Assembly: GCA_964488095.1 (NCBI GenBank)
Contig: CAZATP010000014.1
Coordinates: 6,553-70,552 of the forward strand
Source of the DNA: an uncultured Chryseobacterium sp.
GTDB lineage: Bacteria > Bacteroidota > Bacteroidia > UBA10329
Direction: 5' to 3'
DNA: 64,000 nt
The notes under the pieces are model-generated. The model searched no databases, was not told the DNA's origin, and worked only from the letters and a program-made list of their open reading frames with translations. Made by a program: the position numbers and the translations under genes. Positions 1 through 64,000 of this stretch are shown here, piece after piece. Within the stretch, counting starts at the first letter, position 1, and each line of letters starts with the position of its first letter.

Positions 1-151
1 GGCCTTTTCCAAAAGGTGCCTGAGCACATCTGCCTGAACATCGAACGGGAATTGAAGGAACAGGTCGCGCTGATGTTTCCGTTTCCGCATCAGCCATGTC
101 ACTACTGAATTGAACATCTCGCCCTGGGATTGTTCTCGCAAGTAAACGAAA

Positions 152-182
152 AACCCCGTCCGACCTTGGCCGAACGGGGTTG
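152..182. terminator. GC-rich hairpin downstream of sppA (the sppA stop is at 203). Possible bidirectional terminator
   Basis: aaccccgtccgacc / ttgg loop / ccgaacggggtt, about 12 bp stem with 2 mismatches. Lies between an upstream plus-strand frame ending near 108 and sppA on the minus strand. Confidence 0.4.
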
Positions 183-202
183 TTCAAAGAAGACTGGAAA
201 TA

Positions 203-1990
203 TCAGTCGATATAGATGGTATAGGGCATCCGCGCCTGAACACCGCGCATGTTCATCATCGACTCCACATCGCGCATGTAAGTATAGTAGTTGCCTAGGC
301 GGGCCTTCAACAAAGCCTCCTCTCCTCCACCGGTCAGATCCTTGATGATCTGCTCCATGGCATCCTTCTGCTCAGGGAGCTCAGTAACGCGATAATCTTC
401 CAGTCCGGCCATCTTGGCCGCAATGGCGACTGCATCATTCAATCCTCCGAGCACGTCCACAAGGCCGATACGCAAGGCGTCCTTCCCGCTCCATACACGA
501 CCTTGGCCGATGCTGTCCACCTCGGCAGTCGTTAATCCACGGCCCTGGGCCACCTTACCGATGAAGTCGAAATAGATGTCGTTCACGCTTTCCTGAATGA
601 TCTCACGTTCCACTTCGCTCAGAGGACGCAACGGGCCACCGAGGTCCGCAAAACGGTTGGTCTTCACGGTGTCCACAGTGATGCCGAATTTGTTCTGTAG
701 CATTTTCTGAGCATTGAACAGTACTCCGAACACACCAATCGAACCGGTGATGGTGTTCGGCTGCGCTACGATGGTATCTGCTGCACAGGCAATGTAGTAT
801 CCTCCTGATGCGGCCACGTCACCAAAGGAGACCACGAAGGGCTTCGCCTCCTTGGCGAGCACGGTCTCGCGCCAGATAACGTCCGATGCGAGCGCACTTC
901 CTCCCCCGCTGTTGATGCGAAGCACGATGGCCTTCACCTTGTCATCGAGACGGGCCTTGCGGATCTCGCTGGAAATCGTCTCCGAGCCGATGCTCTCGTC
1001 ATCACCTTCCCCGGTGTCAATTCCTCCAACAGCATAGATGACAGCCACTCTGTCACGACCCGATTTCGCATCCTCCTTCGGCTTGGCCGCTCCCTTATAT
1101 TCTCCCAAAGCGATGAAATTGATCTTCCCGTCCTCCTTCTCGATGGCCAGTCTTCCGCGCAGGTCGGCCAGCACCTCATCCTTGTATTTCAAACCATCCA
1201 CCAGACCGTGATTCACGGCATGCTCGGCCTTCCGGATGGTCGCATGCTGAGCCATGGAGTCCAGCTCAGCTGCACTCTTTCCGCGTGAGGCGGCCACTCC
1301 TTCCAACATCTGATCCCAGAGGGCGTCCATGTAGGTCATGGTCTGAAGACGGTTGGCCTCACTCATCTTGTCCAGCATCAATGGTTCCACGGCACTCTTG
1401 AATTTACCGTAGCGGATGATCTGCGGCTCCAATTCAAGTTTCTCGAACATGTTCTTCAGGAACACCACCTGCGAACCAAGACCACGCCACTCCACGAGTC
1501 CTTCAGGATTCAACCACACTTCATCGGCAACAGATGCCACATAGTAGGCCTTCTGCGAGTACATTTCACTGTAGCTCACGATCCACTTACCACTTTCCTT
1601 GAATTTCAGAAGGGCATTGCGTATCTCCTCTGTGGAAGCCATCCCTGCAGGAAGTCCCTGCATATCGAGATAGATGCCCTTGATCCGGTCATCGGTCGCG
1701 GCCTTTTCAATGCTGGCCAGTATCTCATTGAGACCCAGGCTGGTTTTAGGTTTGAAAGTTGAGGGGTCGATATCAAAAGGCTTGTCTATGCCACGCTCTT
1801 TGATCTCGGTGTCCAATTTGATATGGAGAACAGAATTCTCCTCCACCTTCACCTCACCCTTGCTTCCGAGCATGGCCCCGATTCCGCCAAGGATGATGAA
1901 CAGCAGGAAAATTCCCAGAACCAGGCCAAGGGCGCTGGCAAACATGAACTTGAAGAATTGCTTCATTTTTTTATGGTTTATGGAGGACAA
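203..1990 (-). CDS. sppA: Signal peptide peptidase SppA (67K type, two S49 peptidase domains)
   Basis: 595-aa ORF. The N-terminal TM segment is followed by tandem ClpP/crotonase-like S49 domains. The true start may be the MKQFF Met at about 1966. Confidence 0.8.
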   Translation of the reverse strand: MSSINHKKMKQFFKFMFASALGLVLGIFLLFIILGGIGAMLGSKGEVKVEENSVLHIKLDTEIKERGIDKPFDIDPSTFKPKTSLGLNEILASIEKAATDDRIKGIYLDMQGLPAGMASTEEIRNALLKFKESGKWIVSYSEMYSQKAYYVASVADEVWLNPEGLVEWRGLGSQVVFLKNMFEKLELEPQIIRYGKFKSAVEPLMLDKMSEANRLQTMTYMDALWDQMLEGVAASRGKSAAELDSMAQHATIRKAEHAVNHGLVDGLKYKDEVLADLRGRLAIEKEDGKINFIALGEYKGAAKPKEDAKSGRDRVAVIYAVGGIDTGEGDDESIGSETISSEIRKARLDDKVKAIVLRINSGGGSALASDVIWRETVLAKEAKPFVVSFGDVAASGGYYIACAADTIVAQPNTITGSIGVFGVLFNAQKMLQNKFGITVDTVKTNRFADLGGPLRPLSEVEREIIQESVNDIYFDFIGKVAQGRGLTTAEVDSIGQGRVWSGKDALRIGLVDVLGGLNDAVAIAAKMAGLEDYRVTELPEQKDAMEQIIKDLTGGGEEALLKARLGNYYTYMRDVESMMNMRGVQARMPYTIYID

Positions 1991-2068
1991 AGGTAGACAC
2001 CCGAGAAAGTTGCCGACAGCGTCCCCGTTATCGAATGTTAAAACCCATATTCGCGGCCATCACTTCCA

Positions 2069-2584
2069 ATGAAGCACTTGTCGGGCGCAATTCACACATA
2101 CGTTCTGCTGCTGGGCTCCAACCTTGGAGAATCCCGAAGGATGCTCGAACAGGCGCGTGCCGGAATCATCCGCTCGATAGGGCACATTTCAAGTGTATCA
2201 GCTGTTTACAGCTCACAGCCATGGGGATTCGATGCTCCGGAAATGTTCCTGAATCAGGCAGTGATTCTGGAAAGTGACTTGGAACCGCAACAACTTCTCC
2301 GCTCCATTCACACCTTGGAGAATAATCTTGGCCGTGTCCGAGATTCGGGTCCACGATACAGCTCTCGAATCATCGACATCGACATCCTGCATTGGTCAGG
2401 AGGGATTTTCTCCTCAGGTGACCTTAGCATACCACATCCGCTCGTCCAACAGCGAAGGTTCGCACTCATCCCTTTGAATGACTTAGGAAGAGAACTGATT
2501 CACCCCGTGCTGAACAAGCCCTATTCGGTTCTTCTCGAAGAGTGTGATGATCACAGTTCAGTGACCAGATGGGAAGCAGAATGA
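2069..2584 (+). CDS. folK: 2-amino-4-hydroxy-6-hydroxymethyldihydropteridine pyrophosphokinase (HPPK)
   Basis: Carries the HPPK signature LLLGSNLG near the N-terminus and the conserved RWGPRxxDIDIL-like block (RYSSRIIDIDIL). Confidence 0.8.
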   Translation: MKHLSGAIHTYVLLLGSNLGESRRMLEQARAGIIRSIGHISSVSAVYSSQPWGFDAPEMFLNQAVILESDLEPQQLLRSIHTLENNLGRVRDSGPRYSSRIIDIDILHWSGGIFSSGDLSIPHPLVQQRRFALIPLNDLGRELIHPVLNKPYSVLLEECDDHSSVTRWEAE

Positions 2585-3231
2585 GCGATCACCCTCGTCC
2601 TACGTACGATTATGTTGTGATTGAGGGCAACATAGGTTCCGGGAAAACCTCGTTGGCTCATTTGGTCGCCCAGCAATGGAATGCCCGGCTGATGCTGGAG
2701 CGCTTCAGCGACAACCCCTTTCTGCCAAAATTCTACGAGAACCCAGAGCGTCATGCGTTCACGCTCGAACTTAGTTTCCTCGCAGACCGCTACAATCAGA
2801 ATCGGGAAGAGCTGAGCAGGACAGACCTCTTCCAGCCCACTGTCGTCTCGGATTATTCGTTCGCTAAGTCCCTGATCTTTGCAGGCATCAACCTTCAGGA
2901 AGACGAGTTCGAACTCTACCGAACGCTCTTTCATATTATCCATGGCCGACTTCCAAAACCCGACCTCCTGGTTTACCTGCATTGCTCTGTGGACAAGTCC
3001 CTGAGGCAGATCCACAAGCGAGGGAGGTCTTTCGAGCAGGAAATCACCAGCGAATATCTAGCTCAGATAACTAAAGGCTACTTGGAGTTCTTCCGCCAGT
3101 TGAGCGATGTTCCCATTGTCATTCTGGACACGGAGCGCATTGACTTTGTGAACTCGGAACTTGATTTTGAGTCAGTGCTCTCCGTAATCGAATCACAGCA
3201 CCCTTTGGGGACAACCCGAATCGCGCTTTAG
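2569..3231 (+). CDS. Deoxynucleoside kinase (dAK/dGK family)
   Basis: P-loop GNIGSGKTS and an ERF-like motif (LERFSDNP). Overlaps the folK stop by 16 nt, which suggests translational coupling. Confidence 0.75.
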   Translation: MGSRMSDHPRPTYDYVVIEGNIGSGKTSLAHLVAQQWNARLMLERFSDNPFLPKFYENPERHAFTLELSFLADRYNQNREELSRTDLFQPTVVSDYSFAKSLIFAGINLQEDEFELYRTLFHIIHGRLPKPDLLVYLHCSVDKSLRQIHKRGRSFEQEITSEYLAQITKGYLEFFRQLSDVPIVILDTERIDFVNSELDFESVLSVIESQHPLGTTRIAL

Positions 3232-3359
3232 GGACGGGTTTCATATTTTTTTTTCGGCCCATGGTCAATTCGCCTCTTTGGTTACTTTTGCAGCGCGAAC
3301 GTCATTTGCTGACCACGTAAAATTCAAGTCAAACAATACGAACACTATCACGGGTAGAT

Positions 3360-4889
3360 ATGAAAAAGGGATTACTGCTGTTAACTGCGATTGCGTTCTT
3401 GAGTGCTCCGGCCTTCGCTCAGGAGAAAGAAGGCAAGAAGAAGGAGGGCAAAGAAGCCAAGCAAAAAAGTGGCAAAATTAAGTTCAACAAGTTCTCCATT
3501 GGCGGACATGGCGGCCACAACATCTTCTATGGTGACGTACGTCAGTATGATTGGTGGTTGACCGACAACGCAGAAGAGCGTTGGAACTTCGCTGGTGGAG
3601 GCTACGTGGCCTACCAGATTTCCCCTGTGTTCGGTGCCAACATCAATGTGATGGGCGGTACCCTTGGTGGTGTAAGAAGGCTTGCGGTTAATTCGCCTGC
3701 GGGCAACTCCACAGTACCTTCAAGTGAGTTCACGAACGTAAAGTTCAAGAACCACTACATTGATTACACGCTGAACTTCACCTTCAACTGGGTGAACCTC
3801 CTCTACTCCGACAGGACCAAAGAGAGACGCGTTACTTCTTACTTGACCGGTGGTATCGGATTCATCTCTTTCCGCTCGTTGAAGACAGGCCTGTATGACG
3901 ATTCATTCGTGAACAGCGTGGGCTACATCAATCAGGGAACAGAGAATTATAAGTCCCGCACCACTGAAACTGTATTCCCGATGGGTATAGGTGTCAAGTT
4001 CAGGCTTTCTCGCAGATTCGACCTTGGCCTCGAGTACACGCACAGGTTCACCTTCTCTGACAAGCTTGATGCAACTGTCGGAAATACTGGTGCCGATGAT
4101 AGCTACAGCTACGCATCTATGATTCTTGCCTTCAAATTCGGAAAGAATAAGAGCAGCCAAGAGTGGGTCAACCCTTTCCAGTCGCTCAACTCAAAGATGG
4201 AAGACATGGAGACCAACATGGCCGGACTTACTGTTGACAGCGATGGCGATGGTGTTTCTGATCTGTTCGATAAGGAGCCTAACACCCCTGCTGACATCGC
4301 AGTGGATGGTAGCGGCCGTGCATTGGATGCAGATGGCGATGGTGTGCCAGACCACTTGGACGCAGACCCTTTCACAGCCAAAGGTGCTCGTGTTGATGAG
4401 TCAGGCCGTGAGTTGGATTCTGATGGTGATGGTGTAGCAGACAGTCAGGATCTTGAGCCAAACACTCCGAAAGGTAATTTGGTGAACTTCCAGGGTAAGA
4501 CCATTGACGTGAAAGCAGGTGAGAAATCTGAATCCAGCTCCAGTTCATTTGCCAGCGGTGGAACTCTGATGTCCATCTACTTCAAAGTGAACAGCTCTCG
4601 CATCGACTACTGGAGCAGCTACGACAAACTGGCTGAGGTTGCCAAGGTGATGAAGGCTAATACCGGTGTGAAAGTCAACGTCATCGGACACGCAGACAAG
4701 AGTGGTGCTGAAGACTACAACAAGTCTCTTGCTGAGAAGCGTGCACAGTCGGCTGTTGATCACCTCGTGAAAGTGTACGGAATAGATGCTGGTCGCTTCA
4801 CCGTGGTGAGCGAAGGGACGTCCAATCCTCTGGCAAAATCTGATGATGCTCTCAACGTGAACAGAAGGGTTGACTTCATTGTGAAGTAA
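3360..4889 (+). CDS. OmpA-family outer-membrane protein with thrombospondin type-3 (calcium-binding) repeats
   Basis: Signal peptide and an N-terminal beta-barrel-like region. Repeated DxDGDGVxD motifs are followed by a C-terminal OmpA_C domain (NRRVDF). Confidence 0.8.
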   Translation: MKKGLLLLTAIAFLSAPAFAQEKEGKKKEGKEAKQKSGKIKFNKFSIGGHGGHNIFYGDVRQYDWWLTDNAEERWNFAGGGYVAYQISPVFGANINVMGGTLGGVRRLAVNSPAGNSTVPSSEFTNVKFKNHYIDYTLNFTFNWVNLLYSDRTKERRVTSYLTGGIGFISFRSLKTGLYDDSFVNSVGYINQGTENYKSRTTETVFPMGIGVKFRLSRRFDLGLEYTHRFTFSDKLDATVGNTGADDSYSYASMILAFKFGKNKSSQEWVNPFQSLNSKMEDMETNMAGLTVDSDGDGVSDLFDKEPNTPADIAVDGSGRALDADGDGVPDHLDADPFTAKGARVDESGRELDSDGDGVADSQDLEPNTPKGNLVNFQGKTIDVKAGEKSESSSSSFASGGTLMSIYFKVNSSRIDYWSSYDKLAEVAKVMKANTGVKVNVIGHADKSGAEDYNKSLAEKRAQSAVDHLVKVYGIDAGRFTVVSEGTSNPLAKSDDALNVNRRVDFIVK

Positions 4890-4919
4890 TCAGCCATCAA
4901 TAATCGATAAGGGCCGTTC

Positions 4920-4948
4920 CAGAATCTGGAGCGGCCCTTTCTATTTCA
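4920..4948. terminator. Bidirectional rho-independent terminator hairpin between convergent ompA-like and trmH-like genes
   Basis: agggccgttccag / aat / ctggagcggccct, a 13 bp stem with 1 mismatch, followed by a T-rich tract. Confidence 0.6.
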
Positions 4949-4968
4949 AAGAATAGGAGAATAAAGAC

Positions 4969-5520
4969 TTAAGCATCTGTCCTGAGCTCCATTCTAGCAT
5001 ACAGCTCCCATAGCACAATCCCAGAGCTTACTGCCACATTCAGTGAGTGCTTCGTTCCAGATTGTGGAATTTCCAGGAACTCATCACACAGGTCAAGTAC
5101 ATCCTGTGCCACACCGTGCACCTCATGTCCAAAAATCACAGCATACCGTACCCCATTCTGAAAAGAAAACTCCCGAGGCGAGATACTCCCCACCACCTGC
5201 TCAGCCGCTATGATGACGTAGCCCTGTTCTTTAAGGCTTTGTATGGCCTCTACCGTTGAAGACCAATGTTGCCAAGCCACCGTCTCAGTTGCTCCCAATG
5301 CTGACTTTTCAATTTCACGATTGGGAGGTGTGGCAGTAATGCCGCAGAGATAAAGCCGCTCCATAGCAAAGGCATCACAGGTGCGGAATATGGACCCAAC
5401 GTTGTGCAGACTCCGCACATTGTCCAGAATAACAGTAATAGGTAATCGCTTCACCTTGGCAAACTCCTCCTTTGAAGGCCTGCCCAAATCGTCCATTTTC
5501 AACTTCTTCACTTTCTCCAT
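4969..5520 (-). CDS. SpoU/TrmH-family RNA 2'-O-methyltransferase
   Basis: SPOUT-fold motifs: LDNVRSLHNVGSIFRTCDAF and a C-terminal SLNVAVSSGIVLWE. Confidence 0.75.
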   Translation of the reverse strand: MEKVKKLKMDDLGRPSKEEFAKVKRLPITVILDNVRSLHNVGSIFRTCDAFAMERLYLCGITATPPNREIEKSALGATETVAWQHWSSTVEAIQSLKEQGYVIIAAEQVVGSISPREFSFQNGVRYAVIFGHEVHGVAQDVLDLCDEFLEIPQSGTKHSLNVAVSSGIVLWELYARMELRTDA

Positions 5521-5564
5521 ACGCTGAATGGCATGCTATCTTAGCCACCCCTCAAAAATACCCC

Positions 5565-8201
5565 ATGGCATTGGCCAAAGCAGCTAAAGACACGGAAACA
5601 CCGCTGATGAAGCAGTTCAATGCCATCAAGGGCAAATACCCTGATGCCATTCTGTTATTCCGGGTGGGCGACTTCTACGAGACCTTCGGGCAGGACGCGG
5701 TGCGGGCATCGAAGGTGCTGGGCATTGTGCTGACCAAGCGGGCCAACGGTGCTGCCGCCCACATCGAGCTGGCGGGATTTCCATACCACTCGCTTGAATC
5801 GTACCTGCCGAAGCTGGTGCGGGCGGGTTTCCGCGTGGCGGTATGCGACCAGTTGGAAGACCCCAAGATGGTGAAGGGCATCGTGAAGCGCGGGGTGACC
5901 GAGCTGGTGACCCCCGGCCTCAGCATGAACGACAACGTGCTGGAGCAGCGCAGCAATAACTTCCTGTGCAGCGTCCATTTCGACAGCGAAAGTGTTGGCA
6001 TCGCGTTCCTCGATATCAGCACGGGGGAGTTCCTCGTGGCCGAGGGCGACACTTCCTATGCTCAGAAACTGGTGCAGAATTTCTCGCCTAGTGAATTTGT
6101 GTTCCGCAAGAGCTTCAGAGGACGATTCCACGAGGTGTTCGGGGAGGGCCACTGCACCTTCACGATGGAGGATTGGGCGTTCACCACGCAGTTCGCTGAT
6201 GAGACGCTGAACCGCCATTTCGGGACGAGAAACCTCAAGGGCTTCGGGGTGGAGCATCTGAAATACGGCATCATCGCAGCGGGTGCGGCCGTGCAGTATC
6301 TCAGCGACACGGAGCACAGCCGCACGGCCCACATTTCCGCCCTATCGCGTATCGAACCCGACCGCTATATGTGGGTCGATGGGTTCACGATGCGGAATCT
6401 GGAGATACTGCATCCCGCCCATTCCGATGGCAAGAGCCTGCTCTCCATCCTCGACCAGACCGTGACCCCGATGGGCGCACGGATGATGAAACGTTGGTTG
6501 GCCCTTCCGTTGAAGGAGAAACATCTCATCGAAAGAAGGCTGGAAGCATTGGAGGCTTTGCTTTCATCGGAAGAGACGAGGAACACGCTGCTCTCGGCCC
6601 TCAACGAGACGGGCGACCTCGAACGGTTGGCCTCGAAGATCTCGACCGCCCGCGTGAATCCGCGTGAGTTGCTGCAACTGAAACGTGCGTTGCAACGTCT
6701 GCCCGCCATCAAGGAATCGCTGTCGGCTTTGGGATGCGTGCCGCTGCTCGAAATGGCCGACCGCATCCACCCCGTTTCCTCAGCCTTGGAGCGCATTTCT
6801 AAAGGAATAGCAGAAGATGCGCCCGCTGTGGTGAGCAAAGGAGGCGTGATGCGCGATGGCCTCTCGCCAGAACTGGATGCGCTGCGCGACCTTGCCTACC
6901 GTGGCAAGGACAAACTTGCGGCCATCCAGCACCGCGAAACCCAAGCCACGGGAATCACAAGTCTGAAAATCGGGTTCAACAATGTGTTCGGCTACTACCT
7001 CGAAGTGACGAATGCCCATAAGGACAAAGTGCCGCAGGACTGGATCCGCAAGCAGACGCTGGTGAATCAGGAGCGGTACGTCACGCCCGAACTCAAGGAG
7101 CTGGAGGAGAAGATACTGGGCGCGGAGGAGAAGGTGCTGCGACTGGAGTCGGAGATGTATCAGCAGCTTGTGCTCGATCTGGCCGAAAGCATCCCCGCCA
7201 TTCAGCAGGATGCGGCCATCATCGCGCAGCTTGATTGTCTGCTGAGTTTCGCGCAGGTGAGCGAGGCCAATCAATACACCCGCCCGCGCTTCGTGGAGGG
7301 CAGTTCCATCCAGATACAGGACGGCCGCCACCCTGTCATCGAGCAGTCGCTGCCTATCGGTGAGGAATACGTGGCGAATGATGTGCTGCTGGATAACGAG
7401 AAACAGCAGGTGCTCATCATCACGGGGCCGAACATGAGCGGCAAGAGCGCGCTGCTGCGGCAGACGGCCCTCATCAACATCATGGCGCAGGCAGGGTGCT
7501 TCGTGCCTGCCAAAGGTGCCACGTTGGGCATCGTGGACAAGGTGTTCAGCCGCGTGGGTGCCAGCGACAACCTCGCTCAGGGCGAATCGACCTTCATGGT
7601 GGAGATGAACGAGACGGCCAGCATCCTCAACAACATGACCTCGCAGAGCCTCATCATCCTTGATGAGATCGGGCGTGGCACCAGCACCTACGATGGCATC
7701 AGCATTGCGATGGCGATCGTGGAATATCTGCACGAGAGCCCGAAGGCGAGGCCCAACGTGCTCTTCGCCACGCATTACCACGAACTGAACGACCTGGAGG
7801 GCCGCTTCCCCCGTGTGCGCAACTTCCATGTGGATGTGAAGGAGATGGGCAGCAAGGTGCTGTTCCTGCGCAAGTTGCGACCAGGTGGCACGGCCCATAG
7901 CTTCGGGATCCATGTGGCGAAGATGGCGGGGATGCCCACCCTTGTGGTGCAGCGCGCCAACGAGATTTTGTCCGCACTGGAGGCATCGCGGGAGGAGAAG
8001 CCCACTGGCGCATCTTCAAGCGGAAAAAAATCCAAGACTGCCGATGACGGCCTCCAGCTCAGCTTCTTCCAGTTGGACGACCCCGTGCTGGAACAGGTGC
8101 GCGAGGAGATCCTGAAGACCGACATCGACACCCTCACGCCTGTTGAGGCGCTGATGAAGCTGAACGGGATAAAGAAGGTGCTCACTGGCGGGAGAAGATA
8201 A
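5565..8201 (+). CDS. mutS: DNA mismatch repair protein MutS
   Basis: Walker A GPNMSGKS, DEIGRGTSTYDG, and the N-terminal mismatch-binding motif GDFYETFG. The start was chosen at the MALAKAAKD Met (atg at 5565). The six-frame ORF begins earlier, at 5472. Confidence 0.9.
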   Translation: MALAKAAKDTETPLMKQFNAIKGKYPDAILLFRVGDFYETFGQDAVRASKVLGIVLTKRANGAAAHIELAGFPYHSLESYLPKLVRAGFRVAVCDQLEDPKMVKGIVKRGVTELVTPGLSMNDNVLEQRSNNFLCSVHFDSESVGIAFLDISTGEFLVAEGDTSYAQKLVQNFSPSEFVFRKSFRGRFHEVFGEGHCTFTMEDWAFTTQFADETLNRHFGTRNLKGFGVEHLKYGIIAAGAAVQYLSDTEHSRTAHISALSRIEPDRYMWVDGFTMRNLEILHPAHSDGKSLLSILDQTVTPMGARMMKRWLALPLKEKHLIERRLEALEALLSSEETRNTLLSALNETGDLERLASKISTARVNPRELLQLKRALQRLPAIKESLSALGCVPLLEMADRIHPVSSALERISKGIAEDAPAVVSKGGVMRDGLSPELDALRDLAYRGKDKLAAIQHRETQATGITSLKIGFNNVFGYYLEVTNAHKDKVPQDWIRKQTLVNQERYVTPELKELEEKILGAEEKVLRLESEMYQQLVLDLAESIPAIQQDAAIIAQLDCLLSFAQVSEANQYTRPRFVEGSSIQIQDGRHPVIEQSLPIGEEYVANDVLLDNEKQQVLIITGPNMSGKSALLRQTALINIMAQAGCFVPAKGATLGIVDKVFSRVGASDNLAQGESTFMVEMNETASILNNMTSQSLIILDEIGRGTSTYDGISIAMAIVEYLHESPKARPNVLFATHYHELNDLEGRFPRVRNFHVDVKEMGSKVLFLRKLRPGGTAHSFGIHVAKMAGMPTLVVQRANEILSALEASREEKPTGASSSGKKSKTADDGLQLSFFQLDDPVLEQVREEILKTDIDTLTPVEALMKLNGIKKVLTGGRR

Positions 8202-8206
8202 TCCCT

Positions 8207-8557
8207 CTACCTCCCCTTCCCTACCCCATACTCCTCCATGAGTCCATGGCCGTAGTCGCGGAGGTACTCTATGACCTTGATGGCCCGCTGGCCGCGGTCG
8301 GTGAGGGAGTATTCCACACGGGGAGGCACCTCTGCGAACACCGCACGGTGGAGGAATCCGTCCTCCTCCAACTCGCGGAGCTGTGAGGTGAGCACCTTGT
8401 CTGATATGCGGGGCACATCCTTCTTCAGTTCCCCGTAGCGCATGGTGCGGTCGCGCAGGCGCCACAGGATGGGCATCTTCCATGTGCCCCCGATGCGGTC
8501 CATCGCAAAGTCAACGGGATTGTAATAGACCTTCTGGTTGAACAGGAACTCGGGCAT
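8207..8557 (-). CDS. HxlR-family winged-helix transcriptional regulator
   Basis: The 116-aa protein carries the conserved HxlR core (WKMPILWRL...RYGEL...ISDKVLTSQLRELEEDG). It is divergent from the DJ-1/PfpI gene. Confidence 0.8.
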   Translation of the reverse strand: MPEFLFNQKVYYNPVDFAMDRIGGTWKMPILWRLRDRTMRYGELKKDVPRISDKVLTSQLRELEEDGFLHRAVFAEVPPRVEYSLTDRGQRAIKVIEYLRDYGHGLMEEYGVGKGR

Positions 8558-8684
8558 GATGTGGCTATAACGCAGTCGGAATCAAATACTTTCCCAAAAG
8601 TATGTATTGCACACTTCGGTAAGTGTCCTTGAGTTGGGAGGGCGGTTGGGGAGTTTTGCATCCGCATTCAAAAACCAAAAGATC

Positions 8685-9449
8685 ATGGCACAAGTGAAAG
8701 AAGTTAAAGGCTACGCCCACGCCCATGGGCAGCCCAGCAAAGGGAAGATACTGATGGTGGCTGGCAGCCCTGCGGTGTCCACACAGACCGGATGGCCTAT
8801 CGGGTTCTGGGCAGCGGAACTGACCCACCCGCTGCGTGCATTCCAAGAAGCAGGCTATGAGGTGGAACTGGTTAGCACCGCTGGCGGAAAGCTGGAAATG
8901 GACGGCTACAGCGACCCTTTCCATGAGAGCGGCTACTCGGCCCACGATGTGATCTCCATCGGCTACCTGCAGAAGGACGAGTTCAAGCAGATGCTCGCCA
9001 ACACCCGTAAGCTTACCGAGGTGAACGCGGACGACTATGTGGCGGTGTTCCTGGTGGGCGGACAAAGCCCAATGTTCACCTTCAAAGGCAATGCCGACCT
9101 GCAGAAGCTATTCGTGAAATTTTACGAGAGCGGAAAGCCCTCAGCAGCCGTGTGCCACAGCACCACGCTTCTGTTGGAGGCCAAGACCTTGAATGGGGAG
9201 CTGCTGGTGAAAGGCAAGATGTGGACCGGCTTTGCCGACAGCGAAGAGCAGTTTGCCGACAGCTTCGTGGGTATCAAGATCCAACCCTACTGGATCGAGG
9301 AAGAAGCCCGTAAGATCAGCGGCACCACGTTCAAGGTGGAAGCGGCCTTCACGCCCTATGCCATTGCCGATGGCAACCTGATCACCGGCCAGCAGCAGAA
9401 CAGCGGGGCCTTGGCGGCAGAACTCGTGCTCGAACAGTTGGGCAAATAA
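8685..9449 (+). CDS. DJ-1/PfpI-family (type 1 glutamine amidotransferase-like) protein
   Basis: Nucleophile-elbow AAVCHS motif and a flavodoxin-like fold pattern. The start is at atg 8685 (MAQVKEVKG). Confidence 0.75.
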   Translation: MAQVKEVKGYAHAHGQPSKGKILMVAGSPAVSTQTGWPIGFWAAELTHPLRAFQEAGYEVELVSTAGGKLEMDGYSDPFHESGYSAHDVISIGYLQKDEFKQMLANTRKLTEVNADDYVAVFLVGGQSPMFTFKGNADLQKLFVKFYESGKPSAAVCHSTTLLLEAKTLNGELLVKGKMWTGFADSEEQFADSFVGIKIQPYWIEEEARKISGTTFKVEAAFTPYAIADGNLITGQQQNSGALAAELVLEQLGK

Positions 9450-9452
9450 GCC

Positions 9453-10262
9453 TTGGATATCAAGGTATCGGATAACACGCGGTCGGGTCGCAGTTCCTTG
9501 TTCGGGGCTGCGGCCTTGCTGCTGTTACTGGTCTGTCCGCTGTTCACACGGGCCCAGCTCACCGAAGCCGACACGCTAAAGTTCGGTTACCGCCTCACGC
9601 TCAACGGCAGTTGGATCACAGGCAATCTGGAACGGCTGCTGGTGACCGCCACGGCCGACCTGAGCACTGTGCACGACAAGTGGGCCTTCCGCACTTCGAA
9701 CAGCTACCAGCACGGCTCTTTCGGGAAGTTCCGAACGGAGAACGACCTCTTCTCAAAGAACTTTCTCTATCTCTTTCCCAAGAAGGCCGTCTATCCTTAT
9801 GTGATGGGCTGGATGGAGACCAACCTGCGCAGGAGCATCGCCTTCCGGTATCAGGTAGGACCGGGCGTGAGCTGGGCGTTCGTCCGCAAGGAGCATCATT
9901 CCATGAAAATATCAGCCACAGCCACCTTTGAGGAGACCCGCTTCGATCGCGACACCTTTGAGATGGCGGCCTATGATGGCACGTTCCGCCTACAGACGGC
10001 ACGGGCCACGGCACGGCTGATAGGACAGCACCGCGTGGCCAACGGACACCTGCGCATACGCTATGAGCTGTGGGGCCAGCCCTCGGTGCTCGATGCCGAT
10101 AACTTCCGGCTTCATGCCGACCTGTCGGTGGAGGTGCCGATACACAGGCTGATCGCGGTCCGAACGGCCTTCAACTACAACTACGAGAGCGTGGTGGTGT
10201 CGGGCGCATTCCGACAGGACACCTTCTGGATGTTCGGCCTCACGTTCGCCAATTTCAAGTGA
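9453..10262 (+). CDS. DUF481-family outer-membrane beta-barrel protein
   Basis: Signal peptide, alternating hydrophobic beta-strand pattern and a C-terminal aromatic residue (FANFK). Confidence 0.6.
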   Translation: MDIKVSDNTRSGRSSLFGAAALLLLLVCPLFTRAQLTEADTLKFGYRLTLNGSWITGNLERLLVTATADLSTVHDKWAFRTSNSYQHGSFGKFRTENDLFSKNFLYLFPKKAVYPYVMGWMETNLRRSIAFRYQVGPGVSWAFVRKEHHSMKISATATFEETRFDRDTFEMAAYDGTFRLQTARATARLIGQHRVANGHLRIRYELWGQPSVLDADNFRLHADLSVEVPIHRLIAVRTAFNYNYESVVVSGAFRQDTFWMFGLTFANFK

Positions 10263-10385
10263 GTTTTTGATTTCACGCAGAGAGCGCAGAGGAAAAACAT
10301 GCAAAGGGCGCAAAGGAGAACACCGTGTTTGAAACAAAAAGCATCAAATCGTTGAGGAGTTTCCGCTAAACTGAGAACCTGAGTC

Positions 10386-11342
10386 ATGATCGTTAAAAGG
10401 AATTTCTCCCCTCTAAAAGTCTGGGGCTATGTGAAAGGCCCAATGAGCCTATCGCTGGGCTGGTCGCTCGCGGTATGGCTCACTTTTCATCTCACGGGAT
10501 GGAAGGAGCTTGCGCTCAACTTCACGCCCATCGGTGTGCTGGGCTCGGCCTTGGCCATATTCGTGGCCTTCCGCAACAACTCGGCCTATGGTCGTTGGTG
10601 GGAGGCACGCACCTTGTGGGGAGGCATCGTCAATTCGAGCCGGGTGCTGGCAAGGCTGGTCATCACTTTCACTGACAGCCACGCCCTTCAGCCCAACTTC
10701 GATAAAGGACGCAGCGAGGACTTCAAGCGGGTGATGGTGCTGCGGTGCATAGCGTGGGTGCATGCGCTGCGCCTACACCTGAGGCGTGATGACGAGCGTG
10801 AGTGGACTGAGACGCTCCGTCCGCTGCTGCCTGACGATGAGTTCAACACAGTGATGGGAGCACAGAACCGTCCGAACATCATCCAACAACTGCAAGGGCA
10901 GCATATTTACCGCGCTATGGCCGATGGCACGCTGGGCGGGTTCGACAGCTTTCAGATGGAAGGCCAACTGCTGGCACTTGCCAACCATCAGGGCGGGTGC
11001 GAGCGCATCAAGAACACCCCGCTGCCGCGGCAATACGACTTCTTCACGCGCATGTTCGTTCTGCTGTTCGCCTTGATGCTTCCTTTCGGGATACTCGGCT
11101 TCTTCACGGCCGAGCACATGCTATGGCTCTCATGGCTCACGGTGCCGCTGTCGGTACTCATTGCGCTGGTGTTCATCATCATGGAGCGAACGGGTGCAGC
11201 TAACGAGGACCCGTTTGAGAACCTTGTGACCGATGTGCCGCTCAGCGCGCTCTGCAACACCATAGAACGCGACCTGCGCGAGATGCTAGGCGAAAGGGAA
11301 CTGCCTACTAAGTCGACACCCATTGACGGGTACCTTTACTGA
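10386..11342 (+). CDS. Bestrophin-like (UPF0187/YneE) putative anion channel
   Basis: About 300 aa with four TM segments and the conserved FRNNSAYGRWWEAR motif. Confidence 0.75.
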   Translation: MIVKRNFSPLKVWGYVKGPMSLSLGWSLAVWLTFHLTGWKELALNFTPIGVLGSALAIFVAFRNNSAYGRWWEARTLWGGIVNSSRVLARLVITFTDSHALQPNFDKGRSEDFKRVMVLRCIAWVHALRLHLRRDDEREWTETLRPLLPDDEFNTVMGAQNRPNIIQQLQGQHIYRAMADGTLGGFDSFQMEGQLLALANHQGGCERIKNTPLPRQYDFFTRMFVLLFALMLPFGILGFFTAEHMLWLSWLTVPLSVLIALVFIIMERTGAANEDPFENLVTDVPLSALCNTIERDLREMLGERELPTKSTPIDGYLY

Positions 11343-11363
11343 ACCTTCAAAATCCATAAAGAC

Positions 11364-11981
11364 ATGAAAATTGCCATCATCGGGGCCGGCAACGTAGGCT
11401 CGGCATTAGGAAAAGGCTGGGCTACGGCCGGCCACAGCGTCACATTCGGAGTGCGCGACCCGCATTCGCCCAAGACCACTAAGGCATTGGAGTATTTCCC
11501 CGAGGCGGTGGTCAGCACCGTAGCTGAGGCTGCCCGCAAAGCAGGGGTCATTGTAATCACCACACCGCCCGAGGCCATCATCGGCCTCATTCCCCAACTG
11601 GGCGACCTTAGCGGCAAGACCGTGATCGACACCACCAACAGTATCCGCACGCGGCCCGAGCCGTACGCCACGGCCTACCATGCCATCAAGGCACTGACGG
11701 GAACGGAGAGCGTGGTGAAGTGCTTCAATAGCACGGGTTTTGAGAACATGCGCAATCCAATCTACAAGGGAGAAGGAATAGACATGTTCATGGCGGGCAA
11801 CGATGCCAAGGCCAAGCAGCTTGCCGCACAGCTCTCTGCCGACCTCGGCTTCGGCCACTGCTACGATTTCGGGGGCGATGACAAAGTGGAGCTGCTGGAG
11901 AAATTCGCCCTTAGCTGGATCAATCTGGCCATCATGCAGGGGCATGGACGCGACCTGGCCTTCAGACTGGTGAAGCGCTGA
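11364..11981 (+). CDS. NADP oxidoreductase, coenzyme-F420-dependent-reductase-like (Rossmann NAD(P)-binding)
   Basis: MKIAIIGAGNVGSALG dinucleotide-binding motif. Length is 205 aa. Confidence 0.65.
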   Translation: MKIAIIGAGNVGSALGKGWATAGHSVTFGVRDPHSPKTTKALEYFPEAVVSTVAEAARKAGVIVITTPPEAIIGLIPQLGDLSGKTVIDTTNSIRTRPEPYATAYHAIKALTGTESVVKCFNSTGFENMRNPIYKGEGIDMFMAGNDAKAKQLAAQLSADLGFGHCYDFGGDDKVELLEKFALSWINLAIMQGHGRDLAFRLVKR

Positions 11982-12053
11982 GATCGGTGCATTGAAAAAA
12001 TTGATGCCCCTGTTTGCACAATCACGGATTCAATTACATTTGCAGCCCCAAAC

Positions 12054-12129
<76 letters not shown>

Positions 12130-12192
12130 GAATTAAAAGCAGATCCTCCCCAGTGGAGGATTTTCTTTTTGTGGATATTGCAAGTCCATCCT

Positions 12193-12277
12193 GCCCGGAT
12201 GGTGGAATCGGTAGACACGCAGGACTTAAAATCCTGTGGCCATTGCGGTCGTGCGGGTTCGACCCCCGCTCCGGGTA
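12193..12277 (+). tRNA. tRNA-Leu (anticodon TAA), class II with a long variable arm
   Basis: Acceptor gcccgga/tccgggt, D-loop aatcggtaga, anticodon loop actTAAaat, long variable arm gtggccattgcggtc, T-loop ggttcgacccc. Confidence 0.8.
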
Positions 12278-12339
12278 CATTTTGACGGACAGGCACGAGG
12301 TTCTGGACAAGTGCTCCGTATTTTCGTGGGCACCATCTC

Positions 12340-12636
12340 ATGGCAAGACGAACCTCCAACCAACAGCCGCTGAAAGACGTAATTGATGACTGGTTGAACA
12401 GTCATCCGATGGCCAACCGGGCCAAGGAAACACAGGTGACCCACATCTGGGGCGACCTTCTGGGACCGATGGTCCGCAAGCACACCTCGTCCATCTCATT
12501 CAGGAACGGCAGACTCACCGTCAAACTCGACAGTGCCGCCATCCGTCATGAACTCTCCTTCGCCCGCACCCAAATCATTGAAGGCATGAACAAGGAACTG
12601 GGCAGCGTCCTGGTGACCGAACTGGTGCTGAACTGA
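12340..12636 (+). CDS. DUF721 domain protein
   Basis: The 98-aa protein has the typical DUF721 pattern (WGDLLGP...RNGRLTVKLDSAAIRHEL). Confidence 0.6.
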   Translation: MARRTSNQQPLKDVIDDWLNSHPMANRAKETQVTHIWGDLLGPMVRKHTSSISFRNGRLTVKLDSAAIRHELSFARTQIIEGMNKELGSVLVTELVLN

Positions 12637-12656
12637 ATCCATACCGACCGAAACAA

Positions 12657-13976
12657 TTGAACCACACCTACATGCGTCTCACATTCCTACTCCTCCTGCT
12701 GCCCCTGCTCTCGTTTTCTCAAGAGGCATTTGAGGAAAAATGGCCCAATGGCAACCTGAAAGAACAGGGCACAACGGTCAATGGACAGAAAGACGGGATA
12801 TTCAAATCGTGGTATGAGGGCGGTGAACTGTTCTGCGAAGGGAGCTACAGGGCAGGTGAGAAGACAGGTCATTGGAAATGCTTCTATCGCAATGGCAAGC
12901 CCCTGAGCGAGCAGCATATGGAGAACGGTCGCAACTTCAGCTACTACGATAATGGCAAAGTTGAATTTGAAGGCGAAATCAAGGACGGACTGCGCCAAGG
13001 GCCCTGGAATCACTTTTTCCCTGACGGGAAAAAGCAGAAGGAGCTGCAATTCAAGGATGATGAGGAGAACGGTCGCCACTTGGAGTATTTCCAGAATGGG
13101 CAGTTGAGTGTGGAAGGCAACGTGGTCAATGGCAAGAAGGAAGGGCCGTTCAAATGGTACTATGAGAATGGCAAGGTTGAGATGGAAGGTCCTTTCAAGG
13201 CCGACCTGAGAGAAGGTGAATGGCATTTCTACTATGAGAACGGGACCTTGGGCAGCAAGGGAAGCTTCGCTCAGGACAAGATCACCGGAACATGGGAATA
13301 CTACTACGAGGAGGGCGGTCAGCTCTGGAAACGCGGTAATTTCTCCAATGGTCTGAAGACAGGTGAATGGAACCGGTTCTTTGAGAGCGGCAAGCCGTTC
13401 AGCCGAGGCAGTTTCAACAATGACAAGGAGACCGGGACCTGGGTCTCATGGCACCCCAACGGCAAGGAGAAGGAAAAGGGCGAGTTCAGTGATGGTAAGA
13501 TGGAAGGCAAATGGCTCGGCTTCTTCGCCAACAGCGAACCGCATTTCGAAGTGGACTACAAGGACGGGCTGCGCCACGGAAATGCAAAACTGTGGTATCC
13601 GAGCGGCATCGTGCAATATGAGAAGGGCTATGAGGCCGGACTGGAGCATGGCTACAGCAAAGAATGGCACGACAACGGCCAGCTACGTGCCGAAGGCAAT
13701 TATCTGAAAGGGTATAAGGAGGGGCTGTGGAAACTCTACTATGTGAACGGGAACAAGTTCCAAGAACTGAACTACATAGGGGGCAGACAGAACGGAATGG
13801 CGCAGGGCTGGTATGAGCGTGGCGAGAAATGGTTCGTGACCTACTACAAGAATGGACGCCTGCACGGCACCAACACCTACTGGGACAGGGAAGGCGCTGT
13901 CACACTGAAGATCAAGTACAAGGACGGCATCATGGAGAAAGTGCTGGAGAAGGCCGAAGGAGTGGACAAGTTCTGA
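12657..13976 (+). CDS. MORN-repeat protein (YwqK-like), secreted
   Basis: Signal peptide followed by at least 14 tandem repeats of about 23 aa, each with GxWxxYYENGK-like motifs. Confidence 0.7.
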   Translation: MNHTYMRLTFLLLLLPLLSFSQEAFEEKWPNGNLKEQGTTVNGQKDGIFKSWYEGGELFCEGSYRAGEKTGHWKCFYRNGKPLSEQHMENGRNFSYYDNGKVEFEGEIKDGLRQGPWNHFFPDGKKQKELQFKDDEENGRHLEYFQNGQLSVEGNVVNGKKEGPFKWYYENGKVEMEGPFKADLREGEWHFYYENGTLGSKGSFAQDKITGTWEYYYEEGGQLWKRGNFSNGLKTGEWNRFFESGKPFSRGSFNNDKETGTWVSWHPNGKEKEKGEFSDGKMEGKWLGFFANSEPHFEVDYKDGLRHGNAKLWYPSGIVQYEKGYEAGLEHGYSKEWHDNGQLRAEGNYLKGYKEGLWKLYYVNGNKFQELNYIGGRQNGMAQGWYERGEKWFVTYYKNGRLHGTNTYWDREGAVTLKIKYKDGIMEKVLEKAEGVDKF

Positions 13977-14044
13977 CCTTGTGTCCTTTCTGAATCAGCA
14001 TTCCAATCGCTTTGAATCGATAAAACGCTCAAAACCCCACCCCA

Positions 14045-14941
14045 ATGAAACTGCCTGTTGTTCTTTTCCCGATGCTGTTTGCGGCTGTGTTTGCAGGCTG
14101 CGAGTCGGACACGGATGACCAAACGCCCCAAGGGCCTCAGCTTGTTTTTCGCTTCAAGTTCGATTCACAGCAGGAAAGGCTCAACAATTTCGGACAGCCC
14201 AGCACCGTGCCACAGGGCAATGCGGCACAGTCGCCCATCTTCAAGAAGATGGCCGCACATTATGTGGAGATGGTGCCCACCGCACTCACTCAGCTCGGTA
14301 ATGGGCAGGTGCTATATCACGCTGAAGGGACCACTTTGGGAGGAAGCACCGCTATAGATTTTGACAAGACCACGGTCGTAGGGGAGAACGAGGTGTTCCT
14401 CTCTGTGCCGTTGAGCTCCATTGCAGCCGGCACCTACCCTTACATCAGGGTATCGCTGAGCTATCAGAAATACGATATCAAATTCAACGCCTCCGGTTAC
14501 AACCAATTGACCGGAACCCTGGCCTCGTTCCTTGGCTATAACACTTACATCCGCAAGTATGTCATCGGTCAGGAAGAGGTAACGCTGAACGCCAATGAAC
14601 TCCAGGGTTACTGGGGCTTTGAGACGGTAGTTCCGATTCCCGGATTAGGAAACTATGTGTCGGTCACGGAAGGGCGCGTGCCCGCAGGTGCAATCACTGT
14701 GCCCAACCTCTTGGCCTCGACCAGCCCCATTCCTGCCGGAAGCTGCCTGGTGACCGGAAGCTTCGTCACTCCGCTCGTCATCACCGGTAACGAGACCTCC
14801 AATATCGAAGTGCTGATATCCATCTCCACCAACAACAGTTTTGAGTGGAGCGATCCTGACGGTAACGGGCAGTATGACCCTTTGGACGGGGACGTGCCTG
14901 TGGACATGGGGGTTCGCGGACTTAAGGCCATCGTTGAGTAG
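14045..14941 (+). CDS. Hypothetical lipoprotein
   Basis: Lipobox FAGC after a signal peptide. No recognisable domain. Confidence 0.5.
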   Translation: MKLPVVLFPMLFAAVFAGCESDTDDQTPQGPQLVFRFKFDSQQERLNNFGQPSTVPQGNAAQSPIFKKMAAHYVEMVPTALTQLGNGQVLYHAEGTTLGGSTAIDFDKTTVVGENEVFLSVPLSSIAAGTYPYIRVSLSYQKYDIKFNASGYNQLTGTLASFLGYNTYIRKYVIGQEEVTLNANELQGYWGFETVVPIPGLGNYVSVTEGRVPAGAITVPNLLASTSPIPAGSCLVTGSFVTPLVITGNETSNIEVLISISTNNSFEWSDPDGNGQYDPLDGDVPVDMGVRGLKAIVE

Positions 14942-15004
14942 ATTCTCTGCTCCCGTTCATCGGGCCGGCATCTAAACGGTTCTTTCACATTAAAGGCTTT
15001 CACC

Positions 15005-17146
15005 ATGTCCCTTAGAATATCTATTGCCTTGGTGGTCATGGTGGCCACTGGACTAAACACGTTCGGCCAACGGAGGACCTTTCCCTTCAATCCGAAGGTG
15101 ACGATCGACCCTTCCAAGATTGATATCGTGAGGGACAGCTACGGAATCCCGCACATCTTCGCAAAGACCGATCCCGAGGTGGCCTATGGCCTGATGTGGG
15201 CCACGGCAGAGGACGATTTCGACACCATGCAGTTCCTGCTGATGGCCGCCAAGGGCCTGATGGGTGTGAGGGAGGGTGCCAATGGTGCCCGCATCGACTA
15301 TGCGGTGCAGCTCATGGGGCTTCACGATTTTGTGGAGAAGAATTACGAGGCAGAAATATCGGATGATTTCAAACGCGTGCTCGAGGCCTCGTGCCTGGCA
15401 GCGAACGCCTATGCCGCAGCGCATCCCGAAGAAGTGTGGTATGCGAAGGCATTTCCCGTGACCCCACAGGAGATCGTCATCGGCTACATGTTGGGCCAGA
15501 GCCTCATGGCGGGGGTTGACGGTGTCATCACCGGCATCATGGACGGCAAGTACACCCGCATCTTCAAACGGGAATACAACGACACGGGCATCGGCTCGAA
15601 CGCATATGCCATCCATTCGTCTCTCTCAGGAACCGGAGAGACCTATTTGGCCATCAACTCACACCAGCCCATCGAAGGCATCCTGAGCTGGTATGAGGCC
15701 CACGTTTGCAGCGAGGAGGGCTGGAATATTCATGGTTCGCTGTTCCATGGCGGAGTGAGCATCTTCCATGGCACCAATGAGCATCTGGCCTGGGCACACA
15801 CCACAGGCGATCTGGACATGGCCGATGTGTATGAACTGGAGATGCATCCACGGAAGAAGAACCTCTACCGTTTCGATGGGGAATGGAAGAAACTCGAGAC
15901 CCGAAGAGCGAAACTCAAGGTATGGTTGGGCAAGAAGCGCAACTTCAAACTCAACATCACCAAGAAGATGTGGTGGAGCGTTTACGGCCCCACGTTGGTG
16001 ACGAGGAAACATGGCACGTTCGCATTCCGCATGCCAACACTGTTCGAAGTGAAGCCTGCAGAACAATGGTACAGGATGAACAAGTCCACCAATTTCACGG
16101 AATTCTATAAGGCGCTCGAGATTCAGGGCATCTCCATGCAGAATATCACCTATGCGGACAGGAACGACACGATATTCTTCATTGCCAACGGGAAAGTGCC
16201 GCGCAGAGACCCGAACTACGATTGGGAACAGACCTTGCCCGGAAACACGTCCGCCACACTATGGACGCAATACCTCCGCGAGGACGAGCTGGTGCAGAGT
16301 ATCAACCCGGAGTGCGGCTACCTCTTCAATACCAACAACAGCATCTTCGACCACAGTTGCACGGCCGAGAACCCTGACTGCAAGAGCTATCCTGTGTCCA
16401 TTGGATACAGGCCGGAGAAAAAGACCAACCGTGGCATTCGGACCCAGGAGATCTTCGATGGTCTGTCGCAGGTGGACTATGAGAAGCTGAAGGAGCTCAA
16501 GTTCGATGTGCAGTTTCCGGACACGTTCGTTTTCCTCAAGGATTTCTCGATTGCCGACATGCTGCACTACACCTCAGAGGATGCGCCCGACCTTGCGGAT
16601 GTGTTCGATCATTTCCGCGCATGGAACCGGAGGGGCGACACCACCAATGTGCATGCCGGGCTGATCTACACCACATTCTACATGGTGTATAACGACAACT
16701 CGGTGAGCGCAGAGACCATACGAGACAGTGCCGAGGTTCGGAAACAGATGTTCCTGAAGCACATGCGAGCAGCCAAGGAACGCTTCATCAAGCATTTCGG
16801 ACGCATTGACGTGCCATTGGGACAGGTGCAGGTGCTGTCGCGCGGAGGGAAGGAATATGCCGTGGCCGGAGGACCCGATGCCATCCGTGCAGTGTATTGC
16901 AACCTGCGCGATGACGGGAAATTGCAGATGTGGCTGGGAGACGGTTTCGTGCAGATGGCACGGTTCAACAAGGAAGGGGTGAAGATTGAGAGCGTAAATG
17001 CCTATGGTGCAAGCAACAAGCCCTCACAGGCCCACTACAACGACCAAATGGAACTCTTCGTTAAGCACAAGTTCAAGCCCAACACCCTGAACAAAGAGGA
17101 GATTTATAGAACCGCGTCACAGGTCTACCATCCCGGTAGCAGATAG
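15005..17146 (+). CDS. Penicillin amidase / acyl-homoserine-lactone acylase family (Ntn-hydrolase, S45)
   Basis: The 713-aa secreted protein has the conserved N-terminal IPHIFA motif and a layout consistent with the S45 alpha-spacer-beta architecture. Confidence 0.65.
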   Translation: MSLRISIALVVMVATGLNTFGQRRTFPFNPKVTIDPSKIDIVRDSYGIPHIFAKTDPEVAYGLMWATAEDDFDTMQFLLMAAKGLMGVREGANGARIDYAVQLMGLHDFVEKNYEAEISDDFKRVLEASCLAANAYAAAHPEEVWYAKAFPVTPQEIVIGYMLGQSLMAGVDGVITGIMDGKYTRIFKREYNDTGIGSNAYAIHSSLSGTGETYLAINSHQPIEGILSWYEAHVCSEEGWNIHGSLFHGGVSIFHGTNEHLAWAHTTGDLDMADVYELEMHPRKKNLYRFDGEWKKLETRRAKLKVWLGKKRNFKLNITKKMWWSVYGPTLVTRKHGTFAFRMPTLFEVKPAEQWYRMNKSTNFTEFYKALEIQGISMQNITYADRNDTIFFIANGKVPRRDPNYDWEQTLPGNTSATLWTQYLREDELVQSINPECGYLFNTNNSIFDHSCTAENPDCKSYPVSIGYRPEKKTNRGIRTQEIFDGLSQVDYEKLKELKFDVQFPDTFVFLKDFSIADMLHYTSEDAPDLADVFDHFRAWNRRGDTTNVHAGLIYTTFYMVYNDNSVSAETIRDSAEVRKQMFLKHMRAAKERFIKHFGRIDVPLGQVQVLSRGGKEYAVAGGPDAIRAVYCNLRDDGKLQMWLGDGFVQMARFNKEGVKIESVNAYGASNKPSQAHYNDQMELFVKHKFKPNTLNKEEIYRTASQVYHPGSR

Positions 17147-17151
17147 ACCGG

Positions 17152-18117
17152 TCAGTCCTCAGAGCCTGAAATGGATCGTACCGACTTTATCTCCTGCAAC
17201 TTGCGCTGAATACTCAGACGTTTCTCGACCAATTGAAATTCATTGTATTTCCGGAGATGCGACAAAGCTTCTTCGGCATCACCAATGATTTCATAGGTCT
17301 CCGCTATCTGCTCATGCATTTGGGGCAGAATAGACCCGAAATGAATCTTCTCAGCATAGGCGAGAGCACGATTCAGGTATGAAATGGCTTCCGGAAACTT
17401 CCCTGCCTTCCGATAGGTGATGCCCAGATTCATGAGGGTGACTGCTGTTCCTCTTGTATTCCCCAACTCTTCGTCTATCAGAAGTGCCTCCTCCAATTTA
17501 TCAATGGCACCGTCATACTCTCCCTGAAAGACCATTACTCCGGCAATTGCACCCAGCATGTTTGATACGCCCTGCTTCCCTTCCTCACCGAGTTCGCGGT
17601 CAATTCCAAGTGCCTTAGCAAAATACTTGAGAGCCGTAATGTAATCCTCTATGTTAGCATAAATATGCCCAATGTTCCCAAGATTGTGAGCCAACATCAC
17701 ATCGTTGCCTGCCCGCTTGGCTGCCGCTGCACCTTTTTCGAAAAAGTCGAGTGCGTTGGCAGAGTCCTTCAAAGTACCATGCACGATACCGAGACCACAG
17801 TAGGAGTTTGAAAGCCCATCAAAATCCCCAAGTTCATCATAAATGACAAGGCACCTGGCGTAAGTTTCCTGAGCCCCCTCATTATCACCTGACTTCCACT
17901 GAGCATTGCCGAGTCTACGAAGAACCTCGGCCAAAAGTGCCATGTCATCGGTGCTTTCAGCAAGCTCAAGTGCTTCTTGGCAGACCAATAATGAGCGGAG
18001 AAAATCCGTGCTTCCTAGAGCCTCATTCAAATTCAACAACACATTGATACGTGCCTTTGCTTCCAATTGGGTTAAAAGCAGCACCTCCAATTCTGCTACA
18101 CGCTCCTTCTGCATCAT
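17152..18117 (-). CDS. Tetratricopeptide-repeat protein
   Basis: Multiple TPR units (ALxxYxKALxI-like repeats) and no output domain. Gene GC is visibly lower (about 48-50%) than its neighbours. Confidence 0.6.
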   Translation of the reverse strand: MMQKERVAELEVLLLTQLEAKARINVLLNLNEALGSTDFLRSLLVCQEALELAESTDDMALLAEVLRRLGNAQWKSGDNEGAQETYARCLVIYDELGDFDGLSNSYCGLGIVHGTLKDSANALDFFEKGAAAAKRAGNDVMLAHNLGNIGHIYANIEDYITALKYFAKALGIDRELGEEGKQGVSNMLGAIAGVMVFQGEYDGAIDKLEEALLIDEELGNTRGTAVTLMNLGITYRKAGKFPEAISYLNRALAYAEKIHFGSILPQMHEQIAETYEIIGDAEEALSHLRKYNEFQLVEKRLSIQRKLQEIKSVRSISGSED

Positions 18118-18167
18118 GTGATTATGTCGTCAGCTTAAACGCGATTCCTGATAAAGGTTTCAACAAA

Positions 18168-19538
18168 TCACATTTCTAATCTGAACCCATCATTCCCGAA
18201 AACAATGGGGTTGCCCACCGCGCGGTCGCGGTGCGATGGGCCGTTCTCCAGATTCAGCACACCACGTGGACAAACCGTGGCGCACATGCCACAACCTACG
18301 CACGAGGCACGAACGATGTTCTCGCCCCGCTGCGCATAGGCCTTCACATCGATTCCCATCTCGCAGTAGGTGCTACAATTGCCGCAGCTGATGCACTGCC
18401 CGCCATTGGTGGTGATCCGGAACCGGGAAAAGTATTTCTGAAGTAGGCCCAAGTAGGCCGCCATTGGACAACCGAATCGACACCAGACCCGCGTCCCCAG
18501 CAGCGGGTAGAATCCCACCCCTATGACCCCCGAGAATGCTTGGATGATTATGAACGCGTAAAGCTTCGACAACGTGTGTGAGAGCTCTCCAAAAATGCTG
18601 CCTCCGAGCAATGAATTGACCCAAAGCAGCACAGTGATGCCGATAATGACAAGCAGCACACTATGAATCATCCACCGCTCCACCTGCCAAGCCTTCAACG
18701 ACTTATCAGAAAGTTGGCGGAACGGGTCTCCGGCCGTGTTGGCAAGTCCACCGCAGCCACATACCCAACTGCAATACCATCTTTTCCCGAAAAAATAAGT
18801 GAGAATAGGCGTGGCGATGAAGGTCATGACCGCAGCGAACAGCAGCATCCACAGACCAAGACCGCCCTTGTCGAGTATCCATTGAAAACTGTAGTAACCG
18901 CCCTCGGGCCAGAAGTAATCGGGTTTCAGCGGCCAGAAGTAGCTGAAGTAGAACTCCGGCTGATCCATCGCCTTCAAGAACTGCGGAATCAGGAACGCAA
19001 AACCGAGCTGGAAGAACATGATGCTGCCCGTGCGCACCATCTGATAGTTGGAATGACGGTACTTGGCCATGGCGCGGAAACCCATCACCAGCACCGCGAT
19101 GGTATAGACTGCTCCGTAGAGGAACCAGCGGTCGGCCGCGCTGCCTGTGATGAGCTTGCTGAGAGGGTCGAAAATGCGCACGAGCGAAGCCTCGCTCCAA
19201 TAGCTCTCCGGCCCCCAATAGAGCGCAACATAGAATCCCGTAAGCACCAGCCCGAACACCCAAGCTGCCATGCCGCGATTTAACAATGAATGATGCCACA
19301 CGCCCTCATTCCGCACACCCTCGGGCCGCATCAAGAAACTACGCACGGCATAGACGGTCCCTCCCATGGGGCCGAGCACCACCGCCAGCCAAAAGAACAG
19401 CTGAGGGAACTCACCTCCCGGCCCGAATGCCGCGATGACCAACGCCAACAGTCCTAAAGCAAATGCCGCAAGGGCGATCCGCTGCACCACATCCTGCCCT
19501 TCGGGATAAGGATTGACGAGTGAGAGAGATGGAGTCAT
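18168..19538 (-). CDS. Membrane-bound polyferredoxin with two [4Fe-4S] motifs (NapH/MauN/CcoG-like)
   Basis: Multiple TM helices, then a CxxCxxCxxxCP-type motif pair at the C-terminus: CISCGNCSTYC and CVGCGMCATVCP. Confidence 0.65.
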   Translation of the reverse strand: MTPSLSLVNPYPEGQDVVQRIALAAFALGLLALVIAAFGPGGEFPQLFFWLAVVLGPMGGTVYAVRSFLMRPEGVRNEGVWHHSLLNRGMAAWVFGLVLTGFYVALYWGPESYWSEASLVRIFDPLSKLITGSAADRWFLYGAVYTIAVLVMGFRAMAKYRHSNYQMVRTGSIMFFQLGFAFLIPQFLKAMDQPEFYFSYFWPLKPDYFWPEGGYYSFQWILDKGGLGLWMLLFAAVMTFIATPILTYFFGKRWYCSWVCGCGGLANTAGDPFRQLSDKSLKAWQVERWMIHSVLLVIIGITVLLWVNSLLGGSIFGELSHTLSKLYAFIIIQAFSGVIGVGFYPLLGTRVWCRFGCPMAAYLGLLQKYFSRFRITTNGGQCISCGNCSTYCEMGIDVKAYAQRGENIVRASCVGCGMCATVCPRGVLNLENGPSHRDRAVGNPIVFGNDGFRLEM

Positions 19539-19592
19539 TGAAAAATTGAAATAAGAAAGCTGAATTAAGAAAATCGTCTTTTATTAGAAAAG

Positions 19593-20858
19593 CTACGATC
19601 CGACTTGAATTTTTGATGAGAACTCAGGATTGAAATCAGCCTTCTTCAATTCGCGCAATACTTTGTCAATGGACGCGCCTTCTCGTATCCATTGCTCGCA
19701 GACCGTGTGACGTAAACGGATGCCCAATGAATTGAAACCCAGCACTGCCTTGGTGTGGGCATCAAAAACTATACGCAACCCGTGTTTCCCTTTGGGATGT
19801 TCCCACCAGATGCTGTCCTGCCCTTCGGTCGGTTTCCTGGGAACGGTTCCGTAGGTGTGATACTCGATGTCGAAGAACTTGGCACTGTTGAACCAGATGC
19901 CGGGGCGGTATTCGGTCGGCTGCCCGCAGATGGTGGCGGCCACGGTCTCTCCCATCATTCGGCCTGTGTACCATACTTGCTCAACAGCCGCACGCCCGGG
20001 CAACGGTTCGCGATGCTGCACACAGTCACCGAGGGCATAAACGTCAGGTATGTTGGTGCGGAGGTAACGGTCAACGAGAATACCACGGTCGGTTTCCAAC
20101 GTGGTGTCTTTCAGGAATGCGATATTGGGATGCACCCCGGCCGTGAGCCCCACGAACTGGCAGGGCACTTCCTCTCCTTCGCTGGTGATGACAGCCTTTG
20201 CGCGGCCATTCTCATCGGAAAGGATTTCTTTCAATTCGGTGGACAGTCGTAGGTCGATGTGATGCTCGCGTATATGGCGGGTCACCATCTCCGATTCCTC
20301 CTTTGGTAGGACGTTGTTCCAGAAAGCGTTCTCACGGACTAGGAATGTGACGGGAACCCTTCGCGTGGCGAGCATCTCGGCCATCTCAATACCAATGAGA
20401 CCCCCGCCAACGATAACTGCACGGCTGATGCCCTGCGTGTCGCGCTCCATGCTTTCGAGGTCTTGCAGGCTGTAAAGTCCCTGCACGCCCTTGAGGTCCT
20501 GTCCCGGCCATCCGAACTTGTTGGGAGATGAACCTGTGGCGAGGATGAGGACATCGTAATCCATGCTTCCGCCATCAGAGAAAACGAGCTTCTTCCTCCC
20601 GAAATCAATCTCTGAAACGTGGGCCTTTTTAAGCGAGATGCGGTTCTGCTCCCAGAACCAATCCTCATAGGGTTTGGTGTGTTCAAAACGCATATGGCCC
20701 ATGTAGATGTACATGAGCGCGGTGCGCGAGAAGAAATGCTCACTCTCGGACGAGATGACCGTGATGGCGTCATCACAACGCTTGCGAATGTGCCGCGCAG
20801 CGGTGATGCCACTGATGCCGTTGCCGATGATGACGATGTTCCTCACGCTGCTGCCCAT
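19593..20858 (-). CDS. FAD/NAD(P)-binding pyridine-nucleotide-disulfide-family oxidoreductase
   Basis: Two dinucleotide-binding motifs, IVIIGNGISG and VIVGGGLIGIE. Confidence 0.7.
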   Translation of the reverse strand: MGSSVRNIVIIGNGISGITAARHIRKRCDDAITVISSESEHFFSRTALMYIYMGHMRFEHTKPYEDWFWEQNRISLKKAHVSEIDFGRKKLVFSDGGSMDYDVLILATGSSPNKFGWPGQDLKGVQGLYSLQDLESMERDTQGISRAVIVGGGLIGIEMAEMLATRRVPVTFLVRENAFWNNVLPKEESEMVTRHIREHHIDLRLSTELKEILSDENGRAKAVITSEGEEVPCQFVGLTAGVHPNIAFLKDTTLETDRGILVDRYLRTNIPDVYALGDCVQHREPLPGRAAVEQVWYTGRMMGETVAATICGQPTEYRPGIWFNSAKFFDIEYHTYGTVPRKPTEGQDSIWWEHPKGKHGLRIVFDAHTKAVLGFNSLGIRLRHTVCEQWIREGASIDKVLRELKKADFNPEFSSKIQVGS

Positions 20859-20936
20859 TTTCCAAAGGAATGGTCAAAGGTAGCCGAGGCGGGTCAGGCA
20901 GATGACGAACCTTCGGAGACGCGATGATTCACGTCT

Positions 20937-23573
20937 CTACAAAACGGACGATGCTGCAGCTATGGCCGCATCCAGTCCGCTTTCATCGGTGCCGCCAGCG
21001 GTGGCATAGAACGCCTGTCCTCCGCCCCCGCCCTTGATATGCTTGGCGAGTTCGCGAACAACCTTACCGGCATCCAATCCTTTCTCCTTCAACAACTGCT
21101 CACCGATGGCGACATGCAGCGTGGGCTTGCCGCTGCTCACAGTGCCCAGCACCGCAAAGATGTCGGGAATCTCCTTAAATTGGAAGCAGAGGTTCTTGAG
21201 GGCATTGGCATCGTTGAGCGACACACGCTGCGCGATGAGACGATAGCCGTCCTTCTGCAAGGCTTTGCCCAAAAGCTCATCCTTAAGTCCGGCCGCAGCC
21301 TTGGCATTGAAACTCTCCAACTGCTGTTGCAATTCCTTATTCTTAGCAATGAGCTGCTCCACCGCCTTCATCGGATCTGGCGATTTCAACACATTTTTCA
21401 GCTCGGCCACCTTGCGTTCGGCATCATTCAGCACGGTGAGGGCTTTCATCCCTGTCACTGCCTCTATTCTACGAATGCCAGCTGCCACAGATGCCTCTGA
21501 CACAATCTTGAACAGGCCTATCTCGCCTGTGGCAGAGACGTGCGTCCCTCCGCACAGTTCCACAGAAAGGCTACGGTCGAATGCGATCACCCGCACGTTA
21601 TCACCATATTTCTCTCCGAAGAGGGCCATTGCTCCCATGGCCTTGGCCTCCTCGATAGGCATATCTCGGAATTCTTCCAGCACGATATTGGACTGGATAT
21701 CCAGATTCACATCCCGCTCTATTCGGGTAATCTCATCCTCTGTCAGTTTGGAGAAATGGGAGAAATCGAAGCGCAGACAATCACTGTTCACAAGCGACCC
21801 CTTCTGCTCCACGTGTGTGCCCAAGTGCTCTCGCAAGGCGGCATGAAGCAGGTGTGTGGCAGAGTGGTTGCGTTGGGTGTCTCCACGCTTGACAAAATCG
21901 ACCTCGGCATGAATGATTCCAGATGGATCCGAGGGCAGGGCATCGCAATGAAGCACCGCAAGGTTGTTTTCTTTGGTAGTGTTGAACACTTCCACGAATT
22001 TCATGTCGCGGATGAAACCCGGGTAGTCTTCCTTGGCGTTGCAAAGCACCCCCACGTCCCCCACCTGACCGCCACCCTCCGCATAGAACGGGTTCTTCTC
22101 CAGAACGACCTGATAGAACTCCTTACCCTTGCTCTTCACCTTACGGTAGCGCAGCATCCGGGTGAAAGATTCGTCCTCTTCGTAACCAATGAACTCACTT
22201 TCACCTTCGTGAACAATCACCCAATCACTGTTGTCGGTGACCGCAACAGCCCGTGAGCGGGTCTTCTGCTCAGCAAGTCCTTTCTGGAAACCTTCGCTGT
22301 CAACGGTCAGTCCACGCTCTCTGGCCATCAGTTCCGTGAGGTCGATGGGGAATCCGAAGGTGTCATACAAATCGAACGCGAATTGCCCGTCCACCACCTT
22401 GCCGCTCATTCCATCCACATGCGCATTGAAACGCTCGATACCTTTCGAAAGTGTGCGGAGGAAGGACTGTTCCTCCTCTTGGATCACCTTCTCCACTAGC
22501 TTTTGCTGCGCCTTTATCTCAGGGAAGAACGGCCCCATCTGCTCTGCGAGAACGGCCACAAGCCTATGCATGAACGGCTCGTGCACATTCAGGAAACTGT
22601 AGCCGTAGCGGATGGCCCTGCGCAGGATGCGCCTGATTACGTAGCCCGCACCGTTATTGGCGGGCAACTGCCCATCGGCTATGGCGAAACTCACCGCGCG
22701 TATGTGGTCGGAAATGACGCGGATGGCGATATCCTGCTTGCTGTCAGTGGATGTGTAGGGAACTTTTGTAATCTCTGAGATGGCTGCGATGATGGGCGAA
22801 AAGACATCAGTGTCGTAGTTCGAGGTCTTGCCCTGCAACGCCATGCACAGCCGCTCGAAGCCCATGCCCGTGTCCACGTGTTTGGACGGCAGAGACTCGA
22901 GCGAACCATCGGCCTTGCGGTTGAATTGGATGAAAACGAGGTTCCAGATCTCCACCACCTGCGGATGGTCGTTGTTCACCAGCTCACGGCCAGGCACTTT
23001 GGCCCGTTCGGCACTCGATCGGAGGTCCACATGAATCTCTGTGCACGGTCCGCAGGGTCCCTGATCACCCATTTCCCAGAAGTTGTCCTTCTTGCTGGCG
23101 CGCAGAATGCGTTCCGCAGGCAGATACTGCTTCCAAAGTTCCTCGGCCTCCGTATCAGCAGGCAGGTTGTCCGCATCGTCTCCTTTGAAGACCGTGGAAT
23201 ACAGACGGTCGGGGTCGAGTCCATAGACCTTTACCAATAGCTCCCATGCCCAATCGATAGCGTCCTTCTTGAAGTAGTCACCGAAGCTCCAGTTGCCAAG
23301 CATCTCGAACATGGTGTGGTGGTAGGTGTCCACGCCTACCTCCTCCAGGTCATTGTGCTTGCCACTGACTCGCAAACATTTCTGAGTGTCTGCAATGCGG
23401 GTGTCCTTCGCGGGGCGGTTGCCCAAGAAGATGTCCTTGAACTGGTTCATCCCCGCATTGGTGAACATCAGCGTAGGATCGTCCTTCACCACAAGAGGCG
23501 CGCTCGGCACAATGGCATGGCCCTTTTCCTTGAAGAAATCGAGAAAGGTCTGGCGGATATTCTGAGAGGTCAT
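20937..23573 (-). CDS. alaS: Alanine--tRNA ligase
   Basis: MTSQNIRQTFLDFFKEKGH N-terminus, class-II core, editing-domain HxxxH (HSATHLLH) and a C-terminal DHHA1-like tail. The start was chosen at Met167 of the six-frame ORF (atg at 23573-23571, minus strand). The upstream extension has no AlaRS similarity. Confidence 0.9.
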   Translation of the reverse strand: MTSQNIRQTFLDFFKEKGHAIVPSAPLVVKDDPTLMFTNAGMNQFKDIFLGNRPAKDTRIADTQKCLRVSGKHNDLEEVGVDTYHHTMFEMLGNWSFGDYFKKDAIDWAWELLVKVYGLDPDRLYSTVFKGDDADNLPADTEAEELWKQYLPAERILRASKKDNFWEMGDQGPCGPCTEIHVDLRSSAERAKVPGRELVNNDHPQVVEIWNLVFIQFNRKADGSLESLPSKHVDTGMGFERLCMALQGKTSNYDTDVFSPIIAAISEITKVPYTSTDSKQDIAIRVISDHIRAVSFAIADGQLPANNGAGYVIRRILRRAIRYGYSFLNVHEPFMHRLVAVLAEQMGPFFPEIKAQQKLVEKVIQEEEQSFLRTLSKGIERFNAHVDGMSGKVVDGQFAFDLYDTFGFPIDLTELMARERGLTVDSEGFQKGLAEQKTRSRAVAVTDNSDWVIVHEGESEFIGYEEDESFTRMLRYRKVKSKGKEFYQVVLEKNPFYAEGGGQVGDVGVLCNAKEDYPGFIRDMKFVEVFNTTKENNLAVLHCDALPSDPSGIIHAEVDFVKRGDTQRNHSATHLLHAALREHLGTHVEQKGSLVNSDCLRFDFSHFSKLTEDEITRIERDVNLDIQSNIVLEEFRDMPIEEAKAMGAMALFGEKYGDNVRVIAFDRSLSVELCGGTHVSATGEIGLFKIVSEASVAAGIRRIEAVTGMKALTVLNDAERKVAELKNVLKSPDPMKAVEQLIAKNKELQQQLESFNAKAAAGLKDELLGKALQKDGYRLIAQRVSLNDANALKNLCFQFKEIPDIFAVLGTVSSGKPTLHVAIGEQLLKEKGLDAGKVVRELAKHIKGGGGGQAFYATAGGTDESGLDAAIAAASSVL

Positions 23574-23662
23574 CTTGACTTTGTTCGGGGATAAACTTCT
23601 TAATGAATCCAAATGGGATGATGTTTCGGGGCCTGTGATTTTCGATTTAGCTACTTTCGCCC

Positions 23663-23687
23663 GGCCACCCTTTCCCAAAGGGTGGCC
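23663..23687. promoter_or_regulatory. Perfect palindrome in the alaS / M23-peptidase divergent promoter region
   Basis: ggccacccttt-ccc-aaagggtggcc, 11-bp arms with no mismatch. Extended by outer arms ctacttt / aaagtag. Confidence 0.45.
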
Positions 23688-23708
23688 AAAAGTAGAGAAT
23701 AGCGAGGC

Positions 23709-24680
23709 ATGGGCAGGGCCAAGTACCAGTTTGACAAGCGCACACTCACCTACAAGAAGGTGACGCTCTCGGTGCAGCAGGTGCTGTGGAGGGTGCTTAG
23801 CTATGTGGCTGCAGGGGCGGTGTTCTCGGCCATAGTGCTCGTCTCGTTCACAGCATTCTTCGACAGTCCGAAAGAGAAGCAGCTCAAGCGGGAGATAGCT
23901 CAGTTGGAGCTGCAATACAAAGTGATGAACGACCGTATGATCCAGATAAATCAGGTGCTGGCGGAACTTCAGGAGAAGGATGACAACATCTACCGCGTGA
24001 TCTTTGAGGCGGAGCCCATTCCCCGCAGCATGAGGGATGCGGGTTTCGGGGGCGTGAACCGCTATCAGCACCTCGATGCGTTCACCAACACGGAACTGAT
24101 AAAGGAGACGGCCGTGCGGTTGGACCGCCTTACCAAGAAGATGGTGGTGCAGTCGCGTTCATTCGATGAGGTGATAGAACTGGCCAAAGGAAAGGCGCAG
24201 CTTTTGGCAAGCATCCCGGCCATTCAGCCCGTGAGCAATGATAAGCTGACACGAATCGCTTCGGGCTTCAACTATCGGGTACATCCCATCTACAAGATCA
24301 TGCACTTCCATACGGGAATCGACTTCACCGCGCCCATGGGCACTGAGATATTCGCCACAGGCGATGGCAAGGTGACCGCAGTTGAGCGCGAGAGCCGAGG
24401 CTACGGTAATCACGTGGTAATCAACCACGGGTTCGGGTATGAGACCCTCTATGCCCACATGAGCCGCTTCAAGGTGAGCGTGGGTGAGAAAGTGAAACGC
24501 GGAGACGTCATCGGTTACATCGGCAGCACCGGCACCAGCACCGCACCGCACCTGCACTATGAGGTCATCAAGAACGGAGAGAAGATCAACCCGATCAACT
24601 TCTTCTTCAACGACCTGACAGCCGAGGAGTATGACAAGGTGGTTGAACTGAGTTCACGCTCCAACCAGTCGTTCGACTGA
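23709..24680 (+). CDS. M23-family metallopeptidase (LytM-like) with N-terminal TM anchor and coiled coil
   Basis: HTGIDF...GYGNHVVINHGFGYETLYAHM...HLHYEV, the M23 HxxxD / HxH signature. Confidence 0.8.
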   Translation: MGRAKYQFDKRTLTYKKVTLSVQQVLWRVLSYVAAGAVFSAIVLVSFTAFFDSPKEKQLKREIAQLELQYKVMNDRMIQINQVLAELQEKDDNIYRVIFEAEPIPRSMRDAGFGGVNRYQHLDAFTNTELIKETAVRLDRLTKKMVVQSRSFDEVIELAKGKAQLLASIPAIQPVSNDKLTRIASGFNYRVHPIYKIMHFHTGIDFTAPMGTEIFATGDGKVTAVERESRGYGNHVVINHGFGYETLYAHMSRFKVSVGEKVKRGDVIGYIGSTGTSTAPHLHYEVIKNGEKINPINFFFNDLTAEEYDKVVELSSRSNQSFD

Positions 24681-24775
24681 TGACGAAGACCTATGGCAAG
24701 TGCTGACCACGTGCATTGAACTGATTCTGCGATTATTTTCGTCCATCGCTTCCGCTTAACCTCAACCCCTCACGC

Positions 24776-25114
24776 ATGGCACCCTACAAGGAAAAGGAAA
24801 TCACCAAGATGTATTGGACCATCGGTGAGGTGGCCACGATGTTCAATGTGAACACCTCGCTCATCCGTTTCTGGGAAAAGGAGTTTGACATCCTGCAACC
24901 GAAGAAGAACAAGAAAGGCAACCGTCTTTTCACGGAGAAGGACCTGGAGAATCTCAAGTTGATCCATCATCTGGTGAAAGAGCGAGGGTTCACCCTTGCA
25001 GGCGCCAAGAAGAAAATGACGGAAAACCGCACCGACACGGTGAACACCACCGAAGTGGTGGCCCGGCTCAAGGAGATCCGCGGGTTCCTTGTTGAACTTC
25101 GGGACAATCTATGA
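24776..25114 (+). CDS. MerR-family transcriptional regulator
   Basis: YWTIGEVATMFNVNTSLIRFWEKEF helix-turn-helix typical of MerR. Confidence 0.7.
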   Translation: MAPYKEKEITKMYWTIGEVATMFNVNTSLIRFWEKEFDILQPKKNKKGNRLFTEKDLENLKLIHHLVKERGFTLAGAKKKMTENRTDTVNTTEVVARLKEIRGFLVELRDNL

Positions 25115-26674
25115 CGCTTGAGGCCTCGACCCAAGGCCCGACTTCTCCCTCACTACCTCCGCGAAATTCCTTCCGCTCACCTTGGCCTCCGCCCATGAGA
25201 CGAAGTCGAAGTATTCGAAGGCGTTCTTTTCGAGCGGGTCGCTCTTCAGGTCTTTCACCTTGTCCAAGAAGACCTGATAGTAGCCTCGTTCAGAGTTCAC
25301 ATCGCCCGTCTTCAGAAGCTTTGCAGTGAGCTCGAGGAAGGATGCCTCGAACTTGAAATAGCGGTTGCGGGTGCTCAGATACCGTTGCGTGTTTCGCAAG
25401 GCGTAAGGCAACAGGTCCTTGGACTCACGCTCGATGTGAATGAGCAGGTTCAGCAATTGACCGAAACAGTAGATATCAAGACTCTTGCTGATGTCAATGT
25501 CATTCAGCAGGCGGTTGGTCCATCGAAGGGCATCATTGTAACGGCCTGCACCGAAATAAATGATGGCGATATTGAAGAAGAAGAACGCCTTGCGCACGCT
25601 GTTCAGCTTGTGGTCATAGAGCATCAGACCGTTCTCGATCTGCGGAATGAGCTCCAGCCCTTTCTCAAAATCACCTGTCAGATAATAGATGGTCAGCTCA
25701 ATACTGTTGGCCGATGAGAACAGCTTGATCTCCAGGTCCTCATTGTTCTTGATCTCCAATGTCTCAGGCAGTTCTCGCAGTTTTTTGAGATAGCGGAACA
25801 CCTCATCATACTTCTGCAACTGACTGGCGATGTAGACAATGTTGGTCAGCACCGAGAAATAGACGTTCGGTTCCTCACTGAACTTGTCAAGATTGGCCTC
25901 GATGTGATTCACATTGGCCTCCAGATACCTGTAGGAATTGGCATGGTCACCCACCCCGAAATAGTAGGCGCTATAAATGTGATTATAGAGATACTCCGAC
26001 TCGTGGAAAAGATGGTCGGGGTTGCGGTCCAACAGCGTTCCATCAATGATGCTCTTGAGCTGAAGCAGTCCTTCCTCGGTGCGGGCCTTGCCCTTTCGGT
26101 TCAGAATATGGAAAAGGCGGCTCTTTATGCCCCAGAAGTCGTTGTAGACCTCAATAAGCTTGATGATGCGCTGGTTCTCGGCCATCATCCCTTCCAGCTC
26201 GCTCTCGCCCACATTCTCATAGTTGTCCTTCTCTATGAGCATCTTCTCCCACATGAATATCTCCAGTAGCGAAGTGTGTTTGTCATACTGGTAGGCCAGT
26301 TTCTTGGCGCCCTCCAATAGTTTCATGGCCTGCTGGTAGAGCGTCTTCTTGTATAGGATCTCCACGAAATGAAGAGTCCTCTTCAGTTGCGCATCTATCG
26401 AACTGTTGGCATGATAGGCATCCAGCGCCCGAAGGATGGCATCATAGAGCCGGGCCTTGGCGATGGGGAGCGAACTGGAGATGTCCTTGCTCTTCATCAC
26501 CGCCAGCAGCTGGTCCTCGTCATACGCCTCCATGGCATCAATGGCATCGAACAGGACGTTGTAGCTGTTCTTGTCAGTCCCGTGCTTGCCCACGTGCAGT
26601 CTGAAATAGCGTTTCTCGGCCCTTGTAAGGGACCGGATGAGCTGAAATACTTTTTCGGAAGTTTGCTTGGACAT
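25109..26674 (-). CDS. Hypothetical all-helical cytoplasmic protein (521 aa)
   Basis: Long ORF, helical repeat-like composition, no recognised catalytic motif. Its 3' end overlaps the merR-like gene. Confidence 0.5.
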   Translation of the reverse strand: MSKQTSEKVFQLIRSLTRAEKRYFRLHVGKHGTDKNSYNVLFDAIDAMEAYDEDQLLAVMKSKDISSSLPIAKARLYDAILRALDAYHANSSIDAQLKRTLHFVEILYKKTLYQQAMKLLEGAKKLAYQYDKHTSLLEIFMWEKMLIEKDNYENVGESELEGMMAENQRIIKLIEVYNDFWGIKSRLFHILNRKGKARTEEGLLQLKSIIDGTLLDRNPDHLFHESEYLYNHIYSAYYFGVGDHANSYRYLEANVNHIEANLDKFSEEPNVYFSVLTNIVYIASQLQKYDEVFRYLKKLRELPETLEIKNNEDLEIKLFSSANSIELTIYYLTGDFEKGLELIPQIENGLMLYDHKLNSVRKAFFFFNIAIIYFGAGRYNDALRWTNRLLNDIDISKSLDIYCFGQLLNLLIHIERESKDLLPYALRNTQRYLSTRNRYFKFEASFLELTAKLLKTGDVNSERGYYQVFLDKVKDLKSDPLEKNAFEYFDFVSWAEAKVSGRNFAEVVREKSGLGSRPQAS

Positions 26675-27196
26675 GTAACTTATAGTTGAATTATTGTTCG
26701 GGGATGAAGGCTCAGAACTGTAATCATGAGGGCTTGGAAATGTCGTGAAGAACAGGCGGCCAATCGGCTGAGATTGCCCTGTGAATGCCGAACTCCCACT
26801 CTTACACCCCGCTCTGGAATTGAACTATAACAAATACAAGGTAAGCATTAGTCCTGACCTGAACATCACCCAAAGCGCCCTGATATCGGCCCATGTCAGA
26901 CCCTTAGAACTGTAATTTATGCATAGAAGTTGTAAATCGGTCTGAACTGATATTTATGAGAGTCGAATAAAACACACAATTTATTGTTTTTCAATTACTT
27001 AAAACTAATTATACATTCAAAGTCATCATTTGGAATGGATATCAAGTCCCACTCTTTCGTTTGCACGGCCCGTACCCTGTGTGTAATTTCACGTCACCAA
27101 ATCGGGAAGGACACCTCAGCAGTTCTGTCCTCACGATTCATTGACAATACGCAGTCGAACTGGAATTAAGTGCACATCCTATAAATAAGGCCTACC

Positions 27197-27676
27197 ATGA
27201 AACAACTCTACTCCTCCTCCATGATGAAAGGTCAGATCCTTTTGAAGGCAGCCGCAGTGGTTGCACTTGTTATGGTCTGGATACTGATTGACAAGGGCAA
27301 CGCGCTCGGTCAGGAGTCCAACATAGTCAGGCAGTCTGTCAAACATGCGCAGCAGACGACTGGAAGTGCAACACCCTTGCTACGCGATGGCAGTCGCGAT
27401 GGTGGCATTGGGGAGGATGGCGAGGACGGTTCGGGCGACTTCAGCGTGTTCCCCAACCCGGTGAAGGACGATGCCGTTTTTGACTTCGGATTCACGGTTC
27501 GGGGAGAATTGCCCTACCAGATCACGGATGCCTTGGGCAGATTGGTCGATCAAGGCACTTTCGTCCCAGACCTCAAACGTCAGACGGTCGATTTCTCCCG
27601 CTACAGAACAGGAATGTATCTGGTGCGCGTTCAGATGGGCAACAAGGCCGTGGTGAAGCGCATCATCAAGCAATAA
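27197..27676 (+). CDS. Mini T9SS substrate: signal peptide plus a Por_Secre_tail-type CTD only
   Basis: C-terminal 75 aa match the type-A CTD (VFPNPVKD...YQITDALGRLV...GMYLVRVQ...KRIIKQ). Only about 50 aa lie between the signal peptide and the CTD. Confidence 0.65.
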   Translation: MKQLYSSSMMKGQILLKAAAVVALVMVWILIDKGNALGQESNIVRQSVKHAQQTTGSATPLLRDGSRDGGIGEDGEDGSGDFSVFPNPVKDDAVFDFGFTVRGELPYQITDALGRLVDQGTFVPDLKRQTVDFSRYRTGMYLVRVQMGNKAVVKRIIKQ

Positions 27677-27802
27677 TTCTCTCCCAATTTCCTGTGCATC
27701 AGGTTTCACCCCCGCTTGGCAGAGCGGAGGGCAGGGAGTCTACACGCGTTCTTTGACATACTGGTAAGAAGACAGAATGGCCCCAAAGGCCCTGTCCGTC
27801 CG

Positions 27803-28768
27803 TCAGAAAAAGGCACCTTTCGAAAGGTATCCGGTCACGTAATCGTTCACGCCTTCCTCCAAGGAATGGAATGGACGTCCGTAACCGATGCCCCGCAGCT
27901 TGGCCATGTTGGCCTCGGTGTAATATTGGTACTTGTCTCTGATGTCGGCCGGGGTATCAACAAAATGGATGTCCTCTGCCCTGCCCATGGCCGCAAAGGT
28001 GGCCTGGGCCAGGCTTAGGAAGGTGCGGGCTGTGCCCGTGCCGAGGTTGTAGATGCCATTGTTCCCACGGTTCTCCATGAGGAACAGGCAGACATCGACC
28101 ACATCCTTCACATAGATGAAGTCCCGCAACTGCTCACCGTCTCGATAGTCGGGATGGTGAGAGCGGAAGAGTCTGAGCGCCCCGGAATCGCGAATCTGGT
28201 TGTAGGCGTGAAAGACCACGGATGCCATCCTTCCCTTGTGGTACTCGTTGGGCCCATAGACATTGAAGAACTTCAATCCCTGCCAGGACGGAGGTTGCTT
28301 CGTTTGCACTAAGGCCCACTTGTCGAATGTGTTTTTCGACTCACCGTATGGGTTCAGTGGAATGAGGTTAGGAATCACGGAATGGTTGTCCTCAAACCCC
28401 TGTTCGCCCATGCCATAGGTCGCGGCAGAAGATGCATACACAAGCGGAAGACCGAATTCGGCACAGCATTCCCAAACACGCTTCGAGAAGTCGACATTGA
28501 GGCGCTGGAAAATGCTGCGGTCGGATTCGGTGGTGTCTGTGCGGGCTCCCAAATGGAACACGAACTGCACCATGCGCTGGTTCTCGCGCAACCAAGGGAT
28601 GAAGTCATCACGATGAACCTTGGCTGTGAGCGGTTTGCCTTCGAGGTTGGGCAGCTTGTCCTCGCGGCTGAAATCATCGACAGCGACAAGGTCTGAATAA
28701 CCTGCATCACGAAGTCCTGATAGCAGGCAACTGCCTATGAAACCCGCTGCGCCTGTAACTACGATCAT
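27803..28768 (-). CDS. hldD: ADP-L-glycero-D-manno-heptose-6-epimerase
   Basis: MIVVTGAAGFIGS Rossmann motif, the YASSAATYG catalytic region and extended-SDR architecture of HldD/RfaD. The start is atg at 28768. Confidence 0.8.
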   Translation of the reverse strand: MIVVTGAAGFIGSCLLSGLRDAGYSDLVAVDDFSREDKLPNLEGKPLTAKVHRDDFIPWLRENQRMVQFVFHLGARTDTTESDRSIFQRLNVDFSKRVWECCAEFGLPLVYASSAATYGMGEQGFEDNHSVIPNLIPLNPYGESKNTFDKWALVQTKQPPSWQGLKFFNVYGPNEYHKGRMASVVFHAYNQIRDSGALRLFRSHHPDYRDGEQLRDFIYVKDVVDVCLFLMENRGNNGIYNLGTGTARTFLSLAQATFAAMGRAEDIHFVDTPADIRDKYQYYTEANMAKLRGIGYGRPFHSLEEGVNDYVTGYLSKGAFF

Positions 28769-28769
28769 T

Positions 28770-29198
28770 TCAGTTGGTGATCCACAGCACGTTGCCGTTG
28801 AATGAGGTGTTGTACTGCAGCAGTCCCAAGGCTGCCGGTCCTTCCGTTGGCGACCCGTCCACGATAAGGAACTTGGAGTCACAGCATTCGGTGCACACCG
28901 CAAAGATGTCGGTGTCATCCATGGTTACACGGCAACCCTCCTGCGGCATGAAAGTGCAATGGCGGTCGTAGGCCCTGAACTCATCAGGCGATGCCCGGTA
29001 GATGATGATGCCGCGCGAACCGCCCGTTATGGAAACAAAGCCACCAACGGCCTGCAGGGCAACGAAATCCGGATTGGAGACTACGATCTGAAAGTTCACC
29101 GGGGCATAGGGAATGCCCGTAGTGTTCACGTTCTCGCAAGAGATAATCGTGGTCATCGCCAAAATGAACAGCAATGCTCGTGTGTTCCAACGGTCCAT
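28770..29198 (-). CDS. Cys-rich lipoprotein of unknown function, co-transcribed with hldD
   Basis: Lipobox IISC and a CTECCDSKF cysteine cluster. Its stop codon lies 2 nt upstream of the hldD start. Confidence 0.5.
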   Translation of the reverse strand: MDRWNTRALLFILAMTTIISCENVNTTGIPYAPVNFQIVVSNPDFVALQAVGGFVSITGGSRGIIIYRASPDEFRAYDRHCTFMPQEGCRVTMDDTDIFAVCTECCDSKFLIVDGSPTEGPAALGLLQYNTSFNGNVLWITN

Positions 29199-29232
29199 GA
29201 GCGCAAAGGTAGTCCCCTTACCTTCGCCCGCC

Positions 29233-31407
29233 ATGCTCCGAATCACGGTAGCCCTCCTCGTGCTCTGCCAATTGGCCCACGCTCAACTTGCGATACGCAA
29301 CGGTGTGGGCATACCCACTCGGGACACCTTGCGCATACTGATCGTATTCGCAGAGATCGATTTCTCGCAGGGCCCATGCAATGGCAGTATCGTAGAGGAT
29401 TTCACTGGAGATTGGCCGAAAGACCGCGCTGGCAGAACACTTCCCCCAACATTCGCAGGCGATTTTCTGGATGCCACCATTGATGGGCGGAATCCAATGA
29501 GAGGATTCATCACGCGGTTCTACCATGAGGCATCGTTCGGACATTATGTGCTGCTGGGCGACCACATTCCTGAAGTGGTGAGCGTGCCGTGCAGCGAGGT
29601 GCAGAGCGGTAACCATGGGCTCGAACTCATCCTGAAACAACTGGCCGAATCGCGCCCAGGGTCGCCTACCCTTCACACTTCACGCGGCTTCCCTCTGGAA
29701 CATTTCGACCAATGGACCAACACAGGACAGGGCAAGGAGAAACTGAAAGAACCCGATGGCCTCATCGACCTGCTCTACATCGTTTGGAGGAACAACAATG
29801 TGCTCACTGGCAAAGGCACACGCGACCATGCAGGATTCGGGGTCACCACCTCCAAGGGCAGAGCTTTCAAGGACATGAAAGGAGTGGCCAACATGGCATC
29901 GTTCAATGTGAGTTCCAATCCCGACAAGGCCCAGCACATCACCATGGCAGAGCACCTGCATGGCATTTTTGGAGGCAATCATTGGCACTCGGCCGGAGGT
30001 CGCGGCATGCACACCTTCCTGATGCCGCCCGCATCGTATGGACTCACGGCCCAGTCGGGAGGAACCATGCTCGCTGCCAGCGGTTGGGACAGATGGATGA
30101 TGGACTGGCGGCCCGAAGGGAAGAAACACACCATCAGTGCACTGAACGAGCAACGGAAAGAAGTGAACACCGAACACCTCGCCCTCGGACAGGCCAGAGG
30201 AGAGCAGACCTTCATTCTCCGCGACCACATGAGTACGGGTGATGCCCTGCGCATCAAGCTTCCGTTCATCGATTGGAAAACGGACGGAGATGTGAAGAAT
30301 CAATATCTCTGGATAGAGAACAGGCAGATGACCGCATTCAGCGACCGCTATCTCGAGGCCGACTGCGCCAACAGCGATGATGGGCGTTTCCCTCGCGGCA
30401 CACCGGGCATCTATGCCTACATTCAGGTGGGCAAGGACCAATCGGAGGGCGATGCATCCATCTACAGCTCCAAGGCCTCGCATCCCAACGGACTTGCAAG
30501 CCCGTTCTTCCCGCTGCCTGCTGAAGGACGCTTCGACTTCCACTTTCGCACAGACCGATTGCAGGCAGGCAACTTCGGCATAGGCTGCAACTGGGGGATT
30601 GAGAATGTCCCCAAGGATATGGCCCGCAGCCGACCGAATCCGCTCTCCGGCCTCTCAGACCTCTATTGCCAAATGGACTACAACGAAGATGGCAAGCTGT
30701 ATTCGGGCGACAGAATCTATACTGGCCTCAGCAAGATGAGTGGCGACAGCGCAATCCACGACTACCACATGAACGGTGACTGGCTGGATGCTTTCTCATC
30801 GGCATCAGGGAAAATGGAGATGTCATTGAGCACCAACCCCGCACCGGTGCCAGTGGTCACCTACTCAAGCAACTTCGAATTCGGACAGTTCGGATTCAGG
30901 AACGGTGAGTTCCAAAGCCATGAGAACCGGGTGGTACACCTCAATGGCATCCGTCTGAAGTTTGAAGAACTGGCGAACGGTGAAATAAAAGTGCTGCTGC
31001 GATGGGATGATTTTGATGTGAGGAATGATGTGCGGTGGTGCGGTACCATCGTGCAGCACCCGCATCCATTTGACACGCAACTGCCGACTCTGAAACTTGC
31101 CCCGAGAAAGAAACTTCTTTTGGAAAGAGGGGACAGCCCCGAATTTCATGAGAGCCAAACAAAAGACAAGCACGGCAAATGGGCATTCACGGCCCCTACC
31201 TCCTACACCGTCACCAAAGGTTCCATAGTAGAATTGGGACCGCGAGCAAGAATCATCATCAACGATGACAGTCACCTCCTCTTCGAGGATAGTACAAAGC
31301 TCATCCTTGGCGAAAAGTCCACCATCGTGGTAGGCAAGAACGCCAGATTAAGCATCTCCTCAACAGAAATTCAATTCGGCAAAGGCGCCAGGATCATCCG
31401 AAAGTGA
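29233..31407 (+). CDS. Large secreted hypothetical protein (about 725 aa)
   Basis: Signal peptide MLRITVALLVLCQLAHAQ. The start is ambiguous (29113, 29197 or 29233). No confident family assignment, and no canonical HExxH. Confidence 0.5.
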   Translation: MLRITVALLVLCQLAHAQLAIRNGVGIPTRDTLRILIVFAEIDFSQGPCNGSIVEDFTGDWPKDRAGRTLPPTFAGDFLDATIDGRNPMRGFITRFYHEASFGHYVLLGDHIPEVVSVPCSEVQSGNHGLELILKQLAESRPGSPTLHTSRGFPLEHFDQWTNTGQGKEKLKEPDGLIDLLYIVWRNNNVLTGKGTRDHAGFGVTTSKGRAFKDMKGVANMASFNVSSNPDKAQHITMAEHLHGIFGGNHWHSAGGRGMHTFLMPPASYGLTAQSGGTMLAASGWDRWMMDWRPEGKKHTISALNEQRKEVNTEHLALGQARGEQTFILRDHMSTGDALRIKLPFIDWKTDGDVKNQYLWIENRQMTAFSDRYLEADCANSDDGRFPRGTPGIYAYIQVGKDQSEGDASIYSSKASHPNGLASPFFPLPAEGRFDFHFRTDRLQAGNFGIGCNWGIENVPKDMARSRPNPLSGLSDLYCQMDYNEDGKLYSGDRIYTGLSKMSGDSAIHDYHMNGDWLDAFSSASGKMEMSLSTNPAPVPVVTYSSNFEFGQFGFRNGEFQSHENRVVHLNGIRLKFEELANGEIKVLLRWDDFDVRNDVRWCGTIVQHPHPFDTQLPTLKLAPRKKLLLERGDSPEFHESQTKDKHGKWAFTAPTSYTVTKGSIVELGPRARIIINDDSHLLFEDSTKLILGEKSTIVVGKNARLSISSTEIQFGKGARIIRK

Positions 31408-31473
31408 GCCACAATCAGTAAAAGTCGCAGCGCTTGCATACATCGCCCGAACACATCTACCATCTTTGACCCC

Positions 31474-31746
31474 ATGCGCAAGCTTATCGCCATCACCGTC
31501 TTCTTATCAGTATGCTGCACTTCTCCAGCATTGGCCCAAAGCCAGGCAACGAAAGCGCAGAAGGAGACAGAAAAGAAGCAGGCCGCTCTCAAGAAAGAGG
31601 AACGGAAGGCCATGGAGGCAGGATTGAAAGCGCACATGAAAGCGCAGGACAAGGAGACCAGAAAGCGGATGAAACGATCGAAGAAGAAGGCAGACAAGGG
31701 CAACAGGCCCAAGAGTTGGAAACAGAAATCGAAAAAACAGAAGTAG
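31474..31746 (+). CDS. Small secreted Lys/Glu-rich basic protein
   Basis: Signal peptide then a highly charged low-complexity KxE/KK tail, 90 aa in all. Confidence 0.4.
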   Translation: MRKLIAITVFLSVCCTSPALAQSQATKAQKETEKKQAALKKEERKAMEAGLKAHMKAQDKETRKRMKRSKKKADKGNRPKSWKQKSKKQK

Positions 31747-31808
31747 ACAGGATTGAACGGCAAGTGCCGTGAGACCCTCACCACATTACAGAATCAAAAA
31801 AAGCAACC

Positions 31809-32255
31809 ATGGAAGAGTTGATATATCTGGCAGTGGCGGTCGGTTGGATGATCTTCAACGCCTTCAAGAAGTCTCAGGCGCAGAAGCCGAAAGAGATACC
31901 GGGTCAGCAGCGCAGGCCGGCACCTGAAGCGATGGAGACCGATGCTCCCATGACCATCGATGATATGATGCGCCAGCTGATGGGAGAAGAGCCGCGAGAG
32001 AAGCAACGCCCTGCCCCTTCAGCACCGAAGGCTGAACCGATTCAAGCACCCGTTCATGTGCACCGGCCATTGCAGCCAGTTGCTCCTCGCGTGTCCAGAC
32101 TTACCCCAAGAACATCGACCAGACGAGACCCATCTGTGAAAAGGGAGATCAATGAACCCATGCGACCGATAGAAGTAGAGGTTCTGGCCGATGAACGCTT
32201 CGACCTGAGAAATGCCATACGCTACAATGCGATACTCCAACGACCTTACGCTTAG
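31809..32255 (+). CDS. Membrane-anchored proline-rich protein (TonB-N-terminus-like)
   Basis: An N-terminal TM helix, then a Pro-rich spacer (RPAPEA, RPAPSAPKAEPIQAP) and a short C-terminal domain. Confidence 0.4.
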   Translation: MEELIYLAVAVGWMIFNAFKKSQAQKPKEIPGQQRRPAPEAMETDAPMTIDDMMRQLMGEEPREKQRPAPSAPKAEPIQAPVHVHRPLQPVAPRVSRLTPRTSTRRDPSVKREINEPMRPIEVEVLADERFDLRNAIRYNAILQRPYA

Positions 32256-32358
32256 CCCGTTAACAGCCTTTAACAATTGTTTAATGATTCCCGTGACCCG
32301 AATTGATGTTTTCTATTTTAGCCGCGCTTTTTTGGGAAGCATCTGAAACCGCACAGAT

Positions 32359-35300
32359 ATGATGAGAAGACTCCTACTACTTGCTACGATCTCTCTGTTC
32401 TCAGGGGCTGTTGCACACGCACAGATCGGCACGGGAACCCTTCAAGGGACCCTTACCGATGAGAACACGGGTGAGACCATCCCATTCGCCAACGTGGTGG
32501 TCATGCAGTCCGGACAACAGGTCACCGGAGCATCGACCGACTTTGACGGAAAGTACCGTATCGCGGCTCTTAAGCCGGGTTCAGACTATACTGTTAAGGC
32601 CTCTGTTGTAGGCTATGGTGCTCAGGAGAAGACCGGTGTGAAGGTCAGTGCCGGTCAGATCACCTTCGTTGACTTCAAGTTGGGGGCAGGTATCAAACTC
32701 GGTGAGGTCACCATCATTGAGTATGAGGTGCCCCTCATCGAAAAAGACGGTGGGGCCAAGACTACCGTCACCGGCAGGGACATCGAGAAGATGCCCAGCC
32801 GTGGTGCTAACGCTGCTATTACCTCCGTTGCAGGTGTTCAGGATAATGATGGTGCCATCGGAAGCGTACGCGGTACACGTGAGGGCTCCACTGACACCTA
32901 CATTGACGGTGTGAAGGTCCGTGGCTCGTCCAGTCTTCCACAAGGTGCCTATGAACAGGTGACCGTTCTCACCGGTGGTGTTCCCGCACAGTTCGGTGAT
33001 GCGACCGGTGGTATCATCTCTGTGACAACCAAAGGTGCTTCGCGGAAAACGACAGGCAGCATTGAATTGTTGAGTTCAGGAGGTATCCGTCTCAGCGACA
33101 AGAACAACTATTTCCTCGACCCACAGGGCTACCATCTTATAGGAGCGAACATCTCAGGTCCGCTGATTAGCATCAAGGACAAGGCGGACCCGGAAGGGAA
33201 AGCCAAGCGTCCACTATTGGGATACTTTCTTGCTGGTGAGATCAACTACACTCAAGACCCACGGCCATCGGCCATCGGTCACTATTACGTGAACGATGAA
33301 AAATTGGCTGAACTTCAGGCAAATCCTATCATAAGGAACCCGAACGGAGGAAGTTTCCTTGCTTCTGAATTCGTTCGGACAAGTGACTTGGAATTCGATA
33401 GTCAGCGTAGAAATGTGCCCAGCCGTGGGGTTGTGGCCTCAGGCAACATTGACCTGTATACTACCCCGAACATCACATTCAAGGTCGGTGGCTCATTGGA
33501 CTTCAATGATCGCAGGCTTTACGACTACTCGAACTCTATGTTCAACTATCAGAATAACGGTGAGGAGATCAACAAGACTTGGAGGGTGTTCGGTCGCTTC
33601 ACCCAGCGTTTCAACAACGCAAAGCCCGAAGAAGGCAAGAAAGGCGGTGTGATCTCCAACGCATACTACAGCATTCAGGCCGACTATGAGCGCTTCACAC
33701 GCATCCGTCAGGACGCCCGACATGAGGACAACCTTTTCCGCTATGGATATGTGGGCAAGTTTGAGACATTGAAAGAGAAGACCTACGCATTCGGTATTGA
33801 CGAGGTGACCGGTCTTCCAGGGTTCCTTCAGGGTCCGGACCGCGATACAACTGTGCTCTTCACCGCTTCGGACATCAACCCACAACTTTCTGCCTACACG
33901 CAACAGTACTACAACCTCTATGATGACCCTACTGGCCGCTACGAGAATCTGACACAGATCAACCAGGACCGGGGTGCATTGCGGAATGGTGACCTTCCTT
34001 TGAACGTCTACAACATCTGGAGAAATACAGGCTACCCTTACAACGCCTACAACAAGCTGGATCAAAGTCAGTTCCGTGTATCCGCCACCGGTGCGTTCGA
34101 CCTCAAGAACCACAGCATTTCCCTTGGTTTCGAATATGAGCAGCGCAGTGACGCGTTCATCAGCTACACCCCTTACAACCTTTGGGAGCTTACCCGTCTG
34201 TACGCCAACAACCACATTTCGCAGCAGGACCGCACCAATCCTATCCTGCACTTTGATGCCAACGGCAACTATACTGATACTATCAGTTACAACCCGCTAT
34301 ACACGCCTGTGGACCCAAGCAATCCTCTTTTGGGCGGTGTGGGCCAGTCGTTCATCGACTATAACATGCGTGTTGCCTTGGGTCTGGACCCTGCTGGAAC
34401 AGACTGGTTGGACATCGACTCCTTCGACCCGTCCTTCTTCCAGACCTCTTGGTTCAGTGCGGACGAGCTTTTGAACAACGGTAACTACCGTGCTCTGTAC
34501 TACGGTTTCGACCACACTGGTCAGCGCCTTTCTGGGACTCCGACCTTTGAGGACTTCTTCACCGAGAAAGATCAATACGGACGCTTCACCCGTAAGGTGG
34601 CTCCATTCGAACCTATCTACATGTCCGGTTTCATTCAGGATGAATTCACCTTCAAGGACCTCATCTTCCGTGTCGGTGTGCGTGTGGACCGCTTCGATGC
34701 CAACCAGAAGGTGCTGAAAGACCCGTACTCACTGGTAGAGACCTTCAAAAAAGGCGATGTGAGTTCGCTGCCCGGTGGTATCGCAGTATCTCACCCCAGC
34801 AACATTGCTGATGATGCTGTTGTCTACGTGAATGATCGCACAGCTCCTACCGCTATCGTAGGCTACCGTGAAGGTGATACTTGGTATAATGCTCAGGGTG
34901 TAATCATCACCGACCCATCTGCCCTTCGCACAGGCACTGGTATCGCTCCTTATCTGGTGAATGCCAACTACGGGACCGGTGGAGAGACGAGTGCTCCGAA
35001 AATCGAATCCGGAGCGTTCAAGGATTATGACCCTCAGGTCAACGTGATGCCACGTATCTCTTTCTCATTCCCTATCTCTGAGGACGCCTTGTTCTTTGCC
35101 AACTATGACGTGCTGACACAACGTCCACTTGACGGGAACAGACTGAGCCTGGTGGACTATCTGTTCATCGAGAACATCGGCAATGACATTGTGAACAACC
35201 CTGACCTTCGCCCTGAGACCACAATTGAATACGCGATCGGTTTCAAACAGAAGCTCAGCAAGCGTTCGGCCATTGAACTGAACGGTTTCTATCGTGAGAT

Positions 35301-36126
35301 GCGCGACCAGATCACAGTGTTCCGCGTGAATGAGGCTTACCCAAGAACCTATCTTACGTTCCGCAACCTTGACTTCGGAACAGTGAAGGGTCTCACGCTG
35401 TCCTATGATCTCCGCAGGACCAACAATATCCAACTGCGTGTGTCCTACACCCTGCAATTCGCAGATGGTACCGGCTCGAACTCGACCACCAGCCAGAACC
35501 TGATCAATGCCGGTTTCCCGAACCTCCGTGTGACACAGCCACTCGACTTCGACCAGCGTCACAACATCGTAGTCAGTGCAGACTACCGTTTCGGTGGAGG
35601 CAAGAATTACACCGGTCCAAAGACTACGACCAAGAATGGAAAGGTCATCAACTGGTTTGAGAACTTCGGGATTTTCGCCATCATACGTGCCGGCTCAGGA
35701 ACACCGTACTCTGCGCAAACGAATACCACTGCTGACGCTCTGATAAGTGGTGGTGCCTCAGGCTTCCTTGAAGGCTCCATCAATGGTTCGTCCAAGCCTT
35801 GGCAGTTCCGTATTGACGCGAGGATAGACCGTGACTTCACCATCAAGTGGAATAAAGGCTCAGAGGGCAAACCTGCCAAGACCTCTGTGCTCAATTTCTA
35901 CTTGGACCTTCAAAACCTCTTGAACACACAGAACGTGATCAGTGTGTACCGTGCCACTGGTAATGCTGACGATGATGGTTATCTGGCTGCCGCCCAGAGC
36001 CAGGTGGATATTGCCAATCAGACTAATGAACAATCATTCCGTGATCTGTATTCCGTGAAGGCCAACAACCCGGCCAACTTCTCCATTCCGAGGAGGTTCA
36101 GGGTCGGCCTCATGCTCAACTTCTAA
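32359..36126 (+). CDS. TonB-dependent-receptor-like outer-membrane barrel with N-terminal carboxypeptidase-regulatory-like domain (1255 aa)
   Basis: Signal peptide, a CarboxypepD_reg-like beta-sandwich (GTLQGTLTDENTGETIPFANVVV), a plug-like segment (GVQDNDGAIGSVRGTREGSTDTYIDGVKV) and a C-terminal aromatic barrel terminus (GLMLNF). Confidence 0.75.
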   Translation: MMRRLLLLATISLFSGAVAHAQIGTGTLQGTLTDENTGETIPFANVVVMQSGQQVTGASTDFDGKYRIAALKPGSDYTVKASVVGYGAQEKTGVKVSAGQITFVDFKLGAGIKLGEVTIIEYEVPLIEKDGGAKTTVTGRDIEKMPSRGANAAITSVAGVQDNDGAIGSVRGTREGSTDTYIDGVKVRGSSSLPQGAYEQVTVLTGGVPAQFGDATGGIISVTTKGASRKTTGSIELLSSGGIRLSDKNNYFLDPQGYHLIGANISGPLISIKDKADPEGKAKRPLLGYFLAGEINYTQDPRPSAIGHYYVNDEKLAELQANPIIRNPNGGSFLASEFVRTSDLEFDSQRRNVPSRGVVASGNIDLYTTPNITFKVGGSLDFNDRRLYDYSNSMFNYQNNGEEINKTWRVFGRFTQRFNNAKPEEGKKGGVISNAYYSIQADYERFTRIRQDARHEDNLFRYGYVGKFETLKEKTYAFGIDEVTGLPGFLQGPDRDTTVLFTASDINPQLSAYTQQYYNLYDDPTGRYENLTQINQDRGALRNGDLPLNVYNIWRNTGYPYNAYNKLDQSQFRVSATGAFDLKNHSISLGFEYEQRSDAFISYTPYNLWELTRLYANNHISQQDRTNPILHFDANGNYTDTISYNPLYTPVDPSNPLLGGVGQSFIDYNMRVALGLDPAGTDWLDIDSFDPSFFQTSWFSADELLNNGNYRALYYGFDHTGQRLSGTPTFEDFFTEKDQYGRFTRKVAPFEPIYMSGFIQDEFTFKDLIFRVGVRVDRFDANQKVLKDPYSLVETFKKGDVSSLPGGIAVSHPSNIADDAVVYVNDRTAPTAIVGYREGDTWYNAQGVIITDPSALRTGTGIAPYLVNANYGTGGETSAPKIESGAFKDYDPQVNVMPRISFSFPISEDALFFANYDVLTQRPLDGNRLSLVDYLFIENIGNDIVNNPDLRPETTIEYAIGFKQKLSKRSAIELNGFYREMRDQITVFRVNEAYPRTYLTFRNLDFGTVKGLTLSYDLRRTNNIQLRVSYTLQFADGTGSNSTTSQNLINAGFPNLRVTQPLDFDQRHNIVVSADYRFGGGKNYTGPKTTTKNGKVINWFENFGIFAIIRAGSGTPYSAQTNTTADALISGGASGFLEGSINGSSKPWQFRIDARIDRDFTIKWNKGSEGKPAKTSVLNFYLDLQNLLNTQNVISVYRATGNADDDGYLAAAQSQVDIANQTNEQSFRDLYSVKANNPANFSIPRRFRVGLMLNF

Positions 36127-36147
36127 TCTGGAACGATTAAAAAAGAA

Positions 36148-39100
36148 ATGGTCATGTCGAAACAAATGAGAATACTCGCAACAGCCTCGTTGGCCGTGCT
36201 TATCGCACTGCCTGCATTCGCTGAGAAGTCAAAGGGCATTGATGGGAAGAAGTCTGCGAAGGCCGCTGGTCCAAAGGACATAGCTGCGGAATGCGCACCG
36301 CCTTCCGCATCCATTGAACTTTCACTCAACAACGTGCGCGCCACCATTCACAGCGGTGGCGACATGTGGTGGGACCTTTTGGGCACGCCTCGCTATGAGG
36401 TCCCTAAGGGCGGTGGGGTGCATGCCCTTTTCGCTGGATCACTTTGGATGGGTGGAACGGACGTGAACAACCAGCTCAAGCTGGCCGCCATGCGTTTCCG
36501 TCAGGTAGGTTTCGACTATTGGCCCGGCCCACTGAGCACAATCACTGCGGAGATCGATCCTGAGACCTGTGCGGCCTACGACAAGTTCTTCAAGATCACG
36601 CGTCCGGAGGTGGATAAGTTCGTTGCATGGTATCTCTGCAAGACCGACCCTGAATGTGACGAGAGTGTTGACCACTCCGGTTATGTTATTCCACCCTCCA
36701 TTCTCAATTGGCCGGCACATGGCGACATCGGGATGGGTCAGGATTACAACCTTGCTCCATACTATGATGCTGACGGCAATGGAAGCTACAATCCCGAAGA
36801 CGGTGGTGACTATCCGTACTACGACCTGAATCCTACTGAATTTGACTGCCTGCGTGAGCGCTCGGTGAAACTTTTCGGTGACGAGACCCATTGGTGGGTC
36901 TTCAACGACAAGGGTAACATCCATACGGAGTCAGGCGGAACGGCCATCGGTATGGAGGTGCGTGGTCAGGCGTTCGCATTCTCGACCAATGACGAGATCA
37001 ACGACATGACGTTCTACAACTACGAACTCATCAACCGTGGATCATTCACCTTGGCCAACACCTATTTCGCACAATGGGTTGACCCTGACCTCGGTTTCGC
37101 TCAGGATGACTACGTAGGCTGTGATGTGCGCAGAGGTCTCGGGTATTGCTATAATGGTAGCCCGATTGATGGTACTGGTGGACCTCTTCAATACGGGGCC
37201 AACCCTCCGGCCGTTGGAGTTGACTTCTTCCAAGGTCCTTATCAGGACAATGATGGCAATGACAATCCGCTGTACACGAACTGTGAGGTTTCACAGGCGT
37301 TCACAGAAGGTGGAATTGTCTACGGTGGCATAGGTGTGGGTTATGGTGACGGCATTGTGGATAACGAGCGTTTCGGCATGAGACGCTTCGTTTACCACAA
37401 CAATGATGCTTCCGTGTTCGGAGACCCACAGACCGCTGCTGAGTACTATAACTACATGCGCGGTATCTGGAGGGACAACAACCCGATGTGCTATGGTGGC
37501 AATGGTCACCCGAACAGCGGTTGCAACGTAGGCGTACCCGCAGGATACATGTTCCCAGGTGATTCTGACCCTTGTGGTTGGGGTACGAGTGGTCAACCAC
37601 AGGCCCTTTGGACAGAACAGACCGCAGGAAACCTTCCCTTCGACCGGAGGTTCATGCAATCAGCAGGTCCTTTCACCTTGGAATCTGGAGCTGTGAACGA
37701 CCTCACTGTGGGTGTGGTTTGGGCAAGAGCCACCAACGCCAGCGACCCATACGCTTCTGTTCAGAAGCTCCGTTTGGTGGACGACAAGGCTCAGGCTCTG
37801 TTCGACAATTGCTTCGTGTTGATTGACGGACCGGATGCGCCAGACCTGAGCGTCATCGAACTGGACCGTGAGCTGGTGCTGTTGCTTTCCAACCCCGCCA
37901 CTTCCAACAACCGCAACGAGGATTACGCGCAGATTGACCCGTTCATCGTAAGCCCTGATGGAGAGACTTGGGACAATGTGTACCGTTTCGAGGGATACCA
38001 GATTTATCAATTGAAGAACCTCACCGTCTCTTCTTCTGATCTGCAGAATCCGGATGTGGCGAGATTGGTAGCACAGTGTGACATCAAGAACATTGACCCA
38101 CTGACCAACGCTCCCATTGCCCAGTTGATAAACTTCACTTTCTCGGAGGAGCTGAATGCGAGTGTACCCGTGGAAATGGTAAATGGATCGAACGAAGGTC
38201 TGAAGCACTCCTTCAGGGTAACTCAGGATCTTTTCGCGACTGGCGACCGTAGGCTTGTGAACCACAAGACCTACTACTACATGGCCGTGGCGTACTCCTA
38301 CAACAACTATAAGACCTACAACCAGAATGATCCTTTTGCCCTTGATGGTCAGAAGACCCCATATTTGGCCGGTCGTAAGAATGCCTCAGGCGGTGCTATT
38401 GCACCTGTTACTGGTATTCCTCACATTCTCGCCCCTGAACAGGCCGGTACGATTGTGAGCGTGAACTACGGTGATGGCCCCCGACTGACCCGCATCGAAG
38501 GCCGTGGAAACGGAGCCCGTGACCTCGTTCTGTCCCAGAAATCCTTGAATGACATCGTTACAAGCAACGAAGGACGTGTGAAAGAAATCACATACGACTT
38601 TGGCAAAGGCCCTGTTGAAATCAAGGTCATCGACCCGAAGAGAGTTCCTCTGGCCGATTTCGTTTTCCGCATGCTTGATACCATTACCCCGGGCAATCTC
38701 ACGGATGCCTACTGGTCATTGGAGTGTGTCGGTTCTGGTTGTCCAACGGTAAGTGGATCAACCACTGTTTATGCAAGCAAGCCAATCGGTCTTTCAAACG
38801 GTGATGAGAAACTTATTCCTGAGTGGGGTCTGTCGGTGTTCCTAACACAGACCATCGATCCGGGTGACGAGGCAGCAGGCATGGGTCTGATTGATTCTCG
38901 CATCAGTTTCTCAGGCACTAACTTCTGGCTCACCGGCATTCCGGATGTGGATGGTGTGAGTCCGTTCAACTGGATTCGTTCTGGTTCTGTCGCTCCCAAC
39001 GAGCCGCCCACCGGTGATGAGGACTATGGTGACCCTAATCAGGTGTTTGAGACCGTCCTTAACGGCACATGGGCACCCTACAAGTTGGCCAGCCATAAAG

Positions 39101-40188
39101 ATGATGTGATGTCGCCAACCTGGAGCCAATTCAAGGCCCTGAATGACCTTCGTAACCTTGCGGGCGTGGACATCATCATCACCTCCGACCGTAGCAAGTG
39201 GTCACGCTGCCCCGTATTCGAAGTGGCAGATGAGAGTGTGCCGCGTATCGGAAATGCACGGAGATTCAATCTGCGCATGAGTCCCTCAGTGGATCAGGAC
39301 GGTCGTCCGGACGGCTCCGGCACCAACGGCATGAGCTGGTTCCCAGGCTATGCGGTGAACGTAGAGACCGGTGAGCGCCTGAACATCGCATTCGGTGAGA
39401 GCTCTTGGCTCATTCAGGAGAACGGTGGCGACATGATCTGGAATCCGACCGGAAGTGTTCTTGACAACAATTTCAACCAAGCTACAGGTTTCCCGAACGT
39501 GCTGTTCGGTGGTGGTCACTACATCTATGTGTTCGGACATAACGGGGATAACCCCACCAATGATGTTCCTGCCTACGATGAAGGTGCGTTCATCTTCTCC
39601 AAACTGTCCGAGAACAACTACAACCCGTCAAATGCTGAGAAGCGCAGGGTATTCAAGGACTGCATGTGGGTAGGTCTTCCACTCTTGGCGGAAGGTGGTC
39701 GCCTGTTGGCGAGCGATGTTCAAGTTCAGGTGCGGGTCACCAAGCCATTCCGTTCTGACATGGCTGTCGGATGGACTGTTGCTCAGCCTGAGAATGACAA
39801 CCTACCTATGTACACCTTCAGCACAGGTGATTTCGCCACTGTTCGTGGTGACCTTACCACTGCGCAGAACGCTTTGGACATCATCCGTGCGGTTCCGAAC
39901 CCGTACTACGCCAACTCAGGTTACGAGCGCACGCAGCTGGACAACATCGTTAAGATTACTAACCTGCCAGATGTATGCACCATCCGCATCTATACTGTGA
40001 ACGGCATCCTCGTCAGAGAGATCAAAAAGGACTCCCCTATCACTTCGGTGGATTGGGACCTGAAGAACCACAAATCTGTGCCAGTGGCCAGTGGAGTATA
40101 TCTGATTCACATCGAGGCTCCGGGCATAGGTGAAAAGGTGATCAAGTGGTTTGGAACGGTACGCCAATTGGACCTCGATTCCTTCTGA
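36148..40188 (+). CDS. Large secreted protein with T9SS C-terminal sorting domain (1346 aa). Candidate PorU-like protein or a novel cargo
   Basis: Signal peptide and CTD-like C-terminus (VPNPYY...IRIYTVNGILVREI...SGVYLIHIEA...KVIKWFG). It lies 21 nt downstream of the TBDT-like gene and 32 nt upstream of the PorV-like gene. Confidence 0.6.
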   Translation: MVMSKQMRILATASLAVLIALPAFAEKSKGIDGKKSAKAAGPKDIAAECAPPSASIELSLNNVRATIHSGGDMWWDLLGTPRYEVPKGGGVHALFAGSLWMGGTDVNNQLKLAAMRFRQVGFDYWPGPLSTITAEIDPETCAAYDKFFKITRPEVDKFVAWYLCKTDPECDESVDHSGYVIPPSILNWPAHGDIGMGQDYNLAPYYDADGNGSYNPEDGGDYPYYDLNPTEFDCLRERSVKLFGDETHWWVFNDKGNIHTESGGTAIGMEVRGQAFAFSTNDEINDMTFYNYELINRGSFTLANTYFAQWVDPDLGFAQDDYVGCDVRRGLGYCYNGSPIDGTGGPLQYGANPPAVGVDFFQGPYQDNDGNDNPLYTNCEVSQAFTEGGIVYGGIGVGYGDGIVDNERFGMRRFVYHNNDASVFGDPQTAAEYYNYMRGIWRDNNPMCYGGNGHPNSGCNVGVPAGYMFPGDSDPCGWGTSGQPQALWTEQTAGNLPFDRRFMQSAGPFTLESGAVNDLTVGVVWARATNASDPYASVQKLRLVDDKAQALFDNCFVLIDGPDAPDLSVIELDRELVLLLSNPATSNNRNEDYAQIDPFIVSPDGETWDNVYRFEGYQIYQLKNLTVSSSDLQNPDVARLVAQCDIKNIDPLTNAPIAQLINFTFSEELNASVPVEMVNGSNEGLKHSFRVTQDLFATGDRRLVNHKTYYYMAVAYSYNNYKTYNQNDPFALDGQKTPYLAGRKNASGGAIAPVTGIPHILAPEQAGTIVSVNYGDGPRLTRIEGRGNGARDLVLSQKSLNDIVTSNEGRVKEITYDFGKGPVEIKVIDPKRVPLADFVFRMLDTITPGNLTDAYWSLECVGSGCPTVSGSTTVYASKPIGLSNGDEKLIPEWGLSVFLTQTIDPGDEAAGMGLIDSRISFSGTNFWLTGIPDVDGVSPFNWIRSGSVAPNEPPTGDEDYGDPNQVFETVLNGTWAPYKLASHKDDVMSPTWSQFKALNDLRNLAGVDIIITSDRSKWSRCPVFEVADESVPRIGNARRFNLRMSPSVDQDGRPDGSGTNGMSWFPGYAVNVETGERLNIAFGESSWLIQENGGDMIWNPTGSVLDNNFNQATGFPNVLFGGGHYIYVFGHNGDNPTNDVPAYDEGAFIFSKLSENNYNPSNAEKRRVFKDCMWVGLPLLAEGGRLLASDVQVQVRVTKPFRSDMAVGWTVAQPENDNLPMYTFSTGDFATVRGDLTTAQNALDIIRAVPNPYYANSGYERTQLDNIVKITNLPDVCTIRIYTVNGILVREIKKDSPITSVDWDLKNHKSVPVASGVYLIHIEAPGIGEKVIKWFGTVRQLDLDSF

Positions 40189-40220
40189 CCCTTCGCAATT
40201 GACCAGTATCAAACACCAGT

Positions 40221-41327
40221 TTGAAGACGACTGAAATGAGAAAAGCTCTAGTAACATCAGTAATCACCCTTGCATCGGTCATGTCCATGCAGCCCACGAT
40301 GGCCGGTAACTCGGACCGTGCGGGTCAGGCTGGGGCCACGGAACTGCTCATCAATCCTTGGGCGCGTTCAAGTGGATTCGGCAGTGCCAACACCGCATCG
40401 GCCCGTGGTCTGGAGGCACAGTGGCTCAATGTGTCTGGCATGGCCTTCACCAAGAAGACAGAGGTGCTTTTCGCCAACACGCAATGGTTGGTGGGAAGCG
40501 GTGTGATGATCAATTCCTTCGGCCTGTCGCAGAAGATAGGTGAGGCCGGTGTGATCGGCATCAGCGTGATGAACATGAGTTTCGGGGAAATCGATATCAC
40601 CACCACCGAGATTCCCGATGGCGGTATCGGCACGTTCTCCCCGAACTATCTGAACATTGGCCTCTCTTATGCCAAGAGCTTCTCGAACAGCATCAATGGT
40701 GGTCTTACGGTGCGCGTCATCAACCAGAGCATCCAGAACCTGAGTGCCACAGGGGTCTCCTTCGATGCAGGTGTTTCATATACCACGCGTTTGGGCAGTC
40801 GTGAGAAAGAGAAGAACAAGGACAACTTCCAGTTCGGCATAGCACTGAAGAACGTGGGGCCACCGATGAACTTCAGTGGTGATGGTCTTGGAGTTCGAGG
40901 AAGTGTTCCCGGCAGCGACCGCAGCCTGACCCTCGAGTATCGCGCTCAGCAGTACGAGATGCCTTCATCCTTGCACATCGGTGTCACGTATCACTGGCGG
41001 AATGCCACCTTGGCTCACCAGGTGAGCGGTGCTCTCAACTTCACTTCGAACAGCTTCACCCGCGACCTGTTCAATTTCGGTCTCGAGTATTCATTCAAAG
41101 AGCTGTTCATGCTGCGTGGCGGATACATCCTTCAAATGGGATCGAGCGGTGCGGACAACAACATCGCCATCTCCGCACTCACCGGTCCTACAGCAGGTCT
41201 CACTGTAAACGTGCCTCTTGCAAAGAAGGACAGCGGCAAGGACAGCAAGCTCGGTGTGGATTACTCGTTCCGTGCCACCAACCCCTTCTCCGGGGTTCAC
41301 TCTGTCGGGGTGCGTTTCACGCTCTGA
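40221..41327 (+). CDS. PorV/PorQ-family (FadL-like) T9SS-associated outer-membrane beta-barrel
   Basis: Signal peptide and an N-terminal AGATELLINPWARSSGFGSA...AQWLNV block resembling the PorV A(x)FLxIxxDARxxGMG / WNPA motifs. Beta-strand periodicity and a C-terminal F-x-L. Confidence 0.55.
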   Translation: MKTTEMRKALVTSVITLASVMSMQPTMAGNSDRAGQAGATELLINPWARSSGFGSANTASARGLEAQWLNVSGMAFTKKTEVLFANTQWLVGSGVMINSFGLSQKIGEAGVIGISVMNMSFGEIDITTTEIPDGGIGTFSPNYLNIGLSYAKSFSNSINGGLTVRVINQSIQNLSATGVSFDAGVSYTTRLGSREKEKNKDNFQFGIALKNVGPPMNFSGDGLGVRGSVPGSDRSLTLEYRAQQYEMPSSLHIGVTYHWRNATLAHQVSGALNFTSNSFTRDLFNFGLEYSFKELFMLRGGYILQMGSSGADNNIAISALTGPTAGLTVNVPLAKKDSGKDSKLGVDYSFRATNPFSGVHSVGVRFTL

Positions 41328-41417
41328 TCACCCTTCAGGAAATTCCATACCTTTGACATGGCAAAGAGTCCCGCTAACGCGGGATTCTTTGCGTTTATAC
41401 ACCTAAGTGATACTGCC

Positions 41418-41885
41418 ATGAGTACCTATCTCACCCAGGAAGGACTGGATAAGTTGAAAGCCGAACTGGACCAACTCAGAAGAGTGGAGCGTCCGAAAAT
41501 CTCTCAGCAGATAGCTGAGGCAAGGGACAAGGGCGACCTTTCTGAGAATGCTGAATATGATGCGGCCAAGGAGGCTCAAGGCCTTCTGGAAATGAAGATC
41601 TCCAAACTGGAGGCACTCGTTGCCGATGCCAAGGTCATTGATGAATCGAAACTGGCCGGTGATCAGATTCTTATTCTGAGCAAGGTGAAGATCAAGAACG
41701 TATCCAACGGCATGACCATGAGCTACACCCTTGTCCCGGAGAAAGAAGCGAATCTGAAGGAGGGTAAGATCTCCGTGGAATCGCCCATCGGGAAAGGACT
41801 GTTGGGCAAGAAGGTCGGTGATATGGCCGAGATTCAGGTGCCCAATGGCAAGGTGAACTTTGAGATTCTTGAAGTGGGCAGATAA
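41418..41885 (+). CDS. greA: Transcription elongation factor GreA
   Basis: MSTYLTQEGLDKLKAELDQL coiled-coil N-terminus and an FKBP-like C-terminus (ISVESPIGKGLLGKKVGD). Confidence 0.85.
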   Translation: MSTYLTQEGLDKLKAELDQLRRVERPKISQQIAEARDKGDLSENAEYDAAKEAQGLLEMKISKLEALVADAKVIDESKLAGDQILILSKVKIKNVSNGMTMSYTLVPEKEANLKEGKISVESPIGKGLLGKKVGDMAEIQVPNGKVNFEILEVGR

Positions 41886-42283
41886 TGGCGAGCATCTTCA
41901 CCCGCATCATCCAAGGGGAGATTCCTTGTCACAAGGTGGCAGAAACAGAGGACTGTATCGCCTTTCTTGACATCAACCCTATTGCCAAGGGACACACGCT
42001 CGTGGTGCCCAAGAAGGAAGTGGACAGGCTTTTCGACCTGGACGATGAGACGTACGTGCGACTTCAACTCTTCGCGAAGGATGTGAGCATAGCCATTGAA
42101 CAGGTTGTGCCATGTAAACGGATCGGAGTGGCGGTGATCGGACTGGAAGTGCCTCACGCCCACATTCATCTCATTCCGATAAACAGAATGAAAGACATGG
42201 ATTTCGCGAATGCACGCGTAAGCATGTCCGAAGGCGAGCTCGCTGAACTCGCCCAGAACATTGGCTCAGCCTTGAAGGCCTGA
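41885..42283 (+). CDS. HIT-family (histidine triad) hydrolase
   Basis: HIT motif VPHAHIHLIP. The start overlaps the greA stop. Confidence 0.8.
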   Translation: MASIFTRIIQGEIPCHKVAETEDCIAFLDINPIAKGHTLVVPKKEVDRLFDLDDETYVRLQLFAKDVSIAIEQVVPCKRIGVAVIGLEVPHAHIHLIPINRMKDMDFANARVSMSEGELAELAQNIGSALKA

Positions 42284-42292
42284 GAGAAAGCA

Positions 42293-42877
42293 TCACGCCT
42301 TACGCTCTGGGTTCTGCTTGAGAAAGGCCGCCCAACCTGACACCTTCTTCCCTCCTGCCCCGTTGCTTTTCACTACCGAGGCCGTGCCCGCTGTGAAATG
42401 ATGACAGACCGCAGCAGCCAATGCATCGGTGGCATCCATCGCGTAATCGTCCATGGACACCTTGAGGATGCTCTGAAGCATGGCAGCCACCTGCTCCTTT
42501 GAAGCGGCACCATTGCCCGTGATGGACTGCTTGATCCTTCGGGGAGCATACTCCTCAATCGGGATATTGTGCGAGAGGGCGGCTGCAATGCACACTCCCT
42601 GCGCCCGACCAAGCTTGAGCATCGATTGCACATTCTTGCCGAAGAAGGGTGCTTCGATGGCCAACTCATCTGGATGATACTCCCGGATAATCTCACTGGT
42701 GCGGTCGAAAATGACCTTCAGCCTCGTGGCCTGGTCTTTGAACTTGTCCAGCTTCAGCACACCCAGCGCGAGTACTTTCAGTCCTTCGTTGGTAACGTGA
42801 AGCACCCCGTAGCCCATGACCACGGTTCCCGGGTCGATGCCCAGAATGACTCTGTCCTTCTGTGGTTTACCGCTCAT
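42293..42877 (-). CDS. ruvC: Crossover junction endodeoxyribonuclease RuvC
   Basis: ILGIDPGTVVMGYGVL N-terminal catalytic Asp block and an RNase-H-like fold. The start is atg at 42877. Confidence 0.85.
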   Translation of the reverse strand: MSGKPQKDRVILGIDPGTVVMGYGVLHVTNEGLKVLALGVLKLDKFKDQATRLKVIFDRTSEIIREYHPDELAIEAPFFGKNVQSMLKLGRAQGVCIAAALSHNIPIEEYAPRRIKQSITGNGAASKEQVAAMLQSILKVSMDDYAMDATDALAAAVCHHFTAGTASVVKSNGAGGKKVSGWAAFLKQNPERKA

Positions 42878-43658
42878 GCCCGCTTCGCATTCCGGCCAAT
42901 AGGATCCCTGTGGCAACAGCAGCATTGAGCGACTCGACCCGGCCACCACCAAAGTCAGGGATTCTCACTTCACAGTCACACACTTCCAGCACCTGGCCAC
43001 TCACTCCATGGGACTCGCTTCCGATGACAAGCACCGTTGGACCACTGATATGAAGACCACTCATGGGTTCACCATTTAATGTGGCGCACAGCACCCTGTA
43101 GCCTTGACTGCGTGCCTCATGTAGCGCGGCCGTCAGGTCGGAAGAGATGATGGAAGCGTGAAAAAGCGCGCCCATGGCGCCTTGAACCACTTTGGGACCG
43201 AAGGCATCCACACTATCATGAGAACAGATGATCTGACGGACACCGAACCAACAGGCTGTTCGGATGATGGTGCCCAGATTACCAGGGTCGCGGATGCCGT
43301 CAAGGGCAAGCACCACATCGTTCCAGACCGGCTTCCTTGCCTGCGGGATTCTCGCGATGGCCAAGGTGACATTCGGAGTGGTGAGCAGCGACATGCGCTC
43401 CAGTTCCTTCATGGAAACAACCTCTGAACGGAAACTACCATGGAGCCCGTTCAGGAAGTTCACGTCCGTGGAATAGACGGTTTCGACTGTCAAAGGCGAC
43501 TCTAAGAGTTCGCTCACTACCTTCACGCCCTCAGCAATGAAACATCCCGAGGCTTGGCGTTCCTTTTTCTGCCCAAGAGACCTGACATACTGAATGTCTG
43601 CGCGTGAAATGGCCAATAGTTGGAGCGGTGTTTGTTCCGCTGCCGGAAGATGCGACAA
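42867..43658 (-). CDS. SpoU/TrmH-family (RlmB-like) RNA 2'-O-methyltransferase
   Basis: An N-terminal substrate-binding domain plus SPOUT motifs (LDGIRDPGNLGTIIRTA, SLNAAVATGILL). Confidence 0.75.
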   Translation of the reverse strand: MSHLPAAEQTPLQLLAISRADIQYVRSLGQKKERQASGCFIAEGVKVVSELLESPLTVETVYSTDVNFLNGLHGSFRSEVVSMKELERMSLLTTPNVTLAIARIPQARKPVWNDVVLALDGIRDPGNLGTIIRTACWFGVRQIICSHDSVDAFGPKVVQGAMGALFHASIISSDLTAALHEARSQGYRVLCATLNGEPMSGLHISGPTVLVIGSESHGVSGQVLEVCDCEVRIPDFGGGRVESLNAAVATGILLAGMRSGHER

Positions 43659-43690
43659 CGGTGGCTAAAGGTCTGAATTTCTCCCTTCTG

Positions 43691-46090
43691 ATGGTCTTGA
43701 GAAGGCATGTGCCTAAACTGATCGTGGCCTTGGCCCTTGCGGTGTCTGCGTGCTCTCCTACGCGGAAATTACAGGAAGGTGAGTATCTGCTCGTTAAGAA
43801 CAGAGTTGAGAATGACAGCAAGGTGGTGACCAAGAGTGAGCTGGAGGGATTCATCCGCCAGAAACCTAACCGCAAGATTCTGGGGTTTTACCGTTTCCAC
43901 CTTCAGGTTTTCAACCTGGTGAATGAGGAGAAGCTGGAGGTCGCCTCGCAACGTATTGCCGACAAGAATGATGCACGGAACCGCAGAAGGGCCGCCAAAG
44001 GCAAGGACCCCAAGGAAAGAAGAAGGTCTTTCTGGGAATGGCTACGTGACATTGGCGAGGAACCTGTACTCTATGATGCCCTGACAGCCAAGAAGTCGGC
44101 TGAGCAACTGCAGACCTACCTCAACGGCAAGGGCCACTTCAACGCCATTGTTTCCGACTCAGTGATACTGGACATTGCCAAGAAAAAGGCACGGGCTGTT
44201 TACGTTGTGAAATCGGGCACACCCTATCGCGTGCGCGATTTCAAGTATGAGGTCACAGACCCACGGCTTTCCATACTTGTGCGCCCAGAGACCGGGAAGT
44301 CCAGAATAATGCGGGCAGGGATGAACTACGATGTGGAGCGCTTTCAGAAGGAGCGCGAACGCATTGACCGCCTGCTCAAGAGCAACGGATACTATGCCTT
44401 CGATGACAGCTATGTGCGCTTCAGGGTGGATTCTGCACTGGGTTCTCATGAGGTGAACATGACCCTGTATCTGGAGGACCCAGTGAGAAAGGACACAATG
44501 CTTGTCCGTACAGAAGGCCATCATACCTATACCATCCGCAACATCTATGTGCTCACAGATTACGACCCGAAGCGCCCTTTCGCATCGAAAGACACGCTTT
44601 TCTACAACGGCATCTATTTCATCACCAACGGTAAATTCAAGCACCGGCCGGACATGCTTTATGACAAGCTGTTCTTCTCGGAAGGCGACCTCTTCCGCGT
44701 ACGCAGGTCAGAGCTCACCTACCAGTATCTCTCTGGTCTGCGGGCCTTCCGACTGATTAACGTGGCTTTCAGGGATGCGATTGAGCCCGATGGTGACCAT
44801 GTGCTGGACTGCTACATTCAGTTGTCCCCTGCCCTGCGTCAATCCTATTCCATAGAGGCGCAAGGCACCAACACGGAAGGCAACCTCGGAATATCGGCAT
44901 CGCTCAGCTACCAGAACAGGAACCTGTTCCGCGGGGCGGAGATACTTGAACTGAAGCTGCGGGGCGGTATCGAGACCCAGGTGGTGTCCACGAACGTTGC
45001 CGACCGCCCCATTTGGGACGGACTCCCCTTCAACACGTTGGAGTTCAGTCCAGAACTGAGTCTGACCATCCCCAAGTTCATTGCACCGTTCAGAACCGAC
45101 AAGCTTTTGCGCTACGGCAACCCGAGGAGCATCATTTCCCTGTCCTACAACTTCCAACAACGACCCGACTATACCCGTTCCATCTTCACAGGACGGTTCG
45201 GCTATCACTGGTCGCAGGGGCTGAACCTTCAACATAGGTTGAATCCGCTGGAGGTGAACTTCGTGAACATCTATAACGAGGATCCCCAATTCATCCAGCG
45301 CATTGAGAACCTGCGTGACGAGTTGCTGCGGAACAGCTATCGTCCCCACTTGACCACCACCACCAACTACACGCTTACCTACTCGGGCCAGAAGCTGAAC
45401 AAGCGGGAGAATTTCTCTTTCCTGAGGCTCAGACTGGAAAGTTCGGGCAATCTGCTGCGCGGAATCTTTGCAGCCGCTCAGGCCGACAAGGACACTACTG
45501 GCAGCTATCGCGTCTTCAACATTCCCTTCGCCCAGTATCTCAAGTATGAGATCGATTTCAGGCGTTATCTCATTCCCAATGCCCACAGCCAAGTGGTGCT
45601 GAGAGCCTATCATGGCATGGCCTATCCGCTGCTGAACCTTGGGGCGGTGCCTTTCGAGAGCAGCTTCTTTGCCGGTGGTGCCAACGGCATCCGGGCATGG
45701 CCGGTGCGCTCCCTTGGTCCAGGCTCCCTGCCCGATTCACTGAACCTGCGTGACCAGTTCGCAGACATAAAGTTGGAGTTCAACATCGAATACCGCTTCG
45801 ACATCTACCGGTGGTTCAAAGGGGCCGTGTTCGCAGATGCCGGCAACATCTGGCTGGTGAAACCCGACAAGGACCGACCGAACAGCAACTTCGACTTCTC
45901 CCGTTTCTACAAGGAGATCGCTTTGGGAATGGGGGTCGGACTGCGACTGGACTTCAATTTCTTTGTCATCCGACTGGATGTGGCCACTCCGTTTCACGAC
46001 CCCAGTTTCGATGAGGGCGACCGCTGGGTAGTGGAGCGTTTCAAATGGTCTGATGTCAACCTGAACATCGGTATCGGCTATCCATTCTGA
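43691..46090 (+). CDS. Omp85-family outer-membrane protein assembly factor (BamA/TamA-like)
   Basis: POTRA-like N-terminal repeats and a C-terminal bacterial-surface-antigen barrel ending in GIGYPF. The start is atg at 43691. Confidence 0.7.
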   Translation: MVLRRHVPKLIVALALAVSACSPTRKLQEGEYLLVKNRVENDSKVVTKSELEGFIRQKPNRKILGFYRFHLQVFNLVNEEKLEVASQRIADKNDARNRRRAAKGKDPKERRRSFWEWLRDIGEEPVLYDALTAKKSAEQLQTYLNGKGHFNAIVSDSVILDIAKKKARAVYVVKSGTPYRVRDFKYEVTDPRLSILVRPETGKSRIMRAGMNYDVERFQKERERIDRLLKSNGYYAFDDSYVRFRVDSALGSHEVNMTLYLEDPVRKDTMLVRTEGHHTYTIRNIYVLTDYDPKRPFASKDTLFYNGIYFITNGKFKHRPDMLYDKLFFSEGDLFRVRRSELTYQYLSGLRAFRLINVAFRDAIEPDGDHVLDCYIQLSPALRQSYSIEAQGTNTEGNLGISASLSYQNRNLFRGAEILELKLRGGIETQVVSTNVADRPIWDGLPFNTLEFSPELSLTIPKFIAPFRTDKLLRYGNPRSIISLSYNFQQRPDYTRSIFTGRFGYHWSQGLNLQHRLNPLEVNFVNIYNEDPQFIQRIENLRDELLRNSYRPHLTTTTNYTLTYSGQKLNKRENFSFLRLRLESSGNLLRGIFAAAQADKDTTGSYRVFNIPFAQYLKYEIDFRRYLIPNAHSQVVLRAYHGMAYPLLNLGAVPFESSFFAGGANGIRAWPVRSLGPGSLPDSLNLRDQFADIKLEFNIEYRFDIYRWFKGAVFADAGNIWLVKPDKDRPNSNFDFSRFYKEIALGMGVGLRLDFNFFVIRLDVATPFHDPSFDEGDRWVVERFKWSDVNLNIGIGYPF

Positions 46091-46175
46091 TGTCACATCG
46101 GCAAAGGTGGATGGACGGAAACCCGCCTGTGAATTTCTTTAGCTTTGCCGACCTCATAAAAATCCGCGTAAAAAG

Positions 46176-47237
46176 ATGGCATACAACAAGATTGTAGAAC
46201 TGCTCGGTGACAAGGCCGACTCTTTGCTCAACCATACCTGCAACACTTTCCCGAAGGAATCGCTGACCCTTCCGAGCGGTGATTTCGTTTCGCAGCATTT
46301 CACCCCAACGAACCGTAATGCCCGTGTGCTTCGTAATCTGGAGTGGATTTACGGTCATGGACGCTTGGGCGGAACGGGATATGTGTCCATCCTTCCGGTG
46401 GATCAGGGCATAGAGCACTCTGCCGCTGCAAGCTTCGCCCCGAACCCTATCTATTTCGACCCGCACCGCATCGTGGAACTTGCCATGGAAGGCGGGTGCA
46501 ACGCAGTGGCCTCCACGTATGGCGTTCTGGCCTCCTGCTCTCGGAAATATGCCCACCGGATTCCGTTCGTGGTGAAGATCAACCACAACGAACTGCTCAC
46601 CTACCCCAACAAGTTCGACCAGATCATGTTCGGCACCATTGACGATGCCTACAACATGGGGGCCGCAGCAGTGGGCGCCACCATCTATTTCGGTTCGGAA
46701 GAGAGTGCCCGTCAGATCGTGGAAGTGGCCGAGGCATTCGCCTATGCCCACGAACTGGGCATGGCCACCATCCTGTGGTGCTACCTACGCAACAGTAATT
46801 TCAAGCAGGGCGGTGTGGACTATCATACCGCTGCCGACCTCACCGGGCAGGCCAACCACATCGGGGTGACCATTCAGGCCGACATCATCAAGCAGAAACT
46901 GCCGACCAACAACGGAGGCTATAACGCGCTTCAGAACTACGGCAAGACCCACAAGAAGGTGTACAGCGAACTGAGCACGGACCACCCTATCGACCTGTGC
47001 CGCTATCAGGCCGCCAACTGCTATATGGGCCGCATCGGTCTCATCAACAGCGGTGGAGCATCGGCCGGGGCAACCGACCTTGCCGAGGCGGTTGAAACAG
47101 CTGTCATCAACAAGCGTGCTGGAGGTCACGGGCTCATCTCGGGCCGCAAGGCTTTCCAGAAGCCTATGAACGAAGGCGTTGAACTGCTCAATGCCATACA
47201 GGACGTGTACCTGAGCAAGGAGGTGACCATCGCCTAA
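46176..47237 (+). CDS. fbaB: Class I fructose-bisphosphate aldolase (DhnA/FbaB type)
   Basis: 353 aa with a TIM-barrel DhnA pattern ([22 protein letters not shown] with the Schiff-base Lys region). Confidence 0.75.
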
Positions 47238-47253
47238 GTCAATTATCAATTGG

Positions 47254-47335
47254 CAATTATCAATGAACAATAGCGTCATGAGGCTAATTGGTTCTTCAGG
47301 CATATCGTTCATTGCCCATTGTTCATTGTCAATTG
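47254..47335. promoter_or_regulatory. Compound inverted repeat between fbaB and accD
   Basis: Left arm caattatcaatgaacaat (47254-47271) pairs with right arm attgttcattgtcaattg (47318-47335), 17 of 18 matched. Each arm is preceded by a half-repeat (caattatcaat / cgttcattg). Confidence 0.45.
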
Positions 47336-47342
47336 AATTAGG

Positions 47343-48188
47343 ATGAGCTGGTTCAAACGCATCAAGGGCGGAATTCAAACCTCCACCCAGCAGAAGAAGG
47401 AGACGCCTGAGGGGCTGTGGCACAAGTGCCCGTCCTGCAAGCACGTTTCCCCAACGGCCGACAATGAGGCCAATCTCTGGGTATGCGTCAAATGCGGCCA
47501 TCACCAGCGCATCGGTTCCAAGGAGTATTTCCACCTGCTTTTCGATGAAGGACACTTCGAGCTCTTCAACGAGAACATCCTCTCCAACGACCCACTGCAT
47601 TTCTCCGACTCCAAACCCTATGGTAAGCGACTGGAGGAGACCCGCGAGAAGACCGGGCTGAACGATGCCATCCGCACGGCCATCGGCACCGTGGACGGTG
47701 AACGGCTCATTGTGGCGGCCATGGACTTCGAGTTCATCGGTGGCTCCATGGGCAGTGTGGTGGGCGAGAAGTTGGCCCGCGCCATAGACCGATGCATTGA
47801 GGAGAACGTTCCTCTCTTGGTCATATCCCGTTCGGGCGGGGCCCGCATGATGGAGGCCGCCTACTCGCTGATGCAGATGGCCAAGACCTCTGCCCGGCTC
47901 TCCTTGCTCTCGCAGAAGAGGATTCCCTACATCTCCCTGCTCACAGACCCGACCACCGGTGGCATCACGGCATCATTCGCCATGCTGGGCGACCTGAACA
48001 TTGCCGAGCCGGGCGCGCTCATCGGCTTCGCGGGGCCACGGGTCATCAAAGAGACCATCGGCAAGGACCTGCCCAAGGACTTCCAGACCTCAGAGTTCGT
48101 TCTGGAGCACGGTTTCCTGGACAAGATCGTTCACAGAAAAGATCTGAAACCGTTCATCGCGAACATGCTTCGGATGATGGCGAATTGA
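47343..48188 (+). CDS. accD: Acetyl-CoA carboxylase carboxyltransferase beta subunit
   Basis: N-terminal Zn-ribbon CPSCKH...CVKCGHH and a carboxyltransferase domain. Confidence 0.9.
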
Positions 48189-48269
48189 AAATTCCGGGGA
48201 TGATTGGAATTTTCCTTTGAATCATTACTTTTGCCCCTCGTTTTTCACAGACCTATACAATCGCATACG

Positions 48270-48539
48270 ATGTATCTGACATCAGAAGTTAAGAAAGGCA
48301 TTTTCAAGGAACACGGTGGTTCTGAGACCAACACGGGCAGCACGGAAGGACAGATTGCTCTGTTCTCTCACCGCATCAACCACCTGACCGGCCATCTCAA
48401 GAACAACCGGAAGGATTTCGGCACACAGACCGCCCTCCTCAATCTCGTAGGTAAGAGACGCAGACTGCTCGACTACCTCAAGGCACAGGACATCGAGAAG
48501 TACCGCTCCCTGATCAAGGAGCTCAATCTCCGGAAGTAA
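48270..48539 (+). CDS. rpsO: 30S ribosomal protein S15
   Basis: 89 aa. MYLTSEVKKGIFKEHGGSETNTGS and the HRINHLTGHLKNNRKD signature. The start is atg at 48270. Confidence 0.9.
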   Translation: MYLTSEVKKGIFKEHGGSETNTGSTEGQIALFSHRINHLTGHLKNNRKDFGTQTALLNLVGKRRRLLDYLKAQDIEKYRSLIKELNLRK

Positions 48540-48561
48540 TCTTACTGAAAGCACGAAGAGA

Positions 48562-48592
48562 AAGGCAATTCCCGGATTGCCTTTTTCTTTTT
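48562..48592 (+). terminator. Rho-independent terminator / processing hairpin between rpsO and pnp
   Basis: aaggcaat / tcccgg loop / attgcctt, followed by tttctttttg. Confidence 0.65.
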
Positions 48593-48675
48593 GCACCCAT
48601 TCGTACCGCATCAAGAGGCACAGCAAAGAAGAATAAACAACCAACCGACTAAAGAGGTCAAACAAAGAAGAGTAG

Positions 48676-50790
48676 ATGAAAGCAATTGAAAAAACATTCG
48701 AGACAGGTGGTCAGAGCATCACTATCGAAACCGGCAAACTGGCCAAGCAGGCCGATGGTGCCGTAGTAGTGAAAGTGGGCAACACGATGCTGTTGGCCAC
48801 AGTGGTTTCCAGCGTAGGAGCGCGCGAAGGCGTTGATTTCCTTCCGCTCTCCGTGGACTATCAGGAGAAATACTTCGCTGTGGGCAAATATCCCGGTGGA
48901 TTCTTCAAGCGCGAAAAACGCCTATCAGACTATGAAGTGCTGGTGAGCCGTCTGGTGGACCGTGCGCTCCGCCCCATGTTCCCATCCGATTACCACGCAG
49001 AGGTTCAGGTGCTCATCAGCCTCATCTCTGGCGACAAGGAGACCCTTCCTGATGCATTGGCCGGTCTGGCCGCCAGTGCCGCATTGGCCGTATCGGACAT
49101 CCCGTTCGGTGGTCCGATCTCTGAGGTCCGTGTGGCCAAGATCGATGGTCAGTATGTGATCAACCCTACCCGCAGCGAACTCGCCAAGGCGACTCTTGAG
49201 ATCATGCTGGCCGGCACAGCCACCGACATCACCATGGTGGAGGGCGAGATGAAAGAGGTTTCGGAAATCGAGATGCTCGAGGCCATCAAAGTAGGCCATG
49301 AGGCCATCAAGCTTCAGGTGCAGGCTCAGCTCGAGCTGGCCGCGATGGTCGAGAAGTCGAAGGTGAAGCGCGAGTACAGCCACGAGGACAACGATGCCGA
49401 CTTCGAGAAGAAGGTGTTCGATTTCTGCTACCCGCTGGTAGTGGAGATGGCCAAGAGCGGCTCTGGAAAAGAGGCGCGCTCTGCCAAGCTAAGCGAGATC
49501 AAGGATGCTTTCGTGGCCACCATGACCGATGACGAGAAAGCCACCAAGAAGCATCTGCTAGGTGGTTACTTCAAGAAGGCTCAGAAACGTGCTGTGCGCG
49601 ATGTGGTGATTTCAGAGCGCGTGCGCCTCGATGGCCGCAAACTTGATGAGATCCGCCCCATCTGGTCGGAAGTGGACTACCTTAAAGGGGCCCACGGTTC
49701 GGCCATCTTCACCCGTGGTGAGACGCAGGCCCTGACGTCTGTCACCCTCGGTGGAAAGACCGATGAGCAGAAGGTGGACGCGGTGACCTACGAGGAATCA
49801 CAGAAGTTCATGCTGCATTACAACTTCCCTCCTTTCAGCACCGGTGAGGCCCGCATGATGCGCGGCACTGGCCGCCGGGAGGTGGGCCACGGCAACCTGG
49901 CCGAGCGCGCCCTCAAAGGCATGATTCTCGATGAGAACCCTTACACCGTCCGTGTGGTGAGCGACATCCTCGAAAGCAACGGCTCATCATCCATGGCCTC
50001 TGTGTGTGCAGGTTCGCTTGCACTGATGGATGCCGGTGTGAAAATGAAGACCGGAGTTTCGGGCATCGCGATGGGCCTCATCTATGACGAGGGCAAGTAT
50101 GCCATCCTCTCCGATATTCTCGGTGACGAGGATTTCCTTGGCGACATGGACTTCAAAGTGGCCGGTACCATCAATGGTATCACCGCTGTGCAGATGGACA
50201 TGAAGGTGGACGGACTTCCCTACAAGGTGCTGGAGGAGGCCCTCAACCAGGCCAAGGCCGGTCGTCTGCACATCCTCAACGAGATGAACAAGACCATCAG
50301 CGAGCCACGTGAGGACTACAAGCCTCACGCTCCGCGCATGGTGGTGCTGACCATTCCGAAGGACATGATTGGTGCCGTTATCGGGCCCGGTGGCAAGATC
50401 ATTCAGGAGATGCAGCGCGAGACCAACACCACCATCAGCATCGATGAGGTGGACGGACGCGGCATCGTGCAGATCCTCTCCGATGACAAGGCTGGCGTGG
50501 AGGCCGCCCTCAGAAGGATCAAGGCCATCACAGCCGTTCCAGAGGTGGGCGAGGTCTACACCGGCCGTGTGAAGAGCATCATGCCCTTCGGTGCGTTCGT
50601 TGAAGTGATGCCCGGTAAGGATGGTCTGCTGCATATCTCCGAGATTGAGCACCGCAGGCTGAACACCGTGGAAGAGGCCCTACAGGAAGGTCAGGAAATC
50701 ACCGTGAAGCTCATTGCCGTGGATGAGAAGACCGGCAAGCTGAAACTGAGCCGCAAGGTGCTGCTCCCAAAACCTGAGAAGCAGGACTGA
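48676..50790 (+). CDS. pnp: Polyribonucleotide nucleotidyltransferase (PNPase)
   Basis: 704 aa with two RNase PH domains, a KH domain and an S1 domain ([15 protein letters not shown]). Sits in the classic rpsO-pnp arrangement. Confidence 0.92.
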
Positions 50791-50814
50791 GCGTTCATAC
50801 CACGTTGAAAATGA

Positions 50815-50852
50815 AAAAGCCCTTGGAGCAAAAGCTTCGGGGGCTTTTTTCT
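50815..50852 (+). terminator. Rho-independent terminator after pnp
   Basis: aaaagcccttggagcaaaagcttcgggggc followed by ttttttcttt. Confidence 0.55.
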
Positions 50853-50924
50853 TTAGCATTGCAGCATGGCCATCGTCTCCCCCTTCGGTGGCTACCTTTG
50901 CAGGGTCTCAATAGGTGCGAAGCC

Positions 50925-51140
50925 ATGGATATTCAAATTTCAGTGGATGACAGCAAGGCCAAGAAGTTCATTGCCTTTTTGAAGGAACTGGATTTTGTGG
51001 TGGTCCGGCCCTTATTCAAAGAAGCATCCCCTAAGGCAAGAAAGACCCCGAAATTCTCCTATTTTGGTTCCTGTCCGGATTGGGATGTGGACGCTCAGCA
51101 ACTCCGTCAGTCCGGTAATCGGGACAAGGCCCAATGGTGA
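50925..51140 (+). CDS. Small putative antitoxin (VapB-like) upstream of a PIN toxin
   Basis: 72-aa ORF starting at atg 50925. It overlaps the PIN gene start by 7 nt (ATGGTGA arrangement). Confidence 0.45.
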   Translation: MDIQISVDDSKAKKFIAFLKELDFVVVRPLFKEASPKARKTPKFSYFGSCPDWDVDAQQLRQSGNRDKAQW

Positions 51141-51505
51141 TTGCAGATACGGACATCTTCATCGCAGCACTGAGAAACCACTCCATTGCAAAGAGCCTTC
51201 TTGAAAAGTATGGCTCTGCGGTCAGTCTTTCCGCAGTGACCGCAATGGAACTCTATGTGGGTGCCAAGTCAGCTGAGAAGAAGCAATGGGTTGCCGCCAT
51301 TCTCGATGATCACGAGCTGATACCCTTAGACAGGGCCACAACCCTTACAGCCATCAAGCTTGTGAAACAGTACAATTCTCATTCGCGGTCACTGTTCATT
51401 GCCGATGCGTTGATTGCGGCAGCATGTTTGGAGCACTCGGCCTCACTCCTCACTTTCAATACTGGTGATTTTGATTTCATCAAGGGCCTAAGACTGGTGA
51501 AGTGA
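51134..51505 (+). CDS. PIN-domain toxin (VapC-like)
   Basis: 123 aa. Has the N-terminal acidic motif IADTDIFIAAL, a downstream LFIADALIAAA block and a C-terminal TFNTGDF, consistent with the PIN Asp tetrad. Confidence 0.65.
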   Translation: MVIADTDIFIAALRNHSIAKSLLEKYGSAVSLSAVTAMELYVGAKSAEKKQWVAAILDDHELIPLDRATTLTAIKLVKQYNSHSRSLFIADALIAAACLEHSASLLTFNTGDFDFIKGLRLVK

Positions 51506-51548
51506 GGTTTTTACACGAAAATCATCGTCCCACTATCCATTCACGTTC

Positions 51549-52196
51549 ATGGCCATCATCTCCCCCTCCATCCTTGCAGCAGACTTCGCCCGATTGGGTG
51601 AGGAACTCGAAATGATCAACCGCAGCGAGGCCGATTGGCTTCACGTGGACGTGATGGACGGAGTGTTCGTGCCCAATATCTCGTTCGGTTTCCCATTGAT
51701 GGAGGCGATGAAGAAGCATTGCACCAAGCCGTTGGACGTGCATCTGATGATTGTGGACCCCGACCGCTATCTGGCCGACTTCAAGAATGCAGGGGCCGAC
51801 TGGCTGACGGTGCACTATGAGGCGTGCCCGCATCTGCACCGCACAGTTCAGGCCATCCACGAACTGGGCATGAAGGCAGGTGTGGCGCTTAACCCGCACA
51901 CGCCTGTGAGCGTGCTGAAAGACATCATCCACGATCTGGACCTGGTGCTCATCATGAGCGTGAACCCCGGTTTCGGAGGGCAGAAGTTCATTCCCCGCGC
52001 CATGGACAAGGTCTATGCCCTGCGCCAGATGATAGACCGGGCCGATGCAAAGACCCTCATAGAAGTGGATGGCGGGGTGAACAGCACCAATGCCGTTGGA
52101 CTGCGCGACATGGGCGCACATGCCCTGGTGGCAGGCAGTTTCGTGTTCCGGTCAGAGGACCCGGCCGCTACCATCGCAGCGCTCCGCAAACTCTAA
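51549..52196 (+). CDS. rpe: Ribulose-phosphate 3-epimerase
   Basis: MAIISPSILAADFARLGEE, HVDVMDG, and a TIM-barrel RPE signature. Confidence 0.9.
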   Translation: MAIISPSILAADFARLGEELEMINRSEADWLHVDVMDGVFVPNISFGFPLMEAMKKHCTKPLDVHLMIVDPDRYLADFKNAGADWLTVHYEACPHLHRTVQAIHELGMKAGVALNPHTPVSVLKDIIHDLDLVLIMSVNPGFGGQKFIPRAMDKVYALRQMIDRADAKTLIEVDGGVNSTNAVGLRDMGAHALVAGSFVFRSEDPAATIAALRKL

Positions 52197-53398
52197 TTGC
52201 TGCCGTTCAGGTAGTCCTGCAAATACCCGAAGTAGCGCGTGAGCTCCCCGTCATTGCAGATAGTGGCACGCTCCAACACGCGCTCCGCATCGCCCTCCAA
52301 GAACAACGGGATGATGCGCTCCGCCAACTCTGCACCGAAACCCGTTGACGCATCGGCAGGAATCTCGCAGGGCAGGTTGTCCACTGCCATGATGGTGATG
52401 CTGTTCTCATCCCGCGGGTCTGTCTCCACACCCGTGAGCCGGTCGTAGCCATACACAGGCTGTTCGATGGAGGATGAGCGCAGCGTGGTGGGCACAGAAC
52501 CGTTGATATCGCACGTGATGTCGGCAATGACACGGACACGGAAATCATCCTTGCGCACATCCGCTGGCTCAAAGAAACGGCCCGACCTCCCATCCCAGAA
52601 ATGCGCGGAGATGAACACATCGGCCTTGGAAAGGAATTTCCGGAAGGTGCATTCATATCCCGCAGAATCGCGGATGAACGCCTCCACGCTCTCGGGCGGC
52701 CTACCGCCCCTCTCGTGGTAGTCCAGAATATCGGCATTGGCCCAGACGGGATGGTCGTAGGTCTTTGAAAGGAAATCTGCCACAGGAACCTCGGTGACAC
52801 CTGCGGCCGTGAGGGTCTCACGCACGCCCGTGGCCACCTTGCCTCCTCCCGAAACGATGATACGCTCCCGGTTGAGCTTCACTCTCCTCAACTCCTGATG
52901 CATCTCGGCCACGCCCGAACACTGATAGGCGGGTTTCAGAACGAAGCTCCCGCTGCGCAGACCCACGGCATTCAGCGCATTATAGGCGCCCACGATACCC
53001 GCATACTTCCCAAAACCCAGCAGGCGCCTGCCGAAACTGTCGGTGAGGCACTCGTAGTCGATGAGCCGGATGTTCTTACGGACGACCTCCTGCAGCAACC
53101 GCTGATTGTGGCGCTGCTTCTTGATGGTATGCGAGAAGAACATCATGGTGCTGCCCTCCACCAGCATGGCATAGGGCACTTCCTTCACCCCCAGGATCAG
53201 GTCGCAACCCGTCAGTTCATCCACCACGGATATGCCCGCCTCCAGATAGGCGGCATCGGAGAAACAGCGCACATCGCTGCTCTGCACCTCGATGGACAGC
53301 TGCGGAAAACGCCTCATCAGCGCAGCGCAATGCTGCGGGGCAAGGGGTGTGCGTTTGTCTGCCGGGGCCTTTCCCTCACGGATGATACCGATCTTCAT
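52193..53398 (-). CDS. Alanine dehydrogenase/PNT-domain oxidoreductase (saccharopine/lysine-ketoglutarate-reductase-like)
   Basis: N-terminal MKIGIIREGKAPADKRTPLAP (AlaDh_PNT_N) and a central NAD-binding GGGKVATG motif. Confidence 0.65.
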   Translation of the reverse strand: MKIGIIREGKAPADKRTPLAPQHCAALMRRFPQLSIEVQSSDVRCFSDAAYLEAGISVVDELTGCDLILGVKEVPYAMLVEGSTMMFFSHTIKKQRHNQRLLQEVVRKNIRLIDYECLTDSFGRRLLGFGKYAGIVGAYNALNAVGLRSGSFVLKPAYQCSGVAEMHQELRRVKLNRERIIVSGGGKVATGVRETLTAAGVTEVPVADFLSKTYDHPVWANADILDYHERGGRPPESVEAFIRDSAGYECTFRKFLSKADVFISAHFWDGRSGRFFEPADVRKDDFRVRVIADITCDINGSVPTTLRSSSIEQPVYGYDRLTGVETDPRDENSITIMAVDNLPCEIPADASTGFGAELAERIIPLFLEGDAERVLERATICNDGELTRYFGYLQDYLNGSN

Positions 53399-53434
53399 GC
53401 TCTGCGCCTGTCTCTGTTGCCAATGACCGCAAAA

Positions 53435-53567
53435 CTAAGCCCCAATCACCTCCCCATCCTCCATATACACCAGCAGCCCCTGCACCTTCGTGTGGCCGAG
53501 GGCGGTGAGGGCATCGCGGTAGGCCACTATCTGACCGTGGCGTTCGGGGCGTTTGCCGCCCGTCTTG
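53435..53567 (-). pseudogene. Displaced 3'-end fragment of the UvrD/PD-(D/E)XK helicase-nuclease gene (direct repeat copy A)
   Basis: The minus-strand frame reads ...CKTGGKRPERHGQIVAYRDALTALGHTKVQGLLVYMEDGEVIGA-stop. This is nearly identical to the C-terminus of the intact gene that ends at 54915. Confidence 0.7.
53447..53567. repeat. Direct repeat copy A (121 bp, about 92% identical to 54927-55047)
   Basis: The shared core is cacctccccatcctccatatacaccagcagccc(c/t)tgcaccttcgtgtggccgagggcggtgagggcatcgcggtaggcc, with the same arrangement of coding frame in both copies. Confidence 0.85.
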
Positions 53568-53656
53568 CAGGCAGGTGCTATCACCGTGTAGCCGCCCGCC
53601 ATCAAGACCTCGGCACAATTCGTATCCCATTTCCGTTTCGGCCTATCTTTGAAGGC

Positions 53657-53863
53657 ATGAAGCCCGCACAGACACTCATCAGCAAAATCGAGTCGCTGAC
53701 CCCTCTTGAGATGGAGCAGCTGGACCGCTATCTGGCCGAGATGATATCAGGCAGGAAACCGCGCAACGGCAAGAAGCTCAAGCAAGGCTGGGCAGGCAAA
53801 CTGGACGATGCCATGTCCGCCATCGAGCTTCAGAAGAAGGCTTTGGAATGGAGGGGCAGCTGA
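53657..53863 (+). CDS. Small putative antitoxin (68 aa) upstream of the PIN toxin in the islet
   Basis: atg at 53657. It shares a reading frame with a longer spurious ORF and overlaps the PIN gene start by 16 nt. Confidence 0.45.
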   Translation: MKPAQTLISKIESLTPLEMEQLDRYLAEMISGRKPRNGKKLKQGWAGKLDDAMSAIELQKKALEWRGS

Positions 53864-54264
53864 GGTATCTGGTTGATACCAACGTGTGGTTGGAGCGGAT
53901 GCTCGGACAGGACAATGCATCTGCCGCTGCGAAGTTCTTCGACACCGTTACCACCGACCGCATCGTTATCTCTGATTTTGCGCTGCATTCCATCGGGGTC
54001 ATCCTTCACAGGTTGAAGCGGCTCGACCTGCTGACCGAGTTCATTGAAGACCTTTTCATTCACGGAAGTGTTGAGCAGGTCGCAATCCGACCGGAAGACC
54101 TGAAGGCTGTTGCGCGGAATGTGCGTGAACAAGGACTGGATTTCGATGATGCCTATCAGATGACGGCCGCACACATCCATGGTCTGACCATCGTAACCTT
54201 CGACAGGGATTTCAAGGGCAAAGGCGTGAAGGCCCTTTCTCCGTTGGAGGCGATCGGCAAGTAA
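53848..54264 (+). CDS. PIN-domain toxin (VapC-like), islet cargo
   Basis: 138 aa with LVDTNVWLE N-terminal acidic motif, an internal IVISDFALH block and a C-terminal TFDRDF. Confidence 0.65.
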   Translation: MEGQLRYLVDTNVWLERMLGQDNASAAAKFFDTVTTDRIVISDFALHSIGVILHRLKRLDLLTEFIEDLFIHGSVEQVAIRPEDLKAVARNVREQGLDFDDAYQMTAAHIHGLTIVTFDRDFKGKGVKALSPLEAIGK

Positions 54265-54450
54265 TCCAATCCCTTCTTTTCGCACGCCCGGAACCACCAA
54301 CTCCAGAAAGAACCGGGCCTCATGCCGCGCATCCCCCCGTTCGGATAATGTATTTAGGTTTGGAAACCGTCTGCATTTATCCCCCTCATTCGGTGGGACA
54401 GGGATGACCGGAGAGGCAGAGAGTCACACCGATAAATGAGTTAATGGACA

Positions 54451-54840
54451 TTGCTTAATCTCTACCAACGAGCTATGAAAATCTTCCTCGGAATCATTGT
54501 AATCGTGTTTTTTTTCTCTTGTGGGAATCGCGTAGAAAAGGAGGAATTACCTGGAAGATATGTTTTTAGCCATTGGGGAAAGGATACTTTAGATCTGAGA
54601 TCCGATGGCACATATCATCACCACACATTTCAGGATAGCCAACTTTTAGAAAACAGGGGAACGTGGATATTGAATAACAACGGTACCGAAATAACTTTTG
54701 CGAACTTTTCATCCTTAACTGATGGCACGGGACCTGGGAACTGGATTTCAAGACTAAGGGTTCAAGGTGGAAAAGTTCACTTGATGTATGCCTCCGATAT
54801 CAATGCTTACTACATCAAAACTGAGCAGCGAATGGAATAG
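54451..54840 (+). CDS. AT-rich small lipoprotein of unknown function, islet cargo
   Basis: Lipobox FFFSCGN after a signal peptide. The gene GC, about 40%, is far below its flanks. Confidence 0.5.
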   Translation: MLNLYQRAMKIFLGIIVIVFFFSCGNRVEKEELPGRYVFSHWGKDTLDLRSDGTYHHHTFQDSQLLENRGTWILNNNGTEITFANFSSLTDGTGPGNWISRLRVQGGKVHLMYASDINAYYIKTEQRME

Positions 54841-54914
54841 CAAACCCAGACGCAAGGTTCCGCACCTGACGACTATTGGGTGACAGCCTGCGCTGAGCGG
54901 GACATAGCGGTTCC

Positions 54915-57900
54915 TCACCCCACCACCACCTCCCCATCCTCCATATACACCAGCAGCCCTTGCACCTTCGTGTGGCCGAGGGCGGTGAGGGCATCGCGGT
55001 AGGCCGCTATCTGGGTGCGGTGCTCGGGGCGTTTTCCGCCCGTCTTGTAGTCGAGCACGTAGGTCATGTCGGGCGTGGTCACCACACGGTCGGGGCGTAG
55101 CCACTGCCCGCCAGGCATCTGTATGTCGGCCTCGGTGCGGATGGTCACGGTGTCTGAGAAGAGCCGTCCCAGTTCGGGCCTGTCAATGATGCTTAGGATG
55201 CGCTGGCGCAGGCCGTCCGCTCCGCTTTCGGGTATCCTGCCGTCCTCCACCAGCCGCTGCACGGCAAGCGGCACATCGGCAGCGGTGCGCACGTGGGCCA
55301 GCGCATCATGTACAAGGATGCCGAAGTCGCGGGCCGCACTGTCGCCCCACTCGCGCAACGATGGACGGGCAATGGCGATGCGCGACATCCAATCGGGCCC
55401 GCCCGTTTCTCGAAGCTCAAGACGCTGTGTCTCCTCTTCCTTATGCGGGCCGGGGGCCTCCCGCTCGCCTATGGTAAGGCTGTTCTCCGCTATCACATGG
55501 CCCAGTTTGGGAAGGGTGCGGTAAAGGAAACCCGCAGCCGAATTGGTAGGCTTCTCCGCAGTCGCCTCATCGGCCTTCACCCGCCCGCTGATGTAGAGCC
55601 GCTCCTGCGGCCGTGTGAGGGCCACGTAGAGCATGTTGAACATGTCCATGGTGGTCAGTTCGCGCTCACGTTCGAGGGCGGGTTCGTGGTCGGTGTCCTC
55701 CAGTTCCTTCGTGGCCTTCACGTAGAGGCGGTTGAGGGGCTGCGCCTCCGGGTCGTTCACTTCCAGCCAGATACTGTTGCGCGAGGTGTCGAGGTCATAG
55801 TCGGCAAAGGGATGGATGACCACGGGAAACTCCAGCCCCTTGCTCTTATGCACGGTGAGGATGCGGATGGCATCGCGGTTCTCGGTGAGGGCGATGCTGC
55901 GCTTGCCGCGATGCTCGGCCCAGTGTTCGAGGAAACCGTTGAGGTCGTTGCCCTCCTTGCGGGCATATTCCAGCACCTCGTCCATGAAATAGACGAGATG
56001 CGGCTGCTTGATGTGCCCCAGCACATGGTGGCGCATGGCCTCGAACAGCGAGAACAGTGGCAGCTGACGCAAGCGCGAGAGGCGCAGTTCGGGATAGAGC
56101 TCCTTCAGAAGAACCTTGAGGCCCCTGTCCTTCTCCGCGCCCACCATGGCGAGGCGTGCGCTGACGAGGCGGGTCTCCTCGCGGGCCATGCAGAGGTGCT
56201 GCACCAGCTCGGCCTGGTTGGTGGTGTCGTGCGGGGCGATGATGAACACCGCCAGATTGACCAGCAGCCGCACATAGGGAGAACTGTTGATGAGCAGCGA
56301 CTCACTGCTCACCACGCTGTGGCCGCTCTCTATGAGGAACTGGGCGGTGGCGATGCCTTTCTCGTTGGAGCGACAGATGATGGCGATGTCGCCCGGGGCG
56401 TAGCCGTCCGCGATGCACTCCTCCACCCATTCCAGCACCTGCTCCAGTGTGTCGGGCACATAGTCGGGATAGCTGCGCTGCCCTTCGGGAACGGGCATGA
56501 AACGCATCGCCACCCTGCCGCCCGTCTTTCCATCGGGGGTGAGCTGCGCGACTCCGTCATACATCACGCGCAGCGTTTGGGGCATCTCGTCCTGCATGGC
56601 CGCGAAGAGTCGGTTGTTGAAGTCAACGATGGTGGGCCGAGTGCGGAAATTGTGGCGCAGGGCGTGTTCCTGCACATTGGTGACGAGGCTCCTTTCGCGC
56701 TGCGCGAGGGTGACATCGAGCTGCGGGTCGGCCTCCAGATGGCCGCGCATGTATGCGGTGCGATGCACGGTGGGCAGCTCCACGAACTGCTGCACCTCGC
56801 CCCCGCGCCAGCGGTAGATGCTCTGCTTGGCATCGCCCACCACGAGGCAGAGGCCGTCCGTGGCGAGGCTCTCATCAATGAGCGGCAGCATGTTGAACCA
56901 TTGCAGCACGTTGGTGTCCTGAAACTCATCCACCAGAAAATGATGGTAGCGATGGCCCAGCCGCTCGTAGATGAACGGGGCCTGCTCCTTCATCACCACG
57001 CTGCTCACGAGGTGGTTGAACTCCCCGATGTGGAGCACCTCCTGCTCCTGCTGCAGGTCGCGGACGATCTCGGCCATGCGGTCGAGCAGGGCGATGCCAT
57101 AGATGTTCTTTACGATAAGTCCCAGCCGCTTCATTCGTTCGATGCGGGAGAGGATGCTGCCATAGGCGTCCATCATGGCGGGAACAAGGGCATCTATCAC
57201 AGATTTCTCTTGGGCCTTGGCCTTGGAACCGTGCCATTTATCAGCTTCCAGATTCTTGAGCACCGTGGCGTTGGGCATCTCCAGCCTTCCATTCACAACC
57301 TTGACAAAATAGCCCGCCATACCATCCTTTCCTCCTGCAAAATGGCCCACTTCCAGCCCTGCGGCCGCTATCTGTCGCAGGATGTCGTTGGCGGTGGCCT
57401 GCGCCTGTGCCTCATCGGCCTTCACCAGCCCGACCAGTTTCCTGCGGATGGCGATGAGGTCGCTCATGCCCACGTCCTTCATGCCCGCGAGGTGGAAACG
57501 GCCCTCCTCGTTGAAGATGGTGGCGGCCATGTCGGTCAGCACCTGGTCTATGCTCCAGCTCTTCTCGTCCTCGGCCTGCGCCAGCGAGAGGTCTATAAGG
57601 GCATCGGTGACGCCCTTGTCCACGCCCACCTGCCCGAGGAGGCGGTCGGTCATGGCGGTGATGAGGCGGTCGGTGTCCAGCTCCACCTCGAAGTTCACGG
57701 GCAGGCCGAAATCCTGCGCGAAGGTGCGGATGACGCGGTGCGTGAAGCTGTCGATGGTGCTGATGCCGATGTCGGCATAGTTGTGCAACATGCTGCGCAG
57801 CACGCGCTCGGACTTCTTCCTGAGGTCGTCTGTGCCGATGCCCAATTCCTCGCGCAGCAGGTTGGCCATGGGGCCATCGGGGATGGCGGGGTCGGCCAGT

Positions 57901-58082
57901 TCGCGGAGGGTGTTGAGCACGCGGGCCTTCATCTCCTCTGCCGCCTTGTTGGTGAAAGTGATGGCAAGGATGCCGCGATAGGCGGTGTCGCCCGTGCTGC
58001 CGAGGGCGATGCGCAGGTATTCCTTCACCAGTGTGAAGGTCTTGCCCGACCCAGCGGACGAACGGTAGATCTTGAAGGACAT
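54915..58082 (-). CDS. UvrD/AddA-like ATP-dependent helicase fused to a C-terminal PD-(D/E)XK (RecB-like) nuclease
   Basis: Walker A AGSGKTFTLV at the N-terminus. UvrD helicase blocks (VDEFQDTN, a Q-motif-like SIYRWRGG, VHKSKGLEF). The C-terminus carries the D...(DMTYVLDYKTG) nuclease motif. The start is atg at 58082 (MSFKIYRSS). Confidence 0.85.
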   Translation of the reverse strand: MSFKIYRSSAGSGKTFTLVKEYLRIALGSTGDTAYRGILAITFTNKAAEEMKARVLNTLRELADPAIPDGPMANLLREELGIGTDDLRKKSERVLRSMLHNYADIGISTIDSFTHRVIRTFAQDFGLPVNFEVELDTDRLITAMTDRLLGQVGVDKGVTDALIDLSLAQAEDEKSWSIDQVLTDMAATIFNEEGRFHLAGMKDVGMSDLIAIRRKLVGLVKADEAQAQATANDILRQIAAAGLEVGHFAGGKDGMAGYFVKVVNGRLEMPNATVLKNLEADKWHGSKAKAQEKSVIDALVPAMMDAYGSILSRIERMKRLGLIVKNIYGIALLDRMAEIVRDLQQEQEVLHIGEFNHLVSSVVMKEQAPFIYERLGHRYHHFLVDEFQDTNVLQWFNMLPLIDESLATDGLCLVVGDAKQSIYRWRGGEVQQFVELPTVHRTAYMRGHLEADPQLDVTLAQRERSLVTNVQEHALRHNFRTRPTIVDFNNRLFAAMQDEMPQTLRVMYDGVAQLTPDGKTGGRVAMRFMPVPEGQRSYPDYVPDTLEQVLEWVEECIADGYAPGDIAIICRSNEKGIATAQFLIESGHSVVSSESLLINSSPYVRLLVNLAVFIIAPHDTTNQAELVQHLCMAREETRLVSARLAMVGAEKDRGLKVLLKELYPELRLSRLRQLPLFSLFEAMRHHVLGHIKQPHLVYFMDEVLEYARKEGNDLNGFLEHWAEHRGKRSIALTENRDAIRILTVHKSKGLEFPVVIHPFADYDLDTSRNSIWLEVNDPEAQPLNRLYVKATKELEDTDHEPALERERELTTMDMFNMLYVALTRPQERLYISGRVKADEATAEKPTNSAAGFLYRTLPKLGHVIAENSLTIGEREAPGPHKEEETQRLELRETGGPDWMSRIAIARPSLREWGDSAARDFGILVHDALAHVRTAADVPLAVQRLVEDGRIPESGADGLRQRILSIIDRPELGRLFSDTVTIRTEADIQMPGGQWLRPDRVVTTPDMTYVLDYKTGGKRPEHRTQIAAYRDALTALGHTKVQGLLVYMEDGEVVVG
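54927..55047. repeat. Direct repeat copy B (inside the intact 3' end of the helicase-nuclease gene)
   Basis: See copy A. Differences cluster in a ctgaccgtggcgttc / ctgggtgcggtgctc patch. Confidence 0.85.
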
Positions 58083-58140
58083 GGGGGAAAGGTAGAATGG
58101 GGAAGGGGAAATAGGAAAATGGAAAATAGGGAAATGGTGC
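58083..58140. repeat. Purine-only degenerate GGAAA / AATGG repeat tract in the helicase leader
   Basis: atgggggaaaggtagaatggggaaggggaaataggaaaatggaaaatagggaaatgg. On the helicase sense strand this is a C/T-rich polypyrimidine 5' leader. Confidence 0.5.
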
Positions 58141-58195
58141 CGTGACAGCACGACCTGTCTCCAACCTTAGACCTTCACACAGAACCCTCTGCTCC

Positions 58196-59908
58196 CTACC
58201 GAATGAGACTGACCCTCCGCACGGCAGTGCCTGCCACTGTTTCGAAGCGCACCATGTAGAGCCCGCTGGGCAGGGAGCTGATGTCCATGCGCAGGCGGCC
58301 ATCGGTGGTCTGCTGGCTGTGGAGCAGGCGGCCGGTCATGTCGATGAGGGTCACATTGGCAGGCATGCCAAGGGTTCCCTGAACATCGAACACGCCCGCG
58401 GTGGGATTGGGGAAGACCTTCATTTCCTGCGGGGCAGCGGCCTCTTCCATCCCAACGGGCACGGTGAAGGTCACATCAGTGCACCACTGGTTGTCATCGG
58501 AGAAGATGTCCAAATGGTCGTTGGGACTGATGGCCACGAGGCAGATGGTCTCCGAATGAACACTGTTCTCTGTCATTGGCCCATTGATGAGATAAAGTCC
58601 GTTGAACGGTATCGTTGCAGTGTCACCGGGTGACAGGTTCAGACCGTCTGCAATGATAGTCTGGCCTGGTGTGCCACAGAAGGCCATGCCGTGCTGAGCG
58701 AAGTATGAAAGCAGCACTCTATCGAGGGTGTTTCCTGAATGGTTGACCACTTTCACCGTTGCGTGGGCGCGAAAAGTGTAGATAGCACCGAAGGCAGGGG
58801 AGTAATACTGGCTCGATGATATCGAATCCACTGTGCCGAGCAGTTCCACATCGTCCTCATGGGCCACGGTGGTGCCATCCATCCGGTAGCTTTTCATCCT
58901 ACCCCCGAAACGGCCATGATGCCCTACGGAGCTGGCGGTCATCACAAGGCCGTCCCGGTAGGCCATAGAACCTGCTCCCGTGAAGAGCACTTGTTGCAGA
59001 TCCGTCTCACCGATGGCAAGAAGCGCACCTCCTGCTGAGAGCCAGACCTCCTCATTGGCATCGACAAAACCGTATGGAGCGACCGAGGTGGGGATGCTGA
59101 TCCAATCCTCCAACTCCAACTGATCGGAAAGCACTGCGATCATGGTGGTGGTCAGTGCCAGCACCCGGTCGCCATCCTTTCGGATATCGATGATGTACTC
59201 CGCATTGTCCAAGCTCACTGATGCCAGCACTGTGCCGTCCATGTGGGTTCGGAAAACCGCGCTACCGGCACCCACGAGCAAGGTGGTGTCGTTCTCCCAT
59301 CGCATGCAATGGACAGGCTGGGCCGGGGCCAGCCAACGGTGCAGCACCTCACCGTCATCGTTCAGGATGATGATGCTGTCCTCGGATGCGATCGCATGGT
59401 TGACGCTCGCACCATCTGCAAGACGGTCGAAAATACCCGCATGACTTCCTGGGATATGATTGAAATCTGAGAAGGTGAACCCCCATTGCCACATTGGCTC
59501 ACCAGCATGGTCAAGCCGAATCACTGCCCCCTGCCCCGACACTACATCACATTCGTCATACACTCCTACAATGAGCACGCCCTCATCATGCAGAACCGAA
59601 ACCTGCTTGGCCTTATTGAGTGAAGTGTTGCCCCAGTAGGTGTTCGGCATCAGAATATGCCCGAATCTCCAAAGGGGTGTTCCGTTAGCAGAGCATTTGG
59701 CCAAAAAGTATGTGTCCGTTGGCTGACCACCGGAGACATTCCCCCTACCTGCAAAAAGCCACGCATCCTCACCAATGACAAAGACCTCATCATATTGGAC
59801 GATGTCCGTGTGCTGGTCCACACGGTCGATCGGGGTCTGCCCGAAACTGACGGTCGGTAGCAGGAGTGCCCAAAGCATCAATCTCAATAGGTCCCGTTCC
59901 ATCGTCAT
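58196..59908 (-). CDS. T9SS substrate of unknown function (570 aa) with type-A CTD
   Basis: Signal peptide and a C-terminal VFPNPTAGVFDVQ...MTGRLLHSQQTTDGRLRMDISSLPSGLYMVRF...RRVSLIR. Confidence 0.65.
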   Translation of the reverse strand: MTMERDLLRLMLWALLLPTVSFGQTPIDRVDQHTDIVQYDEVFVIGEDAWLFAGRGNVSGGQPTDTYFLAKCSANGTPLWRFGHILMPNTYWGNTSLNKAKQVSVLHDEGVLIVGVYDECDVVSGQGAVIRLDHAGEPMWQWGFTFSDFNHIPGSHAGIFDRLADGASVNHAIASEDSIIILNDDGEVLHRWLAPAQPVHCMRWENDTTLLVGAGSAVFRTHMDGTVLASVSLDNAEYIIDIRKDGDRVLALTTTMIAVLSDQLELEDWISIPTSVAPYGFVDANEEVWLSAGGALLAIGETDLQQVLFTGAGSMAYRDGLVMTASSVGHHGRFGGRMKSYRMDGTTVAHEDDVELLGTVDSISSSQYYSPAFGAIYTFRAHATVKVVNHSGNTLDRVLLSYFAQHGMAFCGTPGQTIIADGLNLSPGDTATIPFNGLYLINGPMTENSVHSETICLVAISPNDHLDIFSDDNQWCTDVTFTVPVGMEEAAAPQEMKVFPNPTAGVFDVQGTLGMPANVTLIDMTGRLLHSQQTTDGRLRMDISSLPSGLYMVRFETVAGTAVRRVSLIR

Positions 59909-59920
59909 TAGTTCAATAGG

Positions 59921-61651
59921 TCACGGGTGGATAAGGTTCACCCTGCGCACCACACTGCCCGCGCTGCTATCGTACCGCACCAGATACACTCCGGTGGGGA
60001 ATGCGCTGATGTCCATGCGGAGGCGGCCATCGGTGGTCTGCTCGCTGTGGAGGAGGCGACCTGTCATGTCGGTTATGGATACGGTGGCCTCCACCCTATC
60101 GGCAGCGATCACGTCAAAGATTCCGTTGGTAGGATTGGGATAGATACGCAGGTCGGCCAGGCGGGCATCCGAAATGGAGGTGATAGCATCCAGCACTTCG
60201 AACTTCCACCAGCCCTGTGGCGCGGTGATGGGCCTCACCTGCTCCTTGCCGTTGTTGGCCTCTGCGTGGATGTAGTAGAACACCTCCTCGCCCGCTGCCT
60301 GATAGGGGATGTGGCCCGTCCAAGTGGCATTGACGGGGTCGGTGAGGGTCATGGGCACGGGCTGATAGCCCACTGCGGTGTCGATGCTCCAATAGACCTG
60401 TGCCGACTGGATGCCTGATGCATGGCGGATGAGGGCGTTCACGGCATAGTCCTGTGTGACGTAGGGCGTGTCGTCCAGCGGTTGGTGCGAGATGAGCAGC
60501 GGGTCGTTGCTCTGCACCGCCTTGGTGATGCAATGGATGGCCCCGCTGGCCGAGATGATGGTGTTGCAGTCCAGCCCCACCACCTTGTAGCCCGGCAGTG
60601 CCTCGCGGTAGATGCGCAGGGCGGTGGTGTCATACTGTTGTGTGTAGGTGGGCACGAGGATGGTCTTGTTGACGAACACCGAGTTGGTGTAGGTGCGATA
60701 GTCGCCCCCGTTGTTGGGATACTGGTTCCCATCGGGCGGCATGGGGATACGGATGACCTTGTAGGGCGTGCCGTAGACCGACATGAAATTGTTGAGCACA
60801 TACTGGAGGTTGGCCTCTATCTGCGGGCCATCGGCCACCCCGGCAGGGTATTGGCCCACGAGCAGGGTCTCCTCGTCCAGCAGTTTCATGTGCATGTCGA
60901 TGTGGTGGATGCCGTCATAGGGCAGCGTATTCATCTTTATATAGCGGTCAATGCCCATGAAATCGGAGAGGATGTCATCGATCTGGCCTTCGGTCTTGGC
61001 ACTTACCCCGTAAGGATTGCCCGGCTCGTTCTCCTCCAGAATCAGCTCGGAGGCGAAGGCGGTACCGAAACCATCGACCATGAAATTGCCGCCCGTGTTC
61101 ACCAGATCGGTGGGGGATACGGTGGTCTCATACAGCGGGATGTCGAGCAATTCTGACAGGGCCACCGGGATCACATCGTCCAACGGGCGCGGGCGGTTGT
61201 AGATCCAGTCCACCCACATCAGCTCGCCCACTTCATCGTCATAGATGTTCCACTGGCCGTAATCGCGGAACCAGACGCTGTTGCTGGGTTCGTTCACAAA
61301 GACCACGTTCTGCGTGTTCACCCCGCCCTGAGCAAGATACGTGCTCACATCGTTGGCGAATTGAGTCACGATATAGACCGTCACCTCTTCCTTGGCATGG
61401 CGCACAATATTGCGCAGCAGCACTTGATACGCGCTGGTCCACCGGATGCAGAGACCATCGCTCTCCTCCCACTCTGCCGGGGTGCGCACAGGCCCGGCAG
61501 GCGGTGTGGTGAATCCTCTGGAAGAAAGCGCAGGCCGTGCGAGGGGCAGCATGGTGCGCTCCTGTTCCGTGAGGCCCTTCGGGAGGTCCTGTGCATGGGA
61601 ATGGGCGGCAAAAAGCAGAAGGAAGGGCAGAAGGAGGAGTGATTTCCGCAT
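59921..61651 (-). CDS. Porphyromonas-type peptidylarginine/agmatine deiminase homolog carrying a T9SS CTD
   Basis: Signal peptide, a deiminase fold with catalytic-Cys motif GAIHCIT, and a C-terminal CTD LRIYPNPTNGIFDV...MTGRLLHSEQTTDGRLRMDISAFPTGVYLVRY...RRVNLIHP. Confidence 0.65.
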   Translation of the reverse strand: MRKSLLLLPFLLLFAAHSHAQDLPKGLTEQERTMLPLARPALSSRGFTTPPAGPVRTPAEWEESDGLCIRWTSAYQVLLRNIVRHAKEEVTVYIVTQFANDVSTYLAQGGVNTQNVVFVNEPSNSVWFRDYGQWNIYDDEVGELMWVDWIYNRPRPLDDVIPVALSELLDIPLYETTVSPTDLVNTGGNFMVDGFGTAFASELILEENEPGNPYGVSAKTEGQIDDILSDFMGIDRYIKMNTLPYDGIHHIDMHMKLLDEETLLVGQYPAGVADGPQIEANLQYVLNNFMSVYGTPYKVIRIPMPPDGNQYPNNGGDYRTYTNSVFVNKTILVPTYTQQYDTTALRIYREALPGYKVVGLDCNTIISASGAIHCITKAVQSNDPLLISHQPLDDTPYVTQDYAVNALIRHASGIQSAQVYWSIDTAVGYQPVPMTLTDPVNATWTGHIPYQAAGEEVFYYIHAEANNGKEQVRPITAPQGWWKFEVLDAITSISDARLADLRIYPNPTNGIFDVIAADRVEATVSITDMTGRLLHSEQTTDGRLRMDISAFPTGVYLVRYDSSAGSVVRRVNLIHP

Positions 61652-61778
61652 TGGCAGGTGGTGGGTGATGTGTCAAATGTACAGAAGTGACATCACCACC
61701 GTGCAAGCTGACGGACAACAGCAAACCATGCCAAAAGTCAAGCCTACGGCCCCATGGCGGGGTATCTTTGCCGCCCGC

Positions 61779-62420
61779 ATGATGAAACAACGCACATTGA
61801 CGCTGGGCGAGGAGATGGCCAACGCCATTTCGCACGGAGTGGGATTCCTTCTGGCACTGGTGGCCCTGCCGGTGCTGATGGTGGTAAGCTATCAGAACTC
61901 GACCACCATTGGTCTGCTGGGCACGGTGGTCTATGCGTTCTCGCTGCTGCTGATGTTCGCCTCATCCACCATCTACCATGCGCTGACAGGCCCAAGGTCG
62001 AAGATGGTGATGAAGAAGATGGACCACATCAGCATCTACTTCCTCATCGCAGGCAGCTACACCATCGTCATCCTCAACCGCATGCTGAACCCCACGGGAT
62101 TCACCTTCCTGGCGGTGCTGTGGGGCATGGCGGCCGTGGGCATCTGGTTCAAGGCCAAGTATGCGCACCGGTTCAACTTCTTCAGCACCATGGTCTACAT
62201 CTTCATGGCCTACATCCTGCTGTTCAGTCCGTGGGAATTTCTGGGCGCCCTGTCGCGCGATGGGGCCATGCTGCTCATTGCGGGGGGCATTCTCTACACC
62301 ATCGGGGCGGTGTTCTACCTGTGGAAGAGCCTGCCGTGGGGCCACACCGTGTGGCACATGCTGGTGCTGGCCGCGGCCGTGTGCCACTATCTGGGCTTCC
62401 TGCGCGAGCTCGCCCCGTAG
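61779..62420 (+). CDS. Hemolysin-III / PAQR-family channel protein
   Basis: Seven TM segments, EEMANAISHG near the N-terminus, and conserved His-containing loops (HALTG, HxxV). The start is atg at 61779. Confidence 0.75.
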   Translation: MMKQRTLTLGEEMANAISHGVGFLLALVALPVLMVVSYQNSTTIGLLGTVVYAFSLLLMFASSTIYHALTGPRSKMVMKKMDHISIYFLIAGSYTIVILNRMLNPTGFTFLAVLWGMAAVGIWFKAKYAHRFNFFSTMVYIFMAYILLFSPWEFLGALSRDGAMLLIAGGILYTIGAVFYLWKSLPWGHTVWHMLVLAAAVCHYLGFLRELAP

Positions 62421-62580
62421 CGGGTCGGGGTGTCAGGTTTTCAGCAGATCAGCTTTTCAGAAAAGCTCATTCAGACATGCCCTGAACTGTGGACAACCTG
62501 ATGTGCTTAGAACCTGATCTGCTGAAAACCTGACCACCTGATATGCTGAAAATCTGACCGCCTGATTACCTGACCGCCTC
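62421..62580. repeat. Degenerate tandem repeats in the intergenic region between the hlyIII and GNAT genes
   Basis: Units ctgaaaa(c/t)ctgacc(a/g)cctgat recur 2-3 times, with related gatcagcttttcag / gatctgctgaaaa inverted copies. Confidence 0.5.
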
Positions 62581-63508
62581 ACAGCAGCTTCAGCAGTTTC
62601 GACCCTGTGCGTCTGATCTCGAAATAGGGCATCTGCATGCCCCCGAAAGCACGGAAGAACCGCTCGATGGGCTCGTTGATGCTGCCCTCGAAATTGAATG
62701 CGCGGGTCACGGTGGACGAATGGCGGATGGCCTCCCACAGCAGCAGGCTCATCACCCCCGATGTGCGCGCCTCCGGAAGCACGGCCCCGGCCAGGTAGTA
62801 GGCGCTGCTGCTGTCCCACACGATGAAGACGGCCGACACCGTGCGCCCGGACGCATCGCTGGCATGGAACACCGCCCCTGACCCCGCTGCCTGCGCGGCC
62901 TTGAAGATGCCCGTGAGGTACTTCCGGCTGATGGGCAGTTTCTCCTTCTTGAGGTCGAAGTCCATTTTGAGCAGGTCGAACAGCGTGTTCACCTCCTCGG
63001 CCCGGGTCACGGTGAGCTGCGCCTCCGCTTTCTTGATCTCCCTGCGGATGTTGCCCTGCAGGCCGTCATACACCGCATCCATGTCGCTGAGGTCGGGCAG
63101 GATGTACGTGTAGCGGGTGGTCTGCGTGAAGCCCTGCCAATGGAAGGGCAGCCAGTTGGTCACGGCCGGGTGGAAATACTGCACAAAGCGGTCGGTGGTG
63201 GGCAGCTGCGCGATGAGCGCGTCCATCATCTTCTTCTCGAATGAGAGGCGCGAGGCCTGCTTCTGCCCCTCCGGATAATGTAGCCACGGCCCGAGGTAGG
63301 GTGTGAGCGGGGGCATGGTGATGATGTCAAAACCCATCTTCCGCTTGTGGAAATAGGGCAGGAATGCCTGCACATCGTTGGGCTGGCCCACCAGCGCCAC
63401 GTCCCAGTGCGCCTCATCGGCAATGGTATCGAGCCACTCGGCACATAGGAAGAGCGGGATGTCGCTGCGCTGCGCGCACCATCTGCGGAAAGTCTCGCGG
63501 TGGCTCAT
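62579..63508 (-). CDS. GNAT-fold / FemAB-like acyltransferase of unknown specificity
   Basis: 309 aa with a FemAB-like bilobed acetyltransferase pattern. Its start overlaps the upstream gene's stop by 4 nt. Confidence 0.5.
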   Translation of the reverse strand: MSHRETFRRWCAQRSDIPLFLCAEWLDTIADEAHWDVALVGQPNDVQAFLPYFHKRKMGFDIITMPPLTPYLGPWLHYPEGQKQASRLSFEKKMMDALIAQLPTTDRFVQYFHPAVTNWLPFHWQGFTQTTRYTYILPDLSDMDAVYDGLQGNIRREIKKAEAQLTVTRAEEVNTLFDLLKMDFDLKKEKLPISRKYLTGIFKAAQAAGSGAVFHASDASGRTVSAVFIVWDSSSAYYLAGAVLPEARTSGVMSLLLWEAIRHSSTVTRAFNFEGSINEPIERFFRAFGGMQMPYFEIRRTGSKLLKLL

Positions 63509-64000
63509 CGCTGAGGTACAGACCGTGGGAAGACCTCCTGCAGCGCCTTCACCTCCTCGGCCTTCTCCGGGTTGCCCATCCGGGTGTACGACAGCACCAG
63601 GTTGTTCGTCATGCGATAGACCATCTCCAGCGGGGTGGCCGGCCGCAGGATGCGCTCATCGGGCTCCACGTTCATCTTCTTGAGGAACCGCAGCACCTCG
63701 GGCTTGCCGAACACCGCGCCCCGGTTGAAAGGGTTGATGTAGAACAGCATCGCGGTGGGGTCGGGCTGGTGGATGTCGCGGTAGCCGAGCGAGAAATGCT
63801 CGGGCAGGTTGATGCCCACGATGGGGATGTCGAGCTGCCGGGCCAGGATCACCGTGATGATGCCGAGCGACAGCGGATTGCCCTTGTGGCTTTCGAGCAC
63901 CGTGTTGATGAAGGAGTTCTGCGGGGCGATGTAGTTCTGCGTGTTGCCCGAGAATCCATGCACCTCATACAGGATGTGGTTCATCACCCTAACGGTCTCC
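63505..64000 (-). CDS. Transglutaminase-like/SirB1-family protein, probably 5'-partial (runs off the window end)
   Basis: NPLSLGIITVILARQLDIPIVGINLPEHF core. The frame stays open to the window end. Confidence 0.5.
   Translation of the reverse strand, partial: ETVRVMNHILYEVHGFSGNTQNYIAPQNSFINTVLESHKGNPLSLGIITVILARQLDIPIVGINLPEHFSLGYRDIHQPDPTAMLFYINPFNRGAVFGKPEVLRFLKKMNVEPDERILRPATPLEMVYRMTNNLVLSYTRMGNPEKAEEVKALQEVFPRSVPQR

What the first reader, a model, noticed from the sequence alone, without database searches (positions are those of the whole stretch)
32359..41327. Three-gene envelope module: giant TonB-dependent-receptor-like barrel, 1346-aa T9SS-CTD protein and PorV/PorQ-family barrel
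The three genes are packed with 21- and 32-nt spacers, so they are probably co-transcribed. The middle protein has a signal peptide and a clear T9SS C-terminal sorting domain. The downstream 368-aa barrel has the N-terminal motif pattern of the PorV/PorQ (LptO) family, which shuttles CTD-bearing cargo. The upstream 1255-aa protein combines a CarboxypepD_reg-like domain with a plug and a TonB-dependent-receptor-like barrel but has no SusD partner. One reading is a divergent porU-porV locus (T9SS sortase plus shuttle), given the size and the adjacency. I could not see a gingipain-like His/Cys dyad by eye in the 1346-aa protein. The other reading is an uncharacterised dedicated cargo/shuttle/outer-membrane-gate trio. 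Both make this the core T9SS-related locus of the window.
Basis: partly seen in the sequence, partly recalled or inferred. Interest (0 to 1): 0.65.

Follow-up and report, generated by a model that had tools for sequence, protein, structure and literature searches.

The report
Conserved transporter, surface protein, PorV-like anchor module
Three tightly packed outer-membrane genes (a TonB-dependent transporter, a 1,340-residue secreted protein from a very large family with no known domains, and a private PorV-like barrel) form a module kept in the same order across many Bacteroidota, and no paper found here describes it.

Summary
The 1255-aa protein is a genuine TonB-dependent transporter (TBDT). 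It has a CarboxypepD_reg N-terminal extension and a plug, and its AF2 model matches PhuR, Cir and BtuB (Foldseek E 5.5e-26). It has no SusD partner. The 363-aa protein belongs to the PorV/PorQ family (NF033709, 151 bits against a cutoff of 90) but is not an equivalog of PorV, PorQ or PorV2. The 1340-aa middle protein has a signal peptide. Its C-terminal domain scores best on the tail of the PorZ model (E 1.6e-9) and falls just below the generic type-A cutoff. Its 1200-aa core matches no Pfam, NCBIfam or PDB entry, although the model is confident (pLDDT 87). The family is large: 7518 clusters at 50% identity and at least 596 genome loci. The order TBDT, middle protein, PorV-like, greA, HIT is kept across Flavobacteriales and Bacteroidales, down to 41% identity. 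Two small conserved genes upstream were missed. The PorU-PorV reading is rejected: no C25 hit and no gingipain-like match among the 50 listed PDB fold hits. My best reading, which is inferred, is that the T9SS delivers the middle protein, that the private barrel holds it at the surface by a retained CTD, and that it serves the transporter. This is a new variant of known kinds, of moderate to high interest.

The parts
31474..31746 (+). Small secreted, very basic protein (90 aa; signal peptide, K/R-rich, motif ...QDKETRKRMK...). It is conserved upstream of the module.
   Evidence: Sequence read. phmmer finds positional homologs upstream of the TBDT gene in 24 related loci. All of them lie in the 1-2 kb before the TBDT gene (only + strand ORFs were searched).
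31809..32255 (+). Small membrane protein (148 aa). It has an N-terminal TM helix, a variable charged or Pro-rich linker and a conserved C-terminal motif FDLR(K/N)A(V/I)IY..IL.RPY. It ends 103 nt before the TBDT gene.
   Evidence: Translation and alignment. An HMM finds it in 26 of 57 trio loci, and every hit lies directly upstream of the TBDT gene. It has no meaningful Pfam family.
32359..36126 (+). TonB-dependent transporter, 1255 aa. It has a signal peptide ending AHA|Q, an N-terminal extension, a plug and a large barrel with long loop insertions.
   Evidence: Pfam hits. The AF2 model has pLDDT 85.3 and pTM 0.82. Foldseek against PDB gives 186 hits at E<=1e-3; the top hit is PhuR 8the_A at 5.5e-26, and BtuB reaches TM (target) 0.78. 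Many homologs carry PF00593.
32437..32682 (+). CarboxypepD_reg N-terminal extension (aa 27-108) of the TBDT.
   Evidence: PF13620 at 63 bits (cutoff 32.3) and PF13715 at 47.9 bits.
32752..33015 (+). Plug domain (aa 132-219). It is preceded by a TonB-box-like strand, GEVTIIEYEVPLIEKD.
   Evidence: PF07715 at 33.5 bits (cutoff 23.9). The motif is read and is conserved as ExEVxxYxVPLIxKD in the consensus of 64 homologs.
36148..40188 (+). Middle protein, 1346 aa (1340 aa from the ATG at 36166). It has a signal peptide (..LPAFA|EK), a roughly 1200-aa beta-rich core from a family with no model, and a C-terminal T9SS-type domain.
   Evidence: No Pfam hit and no PDB sequence hit. The AF2 core model has pLDDT 87.1. 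Foldseek gives only weak beta-sandwich matches. The family has 7518 clusters at 50% identity.
39844..40185 (+). C-terminal sorting domain (aa 1233-1346). It is type-A-like, closest to the PorZ CTD, and carries a conserved extra tail KWFGxxRxxDLxxF.
   Evidence: The PorZ model tail (positions 660-740 of 757) matches at E 1.6e-9, and TIGR04183 gives 19.4 bits against a cutoff of 23. Across the family, 21 of 22 and 20 of 22 homologs hit these two models. PorZ structure 5m11 matches at E 0.095. The tail is conserved in both trio and solo copies.
40236..41327 (+). PorV/PorQ-family outer-membrane barrel, 363 aa (the longest ORF starts at the TTG at 40221).
   Evidence: NF033709 scores 151 bits (cutoff 90) over the full length. 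PorV scores 78 against 250, PorQ 51.7 against 220 and PorV2 31.5 against 325. Pfam PorV scores 32.5 bits. PDB PorV 6h3i_F matches at E 1.8e-4.

Best explanation
SHOWN. This is a vertically inherited, operon-like outer-membrane module of Bacteroidota. It holds a real TonB-dependent transporter of the NTE (Oar-type) architecture with no SusD. Next comes a Sec-exported 1,340-aa beta-rich protein from a very large family that has no domain model. Its last ~110 residues are a T9SS C-terminal domain most like that of PorZ. Last comes a private paralogue of the PorV/PorQ barrel family. Two small conserved envelope proteins usually precede these three genes.

INFERRED, step 1. The T9SS carries the big protein across the outer membrane by means of its CTD.

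INFERRED, step 2. The CTD is not cut off. The neighbouring PorV-like barrel captures it, as PorQ holds PorZ, PorV holds PorU, and PorP/SprF hold type-B cargo. The protein is therefore tethered non-covalently at the cell surface.

INFERRED, step 3. The tethered protein sits beside or over the long extracellular loops of the transporter. It works as the transporter's extracellular capture or processing partner. In that role it replaces the lipoprotein partners (SusD, BtuG, XusB, HmuY) that other Bacteroidota TBDTs use. TonB then powers uptake of the captured ligand, possibly a glycan. The ligand is unknown.
For: Component identities rest. Co-inheritance is strong: the order TBDT, middle protein, PorV-like, greA, HIT recurs in most of the 80 loci fetched, across Flavobacteriales, Bacteroidales and other Bacteroidia. 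Of 67 evaluable copies, 49 have both partners, with median gaps of 21 and 25 nt. The order persists in a homolog at 41% identity.

The CTD scores higher on the PorZ tail (36.7 bits, E 1.6e-9) than on the generic type-A model (19.4 bits), and 21 of 22 homologs hit the PorZ tail. Two ordinary CTD proteins in the same window score 45-46 bits on the generic model and show no PorZ hit at E<=1e-4.

Published precedent exists for cognate barrels holding uncleaved CTDs. PorZ-PorQ and PorU-PorV are reviewed in PMC10202324. Type-B cargo held by PorP/SprF is shown in PMC9143113. A FadL-like barrel anchors the surface protein BamH (PMC12578637).

The organism has a T9SS, because three proteins in the window carry strong type-A CTDs. 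The transporter has about 400 extra residues in loop insertions and no SusD-like neighbour. The only fold signal in the big protein is a beta-supersandwich like the N-terminal domains of GH94, GH116 and GH65 enzymes, plus FN3-like domains.
Against: No physical interaction was tested, and no multimer prediction was available. Retention of the CTD is argued only from resemblance and adjacency. The fold matches are weak (E>=1.1e-3, TM 0.1-0.16) and give no ligand. No riboswitch or regulator hints at a substrate.

Solo copies of the big protein, without transporter or barrel neighbours, make up 12 of 67 copies, so the protein can be encoded apart from both. They scatter through the tree as repeated duplicates and keep the same CTD tail. 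A few loci (L054, L061) have the TBDT and the big protein but no PorV-like gene.

Synteny that extends to greA and HIT shows an old, frozen gene order. That weakens adjacency as proof of a functional link.
Confidence: 0.5

Rival explanations
1. The big protein is an ordinary T9SS cargo, such as an enzyme or adhesin, that is released or attached by the usual route. The neighbouring barrel is only its private shuttle to or from the translocon. The transporter is either unrelated in function or merely takes up the products.
For: PorV is a shuttle for type-A cargo (PMC10202324). NCBI names many homologs plain 'T9SS type A sorting domain-containing protein'. Solo copies exist without a barrel or transporter next to them. 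The highly conserved acidic and His residues at 1346-numbering 246-365 and 1046-1085 could form an active site.
Against: The CTD resembles the retained PorZ CTD more than the generic one. Ordinary cargo genes do not carry private PorV paralogues. The three genes stay together at short spacing across orders.
Confidence: 0.25
2. The trio is an accessory machine of the T9SS or of envelope biogenesis rather than an uptake system. It could be a second attachment-type complex, with a PorZ-like CTD protein on a PorQ-like barrel. Alternatively the plugged barrel could act as a gate or exporter, as proposed for PorF or shown for Oar.
For: The CTD is closest to PorZ. A TBDR-like protein, PorF (PG0534), is needed for gingipain secretion, and PorV of C. 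hutchinsonii co-purifies with a TBDR similar to PorF (PMC8564354). The Oar-class TBDT, with the same PF13620 NTE plus plug architecture, is required for secretion of PopC (PMC6434023). Conservation approaches that of the housekeeping neighbours: 44-50% identity across orders for the module against 55-70% for greA and HIT. The module sits in a core-genome neighbourhood that includes TamL, RuvC, AlaS and MutS.
Against: No component reaches any T9SS equivalog cutoff (PorZ, PorQ, PorV, PorU). None of the named hits comes from a well-studied T9SS model organism, and no T9SS paper found here mentions such a trio. The T9SS therefore apparently works without it. The transporter's nearest structural matches are importers.
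Confidence: 0.2
3. It is a divergent porU-porV locus: the T9SS sortase next to its shuttle.
For: The big protein is about the size of flavobacterial PorU (from my own knowledge, not checked here). It carries a CTD and sits immediately upstream of a PorV-family gene. Three of 22 homologs touch the PorU model weakly.
Against: This protein has no Peptidase_C25 hit and no PorU model hit at E<=1. The AF2 model is nearly all beta, and none of the 50 listed PDB matches is a gingipain, caspase or PorU. The barrel scores 78 bits against 250 on the PorV equivalog model. A plugged TBDT is not part of known porU-porV loci.
Confidence: 0.02
4. The adjacency is a frozen accident. The three outer-membrane genes are unrelated and merely sit in an old, stable stretch of the chromosome next to greA.
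For: The unrelated genes greA and HIT are conserved in the same order, so gene order here is conservative in general.
Against: The gaps are operon-like, with medians of 21 and 25 nt. A CTD protein next to a barrel from a CTD-binding family is a functional match, not a random pair. The small upstream genes occur only at this position.
Confidence: 0.03

Closest known systems
PorZ-PorQ and PorU-PorV pairs of the T9SS attachment complex (P. gingivalis)
   Same: A T9SS-exported protein keeps its CTD and is held at the surface by a PorV/PorQ-family barrel (PMC10202324). Here the CTD matches the PorZ tail best, and the barrel belongs to the PorV/PorQ family.
   Different: The core of the big protein has no similarity to PorZ or PorU. 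The barrel fails the PorV and PorQ equivalog cutoffs. The pair is joined to a plugged TBDT. Retention of the CTD is not shown here.
Type-B CTD cargo with neighbouring PorP/SprF-like barrels (SprB-SprF, PG1035-PorP)
   Same: A cargo gene lies next to the gene for its own anchoring barrel (PMC9143113).
   Different: The CTD here is type-A-like, with no hit to a type-B CTD model, and the barrel has no hit to a PorP/SprF model at E<=1.
Bacteroidota TBDTs with surface partners (SusC-SusD, BtuB-BtuG, XusA-XusB)
   Same: A TBDT with an N-terminal extension is encoded next to a large extracellular protein. XusA appears among the structural matches (rank 31).
   Different: The partner is not a lipoprotein and not SusD-like. 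It would be delivered by the T9SS and tethered through a separate barrel. The TBDT shows no hit to a SusC/RagA-type model among the NCBIfam hits, and classical importers lead the fold matches.
Oar-class TBDTs (M. xanthus Oar)
   Same: The architecture is the same: a PF13620 CarboxypepD_reg extension, a plug with a TonB box and a barrel, with no SusD (PMC6434023).
   Different: Oar is from a different phylum and has no T9SS or PorV-like partner. Its secretion role is not known to apply here.
PorF (PG0534) and CHU_1606, TBDR-like proteins linked to the T9SS
   Same: They are TBDR-like outer-membrane proteins functionally or physically linked to the T9SS and PorV (PMC8564354).
   Different: PG0534 reportedly lacks a plug. 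Sequence relatedness to this TBDT was not tested, and PorF is not known to be encoded in such a trio.

Membership tests
PorU (T9SS sortase, peptidase C25) | Match to the PorU equivalog model NF033707 or to Pfam Peptidase_C25 | tested here: not met
   The window protein has no hit at E<=1. Only 3 of 22 homologs hit NF033707 weakly, with best E 0.0029.
PorU (T9SS sortase, peptidase C25) | Gingipain or caspase-like alpha/beta catalytic fold | tested here: not met
PorV/PorQ family (NF033709) | Full-length match above the curated cutoff of 90 bits | tested here: met
   151 bits; residues 38-367 match profile positions 3-325 of 326. Pfam PorV scores 32.5 bits against 27.
PorV proper (NF033710), PorQ (NF033711) and PorV2 (NF052325) | Equivalog cutoffs of 250, 220 and 325 bits | tested here: not met
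   The scores are 78, 51.7 and 31.5 bits. The protein is a distinct paralogue.
PorP/SprF family | Match to a PorP/SprF model | tested here: not met
   No such family appears among the hits at E<=1.
T9SS type-A CTD (TIGR04183 / PF18962) | Score above the cutoff (23 bits / 27 bits) | tested here: inconclusive
   The window protein scores 19.4 bits (E 7.6e-4) and has no Pfam hit. Twenty of 22 homologs hit TIGR04183 (best E 5.1e-5) and 21 of 22 hit the PorZ CTD region. NCBI names several homologs type-A CTD proteins.
T9SS type-B CTD | Match to a type-B CTD model | tested here: not met
   No hit at E<=1 in NCBIfam.
TonB-dependent transporter | Plug domain | tested here: met
   PF07715 scores 33.5 bits against a cutoff of 23.9.
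TonB-dependent transporter | Plugged beta-barrel fold | tested here: met
   The AF2 model has pTM 0.82. Foldseek gives 186 PDB hits at E<=1e-3, and every one of the 50 listed is a TBDT; the top E is 5.5e-26 and TM (target) reaches 0.78. PF00593 is present in many homologs. The exact strand number could not be counted from the DSSP string.
TonB-dependent transporter | TonB box and dependence on TonB | not testable with these tools
   A conserved strand ExEVxxYxVPLIxKD lies between the NTE and the plug, where SusC-type TonB boxes lie. This is a reading by eye only.
SusC/SusD pair | An adjacent SusD-family lipoprotein and membership of the SusC/RagA family | tested here: not met
   No neighbour has a SusD-like Pfam hit, and no SusC/RagA-type model appears among the NCBIfam hits.
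Oar-class TBDT | PF13620 NTE, plug and barrel, with no STN domain | tested here: met
   Architecture. The class is defined in PMC6434023. A secretion role is not testable here.

The most novel reading that the evidence does not exclude
This would be a previously unrecognised class of TonB-dependent transport system. Its extracellular partner is not a lipoprotein. It is a giant protein delivered by the T9SS and docked through a private PorV paralogue by a permanently retained CTD. That would couple the T9SS physically to TonB-dependent transport. Its near-housekeeping conservation and fixed place in the core genome of several Bacteroidota orders would point to a basic envelope or nutrition function. 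The two small upstream proteins, one basic and secreted and one an inner-membrane tether with a conserved C-terminal motif, would be further parts of the machine.
Probability: 0.3. Interest if true: 0.75.

Novelty: new variant of a known kind. Interest (0 to 1): 0.55.

Why it matters
The middle protein belongs to one of the larger protein families that still has no domain model: 7518 clusters at 50% identity, seen in at least 596 genome loci. It is about 50% identical across orders, yet nothing is known about it.

Its fixed pairing with a PorV-family barrel extends the 'cognate barrel holds the CTD' idea from T9SS machine parts (PorZ, PorU) and type-B cargo to a type-A-like cargo. Its pairing with a SusD-less TBDT suggests a new way in which Bacteroidota equip transporters with surface partners. 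The carriers are mostly uncultured freshwater, marine and anaerobic-digester Bacteroidota (Crocinitomicaceae, Cryomorphaceae, Vicingaceae, Lentimicrobiaceae). The module may therefore matter for how these abundant organisms feed or build their envelope.

Tried and rejected
PorU-PorV reading. Rejected on HMM and fold evidence.

Type-B CTD and PorP route. No model hits.

SusC/SusD PUL reading. No SusD-like neighbour, and no CAZyme or other characterised Pfam domain in the adjacent genes.

Sequence search of PDB with the middle protein. The single sequence found nothing, and the profile found only the PorZ CTD at E 0.095 plus stomatin noise.

Pfam on 22 homologs. Hits fell only in the CTD region.

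Riboswitch or other RNA upstream as a ligand clue. None found.

Sigma-70 promoter and terminator scan inside the cluster. Nothing above the shuffled expectation, and the scan does not cover Bacteroidota promoters.

CTD difference between trio-linked and solo copies. None found; both have the same tail.

Solo copies as a separate clade. They are not; they are scattered duplicates.

Literature. Six searches found no description of this trio.

Exact look-up of the 1346-aa form. It failed because public gene calls start at the later ATG.
Full report
OBSERVATION. The window holds three same-strand ORFs exactly where reported: 32359-36126 (1255 aa), 36148-40188 (1346 aa) and 40221-41327 (368 aa). 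The gaps are 21 and 32 nt. Identical public contigs call the second gene from the ATG at 36166 (1340 aa) and the third from the ATG at 40236 (363 aa). The gaps are then 39 and 47 nt, still operon-like. All three begin with signal-peptide-like N-termini..GAVAHA|QIG..LPAFA|EKS and ..QPTMA|GNS. None has a lipobox cysteine (read directly).

THE TRANSPORTER. Pfam finds CarboxypepD_reg (63 bits), CarbopepD_reg_2 (47.9 bits) and Plug (33.5 bits). NCBIfam gives only weak, partial hits to TBDT barrel models. I predicted residues 120-1255 from an alignment of 64 homologs (pLDDT 85.3, pTM 0.82). Foldseek against PDB returned 186 hits at E<=1e-3, and all 50 listed are TonB-dependent transporters. They are led by PhuR (5.5e-26), Cir, PfeA, PirA, PqqU, FoxA and BtuB, and TM normalised to the target reaches 0.78. 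No SusC-type structure appears by name in the list; the only Bacteroides entry is XusA. The protein is 350-500 residues longer than these transporters, and the extra length lies in long insertions between barrel strands. A conserved strand ExEVxxYxVPLIxKD lies between the N-terminal extension and the plug, where TonB boxes lie (read by eye). There is no SusD-like neighbour. The architecture is that of the 'Oar class' of TBDTs (PMC6434023).

THE BARREL. The 363-aa protein matches the NCBIfam PorV/PorQ family model end to end (151 bits, cutoff 90). It fails the equivalog models for PorV (78 against 250), PorQ (51.7 against 220) and PorV2 (31.5 against 325). No PorP/SprF model appears among its hits. 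F. johnsoniae PorV (6h3i_F) is its only meaningful PDB sequence match (E 1.8e-4). It is a distinct paralogue within the family.

THE MIDDLE PROTEIN. It has no Pfam hit at E<=1 and no PDB sequence hit. NCBIfam hits only the C-terminus: the tail of the PorZ model (positions 660-740 of 757, E 1.6e-9) and the generic type-A CTD model below its cutoff (19.4 bits against 23). Across 22 homologs, 21 hit the PorZ tail and 20 hit TIGR04183. Pfam sees only FlgD_ig or Por_Secre_tail in the same region, and nothing in the 1200-aa core. A profile search of PDB finds only the PorZ structure's CTD (5m11, E 0.095). Two ordinary CTD proteins in the same window score 45-46 bits on the generic model and show no PorZ hit at E<=1e-4. 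This CTD is therefore a particular subtype. It also carries a conserved extra tail, KWFGxxRxxDLxxF.

The core (aa 46-1241) gave a confident model with 74 homologs (pLDDT 87.1, secondary structure by DSSP).
- Residues 1-510 form a large beta sandwich with a helical insert and long loops rich in Asp, Asn and Gly.
- Two further beta domains follow.
- The last domain is mixed alpha/beta.

Foldseek found no PDB match below E 1e-3. The best matches are the beta-supersandwich-containing enzymes GH94, GH116, GH65 and GH15 (TM 0.10-0.16). BFVD gave only FN3-type matches. None of the 50 listed PDB matches is a gingipain, caspase or PorU. The most conserved stretches are 1346-numbering 246-365, 486-565 and 1046-1085. 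They hold many invariant Asp, Glu, His, Trp and Cys residues, which suggests a binding or active site. That is inference.

HOW COMMON AND HOW LINKED.
- The word-indexed search scored 6849 relatives among its 8000 candidates. The best 120 are at least 49-50% identical and about 1,300-1,400 aa long when full length.
- The exhaustive search of 50%-identity representatives found 7518 clusters at E<=1e-3 and 2353 at E<=1e-30.
- In one-genome-per-species GTDB contigs, 596 of 600 pattern matches encode a relative.
- The 80 loci fetched are nearly all Bacteroidota MAGs: Flavobacteriales (Crocinitomicaceae, Cryomorphaceae, Parvicellaceae), Bacteroidales (Lentimicrobiaceae) and other Bacteroidia. A Vicingaceae genome also carries copies.
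- In these loci the order TBDT, middle protein, PorV-like, greA, HIT is the rule.
- Of 67 copies with enough flank, 49 have both partners by the ORF-based count, and 6 more have one partner. tblastn shows the second partner in four of those six. Twelve have neither. The median gaps are 21 and 25 nt.
- A member at 41% identity still has the full order.
- The partners are conserved at 44-50% across orders, against 55-70% for greA and HIT.
- The solo copies are scattered through the tree. Several lie nearest the trio copy of the same locus or MAG, so they are repeated duplicates of the linked gene.
- Genomes with a solo copy also carry the TBDT partner elsewhere. P0355 lies on the same 5.9-Mb contig as P0107.

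MISSED PARTS. Two small genes upstream belong to the conserved neighbourhood. The 148-aa ORF at 31809-32255 has an N-terminal TM helix, a variable linker and a conserved C-terminal motif FDLRKAVIYSEILxRPY. An HMM of it hits 26 of 57 trio loci, always directly upstream of the TBDT gene and nowhere else. It has no Pfam family. The 90-aa ORF at 31474-31746 encodes a secreted, very basic protein with the motif TRKRMK. It recurs in 24 loci in the same upstream position. The 764-aa protein further upstream is conserved only in near relatives.

CONTEXT. The flanking genes are housekeeping: alaS, mutS, greA, a HIT-family gene, ruvC, a SpoU methylase, TamL, PNPase, DeoC and SppA. No canonical porU, porV, porQ or porZ lies in the window. 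Three other proteins carry strong type-A CTDs, so the organism has a T9SS. No riboswitch lies upstream.

INTERPRETATION. The PorU-PorV reading fails on every test that could be run. The identities of the parts and their co-inheritance are solid. The mechanism is inferred. The CTD implies export by the T9SS. Its resemblance to the CTD of PorZ, together with a private PorV/PorQ-family barrel encoded 30-50 nt downstream, fits the documented pattern in which cognate barrels hold uncleaved CTDs and so anchor the protein. That pattern is known for PorZ-PorQ and PorU-PorV (PMC10202324) and for type-B cargo on PorP/SprF (PMC9143113). The plugged TBDT with oversized loops and no lipoprotein partner suggests that the tethered protein serves as its extracellular partner.

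The rivals remain open. The protein may be ordinary cargo with a private shuttle. Or the trio may be an accessory T9SS or envelope machine, given the links of PorF and Oar-type TBDTs to secretion (PMC8564354; PMC6434023).

Six literature searches found no description of this trio. That covers only open-access papers and preprints.

VERDICT. This is a new variant of known kinds: a T9SS cargo with a cognate barrel, joined to a TBDT. Interest is 0.55.

Noticed in passing
window 31809-32255 (+): A 148-aa protein with an N-terminal TM helix, a variable linker and a conserved C-terminal motif FDLRKAVIY..IL.RPY. In related loci it is found only directly upstream of the TBDT gene (26 of 57 by HMM). 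It has no known family.
   Followed up: yes
window 31474-31746 (+): A 90-aa secreted, extremely basic protein with the motif QDKETRKRMK. Positional homologs lie upstream of the module in 24 related loci. Low-complexity bias cannot be fully excluded.
   Followed up: partly
window 29113-31407 (+): A 764-aa protein, probably secreted (an internal start MLRITVALLVLCQLAHAQ looks like the true one). It has no Pfam or NCBIfam match and is conserved upstream of the module only in near relatives (L085, L041, L010).
   Followed up: partly
L083 10001-14038; L084 10001-14002; L086 8001-16403; L025 11403-15449: Solo and tandem paralogues of the big protein occur without transporter or barrel neighbours. 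One sits next to a divergently oriented TonB_C gene (L084), and one pair is in tandem (L086). They are scattered duplicates and keep the same CTD tail.
   Followed up: yes
window 59921-61651 (-) and 58196-59908 (-): Two adjacent T9SS type-A CTD proteins. The first has an agmatine-deiminase-like domain (66.9 bits) plus a CTD. That arrangement recalls the secreted peptidylarginine deiminase of P. gingivalis (from memory, not tested).
   Followed up: no
window 27197-27676 (+): A small 159-aa protein that is little more than a type-A CTD (Por_Secre_tail, 41.6 bits).
   Followed up: no
window 43604-46090 (+): TamL, the Bacteroidota lipoprotein form of TamA (NF052279, 744.9 bits). It lies 2 kb downstream of the module, on the far side of greA, HIT, ruvC and a SpoU methylase.
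   Followed up: no
window 25109-26674 (-): A 521-aa protein with a sub-threshold full-length match to the BT2802 family (190 bits against a cutoff of 550) and no Pfam domain.
   Followed up: no
window 3360-4889 (+): An outer-membrane protein that combines a beta-barrel region (DUF6089/OMP_b-brl), a thrombospondin type-3 repeat and a C-terminal OmpA domain.
   Followed up: no
L085 18344-19704: In one related MAG chromosome (OZ260106.1) the gliding and T9SS genes gldB and gldC lie about 7 kb downstream of the trio. This is not seen in the window.
   Followed up: no
window 12054-12126 and 12193-12277 (+): Two tRNA genes, the only Rfam matches in the window.
   Followed up: no

What the first reader, a model, noticed from the sequence alone, without database searches (positions are those of the whole stretch)
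53435..55063. Miniature genomic islet inserted in the 3' end of a helicase-nuclease gene, with the displaced gene end still readable
Two 121-bp direct repeats of about 92% identity sit at 53447-53567 and 54927-55047. Copy B is the functional C-terminal coding end of the 1056-aa UvrD/PD-(D/E)XK helicase-nuclease. Copy A, read on the same strand, still encodes an in-frame ...KTGGKRPERHGQIVAYRDALTALGHTKVQGLLVYMEDGEVIGA-stop tail. That is the signature of an integrative element that brings a replacement copy of its target gene's 3' end, as tRNA-targeting islands do, except that here the target is a protein-coding gene. The 1.36 kb between the repeats carries a VapB-like/PIN toxin-antitoxin pair and a lipoprotein gene at about 40% GC against about 58% background. 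No integrase is present, so this is either a decayed or non-autonomous element, or one mobilised in trans.
Basis: seen in the sequence. Interest (0 to 1): 0.72.

Follow-up and report, generated by a model that had tools for sequence, protein, structure and literature searches.

The report
Toxin-antitoxin islet inserted in helicase gene tail
A 1.4-kb piece of foreign DNA carrying a toxin-antitoxin pair and a small lipoprotein gene sits in the very end of a DNA-repair helicase gene, flanked by two copies of that gene's last 121 bases; sister strains without it show it is a real insertion, but of a broadly known kind.

Summary
Window 53447-53567 and 54927-55047 are direct repeats (112/121 identical), both in frame on the minus strand.

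Comparison with conspecific genomes (about 93-98% identical) shows an insertion polymorphism:
- One relative (L092) has an empty site. The helicase ends ...EDGEVIGA* and AlaDh starts 36 bp later. A second contig has the same geometry.
- Occupied strains all end ...EDGEVVVG*, reading three codons into the islet. They keep the native ...VIGA* end as a relic beside AlaDh.
- Cargo varies. The window has intact vapBC plus a low-GC ORFan lipoprotein. L088 has vapB plus a deleted vapC. L089 and L091 carry a 324-aa secreted protein in place of the lipoprotein.
- No recombinase is present in any variant.

The same architecture recurs twice:
- A second vapBC pair in this window (50885-51547) is flanked by a 20-bp repeat of the rpe start and is absent in L092.
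- A Chlorobiota genome (L045) has a UPF0175/DUF3368 pair flanked by a 105-nt copy of its own helicase tail.

However, targeting the 3' end of a protein-coding gene is well known (e14/icd, IMEs, CIMEs). Integrase-free "insertion with long target duplication" has been described for restriction-modification genes. The insertion enzyme is unresolved.

Verdict: new member of a known kind, moderate interest.

The parts
54915..58082 (-). RecB-like (AddA-type) helicase-nuclease gene, 1055 aa; the target gene
   Evidence: ORF. Pfam UvrD-helicase, UvrD_C and PDDEXK_1. NCBIfam 'RecB-like helicase' PRK13909 models, below their curated cut-offs. The same 1055-aa product is on record for the source contig (P0179).
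54927..55047 (-). Repeat copy B: codons K-T-G-G...E-D-G-E-V of the functional helicase tail, including the QxxxY nuclease motif
54915..54926 (-). Islet-supplied end of the helicase ORF: GTG GTG GGG TGA (V-V-G-stop), replacing the native I-G-A-stop
   Evidence: Alignment of all junctions. Identical in the window, L088, L089 and L091, and absent from the empty site L092. Helicase alleles split into ...VIGA and ...VVVG types.
54428..54910 (+). Variable cargo slot. Here it holds the ORFan lipoprotein gene 54475-54840 (121 aa, lipobox FFFSC, GC 0.40)
   Evidence: The window and L089 share sequence only up to 54911 and again from 54427. L089 and L091 carry a 314/324-aa signal-peptide protein here, and L088 carries about 80 bp. 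The lipoprotein has no Pfam or NCBIfam hit and no homologue apart from its own sequence. The AF2 model is unusable.
54265..54427 (+). Conserved islet backbone between vapC and the cargo slot. It lies upstream of whichever cargo gene is present, so it may be a promoter or leader (inferred)
   Evidence: 90% identical in L089, L090 and L091. Both cargo genes start about 45 bp beyond it, in the same orientation.
53848..54264 (+). vapC (PIN-domain toxin, 138 aa), intact here
   Evidence: Pfam PIN E=5e-15. A 300-bp internal in-frame deletion (window 53887-54186) is present in L088, L089, L090 and L091. An 80%-identical vapBC pair lies in an unrelated context in L087.
53657..53863 (+). vapB-like antitoxin candidate (68 aa); overlaps vapC by 16 nt
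   Evidence: ORF. No Pfam or NCBIfam hit. Conserved as a pair with vapC in L087 and retained in all occupied strains.
53568..53656 (.). Islet-side flank of copy A (89 bp). Identical over the 70 nt compared in all occupied strains, and unrelated to the helicase sequence upstream of copy B
53447..53567 (-). Repeat copy A: non-functional helicase-tail copy. It is called as a 55-aa hypothetical ORF (53435-53602) in public annotations
   Evidence: The relic ORFs form one protein cluster (P0160, P0185, P0186).
53399..53446 (-). Native end of the helicase (ATT GGG GCT TAG = I-G-A-stop) plus the 36-bp spacer to AlaDh. It is contiguous with the helicase in the empty site
   Evidence: L092 has helicase 1092-4259 and AlaDh 4296-5501, with the same sequence.
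53447..53479 (.). 33-bp block identical in both copies (= 54927-54959), at the gene-distal edge of the repeat. It is the most likely region of the crossover (inferred)
   Evidence: The L089 copy B keeps clade-2 substitutions up to position 86 of 121. Logan contigs break exactly at the k-mers of this block.
52193..53398 (-). AlaDh/PNT-family dehydrogenase gene; the native downstream neighbour of the helicase

Best explanation
This is a small strain-variable genomic islet without a recombinase, built on a VapBC toxin-antitoxin pair. It entered the extreme 3' end of the RecB-like helicase-nuclease gene by one reciprocal (Campbell-type) crossover. A circular DNA carrying a copy of the helicase tail recombined with the chromosomal tail.

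Shown:
- The product is helicase body, tail copy B, three islet codons plus a stop, cargo slot, vapC and vapB, tail copy A, the native last three codons plus stop, then AlaDh.
- The helicase stays intact. Its QxxxY nuclease motif lies inside the duplicated part, and only I-G-A becomes V-V-G.
- The second tail is a relic.
- An empty site exists, cargo differs between strains, and no recombinase is present.

Inferred:
- The crossover lay in the last 33 nt or so of the repeat.
- The enzyme was either an integrase since lost (a CIME-like remnant) or host RecA acting on 121 bp of homology (insertion-duplication). These two cannot be told apart here.
- The islet is now passively inherited. It is moved between strains by homologous recombination of its flanks and can be lost by recombination between its repeats.
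- VapBC addiction explains why the toxin-antitoxin pair is the part that persists.
- The slot next to the helicase stop exchanges small low-GC secreted or lipoprotein genes.
For: - Repeats and reading frame.
- Empty site with the predicted junction: L092. A second contig has a 36-bp gap between a partial gene and AlaDh.
- Five of 13 helicase alleles in the species end ...VIGA, and six end ...VVVG or ...VVVGE.
- Both islet junctions are the same in independent assemblies from NCBI, ENA, JGI and Logan.
- Cargo variation sits inside constant junctions.
- No recombinase was found in the islet, in the 20 large window ORFs scanned, or in the precomputed Pfam lists of the relatives.
- In L089 copy B is clade-2-like and copy A clade-1-like, which places a junction in the last 35 nt or so.
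- Islet backbone divergence between strains (about 2-3%) matches that of the adjoining flank, which indicates co-inheritance rather than recent hopping.
- In most occupied strains the toxin gene carries an in-frame deletion while vapB is kept, a typical decay pattern.
- Parallel cases exist: the second vapBC pair with a 20-bp repeat of the rpe start, empty in L092, and L045 with a 105-nt tail repeat around a UPF0175/DUF3368 pair.
- Precedents: e14/icd-icdC (PMC13626634); IMEs and CIMEs (PMC5704250).
Against: - No circular form, attP-bearing relative or integrase-bearing version of the islet was found. The searches covered metagenome, viral, plasmid and phage collections.
- Three independent toxin-antitoxin islets all lack any trace of an integrase, which is awkward for the 'decayed element' sub-version.
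- The islet sequence next to copy B is not conserved between the window and L089 beyond about 10 nt after the stop, so no conserved attP arm exists there.
- The crossover position rests on one strain (L089). Later homologous recombination, which is rampant at this locus, could also have produced that pattern.
- The empty sites could be secondary losses through repeat recombination rather than ancestral states. This does not affect the conclusion that the unit is an insertion/deletion bounded by the repeats.
Confidence: 0.55

Rival explanations
1. [quoted passage not shown] 2000 and Furuta et al. 2010. An addiction module with no mobility genes enters as linear DNA at staggered breaks, or by two-ended invasion, and 20-121 bp of the target is copied on both sides. 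Both repeat copies are then host-derived.
For: All of Furuta's operational criteria are met for this islet and for L045. The insert is an addiction module, is shorter than 20 kb, has repeats longer than 30 bp, has one repeat copy in a conspecific genome and carries no mobility genes (PMC2853133; data). Repeat lengths differ between the three islets (20, 105 and 121 bp). Some published restriction-modification cases also overlap gene 3' ends.
Against: The mechanism is itself unknown. It was tentatively linked to DNA breakage by restriction enzymes, which PIN RNases do not provide. In L089 copy A does not match the resident helicase clade, so a further recombination step is needed. The products are indistinguishable from Campbell-type insertion-duplication.
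Confidence: 0.25
2. A still-active non-autonomous element, mobilised in trans by a tyrosine or serine recombinase encoded elsewhere in the genome.
For: The repeats look like att sites. The junctions are precise and identical in all occupied strains. The helicase alleles show four different C-terminal endings after the same ...EDGEV position (IGA, VVG, VAA, VGV). This could mean repeated use of one crossover point.
Against: There is no recombinase in the 64-kb window or in 20 kb of the relatives. Islet divergence tracks flank divergence. No conserved arm lies beside copy B. The islet was not found anywhere else.
Confidence: 0.12
3. An old local tandem duplication or rearrangement of the helicase end with no foreign insertion, or an assembly artefact.
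For: None beyond the existence of the repeat itself.
Against: An empty site has exactly one copy. The interior differs in GC and content between strains. The vapBC pair has an 80% relative in another context. Five independent assemblies and sample sets give identical junctions.
Confidence: 0.03

Closest known systems
e14 / phage 21 integration in E. coli icd, leaving the icdC C-terminal pseudogene (Hill et al. 1989, as described in PMC13626634)
   Same: The insertion is in the 3' end of a housekeeping protein gene. The gene stays functional by reading into element-supplied sequence. A displaced in-frame C-terminal fragment lies at the far end. Loss of the element by recombination gives a chimeric but functional gene.
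   Different: e14 is a 15-kb prophage with its own integrase and inducible excision. Here the islet is 1.4 kb and has no recombinase or phage genes, and only three codons are certainly replaced.
CIMEs (cis-mobilizable elements): decayed ICE/IME remnants that keep attL and attR but have lost their integration and transfer genes. Also IMEs that target the 3' ends of protein genes (PMC5704250)
   Same: [quoted passage not shown] It has no integrase. A toxin-antitoxin pair is frequent cargo. Variable content next to the att site that adjoins the gene resembles accretion.
   Different: No related autonomous element with the same site is known. Typical att repeats are 8-60 bp and this one is 121 bp. 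No internal third att copy marks an accretion. Three independent toxin-antitoxin islets show no integrase remnant.
'Insertion with long target duplication' of restriction-modification gene complexes (Nobusato et al. 2000; Furuta, Abe & Kobayashi 2010, PMC2853133)
   Same: A compact addiction module is inserted with long direct repeats of variable length (46-423 bp in that work; 105-121 bp here). There is one repeat copy in a sister genome and no mobility genes. Some cases overlap gene 3' ends.
   Different: The cargo here is a type II toxin-antitoxin pair (PIN RNase), not a DNA-cutting restriction-modification system. In the searchable library the phenomenon is not described for toxin-antitoxin pairs. 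The lineages here are Bacteroidota and Chlorobiota.
Insertion-duplication (Campbell-type) integration of non-replicating circular DNA by RecA, as used in gene-disruption genetics (own knowledge)
   Same: The product has the same structure: the homologous segment is duplicated on both sides of the insert, and repeat length equals the length of homology carried.
   Different: That is a laboratory construct. A natural source of circles, such as pop-out between the repeats, and a route of transfer are hypothetical here.

Membership tests
Site-specific integrative element (prophage / ICE / IME type) at a gene 3' end | [quoted passage not shown] | tested here: met
Site-specific integrative element (prophage / ICE / IME type) at a gene 3' end | Unoccupied site (attB) with a single repeat copy in related genomes | tested here: met
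   L092. The geometry of a second contig agrees. ...VIGA alleles are listed.
Site-specific integrative element (prophage / ICE / IME type) at a gene 3' end | Element-encoded tyrosine or serine recombinase | tested here: not met
   The islet ORFs are a PIN toxin, a 68-aa partner and a lipoprotein. None is present in L088, L089, L090 or L091, nor in the 20 large window ORFs scanned.
Site-specific integrative element (prophage / ICE / IME type) at a gene 3' end | Excision to a circular form with attP | not testable with these tools
   This needs raw reads or PCR. Pattern searches for the junctions in the metagenome and viral collections found nothing.
CIME (cis-mobilizable element) | Retains attL and attR but lacks integration and transfer genes | tested here: met
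CIME (cis-mobilizable element) | Derived from, and mobilisable by, a related ICE or IME that uses the same att site | tested here: inconclusive
   No integrase-bearing occupant of this site was seen in five occupied strains or in 80 helicase loci. The collections are far from exhaustive.
Insertion with long target duplication (Nobusato 2000 / Furuta 2010 criteria) | Insert contains the addiction module, is under 20 kb and has no other mobile-element genes | tested here: met
   1.36 kb with vapBC plus one cargo gene. The criteria are quoted. They were written for restriction-modification genes, so the cargo class differs.
Insertion with long target duplication (Nobusato 2000 / Furuta 2010 criteria) | Flanking direct repeat longer than 30 bp that aligns to a single copy in a conspecific genome | tested here: met
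   121 bp, with a single copy in L092.
Insertion with long target duplication (Nobusato 2000 / Furuta 2010 criteria) | Both repeat copies derive from the recipient's own target sequence | tested here: inconclusive
   In L089 copy A differs from the resident helicase clade. Later recombination could explain this.
VapBC type II toxin-antitoxin system | PIN-domain toxin preceded by a small overlapping antitoxin gene | tested here: met
   Pfam PIN E=5e-15 with a 16-nt overlap to a 68-aa ORF. The NCBIfam VapC models hit only below cut-off. The antitoxin has no family hit. The pair is conserved in L087. Activity was not tested.
Transposon / insertion sequence | Transposase, terminal inverted repeats and a short fixed target duplication | tested here: not met
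   No transposase. No inverted repeat at the islet ends. The duplication is 121 bp.

The most novel reading that the evidence does not exclude
Toxin-antitoxin pairs in these lineages may be self-sufficient mini-mobile units that need no dedicated recombinase. In this reading they pop out as circles by recombination between their long flanking repeats. They then re-enter empty-site genomes by a single crossover on the carried piece of target gene, and they persist through addiction. This would be the toxin-antitoxin counterpart of the 'virus-like life cycle' proposed, but never shown, for restriction-modification units. The tail of the RecB-like nuclease gene would be a recurrent landing site, since it is used independently in Bacteroidota and Chlorobiota.
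Probability: 0.15. Interest if true: 0.7.

Novelty: new member of a known kind. Interest (0 to 1): 0.42.

Why it matters
How chromosomal toxin-antitoxin pairs move is poorly understood. They are strain-variable everywhere, yet they rarely sit next to mobility genes.

This locus offers a clean natural series in one uncultured Flavobacteriales species: an empty site, an intact islet, a decayed islet and a cargo-swapped islet. A second toxin-antitoxin islet of the same build lies 2 kb away, and an independent parallel exists in another phylum. All three have target-gene repeats and no recombinase.

This makes it possible to test whether the mechanistically unexplained 'long target duplication' route described for restriction-modification genes is a general entry route for addiction modules. 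The test would use junction reads in existing metagenomes and a systematic scan of toxin-antitoxin pairs.

For genome annotation there are two lessons. The 55-aa 'hypothetical protein' beside AlaDh is a helicase-tail relic. The helicase C-terminus (...VVVG or ...VIGA) is a marker of islet occupancy.

Tried and rejected
- **GTDB species representatives.** A scan with the helicase returned 80 loci, the closest about 47-57% identical, with no AlaDh synteny and no empty site. It was useful only for finding L045.
- **Protein search with the helicase C-terminus.** The best hits were 59-64% identical and lie in a different context.
- **Metagenome DNA pattern scans.** Two scans, one for the degenerate tail peptide and one for the copy-B junction, both found nothing. 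The first pattern also missed known relatives because of single amino-acid differences.
- **Viral-contig pattern scans.** Three scans found nothing.
- **Plasmid and phage BLAST of the islet.** No match.
- **Third, internal tail copy.** This would mark accretion of two elements. None was found above shuffled controls.
- **Shared core between the 121-bp repeat and the 20-bp repeat of the second islet.** Not significant: score 11 against a null 95th percentile of 13.
- **The same VapC subfamily downstream of other helicase homologues.** None found.
- **Sensitive protein-level scan for more relic tails in the 67 helicase loci scanned.** Only L045 and the close relatives were found. The L012 hit is the AddB-like partner's own DYKTG motif.
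- **Exhaustive HMMER search with the relic ORF.** It returned only the relic itself, one frameshifted tail fragment (P0167) and repetitive unrelated proteins.
- **Structure prediction of the lipoprotein.** pLDDT was 42.7, so no fold search was made.
- **Rfam and tRNA scans.** No RNA gene lies at the site.
- **Sliding-window identity.** This was meant to detect a recombination tract around the islet. The locus is mosaic everywhere, so there is no clear signal.

Full report
**1. Observation**

The repeat is real. The repeat finder reports one two-copy family of 131 nt (53440-53570 and 54920-55050, 90% identical) with 1480-bp spacing. Every other repeat in the surrounding 5 kb is 25 nt or shorter.

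It contains two exact blocks, 53447-53479 and 53481-53525, and eight of the nine mismatches lie in 53526-53555.

Copy B is part of the minus-strand ORF 54915-58082 (1055 aa). This protein has UvrD-helicase, UvrD_C and PDDEXK_1 domains, and its best NCBIfam matches are 'RecB-like helicase' models, below their cut-offs. Copy A reads in the same frame and ends ...EDGEVIGA*, 36 bp before the AlaDh-family gene 52193-53398.

Three genes lie between the copies on the plus strand:
- a 68-aa ORF (53657-53863);
- a PIN-domain toxin that overlaps it by 16 nt (53848-54264, Pfam PIN E=5e-15);
- a 121-aa lipoprotein-like ORF (54475-54840).

Only the lipoprotein gene is low in GC (0.40, GC3 0.43). The toxin-antitoxin pair is 0.54-0.57 and the flanking genes 0.59-0.63.

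**2. Related genomes**

Species representatives in GTDB were too distant to help. The best helicase identity was about 47-57%, with no AlaDh synteny.

The useful route was the 90%-identity cluster of the AlaDh protein. Its members could be looked up on their contigs, and they gave a series from one species at about 93-98% nucleotide identity to the window.

| Locus | Source | Arrangement |
|---|---|---|
| L092 | Logan SRR25744159 | Empty site. Helicase of 1055 aa (1092-4259), then AlaDh (4296-5501) after 36 bp |
| Contig of P0130 | ENA/JGI | No DNA available, but a partial gene ends 36 bp before AlaDh |
| L088 | GCA_030153465.1 | Both repeat copies, with only about 520 bp between them. vapB is kept, vapC has a 300-bp in-frame internal deletion, and there is no lipoprotein gene |
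| L089, L091 | ENA | Same junctions and the same deleted vapC. A 314/324-aa signal-peptide protein (GC 0.45) sits where the window has the lipoprotein gene |
| L090 | JGI | Same copy-A junction and the same deleted vapC. The contig ends inside the cargo gene, so the cargo is only partly seen |
| L085 | Logan, another sample | The window's arrangement, at 98% identity |

**3. Junctions**

I aligned all copies with their flanks.

- The empty site has the helicase-side flank of copy B, one tail, and then the 3' flank of copy A (ATT GGG GCT TAG, spacer, ATG of AlaDh).
- All occupied strains share GTG GTG GGG TGA GGAA after copy B.
- All occupied strains share an identical islet flank (70 nt compared) before copy A.

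So the native helicase ends ...VIGA*. Occupied helicases read three codons into the islet and end ...VVVG*. The native end is stranded beside AlaDh.

Among 13 helicase alleles of the species, five end VIGA, six end VVVG (one of them VVVGE), one ends VVAA and one ends VVGV.

Those were no size variation with conserved genes of normal GC, and copies out of frame.

**4. What is replaced, and where the crossover lay**

The data suggest a narrower exchange.

L089's helicase belongs to a divergent clade (88.7% identity, against 95-97% for its flanks). Its copy B carries clade-specific substitutions up to position 86 of 121. At the protein level these are shared with a clade-2 allele that ends VIGA (P0184). 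Its copy A, in contrast, resembles the copy A of the other strains.

A recombination junction therefore lies in the last 35 nt or so of the repeat. That stretch includes the 33-bp block identical in both copies. What is certainly islet-supplied is three codons plus the stop.

This inference is moderate only. Identity profiles are mosaic across the whole locus, so later homologous recombination could have produced the same pattern.

**5. Anatomy of the islet**

The constant parts are:
- the 12 nt after copy B;
- the 89-bp flank before copy A;
- vapB;
- vapC or its remnant;
- 54265-54427.

The variable part is 54428-54910. It holds a lipoprotein gene (window), a 324-aa secreted protein (L089, L091) or about 80 bp (L088). 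Both cargo genes start about 45 bp beyond the conserved 54265-54427 segment, in the same orientation. That segment may therefore serve as their promoter or leader (inference).

The lipoprotein has no homologue other than itself in 5.8 billion proteins and matches no family. Its single-sequence structure model is unusable.

An 80%-identical vapBC pair lies in an unrelated context in L087. The similarity there is limited to the two genes, so the toxin-antitoxin pair is itself a module.

There is no internal third tail copy, no terminal inverted repeat and no RNA gene.

**6. No recombinase**

None is encoded in the islet, in any strain variant, in the 20 large ORFs of the window that were scanned, or in the precomputed domain lists for about 20 kb around the site in L088 and L089.

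The islet or its junctions were not found in the metagenome, viral, plasmid or phage collections.

Divergence of the islet backbone between strains (about 2-3%) equals that of the adjoining AlaDh flank. This argues for co-inheritance rather than recent independent movement.

**7. Recurrence**

- *In this window.* The second vapBC pair (vapB2 50925-51140, vapC2 51134-51505) is also an insertion. It is flanked by the 20-bp repeat CATGGCCATC[G/A]TCTCCCCCT (50865-50884 and 51548-51567), which is the start of rpe. L092 has one copy and no toxin-antitoxin pair.
- *In a Chlorobiota MAG (L045).* The helicase there is about 27% identical. A UPF0175/DUF3368 pair lies between the helicase stop and a 105-nt copy of the helicase's own tail (91% identical, one frameshift).

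No further cases were found among the 67 helicase loci scanned, 59 of them with more than 1.5 kb downstream.

**8. Mechanism**

The product is that of a single reciprocal crossover between the chromosomal tail and a tail copy carried on circular DNA (Campbell-type insertion-duplication). I take this as the most likely origin (0.55). Who catalysed it is open: an integrase since lost (a CIME-like remnant) or host RecA acting on 121 bp of homology.

The main rival (0.25) is 'insertion with long target duplication'. This was described for restriction-modification genes, with 46-423-bp repeats and no mobility genes (PMC2853133). The islet meets all of its operational criteria. Its mechanism is unknown, and its products cannot be distinguished from the Campbell-type product with these data.

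An element still mobilised in trans is less likely (0.12). A tandem duplication or an assembly artefact is excluded.

Persistence of the toxin-antitoxin pair as the minimal surviving content fits addiction. Loss of the toxin with retention of the antitoxin in most strains fits subsequent decay.

**9. Comparison with known systems**

Integration into the 3' end of protein-coding genes, with the gene kept intact by the repeat, is textbook for IMEs, ICEs and prophages (PMC5704250). The closest analogue for the relic tail is e14 in icd, with the icdC pseudogene (PMC13626634). Recombinase-free remnants flanked by att sites are called CIMEs.

Three features are less usual here:
- the very small size;
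- a toxin-antitoxin pair as the backbone;
- three independent recombinase-free cases with repeats of 20, 105 and 121 bp.

This is the pattern reported for restriction-modification units. In the searchable literature it is not reported for toxin-antitoxin pairs. That is a statement about this library only.

**10. Verdict**

I class this as a new member of a known kind, with moderate interest (0.42). Its main value is as a clean natural series for testing how addiction modules enter chromosomes.

Noticed in passing
window 50865-51567: The second vapBC pair (vapB2 50925-51140, PIN vapC2 51134-51505, GC about 0.48) is itself a 683-bp insertion. It is flanked by the 20-bp direct repeat CATGGCCATC[G/A]TCTCCCCCT, which is the first 7 codons of rpe. 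Strain L092 has a single copy and no toxin-antitoxin pair. No recombinase is present.
   Followed up: yes
L045:4504-5746 (JAUVIG010000205.1, Chlorobiota MAG): An independent parallel in another phylum. A UPF0175 antitoxin plus a DUF3368 PIN-like toxin lie between the stop of a distantly related helicase (about 27% identical) and a 105-nt copy of that helicase's own tail (91% identical, frameshifted). A nucleotidyltransferase gene follows the relic.
   Followed up: partly
window 53526-53543 and 55006-55023 (positions 25-43 of the repeat): A hypervariable patch (codons E-H-[R/H/Q/S]-[T/S/G/L]-Q-I-[A/V]) is seen in the functional tails, the relic tails and the 13 helicase alleles. Relic copies of different strains differ by 9-10 of 121 nt, while the adjacent islet backbone differs by only about 2-3%. 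The relics may be overwritten by recombination with native tails of empty-site strains, but this is unexplained.
   Followed up: partly
window 53887-54186 (vapC interior): L088, L089, L090 and L091 share the same 300-bp in-frame deletion of vapC, leaving a 35-aa remnant, while vapB stays intact. The window, L001 and L085 keep a full-length toxin.
   Followed up: yes
window 58140-59931: The T9SS-tailed 570-aa gene (58196-59908) upstream of the helicase is absent in L092, apparently through recombination between paralogous Por_Secre_tail ends. In L089 a DUF4468 gene takes its place. L088 has an extra 1.2 kb with two small genes (81 and 158 aa) between it and the helicase, with no flanking repeat.
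   Followed up: partly
window about 50841-50850 (pnp terminator region): L089 and L090 carry a 1.1-kb insertion with a 242-aa Laminin_G_3 protein just outside the second toxin-antitoxin islet. The whole pnp-helicase stretch is a patchwork of small strain-specific insertions.
   Followed up: no
window 55000-55500: The 3' part of the helicase gene (nuclease domain), next to the insertion site, is the most divergent segment between strains: 84-92% identity, against 94-99% for the neighbouring segments. L089 carries a distinct helicase clade (88.7%) within flanks that are 95-97% identical.
   Followed up: partly
P0167 (Logan contig, 71 aa): This is a frameshifted helicase-tail fragment from another strain. 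It has helicase-body sequence on its 5' side and a native-type (VIGA frame) 3' end. It may be a pseudogenised helicase at an empty site. The context could not be fetched.
   Followed up: no
NCBI assemblies GCA_041445565.1 and GCA_041447075.1: The lipoprotein gene and a 96%-identical vapC each sit alone on contigs of 514 and 550 bp. This suggests the islet breaks assemblies, through strain heterogeneity or repeats, in those MAGs.
   Followed up: no

What the first reader, a model, noticed from the sequence alone, without database searches (positions are those of the whole stretch)
58196..61651. Tandem T9SS cargos, one a PPAD/agmatine-deiminase homolog, sharing a near-identical CTD-coding stretch
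Two adjacent minus-strand genes 12 nt apart both end in type-A CTDs. A 66-nt stretch of CTD-coding DNA (58278-58343 and 60006-60071) is about 90% identical, and it encodes MTGRLLHS(Q/E)QTTDGRLRMDIS in both. The rest of the two proteins are unrelated. That pattern fits recent CTD duplication, or gene conversion between CTD cassettes. The upstream gene is a Porphyromonas-type deiminase homolog with the GAIHCIT catalytic-Cys motif, fused to a secretion CTD. That makes it a candidate secreted or surface citrullinating or agmatine-deiminating enzyme outside Porphyromonas.
Basis: seen in the sequence. Interest (0 to 1): 0.55.

Follow-up and report, generated by a model that had tools for sequence, protein, structure and literature searches.

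The report
Secretion-tag swapping between adjacent cargo genes
Two neighbouring genes for secreted proteins, one a close architectural relative of the citrullinating enzyme of the gum pathogen Porphyromonas gingivalis, share a secretion tag because the second gene was spliced in at the tag boundary of the first, and the shared tag DNA still drives loss and exchange of that gene in related bacteria.

Summary
ORFs 59921-61651 and 58196-59908 (minus strand, 12 nt apart) both end in type-A T9SS CTDs. A 66-nt core is 61/66 identical and occurs only twice in the window.

Gene A is a PPAD-type deiminase, not an AguA agmatine deiminase. Its best solved relative is P. gingivalis PPAD, matching across both the catalytic and Ig-like domains. 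The catalytic pentad and the Arg152/Arg154 pair are invariant in 121 family members. The family is large in uncultured Flavobacteriales/Bacteroidia.

Gene B is a rare (8 homologues), fast-evolving, probably beta-propeller cargo.

The shared CTD is not a recent local duplication. B's CTD plus its downstream DNA is the orthologue of the deiminase's ancestral CTD and 3' flank. B sits in a 1.7-kb block [CTD-stop-spacer-B body] joined in frame at the PNPTxG codons. Relative L013 shows this junction exactly. B orthologues always match the CTD family of a neighbouring or donor cargo, never each other.

The core is a young block inside CTD copies whose flanks are saturated at synonymous sites. It is also the crossover site where sibling genomes lost B and kept a chimeric CTD.

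This is a new variant of modular recombination, of moderate interest.

The parts
59921..61651 (-). Gene A: a PPAD-type deiminase and T9SS cargo (576 aa). It has a signal peptide of about aa 1-20 (cleavage AHA|Q), a catalytic domain at aa 56-377, an Ig-like domain at about aa 380-490, and a CTD at aa 505-576.
   Evidence: PF04371 scores 136 bits and PF18962 46 bits. PPAD structures 4yt9/5ak7 match at E 4e-44 over aa 48-488. W127, D130, R153, R155, I248, H250, D252, N323 and C374 are invariant in 121 homologues.
60521..61486 (-). Catalytic (pentein/guanidino-modifying) domain of gene A, aa 56-377.
   Evidence: Pfam PAD_porph matches profile positions 1-318 of 321. The alignment to PPAD shows the YNRPRP, IHHID, YTNS and AIHC motifs.
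60182..60514 (-). Ig-like domain of gene A (about aa 380-490), equivalent to the PPAD IgLF domain.
   Evidence: The HMMER alignment to PPAD chains continues through chain residues about 320-421, which is PPAD aa 361-461. The domain definition is taken from PMC4893104.
59924..60139 (-). CTD of gene A ('type 1a'). It is not the ancestral deiminase CTD. On the insertion model it lies inside the inserted block.
   Evidence: It is 92-94% aa identical to the L008_A and L003_A CTDs but only 65% to the L005_A CTD and 61% to the gene B CTD. Its flank nt identity to type 1b is 55-71%.
60122..60139 (-). PNPTNG codons at the start of the gene A CTD: the left recombination joint.
   Evidence: Homology of the window to L013 ends here, at winrc 2382 = window 60119. 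In L013 the switch from deiminase to foreign CTD occurs inside these codons.
60005..60070 (-). Core repeat, copy in gene A (DMTGRLLHSEQTTDGRLRMDIS). It starts with the L-beta3-beta4 (D.TGR) recognition motif.
   Evidence: It is 83-97% nt identical to all type-1 CTD cores. Same-codon pairs are 15/19 against 8.1 expected. The motif's role is described in PMC11285876.
59909..59920 (-). The 12-nt spacer between A and B. No promoter or terminator match falls between the genes, so co-transcription is inferred.
58196..59908 (-). Gene B: a rare secreted protein (570 aa). It has a signal peptide (SFG|Q), a probable beta-propeller, a beta-sandwich region and a CTD.
   Evidence: It has only 8 homologues among 5.8e9 proteins. 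The AF2 model has mean pLDDT 57.5 and is all-beta. Foldseek returns generic beta-propellers, with PorZ 5m11 ranked second at TM 0.27.
58394..58411 (-). PNPTAG codons at the start of the gene B CTD: the right recombination joint.
   Evidence: The window aligns to the B-less locus L005 from 58418 downstream at 88%. The L013 right junction is shown base by base.
58199..58411 (-). CTD of gene B ('type 1b'): the orthologue of the ancestral deiminase CTD.
   Evidence: It is 82% aa identical to the L005_A CTD, 61% to win_A, and 28% to gene B orthologues in the other genomic context.
58277..58342 (-). Core repeat, copy in gene B.
58152..58195 (-). Spacer downstream of B. It is the ancestral 3' flank of the deiminase gene and leads into the UvrD/PD-(D/E)XK helicase-nuclease gene (54915-58151).
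   Evidence: The same GGAG...GGAGACAGGTCGTGCC...GGCACCATTTCCC sequence follows the deiminase stop codon in the B-less loci L001, L003 and L005.

Best explanation
The locus is a two-gene tandem of T9SS cargo genes, built and kept dynamic by recombination between the DNA encoding their C-terminal secretion domains (CTDs).

Gene A encodes a secreted or surface PPAD-type deiminase. It is predicted to convert C-terminal (or free) arginine to citrulline using Cys374/His250/Asp252/Asp130/Asn323, with Arg153/Arg155 holding the substrate carboxylate.

Gene B encodes an unrelated, fast-evolving beta-propeller-like cargo. It lies within a ~1.7-kb block [CTD - stop - short spacer - B body lacking a CTD]. 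This block is joined in frame at the PNPTxG codons that begin the deiminase CTD. As a result, B is now secreted with the deiminase's original CTD and uses its 3' flank. The deiminase uses the CTD that lies in the inserted block.

The two CTD copies form 1728-nt-spaced direct repeats. Their 66-nt core has been homogenised (a conversion tract) and serves as a crossover site. Recombination there deletes B and leaves the deiminase with an intact chimeric CTD.

What is shown: the mosaic structure, the junctions, the deletion haplotypes, and residue conservation. What is inferred: the direction of events (insertion versus loss), a circular or other intermediate, RecA-type recombination at short homology, the enzyme's activity, and co-transcription.
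For: 1. Gene A. PPAD structures are by far the best solved relatives: E 4e-44 across the catalytic and Ig-like domains, against 1e-19 or worse for agmatine deiminases. The equivalents of PPAD W127, D130, R152, R154, I234, H236, D238, N297 and C351 are invariant in 121 family members. The roles of these residues come from PMC4893104.

2. B is an indel in a conserved syntenic block (Transglut_core2 - Acetyltransf_6 - HlyIII - deiminase - [slot] - UvrD). It is present in the window, L008 and L013, and absent in L001, L002, L003 and L005.

3. Window 58418-55794 (B CTD, spacer, UvrD) aligns at 88% with L005's deiminase CTD, spacer and UvrD. B's CTD is 82% aa identical to the L005 deiminase CTD, 61% to the adjacent deiminase CTD, and 28% to B orthologues elsewhere.

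4. L013 shows a 1.71-kb insertion exactly at the PNPTTG codons. Its left part (foreign 'type 2' CTD, TGA, spacer, start of B) is collinear with the amidase-cargo/B tandem of L010 and L012. Its right part is the deiminase's own CTD.

5. In three settings B's CTD matches the CTD of the gene immediately upstream: 61-66% with the deiminase, 72-82% with the amidase/CUB/LamG cargo, and 58% in the distant L094. B orthologues from different settings share only 25-39% CTD identity.

6. L001 is 97-98% identical to L008 over 13 kb but lacks 1721 bp. Its deiminase CTD matches L008_A on the 5' side and L008_B plus downstream DNA on the 3' side, with the switch inside the core. Fragments P0129 and P0130 show the donor allele and a second, different core-crossover chimera.

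7. Same-codon pairs in the core are 15/19 (8.1 expected from codon usage), against 9/23 in the flanks (10.5 expected); Fisher p = 0.013.

8. In a search of 1.84e9 representative proteins, apart from one 5143-aa multi-repeat protein whose 126 bits are summed over 13 stretches, no CTD outside this lineage exceeded 76 bits. The B-family representative scored 124 bits. So the similarity is not a generic CTD flavour.
Against: Direction is inferred. A PNP-to-PNP crossover deleting B from an ancestral A-B tandem would give the same L005-like structure. I prefer insertion only because more distant B-less deiminase orthologues (66-76% identity) also carry type-1b-like CTDs and because B is extremely rare.

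The origin of the window's type-1a CTD is unknown. The A-B spacers of the window and L008 differ from each other and from L013, so more than one event is needed.

The core is as similar between genomes as within this one. Homogenisation therefore predates these genomes or recurs, and the Fisher test for other pairs is weaker (p = 0.05-0.2).

The core begins with the functionally essential L-beta3-beta4 motif (PMC11285876), so part of its amino-acid conservation is ordinary purifying selection.

All comparison loci are metagenome assemblies. No enzymatic or secretion data exist for either protein.
Confidence: 0.7

Rival explanations
1. A recent in-situ duplication of the deiminase CTD onto the neighbouring gene. 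The two CTDs would be young paralogues, with the core simply the part that has not yet diverged.
For: The copies are direct repeats 1728 nt apart, the core is 92% identical, and the whole CTD is homologous.
Against: Flank synonymous sites are saturated, at 9/23 same-codon pairs against 10.5 expected by chance. B's CTD is closer to the deiminase CTD of other genomes (82%) than to its neighbour (61%), and it is contiguous with the ancestral 3' flank. The same A/B CTD divergence is seen in L008.
Confidence: 0.05
2. No recombination in the core. The 66-nt identity would reflect strong purifying selection on a T9SS recognition surface (the L-beta3-beta4 motif through beta5), plus biased codon usage.
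For: The core starts with D.TGR, the L-beta3-beta4 motif that is essential for secretion in P. gingivalis (PMC11285876). The core peptide is conserved in deiminase orthologues down to about 76% identity. The core is equally conserved between genomes.
Against: Selection on the protein does not explain conservation of synonymous sites (15/19 against 8.1 expected from this genome's codon usage). The middle of the core (HSEQTTDGRLR) is not a generally conserved CTD position: in a whole-library search, all other CTDs except one multi-repeat protein scored 76 bits or less. Crossovers are directly observed in the core in L001/L002 and P0130.
Confidence: 0.12
3. Functional coupling. B would be an accessory partner of the upstream cargo (a chaperone, adaptor or inhibitor) and would be selected to carry the same CTD so that the two proteins are secreted or anchored together.
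For: B lies immediately downstream of another CTD cargo, 8-44 nt away, in every locus recovered. In most loci its CTD resembles that neighbour's.
Against: B pairs with two unrelated enzymes, a deiminase and an Amidase_2/CUB/LamG protein. Of the deiminase homologues whose loci were inspected, four (L001, L002, L003, L005) lack B, and B's own family numbers only 8 proteins against thousands of deiminase homologues. In L013 the neighbours carry different CTD types, 25% identical. B is lost without loss of A.
Confidence: 0.1
4. An assembly artefact. The repeat would have caused metagenome assemblers to join or collapse contigs, creating false chimeric CTDs or a false tandem.
For: All loci, and probably the window, come from metagenome or MAG assemblies. 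Repeats are a known cause of misjoins.
Against: The longest exact run shared by the two CTDs is 22 nt in the window and 20 nt in L008, too short to collapse typical assembly k-mers. The chimeric protein P0001 is recorded on 4 contigs of 20-178 kb. B with identical sequence is in two independent sources. The L013 contig was seen in 2 samples. All junctions are in frame with intact ORFs.
Confidence: 0.03

Closest known systems
Porphyromonas gingivalis peptidylarginine deiminase (PPAD; PDB 4YT9/4YTB/4YTG/5AK7/5AK8)
   Same: The domain order is the same: signal peptide, pentein catalytic domain, Ig-like domain, type-A T9SS CTD. The catalytic Asp130/His236/Asp238/Asn297/Cys351, the cavity residues Trp127/Ile234, and the C-terminal-carboxylate-binding Arg152/Arg154 are all conserved.
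   Different: Sequence similarity is only moderate (154 bits over about 440 aa). Tyr233 is Gly (or Glu) across the family. The host is an uncultured environmental Flavobacteriales-like bacterium rather than an oral Porphyromonas. No activity data exist. Reviews still describe PPAD homologues as confined to P. gingivalis, P. gulae and P. loveana (PMC13539308).
Agmatine deiminase AguA (TIGR03380 / NF010070)
   Same: It belongs to the same Pfam family, PF04371, and has the same catalytic Cys/His/Asp chemistry. Databases name this protein 'agmatine deiminase family protein'.
   Different: It scores 63-67 bits against cut-offs of 382-483. AguA enzymes are cytoplasmic and lack a signal peptide, an Ig-like domain and a CTD (my own knowledge, not tested here). 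PDB agmatine deiminases match 25 or more orders of magnitude worse than PPAD.
Modular C-terminal cassette exchange in polymorphic toxins (CdiA-CT at the VENN motif, Rhs at PxxxxDPxGL, with 'orphan' modules) - from my own knowledge, not tested here
   Same: A short conserved peptide-coding motif at a domain boundary serves as the in-frame recombination joint. Cassettes travel with a stop codon, a spacer and the next gene. Tandem arrays arise whose members share one module and differ in the other.
   Different: Here the conserved, exchanged module is the secretion tag, and the variable part is the N-terminal passenger of the next gene. No immunity gene and no toxin are involved.
Recombination among the repeated 3' adhesin/CTD regions of P. 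gingivalis rgpA, kgp and hagA - from my own knowledge, not tested here
   Same: T9SS cargo genes with near-identical 3' coding blocks that recombine.
   Different: Those genes share long adhesin-domain repeats and are dispersed paralogues. Here the shared block is only the ~215-nt CTD, the passenger domains are unrelated, and the genes are adjacent.
Type-A T9SS C-terminal sorting domain (PF18962 / TIGR04183)
   Same: Both CTDs pass the curated thresholds and contain the PNP start, the D.TGR (L-beta3-beta4) motif, the GxY motif and a basic C-terminus.
   Different: This 'type 1' CTD sequence family is confined to a narrow lineage.

Membership tests
PPAD-type peptidylarginine deiminase | PF04371 (PAD_porph) domain above the gathering score | tested here: met
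   136.1 bits against a cut-off of 25, covering profile positions 1-318 of 321.
PPAD-type peptidylarginine deiminase | Catalytic residues Asp130, His236, Asp238, Asn297 and Cys351 | tested here: met
   They align to D130, H250, D252, N323 and C374, and are invariant in 121 of 121 family members. The residue roles come from PMC4893104.
PPAD-type peptidylarginine deiminase | Arg152/Arg154 pair that binds the free C-terminal carboxylate (exo-deiminase specificity) | tested here: met
   The YNRPRP motif is conserved (R153, R155) and invariant in 121 of 121 members.
PPAD-type peptidylarginine deiminase | Tyr233 hydrogen bond to the substrate carboxylate | tested here: not met
   The position is Gly247 here. 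Across the family it is G in 97 members and E in 21.
PPAD-type peptidylarginine deiminase | Ig-like fold domain packed after the catalytic domain | tested here: met
   The sequence alignment to PPAD chains extends through query aa 380-488 and chain residues about 320-421. No structure was predicted for gene A.
PPAD-type peptidylarginine deiminase | Citrullination of C-terminal arginine in peptides | not testable with these tools
   This needs an enzyme assay.
Agmatine deiminase AguA | Score at or above the NCBIfam equivalog/subfamily cut-off | tested here: not met
   TIGR03380 scores 63.1 against 381.8, and NF010070 scores 66.9 against 483.
T9SS type-A cargo | C-terminal PF18962/TIGR04183 domain at the extreme C-terminus | tested here: met
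   Gene A: 46.3 and 44.6 bits. Gene B: 40.8 and 46.3 bits. The cut-offs are 27 and 23.
T9SS type-A cargo | N-terminal Sec signal peptide | tested here: inconclusive
   Hydrophobic N-termini with AHA|Q and SFG|Q sites were read directly from the sequences. No signal-peptide predictor was available.
T9SS type-A cargo | T9SS machinery genes in the same genome | not tested
   Only 64 kb of the genome is available, and it was not screened for por/gld/spr genes.
Recombination between direct CTD repeats (gene conversion or unequal crossover) | Mosaic identity: a tract much more similar than its flanks, including at synonymous sites | tested here: met
   Core 92% against flanks 55-62% nt identity. Same-codon pairs are 15/19 in the core against 9/23 in the flanks, p = 0.013.
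Recombination between direct CTD repeats (gene conversion or unequal crossover) | Recombinant haplotypes with the breakpoint inside the repeat | tested here: met
   Comparing L001 with L008 shows a 1721-bp deletion with the switch inside the core. P0130 is a second chimera.
Recombination between direct CTD repeats (gene conversion or unequal crossover) | CTD phylogeny incongruent with passenger-domain phylogeny | tested here: met
   CTD identity matrix compared with the body identity matrices.

The most novel reading that the evidence does not exclude
T9SS CTD-coding DNA may act as a portable in-frame docking site. Promoter-less cargo cassettes of the form [CTD - stop - spacer - passenger lacking a CTD] would move between cargo genes by recombination at the conserved PNPTxG codons or at homogenised CTD cores. 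Each hop gives the incoming passenger the resident CTD and gives the resident gene the incoming one. This would be a general, integron-like or CDI-orphan-like route by which Bacteroidota diversify their secretomes.

Support beyond this lineage comes from L049 and L062, where adjacent unrelated cargo genes also share 76-87% identical CTDs.

A second thread is that PPAD-type exo-deiminases are common secreted enzymes of environmental Bacteroidota, rather than a Porphyromonas speciality.
Probability: 0.35. Interest if true: 0.7.

Novelty: new variant of a known kind. Interest (0 to 1): 0.55.

Why it matters
For T9SS biology, the finding gives a concrete, sequence-resolved example of how a new passenger protein becomes a secretion substrate. 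The gene is spliced in frame at the CTD boundary of an existing cargo gene and takes over its tag. The same repeated tags then make cargo content unstable, with gain, loss and tag swapping among close strains. If this is general, it explains tandem cargo arrays with matching tags. It also offers a rule for predicting recent secretome changes, and it supports using native CTD junctions (PNPTxG) as design points for engineered secretion.

For the deiminase, the finding shows that the full PPAD architecture and its C-terminal-arginine-binding residues are widespread in uncultured Flavobacteriales/Bacteroidia. Reviews still treat PPAD as confined to three Porphyromonas species. This opens questions about the ancestral, non-pathogenic role of secreted citrullinating enzymes and about environmental or commensal sources of citrullinated peptides.

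Tried and rejected
- Exact look-up of the window's deiminase found nothing on record.
- A word-indexed protein search with a CTD alignment returned only four short fragments. They later proved useful as chimeric haplotypes.
It returned only generic CTDs at 44% identity or less, so neither the source genome nor other type-1 CTD carriers were found.
- The metagenome scan with a core-only alignment found 5 weak, unrelated CTDs.
- AlphaFold2 of gene B from 8 sequences gave mean pLDDT 57.5. Foldseek then gave only generic beta-propeller matches with TM about 0.3, so the PorZ hit is not taken as homology.
- The promoter/terminator scan was uninformative, at or below the shuffle expectation.
- I considered that all CTDs in this genome might look alike. 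I rejected this because the third CTD in the window is 38% identical, the L009-L012 loci carry another unrelated CTD (L009_Y, 25-34%), and the whole-library HMMER search shows the type is lineage-restricted.
- I considered B to be a diverged duplicate of A and rejected it, because there is no body similarity.
- I considered an assembly artefact and rejected it (the multiple contigs).
- Literature searches for natural CTD recombination or gene conversion found nothing relevant. Searches for PPAD-like enzymes in Flavobacteria also found nothing.

Full report
OBSERVATION

The two minus-strand ORFs are real. Gene A runs 59921-61651 (576 aa) and gene B runs 58196-59908 (570 aa), with a 12-nt spacer. 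Both end in type-A T9SS sorting domains above the curated thresholds (PF18962 and TIGR04183).

The 66-nt stretches are 61/66 identical. A degenerate 66-mer matches only these two places in the 64-kb window, against none in 100 shuffles. The repeat finder reports a 158-nt direct repeat at 75% identity with 1728-nt spacing. BLASTP aligns only the last 75 residues (59% identity), and the passenger parts are unrelated.

Codon-aligned, the whole CTD is 67.5% identical at the nucleotide level. Identity is 43-70% in 30-nt sliding windows of the flanks and 87-97% in the core.

GENE A IS A PPAD-TYPE DEIMINASE

Pfam PAD_porph scores 136 bits. The AguA equivalog and subfamily models score 63-67 bits against cut-offs of 382-483, so this is not an agmatine deiminase by NCBI's definition.

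Among solved structures, the five PPAD entries of P. gingivalis are best, at E 4e-44 to 2e-42. The alignment covers aa 48-488, which spans both the catalytic domain and the Ig-like domain. Agmatine deiminases score 1e-19 to 1e-9.

I mapped the residues that Montgomery et al. (PMC4893104) showed to be catalytic (Asp130, His236, Asp238, Asn297, Cys351), cavity-lining (Trp127, Ile234) and C-terminal-carboxylate-binding (Arg152, Arg154). All are conserved in gene A and invariant in 121 aligned family members. Only Tyr233 differs, being Gly or Glu.

The N-terminus reads as a Sec signal peptide followed by Gln.

More than 6000 database proteins match, and nearly all of the top 120 combine PF04371 with PF18962. 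These come from uncultured Flavobacteriales/Bacteroidia and are named 'agmatine deiminase family protein' by their sources. A 2026 review still lists PPAD homologues only in P. gingivalis, P. gulae and P. loveana (PMC13539308).

The enzyme's activity is an inference from these residues. It has not been shown.

GENE B IS RARE AND SITS IN A VARIABLE SLOT

B has only eight homologues among 5.8 billion proteins. An AlphaFold2 model from these eight has low confidence (mean pLDDT 57.5) and is all-beta. Foldseek returns generic beta-propellers with TM about 0.3. I therefore call it only a probable beta-propeller cargo of unknown function.

Relatives conserve the gene order Transglut_core2 - Acetyltransf_6 - HlyIII - deiminase - [slot] - UvrD/PD-(D/E)XK helicase. 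B fills the slot in the window, L008 and L013. It is absent in L001 (95% identical deiminase), L002, L003 and L005.

Other B orthologues (L009-L012, and the 37%-identical L094) lie instead directly downstream of a different T9SS cargo, an Amidase_2/CUB/LamG protein.

CTDS FOLLOW THE NEIGHBOURHOOD, NOT THE PASSENGER

There are two CTD families:
- Type 1: ...DMTGRLLHSEQTTDGRLRMDIS...GLYLVRYET.AGTAVRRVNL.R
- Type 2: PNPTTGIVFLPNANGSMLEV.DATGR.IA.SQLTSDR.DLRGMG...

The deiminase carries type 1 in six loci but type 2 in L013. B carries type 1 next to the deiminase and type 2 next to the amidase cargo. In L094, B and its upstream neighbour share a third variant.

Quantitatively, the window's B CTD is 82% identical to the deiminase CTD of L005 and 61% to the adjacent deiminase CTD. 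It is only 28% identical to B orthologues in the other context. The L009 B CTD is 82% identical to its upstream neighbour's. Passenger bodies do not show this pattern.

A HMMER search of 1.84 billion representative proteins with the window's two CTDs found very little outside this lineage. The B-family representative scored 124 bits and one fragment 107 bits. One 5143-aa multi-repeat protein reached 126 bits, but only as a sum over 13 stretches. Every other CTD scored 76 bits or less. So the resemblance is specific and is not a generic CTD flavour. The genome and metagenome scans added no further carriers.

JUNCTIONS

Compared with the B-less L005, L013 carries a 1.71-kb insertion. L013 follows the deiminase up to the PNPTTG codons that open the CTD. 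It then switches to a type-2 CTD, TGA, a spacer and the start of B, all collinear with the amidase-cargo/B tandem of L010 and L012 (about 75-78% nt identity). At B's own PNPTTG codons it switches back to the deiminase's type-1 CTD and downstream DNA (83% to L005).

The window has the same right-hand structure. Positions 58418-55794 (B CTD, spacer, UvrD) align at 88% with L005's deiminase CTD, spacer and UvrD. The GGAG...GGAGACAGGTCGTGCC...GGCACCATTTCCC spacer after B's stop codon is the one that follows the deiminase stop in L001, L003 and L005.

So B uses the deiminase's ancestral tag and 3' flank. The block [A's present CTD - stop - 12 nt - B body], about window 58412-60139, is the indel.

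I infer insertion rather than repeated loss for two reasons. More distant B-less deiminases (66-76% identity) carry type-1b-like CTDs, and B is very rare. A PNP-to-PNP deletion would leave the same footprint, so polarity is not proven.

The source of the window's 'type 1a' CTD flanks is unknown. The A-B spacers differ among the window, L008 and L013, so the history involves more than one event.

THE 66-NT CORE

Among all type-1 CTDs the core is 83-97% identical, both within and between genomes. (The more divergent L013_B core is 68-77%.) The 1a and 1b flanks are 55-71% identical.

For codons encoding the same residue, the window pair shares the codon in 15 of 19 core positions, where 8.1 are expected from local codon usage. 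In the flanks it shares 9 of 23, where 10.5 are expected, which means saturation (Fisher p = 0.013). Other pairings show the same direction with p = 0.006-0.2.

The core begins with D.TGR, the L-beta3-beta4 motif needed for secretion in P. gingivalis (PMC11285876). Protein-level selection therefore contributes, but it cannot explain the synonymous conservation.

The core is also a demonstrated crossover site. L001 and L008 are 97-98% identical over 13 kb, but L001 lacks 1721 bp. Its deiminase CTD matches L008_A on the 5' side and L008_B plus downstream DNA on the 3' side, with the switch near CGCATGGACATCAGC.

Two fragments add to this. P0129 is a B 3' end whose C-terminal flank is identical to that of L001's chimera. 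P0130 is a different chimera, combining a 1a N-flank with an L008_B-like C-flank. At least two independent core crossovers are therefore recorded.

An assembly artefact is unlikely. The longest exact shared run is 20-22 nt. The chimeric protein is found on four contigs of up to 178 kb. All junctions are in frame.

GENERALITY

I surveyed the 46 fetched loci that hold two or more C-terminal CTD ORFs. Two unrelated lineages also show adjacent cargo genes with unrelated bodies and 76-87% identical CTDs: L049, a Bacteroidales MAG with three genes in tandem, and L062. In both, the similarity starts at or just before the PNP motif.

I found no paper describing natural CTD recombination.

VERDICT

Its CTD interpretation is partly right. 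Recombination between CTD cassettes is real. However, the pattern reflects capture of the deiminase's tag by an inserted cargo gene, followed by core homogenisation and repeat-mediated loss. It does not reflect a recent duplication.

The mechanism is an application of well-known modular recombination, analogous to cassette exchange at the VENN or Rhs motifs, to a module where it has apparently not been described. I rate it a new variant of a known kind, with interest 0.55.

Noticed in passing
window 27197-27676 (+): A 159-aa ORF that is little more than a type-A CTD (PF18962 at aa 84-157, 41.6 bits). Its CTD is only about 38% identical to that of gene A. It may be a minimal cargo or the remnant of a CTD cassette.
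   Followed up: partly
window about 59440-59745 (gene B aa ~55-157); L008 8165-8472: Gene B is itself mosaic and fast-evolving. This N-terminal segment has two haplotypes among orthologues and shows no nucleotide match between the window and L008, although the flanking genes are 90-95% identical. B bodies are only 74% aa identical between the window and L008, and context-1 and context-2 B proteins are not reciprocally monophyletic. This suggests diversifying selection or frequent allele exchange.
   Followed up: partly
L049 330-5414; L062 2-2370: Unrelated Bacteroidota MAGs also carry adjacent cargo genes with dissimilar passenger regions and 76-87% identical CTDs. L049 has three in tandem, with up to 100% nt identity in 30-nt windows. 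L062 has two.
   Followed up: partly
L012 7584-9279: The gene B orthologue in GCA_964500205.1 is called as two overlapping ORFs (149 aa and 431 aa). It is probably a frameshifted or decaying copy. A Uma2-family gene lies between it and the M16 peptidase gene.
   Followed up: no
L003 7941-8495 and L002 3497-3942: The slot between the deiminase and UvrD genes is variable even without gene B. L003 has a 184-aa ORF of unknown function on the opposite strand, and L002 has a 447-nt non-coding gap.
   Followed up: no
window 58142-58633 (+) and 59927-60418 (+): Two antisense ORFs of identical length (163 aa) with similar sequence (…ADVHA.AAIGGLLAVE…) mirror the CTD repeat. They are most likely a by-product of the repeat in GC-rich DNA rather than genes.
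   Followed up: no
window 54915-58151 (-): The gene immediately downstream of the tandem encodes a 1078-aa UvrD-family helicase with a C-terminal PD-(D/E)XK nuclease domain (AddA-like). Its position next to a recombining locus is conserved in all relatives and is probably coincidental.
   Followed up: no
L009 and L010 (both from JGI sample 3300075146): Two co-occurring strains in one sample carry gene B alleles whose bodies are only about 69% identical over the last 400 aa, at the same locus. Their CTDs are identical and their upstream-cargo CTDs are 99% identical.
   Followed up: no
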